From positions 101,197-133,196 of the forward strand of contig NZ_WTEV01000005.1 of NCBI RefSeq assembly GCF_009795885.1: a stretch of 32,000 nt of DNA. The letters run 5' to 3'. This stretch comes from Gilliamella sp. Pas-s25. Its GTDB lineage: Bacteria; Pseudomonadota; Gammaproteobacteria; Enterobacterales; Orbaceae. Of the stretch, positions 1-32,000 are shown in pieces. The number at the start of each line of letters is the position of its first letter. Positions within the stretch are counted from its first letter, which is position 1. The notes beneath the pieces were generated by a model. It saw nothing but the letters and a program-made list of their open reading frames with translations, made no database searches and was not told the origin of the DNA. The position numbers and the translations under genes are program-made.

Positions 1-115
1 AAGATTAAAATAATAATAATTAAAAATATTAGATTAAGAAATATTTCTCTAATAAAGTTAATTATTTTCCATATTGATTTAATGACAGATAAAGCAGACA
101 TAATAAGTGACCCTT

Positions 116-949
116 TCATAGTAGTTTATCTAATTTTTTTGCTTCGATATTTTTCTTTTTAAAGTATTTTTTGTCTTCAAAACGTAAGCATGTTAGTTTT
201 CCTCCCCAACAACATCCTGTATCAAGTGCATAAATGTGTTCTGGCGTACCCTTTCCGTTTAATGCAGCCCAATGTCCAAACGCGATGCTATATTCATTTG
301 GAATTTTACTGGGTAACAAAAACCAAGGTTTAAGTTTTGAGGGTGCTTGCTCAAGTGATTGTTTATAATAAAAATCAAGTCGGCCATCCTCGTAGCAAAA
401 ACGCATACGAGTTAACGCATTAGCGATATAACGCAGTCGATCTAAACCTTGTAATTCAGATGACCATTCATCAGGAAAATTACCATACATTTTATCAAGG
501 AATAGGAGATAAGAATCGCTCGATAAGATAGCATTCAGATCGTGAGCACATTTTTTTAGCGTTTCCAGATCCCATTGTGGGGAAATGCCAGCATGAGTCA
601 TAATCAGCTTTAAAGATTCGTCGATTTGAACCAAAGGTTGTTTACGGAGCCAATTCATCAATTCATCAAAATCTGTTGCATGAATGACATCTTCAAGATT
701 ATCCTTTTTTTTTGCTGGCGTAATATTGGCATGGATAGATAATAAATGTAGATCATGATTACCTAATACCAGTCGAATTTGGTTGGCATTATGTTTAACA
801 AATCTTAGGACTTCTAATGATTTTGGGCCTCTAGCAACGAGATCACCTGTTAGCCATAAGGTGTCCGATGATGAGAATTTTGCTTTTTCAAGCACTCGCA
901 TAAACTCATCATAACAACCATGAATATCGCCAATAAGTAAGTTTGCCAT
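116..949 (-). CDS. apaH: symmetrical bis(5'-nucleosyl)-tetraphosphatase ApaH
   Basis: The ORF spans 116..973. The segment [16 protein letters not shown] plus GDLVARGP and GNHDLHLL are the calcineurin-like metallophosphoesterase motifs of ApaH (E. coli starts MATYLIGDVHGCYDEL). I therefore place the start at the internal ATG 949, which leaves 4 nt after the rsmA stop. Confidence 0.9.
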
Positions 950-953
950 ACTG

Positions 954-1751
954 TTAATTCCATGAGTTTGCAAGTTGACAGTATTGTTGAACTGTTAAGT
1001 TTTCAGCACGTAAACTTGGATCAATATTTAATTTAGTTAATTGTTCAACAGTAAACATATTACTTAAACTGTTACGAATAGTTTTACGTCGTTGATTAAA
1101 TGCCTCTGTAGTCACCCGAGAAAGTATTTTGATATCATTAACAAAATAAGGTTTTTCCTTATAAGGTATCAATCTAACGACTGCTGAATCGACTTTTGGG
1201 GCAGGTTTAAATGATGTAGGAGGGACTTCAAGAACAGGAATGATCTGACAATAATACTGAGCCATGACACTCAATCTACCGTAATCTTTACTGTTCGGGG
1301 CTGCAACTAAGCGAGTGACTACCTCTTTTTGTAGCATAAAATGCATATCAGTGATGATATTTGCATATTGAAATAAATGGAACATCAGCGGGGTTGAGAT
1401 ATTATATGGTAAGTTACCAAACACTCTTAATGGTTTACCAAATTGATCTGCTAGCTGATTAAAGTTAAAGGTTAGAGCATCTTGTTCAATAACAGTGATT
1501 TTATCGTTTAAAAATGGATTCTCAATTAATCTACTGGCTAAATCTCTGTCAATTTCTATAACGGTTAAATGATCAACATGTTTGCTTACAGGTACTGTTA
1601 ATGCTGCAAGTCCTGGACCAATTTCCACTAGCGCTTGATCTGCTTTCGGTTGTATAGCGGCAACAATATTTTCGATAATATAATCATCATGTAAAAAGTT
1701 TTGCCCGAATCTCTTACGAGCGAAATGACCTTGGTGAACGCGACTATTCAT
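954..1751 (-). CDS. rsmA: 16S rRNA (adenine1518/1519-N6)-dimethyltransferase RsmA (KsgA)
   Basis: The ORF spans 954..1787. [22 protein letters not shown] matches the E. coli KsgA N-terminus ([22 protein letters not shown]), and the SAM motif [11 protein letters not shown] is present. The start at ATG 1751 overlaps the surA stop by 8 nt (ATGAATAG). Confidence 0.9.
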
Positions 1752-3063
1752 GGTTATCTTCACCTGTGATTTTAATATAAGCGTCACCTTTTACTTCTTG
1801 AATCCATACCTGAGCTTCTTCAGAGAATTTACGATTAAAAATAAGTCGATAAGCTTGATCTTTTTTCATTGCATTTGTTCCATCAGCTTGTCTTGTATCA
1901 ATTAATTGAATTAAATGCCAACCATAAGATGACTTTATTGGTTGACTAATTTCTCCTTTTTTTAGCTGAGTTAGAGCAGCCTTAAAGCCATTATCATAAA
2001 TTTCTGGGCGATTCCAACCTAAGTTGCCTCCTTTACTCGCTGAACCTGTATCCTCAGAATTCGCTTTAGCCGCAGCCTCAAAGGTTGTTGCACCACTGGT
2101 AATTGATTTTCGAATATCGGTTAGTTTTTGTTTTGCAATTTGGTCAGTAACTAATACATTGGTTTTAATCAATATATGGCGAGCATTAACTTCTTGAATT
2201 GTAATTTTTTTTGGTGCTTCAGAACGTGTATCATCAACTTTTAGAATATGTAAACCAACCCCTGAACGGATAGGACCAATAATACTACCTTTTGGTGCGC
2301 GCACTAAACGTTCTTCAAAGATAGTGGGTAATTCATTAAGTTTACGCCAACCCATACTGCCACCTTTTAAAGCAAGATCATCATTTGAATATGAAGTGGC
2401 TAATTTGGCAAAATTTTCACCTTTTTGAGCTCGATTAATAATATCTTGTGCTTTATTTGTAGCGTTATCTATTTGTTGTTTAGATGCTTTTTCGGGAACG
2501 GAAATCAAAATATGACTGATTTTTACATCAATATTGTTGGTTGACTGGCGAGCAATATTTTTTGCTAAGTTTTCCACTTCTTTTTCTGAAACTTTGACTC
2601 TAGGTCTTACTTCATGCATTCGCGTTTCTTCTATTAACATGTCATTGTGGATCCTTTCACGATAGGCGGCATAGCTGATTCCCATTGTAGAAAGTCTGCT
2701 TCGTAGTTGATCGATGGTCATGCCATTTTCAGCTGCGATTCTATCAATAGCGCCGGTTACTTCGTCATCACTAACAGTGATTTTAGCTTTAGCCGCTTTT
2801 TGTAAAATTAGATTTTCGATAATTAAACGCTCAATAATTTGTTGTCTAAGTACTTTATCATTAGGCAGATTTTTAGGATCGATACTCGCTTTAATCGTTT
2901 TTAACATATCGTTAACATCACTTTCTAAAATGACATTATTATTAACAATTGCTGCAACTTTTTCTATCACTTTAGGTGCGGCATTGGCTGATAATGGAGT
3001 TAAAATACCTAAACTTACGCTTAGGTTTAAAACGATAAATAGTTTTAATAATTTCATATTCAC
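1744..3063 (-). CDS. surA: periplasmic chaperone / peptidyl-prolyl isomerase SurA
   Basis: 439 aa with a signal peptide ([28 protein letters not shown]). It has two parvulin-like segments (ISHILI... and ARHILIK...GGNLGW) and sits in the conserved position between lptD and rsmA. Confidence 0.9.
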
Positions 3064-3139
3064 TCAACTCATTTTGTTGTTGCAGCATGATTGACATGTT
3101 TGCGATAAATTTATTGGTAATTTATTTTGAAAAAATATC

Positions 3140-5509
3140 TTATTCAAATGTTGTTGTATAAGGTAGTTTTCCGAAATTTAGCATTTTAGCTTTGGTATCT
3201 CGGTTGTTACTTAATCCTTGTAATTCGAAGTTAATAGACAGCTTATTTTCATACTTACTTTTGCGCGAAGTATTGTCCCAATCTGTGAGTTTTCTACCAT
3301 ATTGCACTGTTGTGCCCCAACAACAGTCACTATAATGTAATCCAACAGAACTGTCTGCTGATTGTCCTAATTTAACATCATAATAATATGAACCAACAGC
3401 GCTGACTGTTTGTGATAGTGGCCAAGCTGTCATCATTCCTGCTTGGGAAATATCTTGTCTATAACCTCTATAAAAAGAATTTTTATCTACAGTATCAATA
3501 TAGTTACGGTTTGCATAGCGATAAGATAATTGCATCAACTTATCGCCCGATGGTCGATACTCAAATGTTGTATTGGCTAATGAAATGGTATCAATTCGAG
3601 TATCATACTGAACGCCACTTCTAAAAATTATATCATCACTTATGCGCCAAAAATTATCTGTTGCCCAAGTAATACTGCCGGTATCAGACTTTTCGTCTAA
3701 ATCATTATTGTGTTCACTCGTTTTTGATTTTGTAAAATAAGTGATTTGTCCAATTGATAGGTTAAATTTTTCAACTTTATTATTATCATAAAACCGAGTT
3801 GTTACTCCCGTTGATATTTTATTAGTTGAAGCAATTCTATCTAGGCCACTATAAGGCTGATCTCTAAACAAGCCAATATAATCCGATTGTAATATAGTGG
3901 AATCATAGGCGCCAATATTGGATTGTTTTCGATATGGAATATAGATGTATTTTACTCGTGGTTCTAAGGTTTGTGTATAGCCATCAATAATAGGCATATC
4001 TCGCTCAAAGATGACTTTACCATCAATACTAAATTTGGGTAAAAAACGATTTACGTTTTTATCTAAATCTTTATATTGATCAATATCTTTTCTAATATTG
4101 TCTTGATTATAATGAGTTGCCATAAAACCCATTTCAGTGGCTAATGATGACCAAGAATTGGTTAAGGTATAATTAAGTGTAGGTTCAAAATGTGCTCGCC
4201 ATGCTTTAGGTTTATTTTGCCCAGATGTTAAAAAGTGAGCCACTTGAGAAAATGCTCTAAATTTGAAAGGACCCAAATCATTATTATAATAACTCATATC
4301 CAGCTGTGGTTCGGTTTGGTAAAGTGAATTTTTTAATTCTGAGTGAAATGGCTGAAAGTGTTTATAGCCTAACGTGATATCCCAATACTCGTCATTATAA
4401 GCAATTTTATAAAACTGCGTTAAATATCCAGCAGTTTGGGAAGCATATTTCGAGTTTAGATTGGTGAGATATTGATTGTCGCTGACGCGAGTTGTATCAG
4501 CATAAAACCGCCAATTATAGTTTATTAATTCTTCATTTTTCCAATGAAATAACCACCGGTGGCGATTGTCATCATAATTATTGCCATTTAAATGAGTGGT
4601 TCTGTCTTTATCATATTTACTATCATGTTGTAGCCAGTCAAATGCAAGTGTGCCCAAGCCCATTTCATTTAAATAGCGAAATTCTGTTTGTAGTTGTACA
4701 CCTCGTTCTTGCAAGAATCTTGGCGTAAAGGTAGCATCATAATTTGGGGCAATATTCCAATAAATTGGTAATGAAAAATCAATTCCATCAATATTGTCAT
4801 AGCCTAAAATAGGCATTAACAAGCCTGAGCGACGTTTATCTCCGGTTGGTAATTGTAAATAAGGCGAGTATAGAACGGGTACTTTGCCAACACTAAATAC
4901 GGCATTCCAAACTTCTAGTAACTGCTCTTCATTGTCATGAATAACTGTTGTTCCCTTTATATTCCATGTGCTGTCATTAACAGGACAAGATGTAAAACTG
5001 CCATTTTTCAAAATAACATAGCGGTTTTTTGCAAGTTTCATTTGATCAGCATTACCACGACCAAGCCTATTGACAAGTTGATAGTTACTTGGCGTCATAT
5101 TTGCATCATTATTATTTAGATTCATTGATGCATTATTGCCTTTCATTTTTACTAAATTATCTTGATAAGTAATATCACCTTCTAATGTCACAGTTCGATT
5201 ATTCTCATCATGGGTGTCAATTGTTACTTTATCTGCTTGAACTGTGCGGTTACCTTGTTCTATTAATACTTCACCTTTATAGATAGCAATGCTTGGGTAG
5301 ATTGCTTCAAATTGGTTAGCCTCTGCATTCACAGGTAAGGTATCGATATCTCCATTGACTAAAGGGCGATCAAACCTAGGAACGTCTATAAGACATTGGG
5401 GATTATTGCTAACAGTTGCCTTAGGTAAATCTATAGCATAACTAGAGCTGTTATACAAAGAAAAGGTGATGGCTATTGCAATAAGAGAAGGCGCTAATTT
5501 TTTCATCAA
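3140..5509 (-). CDS. lptD: LPS-assembly outer membrane protein LptD (Imp/OstA)
   Basis: 789 aa with a signal peptide, an OstA-like N-terminal region and a long aromatic-rich beta-barrel region with C-terminal CC residues (HYSDCCWG). It lies adjacent to surA as in enterobacteria. Confidence 0.9.
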   Translation of the reverse strand: MMKKLAPSLIAIAITFSLYNSSSYAIDLPKATVSNNPQCLIDVPRFDRPLVNGDIDTLPVNAEANQFEAIYPSIAIYKGEVLIEQGNRTVQADKVTIDTHDENNRTVTLEGDITYQDNLVKMKGNNASMNLNNNDANMTPSNYQLVNRLGRGNADQMKLAKNRYVILKNGSFTSCPVNDSTWNIKGTTVIHDNEEQLLEVWNAVFSVGKVPVLYSPYLQLPTGDKRRSGLLMPILGYDNIDGIDFSLPIYWNIAPNYDATFTPRFLQERGVQLQTEFRYLNEMGLGTLAFDWLQHDSKYDKDRTTHLNGNNYDDNRHRWLFHWKNEELINYNWRFYADTTRVSDNQYLTNLNSKYASQTAGYLTQFYKIAYNDEYWDITLGYKHFQPFHSELKNSLYQTEPQLDMSYYNNDLGPFKFRAFSQVAHFLTSGQNKPKAWRAHFEPTLNYTLTNSWSSLATEMGFMATHYNQDNIRKDIDQYKDLDKNVNRFLPKFSIDGKVIFERDMPIIDGYTQTLEPRVKYIYIPYRKQSNIGAYDSTILQSDYIGLFRDQPYSGLDRIASTNKISTGVTTRFYDNNKVEKFNLSIGQITYFTKSKTSEHNNDLDEKSDTGSITWATDNFWRISDDIIFRSGVQYDTRIDTISLANTTFEYRPSGDKLMQLSYRYANRNYIDTVDKNSFYRGYRQDISQAGMMTAWPLSQTVSAVGSYYYDVKLGQSADSSVGLHYSDCCWGTTVQYGRKLTDWDNTSRKSKYENKLSINFELQGLSNNRDTKAKMLNFGKLPYTTTFE

Positions 5510-5581
5510 TGATTAAAAAGTTATTATGATTATTTTAATTACAACATTATAGCGGTTATTTATAAAAGTGCGAATTAAAAA

Positions 5582-6952
5582 TTAACGTTTCATTTTGCGT
5601 TTATTGATTTTATTAAGTTGTTTTACCATCACTATTCTTTTTTCGGCAGAAGTATATTGAAACTCATCCCACCATTTAGCTAGCTCCAATAGTTCTCCTT
5701 TTTCGATGGAGGCTCGCATTTCTAAAAGGTCATAAGCAGCTCGAAACTTAGGGTGCTCTAAAATAACAAATGCACGTTTGCCATCCCGTTTTTTCATCCG
5801 TAGTTGTAAACGCCAAATATCCCCCATGATGGCGGTTAAGCGTCTAGGTATAGCAATATTTTTACATTGTTCACTTAGCACTTCGTTAATTGCCATCGAA
5901 AACGAATCATGGAATGGTAAGCCACTTTCGACACACGTTGCTTGTGTTTGTTCCATAATTGGATACCAGAAAAACGCAGCAAATAAAAATGCAGGATTAA
6001 CTCGTTTGTTGTTTGCAATACGATAATCCGTATTTTTTAGGACTTGCTCAATGATCTTTTCTAAATAACCGTTTTGATTGTTGGCAAACAAGCGTTCAAT
6101 AATAGGAAACAGTTGTTCGAAAAGGCTATATTCTCTTAGTAATTTATAAGTTTTATAGCCATTTCCAGTTTGTAATAGTTTAAGTGACTCATCAAAAAGT
6201 CGAGCAGAGGGGATATTTTTCAATAATGGCGCAAGATCTCGAATTGGCTCAGCAGTAGTTGGCTCAATTTTCATATTCAATTTTGCAGCAAAACGAACAG
6301 TCCTTAGCATTCTAACCGGATCTTCTCGATAACGTGTTTGCGGATCGCCAATTAATCGGATAATGCCTTTTTGTAAATCTTTCAAGCCGCAACAGTAATC
6401 GCGTAAGGTGAAATCATTTGCACTGTAATAAAGCGCATTCATGGTGAAATCGCGACGAATTGCATCTTGCTCAATGGTTCCATAGACATTATCGCGTAAT
6501 AGCATACCTGATTGCGAACGTTTAGAAATATTGTTTTTTCCTTCCTGAGAACCGTGATCGCCACGGAAAGTGGCCACTTCAATAATTTCTTTACCAAACA
6601 TAATATGAGCAAGACGAAACCGTCTTCCGACTAGGCGACAGTTACGGAAAATTTTCTGAACTTGTTCTGGGGTTGCATTGGTTGTGATATCAAAGTCCTT
6701 TGGTGTTTTACCTAAAATGAGATCTCTGATACATCCGCCAACTAAATAAGCTTCGTACCCTTGTTTATTTAATCGATGAAGGACTTTTAATGCGTTTTCA
6801 CTAATTTCTTTACGGGATATATTGTGTTCATTGCGTGGAATGGACACATAGCCAACTTTTTGTTGTTCTTCATGACGAAAAAACTTTTGATAAAAACGTG
6901 AAACTTGTTTAAAAATAGTGCACCTCAAAAAGTGTTTTTGGCTTAATAACAA
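5582..6952 (-). CDS. pcnB: poly(A) polymerase I
   Basis: [76 protein letters not shown] is near-identical to the E. coli PcnB nucleotidyltransferase core. The exact start is uncertain, because E. coli pcnB uses a non-ATG start. Confidence 0.85.
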
Positions 6953-7352
6953 TCATAGCGCGCGATTATATCGTAATTGCTAATAAGTTTCCATGTTTCT
7001 TAGAATCGGTTTTTTCACTCTGTAAAATTATATTTTCTAAGATGACTTAAATATTATATTTGATTTTTTAAACATAATTATCAACAATAGTAATTAGTAT
7101 TGTAATATTAGTAGTATTTAATTAAAAATGACAAATTTTGTTTTGCTCTGGTTAGAATGTTTTAACTAACTGATTAAGATAAAATAAAACTATACTCAAA
7201 ACTTCTTTTTACTTATTTGTTTCACTGAATATTATTTATAAAGCATTATAGTTTAAAAAATTATGAAGAGCTTTTTAATGTTATTTGTTATAACCTTACA
7301 TATGGAAGTTGTTTGAGTATATACCATTAACTAATAACTTATTGGGGACATT

Positions 7353-8279
7353 ATGAATATTCGTGATTTGGAATATTTTGTTTCGTTAGCTGAATTTCGC
7401 CATTTTCGTAAAGCAGCAGATGCTTGCAATGTGAGTCAACCAACTCTTAGTGGTCAAATTAGAAAATTAGAAGATGAATTAGGCGTAATGTTATTAGAAC
7501 GTACTAGTCGCAAAGTGTTATTTACACAAACGGGTATGATGCTAGTTGAACAGGCCAAAGAGATTTTGCGTAATATCCAAATTTTAAAAGAAATGGCTAG
7601 CCGTCAAGGTGAAGAAATGTCTGGACCAATGCATATAGGATTGATTCCTACCATAGCGCCTTATCTTTTACCACATGTCATTACTGTTTTACATGAATCT
7701 TTTCCTCAATTAGAGCTTTATTTACACGAAGCACAAACTGCAAGCATAGTTGCTCAGCTCGAAAGCGGTAAACTTGATTGTGCCATTGTTGCGCAAGTCA
7801 AGGAGACTGCACAATTTATTGAACTGCCATTATTTGATGAACCTATGTTTTTAGCGGTTCATGCAAATAACGAGTTAGCTAGCAAAAAGACCGTTAAATT
7901 ATCTGGTTTAAAAGGACAAAAATTCTTAATGTTAGAAGATGGACATTGTTTGCGTGAACATGCAATGGGGTATTGTTTCCAAGTTGGCATTGATGAAGAT
8001 AAACAGTTCAAAGCAACCAGCCTTGAAACACTGCGGAGTATGATTTCAGCAGGTCGTGGTATCACTTTATTTCCAGAGCTCGCTGCACCTAACGAGCGAA
8101 TTCGTGATAATATTTGCTATATTCCGTGTACAGATCCAGTACCATCACGTAGGATTACCTTGATTTATCGCCCTGGTTCGCCATTACGTGCTCGCTATGA
8201 GACCATAGCTAAAATTATTCGCGAACATATGCCAAAAGTCCTTGCTGAAAAAGAGCAATTATTAAAAGCCGCTAATTAA
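7353..8279 (+). CDS. oxyR: LysR-family peroxide-sensing regulator OxyR
   Basis: MNIRDLEYFVSLAEFRHFRKAADACNVSQPTLSGQIRKLEDELGVMLLERTSRKVLFTQTG is near-identical to the E. coli OxyR HTH. The redox cysteine pair context GHCLREHAMGYCF is conserved. Confidence 0.92.
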   Translation: MNIRDLEYFVSLAEFRHFRKAADACNVSQPTLSGQIRKLEDELGVMLLERTSRKVLFTQTGMMLVEQAKEILRNIQILKEMASRQGEEMSGPMHIGLIPTIAPYLLPHVITVLHESFPQLELYLHEAQTASIVAQLESGKLDCAIVAQVKETAQFIELPLFDEPMFLAVHANNELASKKTVKLSGLKGQKFLMLEDGHCLREHAMGYCFQVGIDEDKQFKATSLETLRSMISAGRGITLFPELAAPNERIRDNICYIPCTDPVPSRRITLIYRPGSPLRARYETIAKIIREHMPKVLAEKEQLLKAAN

Positions 8280-8318
8280 TGGTAGGTTAGGTATAAAATA
8301 TTAAAATTGAGCTATCAA

Positions 8319-8963
8319 ATGAAAAATATCAAGATCGGCGGTGTTCGAGCTCAGCAGAAAGAAAGAACTCGCCGTACTTTAATTGAAACAGCATTTAATC
8401 AACTCAATGCAGAGCAAGGTTTTGCTAGTTTAAGCCTACGAGAAGTAGCACGTGAAGCGGGGATTGCGGCTACTTCATTTTATCGCCATTTTCGTGATAT
8501 GGATGAGTTGGGTTTAGCCATGGTTGATGAAAGTGGTTTAACTCTTCGCCAATTATTGCGGCAAGCGCGTAAGCGTATTGAAAAAGGTGGTAGTGTATTA
8601 CGGACATCCGTCACTACATTTATTGAATTCATTGATAAAAACCCAAAAGTCTTTTTATTACTTCTTCGCGAAAAAGCGGGGACGTCAGCTGCTTTTCGTT
8701 CTGCTATTGCTCGAGAAATTCAACACTTTATTGTCGAGCTTGTTGATTATCTTGATGATGCCAACCAAATGCCTCATCATTATAACGAAGCTCAAGCAGA
8801 AGCGATGGTCACTATTGCATTTAATGCGGGAGCAGAGGCAATTGATTTTGACACCGTGCAGCGTGAAAAACTAATTGAAGATCTTATTTTTCAACTACGG
8901 ATGGTATCTCGTGGAGCTTATTATTTATACCATAAAGAACAAATTAAAAAAGATAGTCATTAA
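8319..8963 (+). CDS. fabR: TetR-family fatty-acid biosynthesis repressor FabR
   Basis: [22 protein letters not shown]...[30 protein letters not shown] closely matches E. coli FabR. The ORF track starts at TTG 8307; I prefer ATG 8319. Confidence 0.85.
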
Positions 8964-9145
8964 TCGTTATACCACCCCAAATCCAATCTCAAAATTCTAG
9001 TTTGGTCGTAATATTAAAGTTTCATGCTGTTAGGTAATTGATTATTTTAAATAAAAATATCTACTAATTACTGATTTTTACTATTACTATTTATTGTGTT
9101 TTTGTTATTCATACTATAGCATTAAAAAAAGAGAAACATTGTTAA

Positions 9146-10189
9146 ATGGAAATTAATTTAATGACTAAACTATACTTTTTGCTTTATTCGCTTATTTTGT
9201 CCTTTCCCTTTTTCAACTATGCTTATTCAAATGTGGGATTTAAGGAAATCTATTATAACAAAGAAGACAGTAGACCTTTAAATATTGCAATATGGTATCC
9301 GACAGATGCTCAACAAAGAGCAGTAGCTATTGGCGATAATGCCGTTTTTTACGGTTCTAAAGTCATTCCTAATGCAGCATCTATTTCAAATTATCGTAAA
9401 CATCCTTTGATTGTTATTTCGCATGGTTATGGAGGAAGTTGGCAAAGTTTAAATTGGCTTGCTTATGAACTGGCAGATAGGGGATATATTGTTGCTGCAC
9501 CAAATCATCCGGGAACTACTTATTTTAATAAAGATATTACTCAATCTACTAAATTGTGGTTACGTCCTCAAGATCTAAGTAAAACTATTGATGCGTTACA
9601 AATAGATGAGATTTTGGCAAACTATATTGATATGAATAAAATTTCATCTATTGGACATTCCCTTGGCGGTTGGACAGTAGCTGCACTTGCCGGAGCAAGG
9701 TTTGATACAAACCTTTTTAAACAAGATTGCACTATACATTCACATTTAAAAGCTTGCCAGTTAGTAAATGAACTTGGACTAGATAACCCACAATTAAATA
9801 AAAACATGTCAGATCCGAGAATAAAGTCATTTATTTCTTTAGATGCTGGATTAGTTAGAGGATTTACTGCAGATAGTTTGAAAAATATTACTGTTCCTTC
9901 TTTAATCATTGGTGCTGGTATTGATGTTGGTGATACGAATGTAGAGCTAGAATCTGGTTATTTACAACAGTTTCTTTCAAAATCATTATCAACTTATATT
10001 GTTATCCCTGATGCAATGCATTTTAGTTTCATGCAAATTTGTAAATCAGGCGCTATAGATATTTTAGAGCAAGATGCTAAAGGAGAAGCAATTATTTGTA
10101 AAGATGGTGGGAATCGCACAAGGACAGAGATACATCGTGAAATAACGGATCAAATAATCGATTTTTTAGCTAAAGCGAATTTAAATTAA
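9146..10189 (+). CDS. exported alpha/beta-fold serine hydrolase (dienelactone hydrolase / PAF-acetylhydrolase-like)
   Basis: 347 aa with a hydrophobic N-terminal signal-like segment (MTKLYFLLYSLILSFPFFNYAYS). It carries an HGYGGS oxyanion-type motif, the nucleophile elbow GHSLGG and a late His (DAMHFSF). The specific substrate is not inferable. Confidence 0.6.
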   Translation: MEINLMTKLYFLLYSLILSFPFFNYAYSNVGFKEIYYNKEDSRPLNIAIWYPTDAQQRAVAIGDNAVFYGSKVIPNAASISNYRKHPLIVISHGYGGSWQSLNWLAYELADRGYIVAAPNHPGTTYFNKDITQSTKLWLRPQDLSKTIDALQIDEILANYIDMNKISSIGHSLGGWTVAALAGARFDTNLFKQDCTIHSHLKACQLVNELGLDNPQLNKNMSDPRIKSFISLDAGLVRGFTADSLKNITVPSLIIGAGIDVGDTNVELESGYLQQFLSKSLSTYIVIPDAMHFSFMQICKSGAIDILEQDAKGEAIICKDGGNRTRTEIHREITDQIIDFLAKANLN

Positions 10190-10206
10190 GTGCCTATTTT
10201 AGAAAT

Positions 10207-10230
10207 ATACTGCGGCGGAAGCCGCAGTAT
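10207..10230. terminator. bidirectional intrinsic terminator between the hydrolase gene and pntB
   Basis: Perfect 10-bp stem ATACTGCGGC / GCCGCAGTAT with a GGAA tetraloop, flanked by A/T-rich sequence on both sides and lying between convergent genes. Confidence 0.7.
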
Positions 10231-10246
10231 ATTAATGAATTAATCA

Positions 10247-11635
10247 TTAAAGGTTTTGTAGTACTTTTTCAACACTGTCTTTAGCATCACCAAATAACAT
10301 ATAGCTATTTTCTTTAAAGAATAGTGGATTTTGTACACCTGCATAACCAGTATTCATTGATCGTTTAGAAATAACAACCGTTTTTGCTTTCCAAACTTCA
10401 AGAACAGGCATGCCAGCTATTGGGCTATTTGGATCTTCTTCAGCAGCTGGATTAACAGTATCGTTAGCTCCAATTACCCAAACCACATCAGTATCTGGGA
10501 AGTCATCATTGATTTCGTCCATTTCAAGAACGATATCATATGGCACTTTCGCTTCAGCTAATAATACATTCATATGTCCAGGTAAACGTCCGGCAACAGG
10601 GTGAATACCAAATCTCACTTCAATATCCATTGCACGTAGTTTTTCTGTAATATTACTTACTGCACCTTGTGCTTGTGCAACAGCCATACCATAGCCAGGA
10701 ACGATGATAACTGAACGTGCTTCTTTTAATGTTTGCGCAACTTCGGCTGGTTGCATTTCACGGTATTCACCTTGTTCTTCATCAGATGAACTAGCTGCGC
10801 TACCATCACTACCAAATCCACCCGCAATAACACTAATAAATGAGCGGTTCATCGCTTTACACATAATGTAAGACAGAATTGCACCTGATGAACCAACTAA
10901 TGCACCAGTTACAATTAGAAGATCATTACCTAACATAAAGCCTGCCGCTGCTGCTGCCCAACCAGAATAAGAGTTAAGCATTGAAATAACAACAGGCATG
11001 TCAGCACCGCCAATTGAGGCAACAAGATGGAAACCAAATACAAAAGCAATAATTGTCATGATTAATAAGCTAATTGTAGCAGCTATTCCACTTTCGCATT
11101 TAACGAAGACAAACATTAAAATGATAGAAACAACAATTGCAGCTAGATTCCAATAATGCTTATTTGGTATGGATAATGGTTTTGAGCTAATGCGTCCATT
11201 TAATTTACCAAATGCGACAATAGAGCCTGAGAAAGTTACTGCGCCGATGAAAATGCCAACAAAAATTTCTACTAAATGTACAGTTAACTCACCATTAGCG
11301 CCTTGAAAGTTATGTGCTAAGAAACTGTTGAAGCCAACAAGAACTGCTGCCATACCAACAAAGCTATGAAGTAGTGCAACAAGTTCTGGCATTTGTGTCA
11401 TCTCAACTTTTTTAGCCAGATATAGACCAATTGCAGCCCCAATAACCATTGCAATGATGATCCAGTGTAATCCACCTTTGATACTCGCAACTGCCGCGAT
11501 AAGTGCAATTGCCATTCCAATCATACCGTAGATATTTCCTGATTTGGCAGATTCTTGGTTAGAAAGACCTCGTAAGCTAAAGATAAAAAGTAATGCAGCA
11601 ATAACATAGGCTGCTTGAATGATTCCATTACTCAT
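10247..11635 (-). CDS. pntB: NAD(P) transhydrogenase subunit beta
   Basis: 462 aa. The N-terminus [25 protein letters not shown] matches E. coli PntB ([25 protein letters not shown]). The protein has multiple TM helices plus a C-terminal NADP(H) domain ([10 protein letters not shown]). Confidence 0.93.
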
Positions 11636-11650
11636 AATGTATGCTCTCCT

Positions 11651-13183
11651 TTACTTGCCACGTTGAAACATTTTCAGCATTCTTTGAGTAACAAAGAATC
11701 CACCAAAAATATTGATACTAGCAATCAAAATAGCAACAAAGGCAATCGCCGTAGTTAAACTATTATCATCGCCGACTTGTAATATTGCACCGACTAATAT
11801 AATCCCAGAAATTGCATTTGTTACCGACATCAGAGGTGTATGTAAAGAGTGTGTGACATTCCATACTACGTAGTAACCAACAACACAAGATAATGCAAAT
11901 ACGGTAAAGTGCCCTAAAAAGCTTTCAGGAACACAGTGAGCCAGCCAGAAATAAGCAATGATGGCTAATGTAAAAATGCCATATTTTTTACGAGGATCCA
12001 TTGGTTTTGATTCAGGTTTAGCAATTGGTTCCGCGACTTTTTTCTGTGGTTGAGCTGATACTTGAATGGGTGGCGCTGGCCAAGTAATTTCTTTGTCTTT
12101 AACCACCGTTACACCACGAATGACGACATCTTCAAAATTGATATCAATATTACCGTCTTTTTCTTTTGCAAGTAGTTTTAATAGGTTAACAATGTTTGTT
12201 CCATAAAGTTGTGATGCTTGCGCTGGCATACGATTAGCTAAATCCGTATAACCAACAATCTTGACATTGTTATCGGTTTCGAAAACTTCACCTGGTTTTG
12301 TCAATTCACAGTTACCGCCAGTTAATGCTGCTAAATCAACAATAACACTGCCAGGTTTCATTGATTCAACCATTTCTTTGGAAATGAGTTTCGGTGCAGG
12401 TTTGCCTGGAATTAATGCTGTTGTGATAATAATATCAACATCTTTTGCTTGCTCAGCAAATAGGGCCATTTCAGCTTCAATAAAGGCAGCTGACATCTGT
12501 TTAGCATAGCCATCGCCAGAACCGGCTTCTTCTTCAAAATCAAGCTCTAAAAAGTCAGCTCCCATACTGTTAATTTGTTCAGCCACTTCAGGGCGAGTGT
12601 CAAAAGCACGAACAATCGCACCTAAACTCACCGCTGCGCCGATGGCTGCAAGGCCAGCAACACCTGCGCCAATTACTAATACTTTAGCTGGTGGGACTTT
12701 ACCTGCAGCAGTAACTTGACCGGTAAAGAATCGACCAAATTGATTTGCTGCTTCGATAACTGAACGGTAACCCGCAATATTAGACATTGAACTCAATGCG
12801 TCTAAAGATTGTGCCCGTGAAATACGTGGCACACAGTCCATTGCCATAACAGTAATATTTTTAGTGGCAAGTTTTTCTAATAGTTCTTTGTGTTGAGCTG
12901 GATAAATATAACTGATAAGGGTTGAACCCTCTTTCATTAAAGATATTTCATCGTCGGTTGGTGCATGAAACTTCAAAATTAAATCATTTTGCCAAATATC
13001 TTGTGTATTTTGAATTGTGGCTCCAGCATCAATAAAAGCTTGGTCTTCATAATGAGCTGCATGTCCAGCGCCTTGTTCTACGGAAACTGTAAAGCCCAGT
13101 TTTAACAGTTGTCCAACAGTCAAAGGAGTTGCTGCAACTCTAGCTTCATTGACTAACCGTTCTTTAGGTATACCGATATGCAT
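11651..13183 (-). CDS. pntA: NAD(P) transhydrogenase subunit alpha
   Basis: 510 aa. [20 protein letters not shown] matches E. coli PntA (MRIGIPRERLTNETRVAATP). It has the Rossmann motif [15 protein letters not shown] and a C-terminal TM region. Confidence 0.93.
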
Positions 13184-13455
13184 TTCGTTACGTCCTTATG
13201 TTAGTTTATATAGAATGTATACTGATTTTAACATAAATAAGCGTTTGTGCGAGTACGGGAACAAATAAATTAATATTTATTTTTATACTGTTTAGTATAA
13301 AAACACGGTATAATGAATATGAGATTTGTCAAATTTTATGGAAAAAAGTAAATTTATTTATTTACGATTTTAATTTGTTTATAAAGTTTTTAATGCTCTA
13401 TAGGTGAGAGATCTTAATTAGAGTAAAAATAAATTCAAAAAAATATAAGGATATT

Positions 13456-14823
13456 ATGATGGAAAAAAATAATAATTGGAGCTTGATTTTTATATATTTT
13501 ATTTCTTTTTTATTTCTTTCAACTTTTTCTGTTCATGCGGCTAAATCCCATACAGCGATCTCTCAAAAAGCAATTATTGGTAATGCACCTTATTTATTAT
13601 TAACAGATCGGGTTACAAAACTATCAAATTTAAATCAACTTCAAGGCTTTAATATGCCAAGGCGAGATGGTCGTGGCGGCATAGAATGGTTAAATGCGTC
13701 GGATTCCTCTGTCGCTATTCGTGCACCAGAACACATGCATTTTTCGGATGTATGGACATTAGTTCCTGCTGATGGAAATTTTCATAATGTTACTGGTGTG
13801 TGGATCGGTGATGATGATGGTGATGAAAAGGAGGGGACAATTTCGGGTACTATAAAAGCTACATGGTATGACAATAATATACCGATACCTAACGATCGTT
13901 TAAGTTGGGAATTATGGAACTGTGGTGGTCCATATACCTTAAAAGTTGAAGTAAATGATGTAAGTGTAACTACCAGATATGGTATTCCTAATAGTCGGTT
14001 TTATGGTAGTGTTCCTCCTGTTGTATATACCTTTATGCCACATGGACAAGGTATTTGTTATCTTAAACCAAATGAGATGACTAATTATGGTGGACACGAT
14101 AGTAATGTGTTTAATGAAATAAACGGTTTTAGTCGTTGGTCAGGTTTTCCTTCAACTGGATTTAAAAAGGCTGGTTTTAGTTTAATTGGTTCAGGAGCCG
14201 ATCAAAGTCGATATCGTTGCTATTCTTCTAATGGAGCAGGAAAAATCTCTTTATGGACTGCTGGAGGAATTGCCCAAAACTGTTCGGTGATATATGAGTC
14301 GGCAACAAAAGGGGAGTTTATCCAAAATGGGACACCGACGATAACAATGGAATATTTTAATGGTCAATCGTGGATATGGTTAGATAATTTTACTATTCCA
14401 GTCCCAAATAAATGGGCAAGGGCTGGCAGTTCGGAAATAGTCTTTGCAAATAATCGAACGATAACTTCTGCAACTCGTTTCCCTGCACTAGATTTTTGTC
14501 GAGGCTCAAAACAAGGAAAAACAACAAAAGAAGAAGCAATGAACTATAATTTTCGACGTCAATACTTTTATGATATTAATGAACTAACTAATGATTGGAA
14601 TCATTTTATTCGGGCTGTAGGGACATTTATGGGAGAATGGGGTATAACCCAAAGATATGGTGGAGTTTGGAGTAAAGATGGTGAAAGGTGGACCAGTGAG
14701 TTAGAGAAAGTAAACGGTGTCTTTTTGGGACGAAGAGTATATCGAGTAATGGGGCTGAGAGGTAACGTTTCTCTAGATCGTGCAAATTATCCTAGTACTA
14801 TTGCGGTGTGCAGAGGAGATTAA
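13456..14823 (+). CDS. exported Cys-containing protein of unknown function (C-terminal C-type-lectin-like module suspected)
   Basis: 455 aa with a clear signal peptide (WSLIFIYFISFLFLSTFSVHA/AKS), 6 Cys and Trp/Gly-rich beta-type sequence. An AAGGA Shine-Dalgarno sits upstream of the ATGATG start. I cannot name a recognisable family for the whole protein with confidence. Confidence 0.7.
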   Translation: MMEKNNNWSLIFIYFISFLFLSTFSVHAAKSHTAISQKAIIGNAPYLLLTDRVTKLSNLNQLQGFNMPRRDGRGGIEWLNASDSSVAIRAPEHMHFSDVWTLVPADGNFHNVTGVWIGDDDGDEKEGTISGTIKATWYDNNIPIPNDRLSWELWNCGGPYTLKVEVNDVSVTTRYGIPNSRFYGSVPPVVYTFMPHGQGICYLKPNEMTNYGGHDSNVFNEINGFSRWSGFPSTGFKKAGFSLIGSGADQSRYRCYSSNGAGKISLWTAGGIAQNCSVIYESATKGEFIQNGTPTITMEYFNGQSWIWLDNFTIPVPNKWARAGSSEIVFANNRTITSATRFPALDFCRGSKQGKTTKEEAMNYNFRRQYFYDINELTNDWNHFIRAVGTFMGEWGITQRYGGVWSKDGERWTSELEKVNGVFLGRRVYRVMGLRGNVSLDRANYPSTIAVCRGD

Positions 14824-14927
14824 TTTTTATATTATTATTAGGGTGTGTTTATCTTTGATGATATTTTTTAAATGGCATAGTGAGCGCTATAATAATTTTG
14901 CCAAAAATAACCCTAACTTAGTCCACT

Positions 14928-15096
14928 ATGCCAAGAACAAGGTTAACAGATAAGCAGTGGGAACCGCTGCTGAAAATAATGAAAAGTACGGAGGAAAGTT
15001 TATAATAAACAAAAATATAGGATGCTATTTGAAGGAATGCTGTTGTGAATGAGAACGGGTATTACTTGGCGATATTTACCGACTACATTTGGTGTA
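14928..15096 (+). pseudogene. decayed N-terminal fragment of an IS4/IS5-superfamily (DUF4096-type) transposase
   Basis: One frame reads MPRTRLTDKQWEPLLKIMKSTEESL-stop. A shifted frame continues RRKVYNKQKYRMLFEGMLL-stop-MRTGITWRYLPTTFG. This mirrors the conserved L(T/S)DxQWxxIxPLL ... ILWVLRTGxxWRDLPxxFG N-terminus of these transposases. The fragment has a frameshift and an in-frame stop and is truncated before the DDE domain. Confidence 0.55.
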
Positions 15097-15439
15097 ATAG
15101 CTCAGATTAACTCTGAGCTATTACAATTTATATTTATGTGGCTACCAATGCATTGTTGATTAAGATATGAACTCAAAAGAGCAATAGTCCCTAATTAAGT
15201 TCGTGTTGTCATGACCAATATAAAAGTAAAAGTATTGGTTTTTTCAGATTATCTTATTTTTTATTATCATACCGTTAAAAGACAATGTAGTTAAATAATA
15301 TCGTTTTCACGCTTTCATCGAATTCCATTACAAATTTACTCTTTATTGTTATATAATTGACGTCATTTTTGTCTATGCCGTGAATAATAACGTTCTTCGG
15401 TATGTTTCTATCTTGTTATCCTTGAATTAAGGAACTTTT

Positions 15440-16762
15440 ATGATTGATTTTTCCCAATCAGTGCCAGAACTGGTCTCTTGGGCAAAAAAGAATGATTTTT
15501 CGATCGCTTTGCCTGTGGAAAGATTAGCTTTTTTATTGGCTATTGCTGTATTAAATAGCGAGCGTTTTGACGGTGAAATGACGGAGTCTGAATTAATTGA
15601 TGCTTTTAGGCATGTTTCACAAATTTTTGAACAAAGTGAAGATACTATTACATTGCGAGCCAATAATGCTATCAATGATTTGGTACGCCAACGCTTAATT
15701 ACACGTTTTGCAAGTGAAATGGTAGACGGTTTTTCGATTTATCGTTTAACTCCGTTAGGAATAGGTATTTCTGATTATTATATTCGCCAACGTGAATTCT
15801 CAACCTTGCGTTTATCCATTCAGTTATCTATTGTTGCGCAAGAGTTAAAACGAGCTGCAGATGCAGCCGTCGAAGGTGGTGATGATTTACATTGGCATCG
15901 AAATGTCTTTGCTCCATTAAAATATTCAGTAGCTGAAATTTTTGACAGTATTGATATCACGCAACGTGTTATGGATGAGCAGCAGGCAGATGTTAAACAA
16001 AATATTTCTGCCCTATTAAGTCAAGATTGGCAAGCAGCAATTAGCAGTTGTGAAGGATTACTGACTGAAACATCACAAACATTGCGGGAGTTACAAGATA
16101 CTTTGGCTGCTGCTGGCGATAAATTACAAGCCAGTTTGCTTTTAATACAAGATGCGACGCTTGATAATCCAGAGCTTGATAAAATCAACAATGTTGTTAT
16201 GGATCTACAAGGTAAATTAGATCGAATTATTGGTTGGGGGCAAAAAGCGATTGACCTTTGGATCGGTTATGATCGCCATGTTCATAAATTTATTCGTACC
16301 GCTATTGATTTAGATAAAAATCGAGTATTTTCTCAACGTTTACGAAAATCGATTCAAGGATACTTTGATTTGCCTTGGTCACTCACTTTTGCTAATGCCG
16401 AGCGCTTACTAGATATGCGTGATGAAGAATTGGCTTTACATGATGCTGAAGTAACTGGGGAATTACCGTCGGAACTTGAATTTGAAATGATTGAAGAGAT
16501 TCAAGAACATATTATTGCTCATATTGAACAAAATTTAATGGTATTTAAGCAAGAAAATAAACCACTTGATATGGGCACTACCATTCATAGCTATTTGGCT
16601 CAGTTCCCGCGCGAACAACATTTTGATATAGCAAGATTATTTATTGATCAGGCCATTCGTCTCGGTATTGCTGAAGATGATTGGCTTGGAATTCCTGCCG
16701 AATGGAAACCTATTAACGATTATGGAGCTAAGGTACAAGCACATGTCATCAACAGATACTAA
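15440..16762 (+). CDS. mukF: chromosome partition protein MukF (kleisin)
   Basis: 440 aa, collinear with E. coli MukF from the N-terminus ([36 protein letters not shown]) to the C-terminus ([16 protein letters not shown]). Confidence 0.94.
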
Positions 16763-17531
16763 CGATTTCGAAATACAACAAACCGCACATCATCTTGATG
16801 AAGTTATGGGGCGCATAGTAGCTAGTTCTCAGGCGTCTATCGATAAATATATGTCCGTTAAGTTGGCTCAAGCAATTGCTAATCCGATCTTTCCAGAACT
16901 GGATAGTTTACTACGTTCAGGCCGTCATATTGGTATTGATGAACTTGATCATCATGCCTTTCTAATGGATTTCCAACTTGAGCTTGAGCAATTTTATCAA
17001 CGTTATAATGTTGAATTGATTCGTGCGCCAGAAGGTTTTTTCTATTTGCGTCCACGCTCTACAACATTAATTCCTCGTTCAGTATTATCGGAACTTGATA
17101 TGCTTGTTGGTAAAGTACTTTGTTATCTATATTTAAGTCCAGAACGATTGGCTCATGAGGGCATTTTTACCTTACAAGAGCTATTTGATGAGCTGGTTTC
17201 GTTAGCTGATGAAAATAAATTACTGAAATTAGTCAACCAACGCTCAACGGGGTCAGATTTAGATCGTCAAAAATTATTTGATAAAGTAAAAACAGCTTTA
17301 AATCGCTTGCGTCGTTTAGGCATGATTTTCTTTATCATTGGTAATGATAGCAATCGCTTTCGTATCAATGAAGCTATCTTTCGCTTTGGGGCAGATGTGC
17401 GTAGTAGCGATGATGCGCAAGAAGCGCAGTTGCGCTTAATCAGAGATGGTGAAGCAATTAAAATTGAATCATCGCTGACTTTTAATGATAACAGCGAAGA
17501 ACAAGAAGACGTTAATGAGGAGACAGAATAA
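16743..17531 (+). CDS. mukE: chromosome partition protein MukE
   Basis: The ORF is open from 16644. The in-frame ATG at 16743 gives MSSTDTND..., analogous to E. coli MSSTNIEQ. The core [39 protein letters not shown] is near-identical. The gene overlaps the mukF end by 20 nt. Confidence 0.9.
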
Positions 17532-17533
17532 AC

Positions 17534-20500
17534 ATGATTGGACACGGTAAATTTCACTCATTAACGCTAATTAACTGGAATGGTTTTTTTGCGCGAACTT
17601 TTGAGCTAGACCAATTAGTCACAACGCTATCGGGTGGTAATGGGGCTGGTAAATCAACCACGATGGCGGCTTTTGTAACCGCATTAATTCCCGACTTAAC
17701 CTTATTACACTTTAGAAATACAACTGAAGCAGGGGCGACATCGGGTTCACGTGATAAAGGTTTGCATGGTAAGTTAAAACCAGGTGTTTGTTATTCAATG
17801 CTGGATGTGATTAATTCTCGTAACCAACGCATTATTTGTGGTGTCCGCTTACAACAAGTTGCCGGTCGGGATAAAAAAGTCGATATCAAACCATTTCTAC
17901 TGCAAGGTTTACCTATTGGTATAAGTCCAACAGAATTGGTAACAGAACGACTCAATGACAAACAGGCTCGCATTTTATCGTTACCAGAACTAAAAGATAA
18001 AGTCGAATCGATGGAAGGAATTATTTTCAAACAATTTAATTCTATTACTGATTATCATTCGGTTATGTTTGATTTTGGTATTTTACCAAAACGTTTACGC
18101 TCTCCATCAGATAGAAGTAAATATTATCGTCTGATCGAGGCCTCACTTTATGGTGGTATTTCAAGCGCTATTACACGTTCACTGCGTGATTATTTATTAC
18201 CTGAAAATGGTGGTGTGCGTAAAGCTTTTCAAGATATGGAAGCGGCACTTCGTGAAAATAGAATGACATTAGAAGCGATTCGAGTTACACAATCCGATCG
18301 TGATTTATTCAAACATCTAATTACCGAATCAACCAATTATGTCGCGGCTGATTATATGCGCCATGCTAACGAGCGCCGAGTTCATATAGAATCTGTGCTT
18401 GGCTTGCGTCGCGATATGTTTAAAACGCAAGATCTGCTTATTAGCAATCAATACCGCCAAGTTGAAATGGCGAAAGAACTTAAAGAATATCAAGAAGCGC
18501 AAAGCGATTTAGAAACCGACTTACAGGCCGCTAATGATCACTTCAACTTAGCGCAAACAGCGCTACGCCAACAAGAAAAAATTGACCGTTATCAAGCTGA
18601 TTTAGATGATTTAAGCTTAAAGCTTGAAGAACAAAACGAAGTGGTACTTGAAGCGAATGAACAGTACCAAGTTTACCGTGATCAGGTCAACGAAACAGAG
18701 CAAGAAGTCGATGAAATCAAAACACAGTTAGCGGATTATCAGCAAGCACTGGATGTTCAACAAACACGAGCAATTCAATACCAACAGGCTTTACAGGCAT
18801 TAAAAAATGCGCAGTCATTATGTCAGCTACCAAAACTAGGTATTAGCAATATCGAAGATCACTTTGCCGCGTTTGATGAAAAGCAAAAAGAGATAACCGA
18901 ACAAGTTCTTGAACTTGAACAAAAATTAAGTGTATCTGATGCCGCAATTAATCAATTTGATCGAGCTTATCAATTGGTGGTTAAATTGGTTGGTGATGTA
19001 ACTCGTAGTGATTCTTTTGTAGCTGCTAAAGAAGCATTAAGGCAGTGGCCATCACAATGTTACCAAGCCGAACACGCCGAGCATCTACAGCTACAACTTG
19101 ATGAACTCGAACAACGATTTTTTGAACAAAAAGAAGCTGAATCGTTATTAACTCAATTTTGTAAGCGTATTAATCGCCCAGTTAACTACGATGAACTCGA
19201 TGATTTAAAAGCAGAACTAGAGGTACAGTTAGACGAGAATGCTGAACGAGCTAACGAATCTAGCGAAAAACGTATCGAATTTAGACAAGAGCTTGAACAA
19301 ATTCAATCGAAAATTGCTGACTATCGCCAAAAAGCACCATTATGGTTAAAAGCACAAGATGCGTTAATAGCTTTGCAAGAACAGACCGGTGAAAGGTTTA
19401 ATAACAGCCAAGCTGTGACCCAACATATGCAAAAGCTGCTTGAAAAAGAGCGATTATTAGTTGCTCAACGAGATCAAATTAGCTTTAGACGCAATCAATT
19501 AGATGTTCAAATTGAGCAACTTAATCAACCGAGTGGTGTTGATGATGGTCGTTTATCTGCGTTGTCTGAACGCTTCAACGGTGTATTACTCTCTGAAATT
19601 TATGAAGATGTAACCATTGATGATGCGCCTTACTTTTCAGCGCTCTATGGTCCAGCAAGGCAAGCTATTGTTGTACCCGATTTATCATTAGTTAAACAGC
19701 AATTAGAAAGCCTTACTGCAAGCGATGAAGATTATCCAGAAGATATCTACTTTATCGAAGGTGATCCTTCATCATTTGATGATAGCGTTTTTGACTGTGA
19801 GGAGATGAATAAATCTGTACTGGTCAAAACAGGTGAGCGTCAATGGCGATTCTCAAGTTTTCCAAGTGTGCCACTATTTGGTCGTGCGGCGCGTGAAGTT
19901 CACCTTGAAAAACTATCAGCCGAACGTGATGAATTACATGAACGTTATGCAACAATTTCATTTGATCTACAAAAGTTACAACGCATTGAGCAAAATGTGG
20001 GACAATTTATAGGTCAATATCTTGCTGTTGCTTTTGATATCGATCCTGAAGCGGAAGCACAAAAATTAGCGACAAGACGCACCGAAATTGAACGTCAATT
20101 ATCATCTCAAGAAAGCCTTGATCAGCAAAACCAACAACAAGTTATTAATTGCAAAGAGCAATTAGCTACCGTTAATAAGCTTGTTGCTCAGATGCACTTG
20201 CTTGCAGATGAAGATTTAGCGGATCGGGTTGATGAATTACGTGAACAATTAGCTGAAGCGCAAGAATCTGTGCAATATGTTAACCGTAATTGTAATACCG
20301 TTTCAGAACTTGAACCGATTGTGGCTGTATTACAAAGTGATCCTGAACAAAATGAATCGCTTCGTGAACATTACAATACGGTTAAAGCCCAGCAACAAAC
20401 TATTCGCCAACAAGTCTTTGCGTTAACTGAAGTGATGCAACGCCGAGCTCACTTTAGTTATGAAGATTCGGCGGGTATGTTGAGTGAAAATAGTGATTTA

Positions 20501-21952
20501 AATGAAAAATTACGGTCTCGATTAGAGGTAGTTGAAGCGCAAAGAACCGATGCTCGTAGCCAGATGCAACAGTATCAAGACAAATACAATCAATATAACC
20601 AAACGCTTGCTTCGCTTAAAAGTGCATTTGAAACTAAGCGCGATATGTTGCATGAGCTACAAAAAGAGATTGAACAAATTGGCGTAAAAGCCGATGCGAT
20701 CACAGAAGAACGAGCACGAGTGCGTCGTGATGAAATTCATCAAAAATTAAATAGTAATCGCCAACATTGTACATCGCTTGAAAAGCAACTGATTATGTGC
20801 GAAAGCGAAATGGCTCAGATGCAAAAACGCTTAACTCAAACACTGCGCGATTATAAACAACTCCGCGAACAGGTAGTACAAGCCAAAGCGGGTTGGTGTT
20901 TAGTCTTAAGGCTTGTTAAAGAAAATAGTGTTGAACGGCGTTTACATCGTCGAGAACTTGCCTATTTAAGTGCTGATGAATTGCGCTCAATGTCAGATAA
21001 AGCATTAGGTTCATTACGTTTGGCAGTTAATGACAATGAACATCTACGCGATGTGTTAAGACTATCAGAAGATCCAAAACGCCCAGAACGTAAAATTCAA
21101 TTTTATATTGCAGTTTACGCACATTTACGCGAGCGAATTCGCCAAGATATTGTTAAAACTGATGATCCAATTGAAGCGATTGAACAGATGGAAATTGAAT
21201 TGTCACGCTTAACAGAAGAACTTACCTCACGTGAACAGCAGTTGGCAATTAGCTCAAAGAGTGTGTCGAATATTATTCGTAAAACCATACAGCGCGAACA
21301 AAATCGTATTCGTATGCTTAACCAAGGATTACAAGCAGTGGCATTTGGTCAAGTTAATGGCGTGCGTTTAAATGTCAATGTTCGCGAAGCTCATTCAACT
21401 CTTTTAGCAGCACTTGCCGATGAGCAAAATGAACATCAAGATCTATTTAGTAATAATCGTATTACTTTCTCAGAAGCCTTGGCTAAACTCTATCAACGTT
21501 TAAATCCACATATTGATATGGGACAACGAACTGCGCAAAATATTGGTGAAGAACTGTTAGATTATCGAAATTATCTTGAAATGGATGTTGAAGTAAATCG
21601 TGGTGCCGATGGATGGTTACGTGCTGAAAGCGGTGCATTATCGACGGGTGAGGCAATTGGTACAGGTATGTCAATTTTACTTATGGTGATTCAAAGTTGG
21701 GAAGAAGAATCCAAGCGACTTCGTAATAAAGATATTTTACCGTGTCGTCTACTATTCTTAGATGAAGCAGCTCGACTAGACGCCAAATCAATTGCAACAC
21801 TATTTGAACTTTGTGAACGGCTAGAAATGCAATTAATCATTGCTGCTCCAGAAAACATCAGTCCTGAAAAAGGAACAACCTATAAACTAGTACGTAAAGT
21901 TATTAATAACCAAGAACATGTGCATGTAGTTGGTTTGAAAGGCTTTGCTTAA
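17534..21952 (+). CDS. mukB: chromosome partition protein MukB (SMC-like ATPase)
   Basis: 1472 aa with Walker [10 protein letters not shown], a long coiled coil and the C-terminal [11 protein letters not shown] Walker B. It is collinear with E. coli MukB and starts 2 nt after the mukE stop. Confidence 0.95.
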
Positions 21953-21960
21953 TTCGTGCT

Positions 21961-21979
21961 TTGCCGACATTGTCGGCAA
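21961..21979 (+). terminator. weak hairpin just after mukB
   Basis: TTGCCGAC-ATT-GTCGGCAA palindrome 9 nt after the mukB stop. There is no strong T-run, so termination activity is uncertain. Confidence 0.35.
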
Positions 21980-22156
21980 AACTTTACAGTTTTTGTGAAA
22001 AAGTTTCAGGTAACTATACGTTTCAGTATAAAAATATAATTGCAGATTCAGTTTATAAGTATTAATTGCGTTTGGATAACTAAAGGTGTGATCGTTTTTT
22101 TGTTCAGTATTTTCAGTAAGCGCTTGATGTATGATAAACCATATCCAAATCTATAT

Positions 22157-22182
22157 AAAAACCGCCAATTGAGGCGGTTTTT
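22157..22182. terminator. bidirectional intrinsic terminator (mukB side / phosphatase side)
   Basis: AAAAACCGCC-AATTGA-GGCGGTTTTT. It is a GC stem flanked by an A-run and a T-run and lies between the convergent mukB and 22230..22751 genes. Confidence 0.7.
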
Positions 22183-22229
22183 CAAATTACGCATATATTC
22201 CGTTATACAATTAATACTTCAATAGTATA

Positions 22230-22751
22230 TTACTTTTTTGCTATTTTATTTAAGGCTAATGGCAAAAATTCATCTAATTGGCTTTCCACTTTAGTATAGG
22301 CTTCCAGTGGTTTTTTATATGGATCAGAAAGATCTTCCTTTTTGCCTGTTGAAAATTCAGCTAATGTAAATACTTTACCTTTAGCGTCAGGATATTCACT
22401 TAAAATCGTGTCCTTATGTTTTTGCGTCATGGTCAGCAAATATTCTGATTTATCGATATCTTCTTTCGTTAATTGTGTTGCTTTGTGTGATGAAATATCA
22501 ATGCCTCTTAACTTTAAGACAGTAATAGTTCCATCTTCGGGTGTAACTTCTTTGGGATCGACATTGACACCTCTGGATTGAACGATAATATTAAAATTGT
22601 GTTTTTTTATGTAATCACTAGCGATAGCTTCTGCCATTGGGCTTCTTCCTGTATTACCAGTACAAACAAAAGTGACAAGATGCTCTAGTGAAAAACAAGA
22701 TGCACTAAAGAACACAAATAAACCAGCTAAATATTTTTTTAAAGTGTACAT
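22230..22751 (-). CDS. low-molecular-weight protein-tyrosine(/arginine) phosphatase family protein with N-terminal signal peptide
   Basis: It has the P-loop VCTGNTGRSPMAEA (C-X5-R-S) and the acid loop LSDPY. About 22 extra N-terminal residues, MYTLKKYLAGLFVFFSASCFS, look like a Sec signal. No alternative start lies closer to the catalytic motif. Confidence 0.8.
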   Translation of the reverse strand: MYTLKKYLAGLFVFFSASCFSLEHLVTFVCTGNTGRSPMAEAIASDYIKKHNFNIIVQSRGVNVDPKEVTPEDGTITVLKLRGIDISSHKATQLTKEDIDKSEYLLTMTQKHKDTILSEYPDAKGKVFTLAEFSTGKKEDLSDPYKKPLEAYTKVESQLDEFLPLALNKIAKK

Positions 22752-23126
22752 TCTATTTCCTGACTATTTACATGTTGAAATTATCTTTACGAAAATTCTA
22801 TACTAACTAATACTAACCGCAAGTTCATTATCATCTTTTAACTAAATTTGATTTAAATTACAGAACATTCTTATATCTAACCAATAAAATCTACTCGTAT
22901 TTTTGTGAATACCGTTTTAAGCTAAAAATGTGTTAATAGTAGAGTATTTTGACCCTAATAATTTTAGGTATATATTGTATTTGTATACCCAACCGTATAA
23001 CTAAAAACTTTGGTTGTAAATGTACCTTACTGATACTTAATGGGCAATAAAATAGACTTTGAGGCTTGTTATTACTAGGTTTGGTGTGCTTTGTTGGGTT
23101 TAAAAGAATGTTGCTGTTTATTGATT

Positions 23127-23148
23127 TGGTGCGTGGGCGGGACTTGAA
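23127..23148 (-). other. tRNA 3'-end-like fragment (possible att core copy)
   Basis: The minus strand reads TTCAAGTCCCGCCCACGCACCA, which is a T-loop, T-stem 3' half, acceptor 3' half and CCA. The GCGGG-TTCAAGT-CCCGC arm type is typical of tRNA-Leu. It is one nt short of the canonical spacing, and no 5' half (GCGTGG acceptor partner) lies upstream, so it is not an intact tRNA. Confidence 0.35.
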
Positions 23149-23203
23149 AAGCACTGTTTAAATCCTTTATTATAAAGCATTGCGTTTGTTTATTCTGTTT
23201 GCC

Positions 23204-23243
23204 GTACCCCCATTTGTACCCCCAAAAGAAAAAGTGCCCCCCA
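23204..23243. repeat. iteron-like direct repeats GT(A/G)CCCCC(C)A x3
   Basis: GTACCCCCA occurs at 23204 and 23216, and GTGCCCCCCA at 23234. A related TACCTCCCCCCA lies at 23363-23374. These C-runs are conspicuous in otherwise A/T-rich DNA. Confidence 0.45.
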
Positions 23244-23502
23244 AAAAAATTAGGTATTTTAATCTTGCCAAATTGAAAGGTTAAAAATTGGTTTTAGAAT
23301 TTTGACGGTGTAAAAATTTATCTAGGTGAGCGGTATCCGTTAATTATGTTTTAGATTTTTTATACCTCCCCCCATAAAAATAAAATTTTATAAAAAAGTA
23401 TGCACGGTGTTCACTACCTGCTTGAAGCCTTATTCTAAAAGGGTTTGAGTGGTGTATACTTGAATGTTTACTATTCACAAGTATACACTTTAGGTATTCA
23501 CT
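23204..23502. other. candidate replication origin of the island
   Basis: The iterons at 23204-23243 and 23363-23374 are followed by a 24-bp pure A/T tract (23374-23397). There are three (G)TrTTCAC(T) motifs at 23407, 23472 and 23494. A perfect 11-bp inverted repeat GTGTATACTTG(15 nt)CAAGTATACAC lies at 23452-23488. The whole region sits immediately 3' of the primase-helicase gene. Confidence 0.4.
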
Positions 23503-23504
23503 CA

Positions 23505-23535
23505 ATAAAAAACCGCCAATTAGGGCGGTCTTATT
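23505..23535 (-). terminator. intrinsic terminator of the primase operon
   Basis: The minus strand reads AAGACCGCCCTAATTGGCGGTTTTTTATT, 22 nt after the primase stop, giving a GC stem plus a T6 run. Confidence 0.75.
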
Positions 23536-23556
23536 TTGGTTGTTCAATTTGAGCTA

Positions 23557-25926
23557 CTAGTTAGGATCTTCGGCTTTAGGTAGCCAATCTTTACACATAT
23601 CTGGGTTTATTTCTAAATTAGTTTTTACCCCTATATTAGTTCGTTTTTTAATGTATGCCTTTCTATTTTCTTTTATGGCGTAATTTAATGATAAACCGAA
23701 CCCACTCAAGGACAATGGATTATTAAGCCCTGTATTTCGCACATACTCAATATAAGCATGATATAAATATTTTTTAGGGTTAAATGGTATTATGCCTAAA
23801 TTACCCATAAGCATACCATTGGGATGATCTAGCACATCAAGATAACTACAAAAATCCACCAAGTGGTCAGATTCGCGTTTAATCGCCGTCGCTTCGTCTG
23901 ATTGTTGTTGCTGGTGTAGTCTTTCTTTGGCTTCTGTTGGACTGGTAAACTCATTTAATAGCAACCTCACAATTGAGGGGAGTTCTTGCTCTATTTTGCT
24001 AACCAAGTTTAAATCTCGCTCTTTTTCAGGGATAACCTCGCCAAAGTGAAAGATAACCCTACGCCGTGATATACCGCCGTTACGCTCGTTAAATCTCATT
24101 GCCTCGTTATTGATAACCAAAACTACCGCAGGGATTTTACAAGAATAGGGTTGCTTGTGTTTTGGGTCTATTGCGACTTCATCACCGCCAGTAATTGCTT
24201 TTAATCCTGCGCCACTGCCCATATAACGAGGTTGGTCGGGTAATATGACTAATGAGTAACCCACGATTAAGGCTCTATCCCTTGCCTTTTCTAATGCGTC
24301 CATAGTGCCTATTACAGTATTGTTTTTACCTGATAACATCGTCGCAATTTCAGCAAAAACACTTTTACCGCTACCGCCTGCGCCTGTAACCTCTAAGAAT
24401 AATTGCCAGTCATGGCGATTAGCCAATATCATATATAGCGCAGCTAAGATATTTTTAGCCTTATCTTGATTGCCTGATGCTCTTTTTAGCCATTTAGCGA
24501 AGTTTGGCGCGTGAGTATCAAAAGATTCCTTTTCTTTGGCAGGGTAGTAATCAATATCATTACTAACTAATAGCCAATCTGGCTTATTGTGTGGTCTAAA
24601 GGTTTGACTTTTTAGCTCATATACGCCATTTTTAAAGCAGATTAAATCTTTCTGAGGTGTTCCCATTATCGGCAGTGATAACCTGAGCGATTCAACCGCT
24701 GAGCTAATTCGCATAGGGTTAAAAGGTTCGCCTGATTGAGTAAATAAATCGGCTAGTGTTCGCATTAATAGTTTATCGCTTATAGGTTGCCATGCGTTAT
24801 CTTGATAGTGATAGATTTCATCGGTAGTAAGGTTAATCGCAAGGTTATTATCATAATATTGATTGAGCAGTTCAGCCCGTTGGCTTGATGCCATTTGCGA
24901 TAGGTTCATGCTTGATAACTCGTTTTGCATGTTATGTTTTGTCATGGTGGATAACTCTGGTTTTATGAGGTTTTTATTAAAATGAGCCGAAGCGTTATCG
25001 CTCCCAAATTGTTGCCTATAATCATCCCAATCACATTTATAATCTGTATCAGGAACGGAGTAATAACCATTTACCGCTTGAGCTGCCTCTATTGCTTTAG
25101 CTAAGCCCGTATTTGGGCTTTGTCCAATATCGTTATCACCTGCGATAATGATTTTAGCGGTAGGGTTTAACTCACGAATGTCTTTAGCTACATGAATAAG
25201 ATTGCCTGCGTCAATAGCGGATATAACAATAGACTGTTGGCGGAATTCTGCTATTGATATCCCTGTAGCCAACCCCTCACAGATAATAATTTCATTGTGT
25301 GCGAGCAAATTTGCGCACACCTCGGCAGGTCTGCTCAATATTGAGCGCACTAATATAAAAGCACTTTTCTTATTTGAGCCTCTCATTAAGTGCTTACTGC
25401 CGTCTAGCTCAATAAATTGACCGCCTGCGTATTCATTATGAAGATTCAGCATAGGCGCAAAAATGCGCCCGTTATCTAACAAGGGTAAGTCAAAGGTTAA
25501 TCCTTTCTTGGTCAGGTATTGAGATTGCCCTAATGTTGCTTTAGATAGCAAATACTCAACCTTTTTACATACGGGATTTTCTGGTATGTTATTATTATGC
25601 AATTGTTTGGAATCTATATTCCTAAATACGAGATTTTCCCGTATTTTGTGATTGTGATTAGACAGATTTAAACACTCCGCTACTTTACTCGATGCTTCTT
25701 TAGCGTCACTATGATAATAGTTTTTGATAAGCTCTAAGCCGTCACCACTACCGCACTGGTTACAGATGTACGTACCTCTACCATTTTGGTTATCAAATCT
25801 AAATCTATCTTTACCCCCACAGACAGGACAAGGGCAATGCTTGCCATTACCCACCTCAATACCCAATGATTGAAAGACATAATCCCATTTACCTACGGCT
25901 TGGGCTGTAATTTCATTGATTTTCAT
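23557..25926 (-). CDS. P4-alpha-type bifunctional DNA primase / helicase
   Basis: 789 aa. The N-terminal zinc ribbon reads HCPCPVCGGKDRFRFDNQNGRGTYICNQCG. Toprim motifs are present (IIICEGLATG ... IIIAGDND). The C-terminal D5/P4-family NTPase has Walker A GAGGSGKS and Walker B LVILPDQP. An AGAGGGGA Shine-Dalgarno precedes the ATG. Confidence 0.9.
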   Translation of the reverse strand: MKINEITAQAVGKWDYVFQSLGIEVGNGKHCPCPVCGGKDRFRFDNQNGRGTYICNQCGSGDGLELIKNYYHSDAKEASSKVAECLNLSNHNHKIRENLVFRNIDSKQLHNNNIPENPVCKKVEYLLSKATLGQSQYLTKKGLTFDLPLLDNGRIFAPMLNLHNEYAGGQFIELDGSKHLMRGSNKKSAFILVRSILSRPAEVCANLLAHNEIIICEGLATGISIAEFRQQSIVISAIDAGNLIHVAKDIRELNPTAKIIIAGDNDIGQSPNTGLAKAIEAAQAVNGYYSVPDTDYKCDWDDYRQQFGSDNASAHFNKNLIKPELSTMTKHNMQNELSSMNLSQMASSQRAELLNQYYDNNLAINLTTDEIYHYQDNAWQPISDKLLMRTLADLFTQSGEPFNPMRISSAVESLRLSLPIMGTPQKDLICFKNGVYELKSQTFRPHNKPDWLLVSNDIDYYPAKEKESFDTHAPNFAKWLKRASGNQDKAKNILAALYMILANRHDWQLFLEVTGAGGSGKSVFAEIATMLSGKNNTVIGTMDALEKARDRALIVGYSLVILPDQPRYMGSGAGLKAITGGDEVAIDPKHKQPYSCKIPAVVLVINNEAMRFNERNGGISRRRVIFHFGEVIPEKERDLNLVSKIEQELPSIVRLLLNEFTSPTEAKERLHQQQQSDEATAIKRESDHLVDFCSYLDVLDHPNGMLMGNLGIIPFNPKKYLYHAYIEYVRNTGLNNPLSLSGFGLSLNYAIKENRKAYIKKRTNIGVKTNLEINPDMCKDWLPKAEDPN

Positions 25927-25937
25927 TACATCCCCTC

Positions 25938-26306
25938 TTAATGAATTATTGCGTTAGATTCAGCTTTGATATCTTCGGCTAAATCAATAAATAACGTTGC
26001 AAGCATTTCTTGCCCGAATTGGGTTAATGCCATAGGTTTATCATCACTTTCGGCGTACATCTTTTTTAATAGTCCATAGGTACGATTTAACCCCTCACTT
26101 TCGCCAAAGTCTTCAATCAAGCATTCTTCAAGACTAACTTTTAACCCTAAAACAATTAAATCTTTATCAATCTTGATATCCTCATGAATAAACACCTTGG
26201 CACCGTTTTTATTAATCTGCTCAATTAAAAATAAACCTGCGATAATCGCCATGGTAGAATCAACGATACTATGATGAATTGCTGTTACTTCTTGCTGATT
26301 ATCCAT
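25938..26306 (-). CDS. hypothetical protein (122 aa)
   Basis: The ORF has a GGGGT Shine-Dalgarno. Its start overlaps the upstream ORF stop by 8 nt, and it ends 11 nt before the primase start. I recognise no motif. Confidence 0.6.
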   Translation of the reverse strand: MDNQQEVTAIHHSIVDSTMAIIAGLFLIEQINKNGAKVFIHEDIKIDKDLIVLGLKVSLEECLIEDFGESEGLNRTYGLLKKMYAESDDKPMALTQFGQEMLATLFIDLAEDIKAESNAIIH

Positions 26307-26490
26307 GATTTACCCCCTTAATTTGTGTCATGTATCGCCTAACTTCGGGCGGTAGTCGCTTAGTGACATCAGCAAGTAAATCAGAGATTTCATCCTTGCC
26401 AAAAGAAAGTAGTGCTACATATTTGCCATTTTTAAGCCTTAATGCGGTAATAGTGCCGTCATTGTTATGGACAAAATCAAACTCTTTCAT
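26299..26490 (-). CDS. hypothetical small protein (63 aa)
   Basis: A GGAGG Shine-Dalgarno sits 5 nt upstream of the ATG. The ORF overlaps the upstream ORF by 14 nt and the downstream ORF by 8 nt, indicating translational coupling. Confidence 0.55.
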   Translation of the reverse strand: MKEFDFVHNNDGTITALRLKNGKYVALLSFGKDEISDLLADVTKRLPPEVRRYMTQIKGVNHG

Positions 26491-26698
26491 TCTTTGCCTC
26501 CTTGCGCTCGGTTTCGCTTCTAAATAGCTTTTTAGAATCGTTAATTAAGTCAGATACAGCATCAAGGGCATAGGAGCGTAATTCTTCGTTAATTGGCGTG
26601 TTTGAATCACAATCAGCCATTAAAAGCGTGGTGATAGCGTTAGCTTGTCCTAGTTTTGTATTGATAGTATTAATTGCGTCCAATGAGATATTAGCCAT
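26477..26698 (-). CDS. hypothetical small helical protein (73 aa), paralog of 26691..26924
   Basis: A GGAGG Shine-Dalgarno lies about 9 nt upstream. The ATGGCTAA overlap covers the preceding stop. The N-terminal I-N-T-K-L-G-Q segment aligns with I-E-T-K-L-I-Q of the neighbouring ORF. Confidence 0.55.
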   Translation of the reverse strand: MANISLDAINTINTKLGQANAITTLLMADCDSNTPINEELRSYALDAVSDLINDSKKLFRSETERKEAKNERV

Positions 26699-26924
26699 TA
26701 TTCTTATCCTCCATTAACCCGTACTCTTGTAACTCATCAAAAGCTTGCTCTACTAAATCAGCGATAACCCACAGTAAATTACTCATATCGGCTTGTTCGA
26801 TAAAAGGCTCGTCATATCCTGCGCACTTATAATTAGTGTTATCCAAAGCGATTTTAGCCATGCTCCGAACTTGAATAAGTTTTGTTTCGATGTTATTTAA
26901 TATCTGAAAGTTATTATTGCCCAT
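26691..26924 (-). CDS. hypothetical small helical protein (77 aa)
   Basis: The ORF track gives 26691..26984. The internal ATG at 26924 (MGNNNFQILNN...) has a perfect GGAGG 8 nt upstream and overlaps the Icd-like stop, so I prefer it. Confidence 0.5.
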   Translation of the reverse strand: MGNNNFQILNNIETKLIQVRSMAKIALDNTNYKCAGYDEPFIEQADMSNLLWVIADLVEQAFDELQEYGLMEDKNNG

Positions 26925-27132
26925 AGTGATAACCTCCAAAGCTTCTGGCTCTTTCAATGACTGGATATAAGCGAATTCTGGCAATAAAGATAAGGGATGA
27001 TTTGCCTAGGCTCTTGCGTGCTTGGCGTTCGGTTGTTGCCGTTATTTGGACTACTTGAGCCATTGATAGGTCATAGAATTTAAATAGTTTGGTTTCACGA
27101 TTACCCTTTTCTTGATGATTCGTTTTCAACAT
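26914..27132 (-). CDS. Icd-like (host cell division inhibitor-like) small protein
   Basis: The ORF track gives 26914..27204. The ATG at 27132 has AAGGGAGG upstream and sits 1 nt after the preceding stop. KLFKFYDLSMAQVVQITATTERQARKSLGKSSLIFIARI fits the pattern I recall for Icd-like proteins of P4-type islands, F.W.F...V..I.A.SE..AR..L....L.FA.R. This is motif memory only. Confidence 0.45.
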   Translation of the reverse strand: MLKTNHQEKGNRETKLFKFYDLSMAQVVQITATTERQARKSLGKSSLIFIARIRLYPVIERARSFGGYHYGQ

Positions 27133-27133
27133 A

Positions 27134-27475
27134 CTATTTACCTCCCTTATGGTTTTGCGTAGCATCAAGTAGGTTAATTTGATTTGAAGCGAAACAAGCG
27201 ACATCCCTTAATTGTGCTAGTAAATAGCCAATATCGCGCATATCATTTTTAAGGTTCTGCTCGGAATAACTCTCATTTTCACTAGCCCAAAACATCAGGT
27301 TACCAATCGCACCTATTCCATATAGAATAGATTGCTGTAGTTCTTCAAAATGGTTCTCAGCTTGTAGTAAATGGTGTGTTGGAATATCTGCTTGATAGAG
27401 ATTTAAAACAGAAATTAAATTAGATAGGTCAGGTTGCCCATTTTTAGGGCGTAGGGTATCATTACTATTAGCCAT
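27134..27475 (-). CDS. hypothetical protein (113 aa), first gene of the primase operon
   Basis: This is the C-terminal part of the 344-aa ORF 27134..28168. The in-frame ATG at 27475 (MANSNDTLRP...) is preceded by a GGAG Shine-Dalgarno. Sequence upstream of it looks intergenic, being AT-rich with repeated operator-like motifs, and carries a better-supported gene on the opposite strand. The alternative model is the full 344-aa ORF. Confidence 0.5.
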   Translation of the reverse strand: MANSNDTLRPKNGQPDLSNLISVLNLYQADIPTHHLLQAENHFEELQQSILYGIGAIGNLMFWASENESYSEQNLKNDMRDIGYLLAQLRDVACFASNQINLLDATQNHKGGK

Positions 27476-27564
27476 AGCATTACTCCGTTTAATGTTTGTG
27501 GTTAGATAGCTCATTGAGGCGCAAACTCTCTGGGCTATTGTTTTTATTAATACGTTAATTTCAA

Positions 27565-27653
27565 ATATGTCCGTACAATATATTTTATTTTGTCCGCACA
27601 TGTCAACACTATTTTTACTCTTTGTTTTCGTGTATATTGTCCGTATTAATAAT
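27565..27653. promoter_or_regulatory. operator-like direct repeats TGTCCG(T/C)A x3 in a divergent control region
   Basis: The three copies are ATATGTCCGTACAAT (27568), TTTTGTCCGCACATG (27591) and ATATTGTCCGTATTAA (27638). They lie between the minus-strand operon start (27475) and the plus-strand RHH start (27669). Confidence 0.4.
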
Positions 27654-27668
27654 TTATGAATAATTAAT

Positions 27669-27827
27669 ATGGCAAACGAAACAAGTAAATCAAAACGTAA
27701 AGATATCCGCTTCCCCCATGAATTAATAGAGCGAATAGACGAGCAATCCAAGAAAGAGAATACTAACTTTTCCGCTTGGGTTATTGCTACTTGTCGCGAA
27801 AAACTAGCTAAATTAGATAAGAAATAA
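27669..27827 (+). CDS. ribbon-helix-helix (Arc/CopG-like, YlcI/YnfO-type) small DNA-binding protein
   Basis: This 52-aa ORF is absent from the supplied ORF track: MANETSKSKRKDIRFPHELIERIDEQSKKENTNFSAWVIATCREKLAKLDKK. It has a basic N-tail, a beta-strand (DIRFP) and two helices, which is the classic RHH layout. A canonical intrinsic terminator follows 12 nt downstream. Confidence 0.55.
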   Translation: MANETSKSKRKDIRFPHELIERIDEQSKKENTNFSAWVIATCREKLAKLDKK

Positions 27828-27838
27828 TCTTTTAAATT

Positions 27839-27866
27839 AATACCACTGATTGGTGGTATTTGTTTT
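27839..27866 (+). terminator. intrinsic terminator of the RHH gene
   Basis: AATACCAC-TGATTG-GTGGTATT followed by TGTTTT. Confidence 0.6.
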
Positions 27867-28170
27867 CCCATTCTCCTTTTTATGGACTCAAGAAACCTAC
27901 TTTTAAAATTCAACCCCATGCAATGATTAGTACGCATTAAAAAAACGGTTTTCACTGCGGACTTAGTGCGTACTTTTACACTGGCTTCCGTTTGGGTTTC
28001 CATTGAAATAGAATCTTTTGGCTGGAAACTAGAATTATTGCCAACCAAGAAGAATGATTTCACCTTTTGGATGGCATTAATCCCATCAAAATAGCAATTT
28101 AAGCGATTATTTAGGGCTTGGGTATATTGCCCTATTGCTAGGGTGTTAAATGGGTGTGTAGTCATCATAA

Positions 28171-28932
28171 TTAAGCCACCTTACCCAATAACCGAATTAT
28201 GTAGCTTTGTGATAGCTTGATGAGTTCTGCTTTTCGTTTTTCATAATTCCAACCCATATCTATTAACGTGATATTGGATTTCTCAAGGTAAGCTAAGTGA
28301 TTAAGTTGTTCTTCGGTGATATGGTCGCGAATATCACCCGTGAGATTATGAGCTTTTCGGTAAGCCTTTGCTGTCATACCAAGTACAATACGATTAATCA
28401 TATCAAATTCATTAGTATAGTGATGTGGCTTGGTCTCCTTGCCTAGGGATAATCGTTGTATAGTTAATGCGTCACACATAGGACGGCTATAATCAGCGAC
28501 TTCTAAACGTGCTTTTAATCGCTTAAACGCTTTCTTCTGGATTGCTGGCGCGATTTCTTTAAGGTGTTCTTCACAACGTATAAAGTACTTTCTTATTGCT
28601 CGTCCTTTCTCGTTGTTTTCAATCATCGCCAATTCTTTAGCGGTTCCGATTGTAAGGATATAATCTGTACTTTTACGATCTCCACCTCGCTTAGTTGTCC
28701 ATTTTATTTGTTGTTCATTATTTGTACTTTGATTCCTGAATTCTGATGAATCAAAGATTAAAAAATCATCATTTTTAATAAGTCCATATTCTTTTATTCT
28801 TCCCTTTATCCATGTTGAAAAATCATTTCCTACTTTTAAGTAATTATGTAAAGCCTTTGCGCTAACTGTTTGTTGTAATTTGCCGTTTAATTGCGTTTCT
28901 GTTACTGGCACTAAATTATTAAAATCTGTCAT
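28171..28932 (-). CDS. phage antirepressor-like protein (AntA N-terminal domain + ORF6C-like C-terminal domain)
   Basis: VSAKALHNYLKVGNDFSTWIKGRIKEYGLIKNDDF ... GGDRKSTDYILTIGTAKELAMIENNEKGRAIRKYFIRCEE matches the AntA/AntB domain pattern. The C-terminal ...NRIVLGMTAKAYRKAHNL..IRDHITEEQLNHLAYLEKSNITLIDMGWNYEKRKAEL fits the ORF6C pattern. A GGAG Shine-Dalgarno is present. Confidence 0.75.
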   Translation of the reverse strand: MTDFNNLVPVTETQLNGKLQQTVSAKALHNYLKVGNDFSTWIKGRIKEYGLIKNDDFLIFDSSEFRNQSTNNEQQIKWTTKRGGDRKSTDYILTIGTAKELAMIENNEKGRAIRKYFIRCEEHLKEIAPAIQKKAFKRLKARLEVADYSRPMCDALTIQRLSLGKETKPHHYTNEFDMINRIVLGMTAKAYRKAHNLTGDIRDHITEEQLNHLAYLEKSNITLIDMGWNYEKRKAELIKLSQSYIIRLLGKVA

Positions 28933-29051
28933 TTTTTATCTCCTAACGTGCCCGAAAACTCCCCGTTTAGCTAAATTTAGGCAAGGGGATACCATCAGCG
29001 CAAAAATGCGCTTTGTTCTTAAATAATTAACTAAATGGTTATCTTTTTATG

Positions 29052-29080
29052 TAGACACTTATAGCAAGATTGGCTATGAT
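29052..29080 (+). promoter_or_regulatory. sigma70-like promoter on the plus strand inside the alpA-ant intergenic region
   Basis: TAGACA (29052-57), a 17-nt spacer, then TATGAT (29075-80). It points toward hairpin D, which has a T-run. Confidence 0.3.
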
Positions 29081-29086
29081 TGGAGG

Positions 29087-29142
29087 CGTCTAAGTTCCAA
29101 TCTAAGCCCTTTACTATTTCGTTAGATAAAGGGTTTTGCTTT
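29087..29142 (+). ncRNA. candidate ~55-nt antisense small RNA
   Basis: The predicted start is about 7 nt after the TATGAT box. The 3' end is the hairpin CCCTTTACTA-TTTCGT-TAGATAAAGGG followed by TTTTGCTTTATT, which is a plus-strand-oriented terminator. It would be antisense to the alpA-ant transcript. Purely a sequence prediction. Confidence 0.25.
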
Positions 29143-29149
29143 ATTACCA

Positions 29150-29350
29150 TTATGCCACCTCGCGACGTTCTACTTTGCGAGATTCAAGCCAAGAATAAAT
29201 CTCATCAGCTCGATAGCCAACACGACGCAAACCTATTCTAATTTTCTGGGGGAAAGTTTCATCTTTCTGTTCTAGTGTATAAAGGCTAGTGTCAGATTTG
29301 AAGTGAAGTAAGGCTTTTACTTCTTTTTTGGATAGGATGTTGTTGTTCAT
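29150..29350 (-). CDS. alpA: AlpA-family phage/island transcriptional regulator (excisionase-like)
   Basis: 66 aa. ILSKKEVKALLHFKSDTSLYTLEQKDETFPQKIRIGLRRVGYRADEIYSWLESR matches the AlpA/Phage_AlpA winged-HTH pattern (L.R..V......S..TIYR....G.FP.P.K.G.R.V.W...EV..W). Confidence 0.8.
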   Translation of the reverse strand: MNNNILSKKEVKALLHFKSDTSLYTLEQKDETFPQKIRIGLRRVGYRADEIYSWLESRKVERREVA

Positions 29351-29691
29351 TAATTATTTCCTCAATTTATCAGTATTTGACACTATATTACTGTATAAAT
29401 ACTTAGCCATCCATTAAGATAGGAATTACTTTAAAATATTTATAATTCCGCCAAAATAATACATATTCCGCCAATAATTTGTCCGATGATAATATTAATA
29501 AAAACAATTAATTAATTGAATAATCTTAGAAAAAATAGTACATAATCGTTGTAGAGAGTTATCGGTCGTTTATGATCTTTTACATTTTTTTATAAATTTT
29601 TATTTTATTTAAGGCACAAATAGATAAATAGAATAATTCGGATATATTAAATAACTTTATTTTCAATAAGATAGTTAATAATAGAAAGGGA

Positions 29692-29722
29692 TGACCAACG
29701 GATTATAAGTCAATTGGTCATT
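29692..29722 (-). terminator. intrinsic terminator of the 211-aa gene
   Basis: On the minus strand, ATGACCAA-(15 nt)-TTGGTCAT is followed by CCCTTTCTATTATT, 13 nt after the stop codon. Confidence 0.5.
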
Positions 29723-29734
29723 TGAGTTGAAATG

Positions 29735-30370
29735 CTAATCAAGTGTATAAGAAAGAGCTATTTTTGCTTTTTCATAAAATGAAGATTTGGACAATCCATT
29801 TAAACTCAAACTATGAGCTTTTGCTAAGTCATCAATTTCTCTTTTTATTGTAGCTATATTAGGATTATCTACAGTACCATAAGCATTACCTTGTTTCTTG
29901 GCTAATAATTTTAATAAAATGCCTGTCATTTTATAAATGTTTACCTGTTCTTCATCTTTCTTATATTGCCCTCTTTGGCTTTTAGATAATTCGATTCCTA
30001 TTTCTAATAATTCATCACCGCCGATCGTGTATAACATTTCTCTCCATTTTTGTGTTCTTGTAAATCTAATCATGGCTTTTAAAGCACGATTTTTAACTGG
30101 TTCTGGCGTATTATTTTCATCAAGTAATGGGTAAGCAATAACAAACATTATATCTGCATGAACGTTGTTATGATAACGTAAATCTAACGCATATAAGCAC
30201 CGTTCAATATGATTTTTATATGTTTTAAACTCTGCTATCATCTCTGCTGGTATGTCTTTTATTTTCATATATGGTTCTAAACCACATAATAATAAAGCAA
30301 GCTCTTTTGTTTCAATTATAGGTAATTTTACAGCTTGCTCGAATACTCCCATTTTAGCAAAACTAACCAT
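29735..30370 (-). CDS. hypothetical protein (211 aa), stand-alone cargo gene
   Basis: A clean ORF with its own promoter, leader and terminator. It is predicted helical and I recognise no catalytic motif. The C-terminal segment GTVDNPNIATIKREIDDLAKAHSLSLNGLSKSSFYEKAKIA looks HTH-like. Confidence 0.65.
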   Translation of the reverse strand: MVSFAKMGVFEQAVKLPIIETKELALLLCGLEPYMKIKDIPAEMIAEFKTYKNHIERCLYALDLRYHNNVHADIMFVIAYPLLDENNTPEPVKNRALKAMIRFTRTQKWREMLYTIGGDELLEIGIELSKSQRGQYKKDEEQVNIYKMTGILLKLLAKKQGNAYGTVDNPNIATIKREIDDLAKAHSLSLNGLSKSSFYEKAKIALSYTLD

Positions 30371-30394
30371 CTACATTTCTCACGCCCCTAATAG

Positions 30395-30484
30395 ATATTT
30401 GCGCCAGTTCGCTAGGGTTGCGAATGTTCGGGGATCAGCCTAGACGCAAATAATACAGTAATATACAGTTAGGTACATTATAGC
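30395..30484 (-). promoter_or_regulatory. extended -10 promoter plus structured 5' leader of the 211-aa gene
   Basis: The minus strand has TTTAAT, 17 nt, then TGCTATAAT (30484-30476), a perfect TGnTATAAT. The leader contains nested stems TATTTGCG/CGCAAATA (30395-402 / 30444-451), CTAGG/CCTAG and CGAA/TTCG. A CCCC in the hairpin could pair with the GGGG near the Shine-Dalgarno region. Confidence 0.4.
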
Positions 30485-30534
30485 ACTGTGTTTATATGCA
30501 TTAAATTGTTTTAGATATGAAATTATTGGGGTTA

Positions 30535-31086
30535 CTAATCAGGAATTTTTATACACATAGTGATAAGATGATCGTCATCTTCTTGGGTGGGCAATATTTT
30601 AAATCCGTATTTTTTATATAGTGCTATCAATGAGGGATTATTATTACATTCTAATATAGCAAATCTACCGCCAGCCATAGCGCGGATTTGTTTAATTATT
30701 GTGAAAGTTTCTTGTAATATTAACCCAAGATTTATAGGATTATTTTCAACTGCGAAATTTTTACCAATTTGACCAATCAAATGAACTTTTATTTCTGTAG
30801 CGTGCTTATTAAAGCCATCCATACTAGATACTAATGTTTTAGATATTTCAAAATTACTTGATTGTATTGATGTAAATGCTAAAGAAAAATAGGCGAGAAT
30901 ATCAAGATTATCTTCGTTGATAATAAGATAGGTTTTTGATACGTTCCTTTTGCTAAATTCTATTGCTGAATTACATAAGAAATCTTGTAAATCTTTATTT
31001 CTAGGGCAAGAAAAACAACAAAGGAGGCTTTTTATTTCCTTCTCGTCATATTCATTAATAAGTTCATCCAGATTAACCGTGAGCAT
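30535..31086 (-). CDS. GNAT-fold acetyltransferase, TacT/AtaT-like toxin architecture (divergent)
   Basis: 183 aa. The N-terminal CCFSCPRNKDLQDFLCNSAIEFSKRNVSKTYLI parallels the FDCG..LN.FL...A......S.TYV block of GNAT toxins. HLIGQIGKN parallels LLGRLAVD. The C-terminal GGRFAILECNNNPSLIALYKKYGFKIL is the GNAT ...FY.K.GF element. The acetyl-CoA loop is poorly conserved. Confidence 0.6.
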   Translation of the reverse strand: MLTVNLDELINEYDEKEIKSLLCCFSCPRNKDLQDFLCNSAIEFSKRNVSKTYLIINEDNLDILAYFSLAFTSIQSSNFEISKTLVSSMDGFNKHATEIKVHLIGQIGKNFAVENNPINLGLILQETFTIIKQIRAMAGGRFAILECNNNPSLIALYKKYGFKILPTQEDDDHLITMCIKIPD

Positions 31087-31255
31087 TTTTTCGGGTTAAA
31101 ACTTTAGAAAATAATTTTACTGCTTTTTTAGATTCGGCTTTCTCGTCTCGCTCGCGAGTTTTTATCGTACTTTGTGCTTTCTCTAGTTCCTGAAATACAT
31201 TAATGTCACGAGGCTCAGCCAAAACAAACGTTTTGCTAAATGATGATGTAGCCAT
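31073..31255 (-). CDS. small protein (60 aa), putative cognate antitoxin/regulator
   Basis: A GGAGG Shine-Dalgarno lies 6 nt upstream. The ORF overlaps the GNAT gene start by 14 nt and is preceded by a 19-bp palindrome overlapping a -10 box. It does not resemble DUF1778/TacA as far as I can judge. Confidence 0.55.
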   Translation of the reverse strand: MATSSFSKTFVLAEPRDINVFQELEKAQSTIKTRERDEKAESKKAVKLFSKVLTRKNAHG

Positions 31256-31277
31256 ATTACGCCTCCTAAAAAGTACA

Positions 31278-31296
31278 ATTACACAAGTTGTGTAAT
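31278..31296. promoter_or_regulatory. palindromic operator ATTACACAA-G-TTGTGTAAT
   Basis: Perfect 9+9 inverted repeat 23 nt upstream of the 60-aa ORF start. On the minus strand it is immediately preceded by TATATAAT, a -10-like box. Confidence 0.5.
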
Positions 31297-31616
31297 ATTA
31301 TATAGCTCTATTTTGTTATATCAATATGTATTTTACTGTTTAAAACAGAATATAAATAAATATGAGAAAAACAATAATAAATATTTAATTTTCTTTAAAT
31401 TAAAATTTATGAAAGAATTTTATAAGCTGTCTTCATAATGAAGATAACTGGCTTTTATGATTAAATTGGTATCCATTTATTAAATGCTTTTCACTGGATA
31501 CTTGTTTGGATACCTATATAAGTACTAGTGATTATGTATTAAATAGATTTTTAAATATTTAAATTCTATAAGAAGTGGCTCAATTTGAGCGTCTAAAACT
31601 TGAGCAGGTAACAAGT

Positions 31617-32000
31617 TTATGCTCTTTGCTTGTCGGCGGTTAAATCCTTTGGTGATGGCGATACTAGTTCTATGCGCATTGGTTTGGATTTGGCTGTAAT
31701 GCTACTTCCCATAGATTGATGATCTAATATCTGCTTTTCAGAATAACCATGATTAGCAAGCATCAATTTGGCAATACTCGCGTTAAACTCGCCTTTTAAG
31801 CCTTTATTCATTAACTCCACTTCTTGGCGCGCTTTGATAAGTTCTAACATGTCCTTAAATTCTTCGCTTGAACTCGCATAATTATATAAACTCGACCTTG
31901 AACAGTTAGCATATAAAGCCAGTCCAGCCATAGAGGGAATGATTTCGCCATTTTTGATATAACCCTGTTTATGTAAATACGCTTGCCCTAGTTTTAACAT
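31617..32000 (-). CDS. phage small terminase subunit-like protein (truncated by window edge)
   Basis: PSMAGLALYANCSRSSLYNYASSSEEFKDMLELIKARQEVELMNKGLKGEFNASIAKLMLANHGYSEK fits the HTH plus G..N...A.F.L.N..GY pattern of gp3/Terminase-small families. The ATG exactly at position 32000 may be coincidental, and the ORF may extend upstream beyond the window. Confidence 0.55.
   Translation of the reverse strand: MLKLGQAYLHKQGYIKNGEIIPSMAGLALYANCSRSSLYNYASSSEEFKDMLELIKARQEVELMNKGLKGEFNASIAKLMLANHGYSEKQILDHQSMGSSITAKSKPMRIELVSPSPKDLTADKQRA

Follow-up and report, generated by a model that had tools for sequence, protein, structure and literature searches.

The last 8.9 kb of the window (the whole stretch of 32,000 nucleotides that was analysed) probably belong to an integrative phage satellite of the PICI type, which resides in the Gilliamella chromosome, has a P4-like backbone and would redirect the terminase of a helper phage. 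Positions 23127–32000 are the right-hand part of this element, which is cut by the end of the window and whose full size we estimate at about 11.1 kb. Its minus strand encodes a full-length P4-alpha-type primase-helicase, an Icd-like protein, an AntA protein, AlpA and a homologue of the small terminase TerS. An earlier note on this DNA had listed the same genes, each of which is present where it was said to be (Pfam, PHROG, NCBIfam), and had found that they match no known template. The element does fit a known kind, because four of the five PICI core components defined by de Sousa et al. 2023 (PMC10085698) are present (int in the relatives, alpA, primase and terS), so that it would count as "Type B" in the SatelliteFinder PICI model. 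None of the components that are forbidden in PICIs (tail, holin, portal, connector) was found in 23127–32000; the absence of capsid, tail and lysis genes is confirmed by Pfam, PHROG, NCBIfam and PADLOC scans, in which no ORF of this region matched such a family, and no window ORF matched a capsid-related family that could represent a capsid-morphogenesis gene.

The right end of the element is a true attR, as the description of an att-like scar had suggested. Apart from a 1-nt deletion, the last 22 nt of tRNA-Leu(GAG) reappear as their reverse complement at 23127–23148 (minus strand): the core, TTCAAGTCCCGCCCAC-GCACCA, is a direct repeat of the tRNA 3' end, which reads TTCAAGTCCCGCCCACGGCACCA in three relatives (L001–L003). 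It adjoins a non-coding right arm (23149–23556, minus strand) that is 89–96% conserved in L002, L005, L007 and L021–L023, and which contains two copies of the arm-type repeat GTACCCCCA at 23204–23224 and an AT-rich stretch, the TTCAC-type repeats GGTGTTCACT at 23406 and GGTATTCACT at 23493, and a terminator or hairpin (23503–23538) immediately 3' of the primase gene. In P4, the equivalent position is occupied by crr with its TGTTCACC repeats, and the right arm is a candidate ori/crr-like region. Proper P4-type TGTTCACC iterons were looked for and rejected: there are just two or three loose TTCAC repeats 3' of the primase, and the enrichment over the whole window is weak (9 observed, 2.5 expected). 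The repeats of both arms co-vary with the type of integrase, the repeat being GGGGGTA in L003 and L022, AGGTATA in L005 and AGTTATA in L007.

Just outside attR, about 155 bp (22971–23126, minus strand) are 85–97% identical to the interval between the tRNA and int in L001–L003, L005 and L006. This orphan integrase-proximal (P'-arm-like) remnant was most likely left by a second satellite formerly integrated in tandem; L033 is a live tandem case, in which attR is followed by a P' arm and the N-terminus of int. The earlier suggestion of a satellite abutting another element is right as far as this remnant goes, but tblastn detected no remnant of an integrase in the window. The idea that the interval from mukB to attR contains another decayed element was discarded, only 22971–23126 being element-derived and the terminator resemblance extending over just 14 nt. 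In the search for an empty site, scanning metagenomes with the LMW phosphatase gave none but non-syntenic matches, and an exact look-up gave a contig of 1 kb, which ends within the repeated arm.

The gene next to the right arm (23557–25926, minus strand) codes for the 789-aa primase-helicase (phrog_2249, E = 6e-119), whose Pfam domains are Zn_Ribbon_Prim, Toprim_3, D5_N, DUF5906 and Pox_D5, and which aligns end to end with P4 alpha (37% identity, E ~1e-157 to 1e-180). The position of the primase beside att had been considered non-canonical; on the contrary, it is the order of integrated P4 (int ... vis/alpA ... alpha-crr-att). Four small overlapping ORFs (25938–26924, minus strand; 122, 63, 73 and 77 aa) are translationally coupled to the primase and conserved in L001, L002, L005 and L007; some of them also occur in Orbus (L014) and in the capsid-forming PICIs (cfPICIs) of Gilliamella (L026–L032), with up to 96% identity. 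They are preceded by the gene of the Icd-like protein (26914–27204, minus strand; NCBIfam NF033153 phage_ICD_like, 33.2 bits for a cut-off of 25), whose true start is likely the ATG at 27132, for a product of 72 aa. The first gene of this replication operon encodes a 113-aa protein (27134–27475, minus strand; phrog_15327, E = 1.7e-9), and the promoter scan placed a strong promoter-like site (TTGACA-18-TATATT) 5' of it, at 27606–27577. The relatives L021, L027 and L037 have isrK and C4 antisense RNAs just 5' of icd, and in L021 these RNAs replace most of the 113-aa gene; neither RNA has a match in the window at E≤1.

The region had been described as almost entirely minus-strand, which holds for all genes except one. 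The exception, ylcI (27669–27827, plus strand), codes for a 52-aa ribbon-helix-helix protein of the YlcI/YnfO family (NF041551, 53 bits for a cut-off of 30; Pfam DUF3950); it is divergent from the promoter of the replication operon, has its own terminator (27839–27860) and is a candidate repressor gene. An antisense homologue is found at the same position in L001, L002, L005, L014 and L015, in Pasteurella Pmp7 and in vB_KppS-Ant. A 344-aa ORF (27134–28168) was dismissed as a shadow ORF: the sole stretch that it shares with Orbus is the antisense of ylcI. Further along the minus strand lies the gene of a 253-aa AntA-type anti-repressor-like protein (28171–28932; Pfam AntA, E = 2.9e-22; phrog_5817, E = 6e-41), in which the ORF6C domain of the earlier assignment was not detected, and that of the excision and activation regulator AlpA (29150–29350, minus strand; 66 aa; Pfam Phage_AlpA, E = 6e-8). 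Between the two, alignment with L001 and L005 reveals a 39-codon remnant (29030–29149, minus strand) of a conserved gene of 135–137 aa, orf137, from which about 294 bp are deleted in the window copy. This gene is intact in L001, L005, L007, L014 and L037, and the breaks in the blastn alignments of L004 and L021 leave space for it.

A promoter-plus-leader block (30379–30512, minus strand) is 94–99% identical in all loci, while both its flanks are variable. It consists of an extended -10 element (TGCTATAAT, 30485–30477) and an int-alpA RNA motif (30385–30450, minus strand; Rfam RF02996, 41.2 bits for a gathering score of 35.8), after which come the ribosome-binding site and the start codon of a variable gene, in what we call slot 2. 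In the window this gene (29735–30370, minus strand) encodes a 211-aa protein (phrog_30524, E = 2e-52) that is 42% identical to the product of the first gene after int in the cfPICI-like "phage" vB_KppS-Ant; other loci have DUF6387 proteins or unrelated proteins of 316/319 aa instead. On the other side of the block, slot 1 (30535–31255, minus strand) holds a 60-aa ORF (31073–31255) which overlaps the gene of a 183-aa acetyltransferase-like protein (30535–31086; phrog_1758, E = 3.5e-34), with a promoter-like site at 31324–31297. The layout of this pair is toxin-antitoxin-like; the GNAT pair has no Pfam match, and none of the cargo of the window is recognised by PADLOC as a known defence system. 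Elsewhere the same slot is occupied by RnlA/RnlB, AbiEii, a SocA-Panacea pair, a type III restriction-modification system or a NYN-domain protein. We count three such hot spots, of which the first was found to carry anti-phage or toxin-antitoxin genes and the third a gene with a Fic domain.

The window ends inside the gene of the TerS homologue (GP3_package; 31617–32000, minus strand), about 10 codons of which lie beyond, where the relatives begin with MAGRKSKIKD. The assignment to TerS is based on Pfam (PF16677, E = 7.6e-21), PHROG (phrog_606 and phrog_309, both terS) and synteny: the protein is 42–51% identical to the products of phage genes that adjoin terL or are annotated as TerS, and 54% identical to P0018, the TerS of a Gilliamella prophage, whose gene is directly upstream of TerL. 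The sequence matched nothing in the PDB, nor did Foldseek find a significant match there for the AlphaFold model (pLDDT 73), the best being 2ao9 (E = 0.46). Homologues with at least 61% identity are found only in the satellite layout (L014, L015, L037).

Gilliamella prophages of 44–50 kb with siphovirus-type tail genes have a TerS that is 52–58% identical to that of the satellites and whose gene is immediately followed by those of TerL and portal and by a Mu-F-like gene. When the satellite and prophage proteins are compared by domain, the N-terminal HTH is 41% identical, the core 69% and the C-terminal tail 57%; other phage TerS share 1–5 of the ~23 residues of this tail. One genome (IMG 2870905362) carries both a satellite (L021) and a prophage of this TerS-TerL type (L040), and the satellite L022 has copies of two genes of that phage lineage, a tape-measure gene (72–75% identical) and a tail-completion gene (56%). 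Judging from homology and co-residence in one genome, this prophage is a candidate helper.

The integrase gene and attL of the window copy should be located beyond position 32000, as in the relatives. About 20 related Orbaceae loci have TerS preceded by int and a tRNA or tmRNA, and never by a morphogenesis module; int and the tRNA or tmRNA lie within about 2 kb, and the arrangement occurs in loci whose TerS is 91–96% identical to that of the window, in Orbus and at a tmRNA site. All relatives with a covered and intact upstream flank have a P4-type integrase (the flank of L007 is disrupted by an IS): the 416-aa protein is encoded 5' of TerS, at a distance of about 0.6–1.4 kb, in L001–L003, L005, L006, L014, L015, L021, L022 and L025, and the tRNA or tmRNA gene lies within about 2.3 kb wherever the flank is covered. 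The integrase of L003 scores 481 bits with PRK09692 and is 35% identical to P4 Int. The layout is unusual, with TerS adjoining the integrase if the window copy is organized like its relatives. The position of TerS right after int, upstream of alpA, had been pointed out in part by the earlier note; it is real and conserved, being found between int and alpA in the window element and about 12 relatives, at three or more attachment sites; two genera as well as uncultured samples are represented.

The backbone of regulation and replication genes is common to the Gilliamella cfPICIs (L026–L032) and to a minimal form, L033, which has no TerS. It appears that this one backbone exists in three packaging formats: with its own TerS, with its own capsid, or with neither. 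The capsid genes were read 3' of the primase in L026, and L027–L032 have 7–10 kb at that place.

An alternative that we consider unlikely, but which has to be taken seriously, is that the region is a decaying, immobile P4-like island, similar to cryptic CP4-57, that is kept mainly as a carrier of toxin-antitoxin or defence genes and whose TerS is a relic or a decoy that blocks packaging. The window copy may indeed be defective, given the deletion of about 294 bp in a gene that is conserved throughout the relatives; IS elements interrupt several of these (L003, L007), which makes decay common in the family, and the orphan arm beside attR, the toxin-antitoxin, Abi and restriction-modification genes in the cargo slots and the absence of a recognised capsid-remodelling gene point in the same direction. 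However, every other gene of the element is intact and tightly coupled, and TerS is 91–96% conserved across Gilliamella species and retains its helper-like C-terminal tail. Furthermore, integrase and arm repeats match the site at each of those that the family uses (tRNA-Leu, tRNA-Ala and tmRNA), which implies recent mobility.

It is much less probable that an int-TerS-toxin-antitoxin island happens to abut a separate island that extends from alpA to the primase. Such a juxtaposition is suggested by L033, which lacks TerS, and by the cfPICIs L027, L028 and L032, where the int-alpA RNA leader comes directly after int, so that TerS and slot 1 look as if they had entered together, as one module, between int and the conserved leader, at least from a comparison of the loci. 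Yet the element as a whole has one pair of att sites around it and no att core inside, and the composite order recurs at the three attachment sites, in both genera and in the uncultured samples; it is therefore one inherited architecture rather than a local accident. Last, it is hardly credible that these are the early genes, for replication and regulation, of an ordinary prophage with its morphogenesis genes beyond 32000: the window does end inside TerS, which terL follows in phages, but terL would be expected at 31616 and below, since transcription runs from TerS to the primase, and those positions hold cargo and alpA, while the relatives have int and a tRNA or tmRNA, as the earlier reading of a satellite-type island implied, and are small (8.2 kb from attL to attR in L033, about 12.8 kb from int to the right arm in L021).

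The PICI-type satellite that we favor resembles several known elements. It shares with P4 (NC_001609) the alpha primase-helicase, an AlpA/Vis-type regulator, an integrase of the same family (34–38% identity in the relatives), a size of about 11 kb and the prophage order int ... vis/alpA ... small ORFs ... alpha, cis region, att. Both insert in a tRNA-Leu gene, the attachment site of P4 being leuX, and the C4/CI-type RNA that P4 has 5' of its replication operon is matched in the sister elements. At the integrase end, P4-like satellites have a hot spot for defence genes (PMC9122126), and so has this element. Unlike P4, the window element has a TerS homologue, AntA and an Icd-like gene, and nothing points to a cos site or to a P2-like helper. 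No Pfam or PHROG family of the sid/delta/psu operon or of epsilon was found in the window, and when the P4 proteins were searched for by tblastn, in the window as well as in 12 sister loci, there was no match at E≤0.01 to sid, delta, psu, epsilon, cnr, gop, beta or cII.

The Gram-negative PICIs EcCICFT073 and PmCI172 (Fillol-Salom 2018, PMC6092414) have int (here in the relatives), alpA, primase and terS in common with the element, lack tail and lysis genes, and likewise have one gene orientation from int (ylcI excepted) and accessory genes between int and the regulator. Their order, int, regulator, pri-rep and terS, differs from that of the element, where terS adjoins int instead of following the replication module, the replication protein is of the full P4-alpha type and a capsid-morphogenesis gene is missing. 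We note that the tape-measure gene of L022 is a tail gene, a component forbidden in PICIs. The cfPICIs L026–L032 share the int-alpA RNA, icd, the small ORFs, the primase (57–67% identity) and, in most cases, the antisense ylcI; in contrast to them, the window element has attR directly after the primase and no capsid, protease, portal, head-completion, head-tail connector, HNH, Terminase_4 TerS or TerL gene. Like SaPI1 and SaPIbov1, it encodes a diverged homologue of the small terminase of its presumed helper, the divergence being greatest in the DNA-recognition half, as far as an element known from its sequence can be compared; the TerS family and the regulators are unrelated to those of SaPIs (there is no Stl/Str), and cpmAB and ppi are absent. 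An operon that combines Icd-like and anti-repressor genes is also found in the immI region of P1 (c4-icd-ant) and in Salmonella isrK, a likeness extended by the RNAs directly 5' of icd in L021, L027 and L037; but the window has no such RNA, and ant is upstream, not downstream, of icd. The PICMIs of Vibrionaceae (PMC10803314) share the int-alpA-primase core, and the TerS-less L033 is similarly minimal; PICMIs have no terS and are integrated next to fis, whereas the window element has terS and its family uses tRNA or tmRNA sites.

The element may work as follows. A P4/CP4-57-type tyrosine integrase encoded just beyond the window would have inserted it at tRNA-Leu(GAG), in the 3' end of the gene, and the 22-nt repeat would be the trace of this event. 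Infection by the helper, or its induction, would lead to the production of AlpA, expressed behind the conserved promoter and the int-alpA RNA leader, and then to excision and expression, as in E. coli PICIs; both the function of AlpA as an activator and that of satellite TerS as a redirector of packaging are described in the literature (PMC6092414). The operon that extends from the 113-aa gene and icd to the primase would be released from control, here that of a divergent YlcI-type repressor and in the sister elements that of a P1/P4-like C4 antisense RNA, while AntA may derepress or sense the helper. The alpha-type primase-helicase would replicate the circle, the origin being probably in the conserved arm 3' of its gene. 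The satellite TerS, a diverged copy of a prophage TerS, would recruit the large terminase of the helper to satellite DNA, so that concatemers could be packaged by headful into helper capsids, as with SaPI TerS; the element seems to have no gene for capsid resizing. The hot spots between the conserved modules would swap toxin-antitoxin, abortive-infection and restriction-modification cargo.

We tentatively go one step further, with a proposal which, taken as a whole, we find possible and yet rather doubtful: the TerS-first elements of Orbaceae would form an undescribed satellite lineage, in which a phage-derived TerS and a defence hot spot were inserted between int and the int-alpA RNA leader, this leader is a cis-acting 5' leader that gates a swappable gene and possibly alpA downstream, and the divergent YlcI/YnfO ribbon-helix-helix protein is the missing master repressor of Gram-negative PICIs, interchangeable with a P1-like C4 RNA in sister copies. 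Literature searches on Gilliamella satellites, int-alpA and PF16677 found nothing relevant, and no paper describing satellites in Gilliamella or Orbus; exact-protein look-ups of the GNAT, AntA and primase proteins of the window returned no record.

None of these findings overturns current ideas on satellites. They add the bee-gut symbionts Gilliamella and Orbus to the hosts of phage satellites, and the three packaging formats on one backbone amount to a natural experiment on how one hijacking strategy is exchanged for another in satellites. A concrete candidate helper, the 44–50 kb prophage, can be named, which makes the satellite-helper pair directly testable. As for the orphan int-alpA RNA motif, it is given a defined setting, that of a promoter-proximal leader fused to interchangeable genes.

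The island (23127-32000), which the window end cuts inside its TerS (small terminase) gene, is real and of phage-satellite type, as the earlier note had correctly recognised. The satellite genes named there are all present on the minus strand with domain or family matches: the TerS homologue (31617-32000; Pfam GP3_package, E 7.6e-21), AlpA (29150-29350), AntA (28171-28932), an Icd-like gene (26914-27204; NF033153, 33.2 bits against a cut-off of 25) and a 789-aa primase-helicase (23557-25926; Zn_Ribbon_Prim, Toprim_3, D5_N, DUF5906, Pox_D5), which aligns with P4 alpha over its whole length at 37% identity. The same strand carries a 60-aa ORF overlapping a 183-aa acetyltransferase-like gene (phrog_1758), a 211-aa gene (phrog_30524), a 113-aa gene (phrog_15327) and, between the Icd-like gene and the primase, four small overlapping ORFs. 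The train is interrupted by one real plus-strand gene with a terminator of its own, ylcI (27669-27827), whose product is a YlcI/YnfO ribbon-helix-helix protein (NF041551, 53 bits). A 344-aa ORF (27134-28168) was rejected as a shadow ORF, its sole Orbus-conserved stretch being the antisense of ylcI. No island ORF matched a capsid, tail or lysis family in Pfam and PHROG searches, as the first reading had stated.

The scar noticed beside the primase is an attachment site: positions 23127-23148, read in reverse complement, match the final 22 nt of tRNA-Leu(GAG) apart from a single missing base, and on this sequence evidence they are the true attR. A tRNA search of the whole window found none. In the Gilliamella loci L001-L003, secG is followed by a downstream tRNA-Leu(GAG), a 416-aa P4/CP4-57-type integrase (PRK09692, 481 bits), TerS and the same alpA-to-primase block. 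With L003 as a guide, attL is predicted about 2.27 kb past the window end, which would give an element of about 11.1 kb. Relatives use other sites too, namely tRNA-Ala(GGC) in L005, L006 and Orbus mooreae, and tmRNA in a Logan contig. The short direct repeats that adjoin the core in each arm change with the type of integrase (GGGGGTA in the window, L003 and L022; AGGTATA in L005; AGTTATA in L007) and behave like arm-type integrase sites. The possibility that the island is the early region of an ordinary prophage can be set aside, since relatives with an intact and readable upstream flank have an integrase and a tRNA or tmRNA before TerS, and no relative shows upstream of it the morphogenesis module that the earlier note had named as refuting a satellite.

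Of the seven components of the P4-like core in SatelliteFinder, three are found (alpha, alpA and, in relatives, int). We rejected a P4-like satellite in that sense because tblastn of P4 proteins found no sid, delta, psu or epsilon in the window and 12 sister loci. In the PICI scheme (PMC10085698), four of the five core components are present (int from relatives) and capsid morphogenesis is missing; the conserved gene order of PICIs differs from that of the element. In its predicted working the element most resembles a PICI or SaPI that supplies a TerS of its own, with integration and replication functions of P4 type. The suggestion of an undescribed lineage keeps the unusual TerS position in its favour, but the PICI components point to a known kind. 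We found no literature on satellites in Gilliamella or Orbaceae, within a search of incomplete coverage.

The gene order, described earlier as non-canonical, is so only in part. Integrated P4 reads int, cII, gop/beta, cos, psu-delta-sid, ori, vis, cI, epsilon, orf151, cnr, alpha, crr, att, and a primase placed last beside att is therefore P4's own order; TerS directly after int is unusual. The latter position is kept in about a dozen loci: L001-L006 in Gilliamella genomes, together with L007, which is IS-disrupted upstream of TerS; L021, L022 and L025 in IMG/VR; L014 in Orbus; and two TerS-first loci from uncultured samples, L015 and L037 (the L037 contig begins at TerS, int being beyond view). 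Gilliamella, the bee-gut genus of Orbaceae whose chromosome the window represents, is also the host of all seven closest loci (L001-L007) in a TerS-seeded protein scan of GTDB species genomes.

An IMG/VR scan seeded with the primase revealed three formats on a common backbone, which consists of the int-alpA RNA, antisense ylcI (in most members), icd, small ORFs and the alpha-type primase. The first is that of capsid-forming PICIs (L026-L032); in L026 the primase is followed by capsid, protease, portal, head-completion, HNH, Terminase_4 TerS and TerL (large terminase) genes (Pfam scan). The second is the TerS-first form of the window element, and the third a minimal form of 8.2 kb that has no TerS (L033). 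In capsid-forming PICIs the int-alpA RNA directly follows int, whereas the TerS-first form has TerS and a cargo slot between the two, so that the simplest reading of TerS and this slot would be an inserted module.

The TerS-like gene, already named 'terminase small subunit' by NCBI, also matches two PHROG terS families. Its phage homologues, for instance APSE P17 (42% identity) and a Providencia phage protein (51%), are annotated as TerS or adjoin terL. The gene for P0018, the TerS of Gilliamella prophages (54% identical), is immediately followed by those for a Terminase_3 TerL and a portal, and by a Mu-F-like gene. Comparison of a TerS structure model with the PDB gave no significant match and hence no fold support. 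Homologues at least 61% identical have the satellite layout in every case (L014, L015, L037); those 46-58% identical belong to phages (L011-L013, L017, L035, L036) and to one PICI-like element, L016. In L016 (ENA ERZ15184983 contig), a different element, TerS (58% identical) stands in the canonical order alpA, primase, TerS, with a split primase/DUF927 replication module and a HigBA-like pair before it; satellites of more than one architecture have thus taken up this TerS family.

Compared region by region with the TerS of the Gilliamella prophages, the window TerS is 41% identical in its N-terminal helix-turn-helix part, 69% identical in the core and 57% identical in the C-terminal tail; the tails of other phage TerS have just 1-5 of about 23 residues in common with the window tail. 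This pattern would be expected if DNA recognition had diverged and contact with the large terminase of the helper had been kept. IMG genome 2870905362 holds both a satellite (L021) and a prophage (L040); the prophage TerL shows 90% identity to the reference, and the two TerS proteins show 52% identity to each other. The candidate helper prophages measure 44-50 kb, roughly four satellite lengths. Between primase and attR, L022 has a tape-measure gene and a tail-completion gene whose identities to those of the helper-type prophage lineage are 72-75% and 56%; it is unusual for a satellite to encode tail parts. This 6-kb insert (L022, 11520-17577) comprises a 1095-aa tape-measure protein, the tail-completion protein and a Fic-domain gene.

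The content of the first cargo slot, between TerS and the RNA leader, changes by locus: a GNAT-like pair (window, L002), RnlA/RnlB (L001, L003), AbiEii (L005, L007), a SocA-Panacea pair (L004, L022), type III restriction-modification (L015) or an NYN-domain protein (L037). The slot after the primase is empty in the window and holds 0.7-6 kb elsewhere. These slots mirror the defence hot spots of P4-like satellites (PMC9122126); the window cargo matched no PADLOC model.

Next to the first slot, a 134-bp minus-strand block (30379-30512) shows 94-99% identity across all loci between flanks that vary on both sides. It runs from an extended -10 promoter element (TGCTATAAT) through the int-alpA RNA (41.2 bits against 35.8), an Rfam motif without an assigned function, to a ribosome-binding site and the start codon of whichever gene the locus carries: 211 aa in the window, DUF6387 proteins in L001 and L003, unrelated 316/319-aa proteins elsewhere. 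Variability starts precisely at the ATG. A near-invariant block before a locus-variable gene may mark a hot spot of gene exchange with a leader that acts in cis. The RNA was also located in L027 (1590-1655), L028 (1589-1654), L032 (3991-4056) and L015 (8119-8183).

A strong promoter-like site (27606-27577) points away from ylcI, and together they would form a divergent, repressor-operator-like layout. We regard the YlcI/YnfO protein as a candidate repressor for Gram-negative PICIs. Antisense ylcI is kept in place in Gilliamella and Orbus satellites, most Gilliamella capsid-forming PICIs, the Pasteurella 'phage' Pmp7 and vB_KppS-Ant. In L021 (8429-8632), L027 (4457-4660) and L037 (5134-5357), isrK and C4 antisense RNAs, above the gathering score, lie immediately upstream of icd, in place of or beside the ylcI-type layout, an arrangement that recalls the P1 immI operon and P4 CI RNA/immunity. 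Rfam detected neither RNA in the window, where the 113-aa gene occupies that place.

Outside the island, housekeeping genes (rsmA, surA, lptD, pcnB, pntAB, mukFEB; 1-21952) are followed by a low-molecular-weight phosphatase gene (22230-22751). The whole mukB-to-attR interval (21953-23126) has 30-34% G+C, against 38-40% in mukB; a mobile-element origin is traceable only for 22971-23126. This stretch, just outside attR, shares 85-97% identity with the integrase-proximal arm found in the family's elements; no integrase remnant was found after it in the window. At the same position L033 has a second arm and the start of a second integrase, and tandem satellites thus occur in the family. Positions 22971-23126 are most likely the stub of a lost tandem neighbour. 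In L033 the tandem satellites (4580-4765 and 12690-13233) share one tRNA, and the second has a different arm-repeat type.

The gene directly downstream of alpA, 135-137 aa and intact in the relatives examined, has lost about 294 bp in the window, where 39 codons remain (29030-29149, minus), so that this copy may be impaired. In L007, where no integrase was seen, an IS insertion (8482-9980) just upstream of TerS has truncated it; an IS-family transposase gene also interrupts L003 (14054-14311), and decay is thus common in the family.
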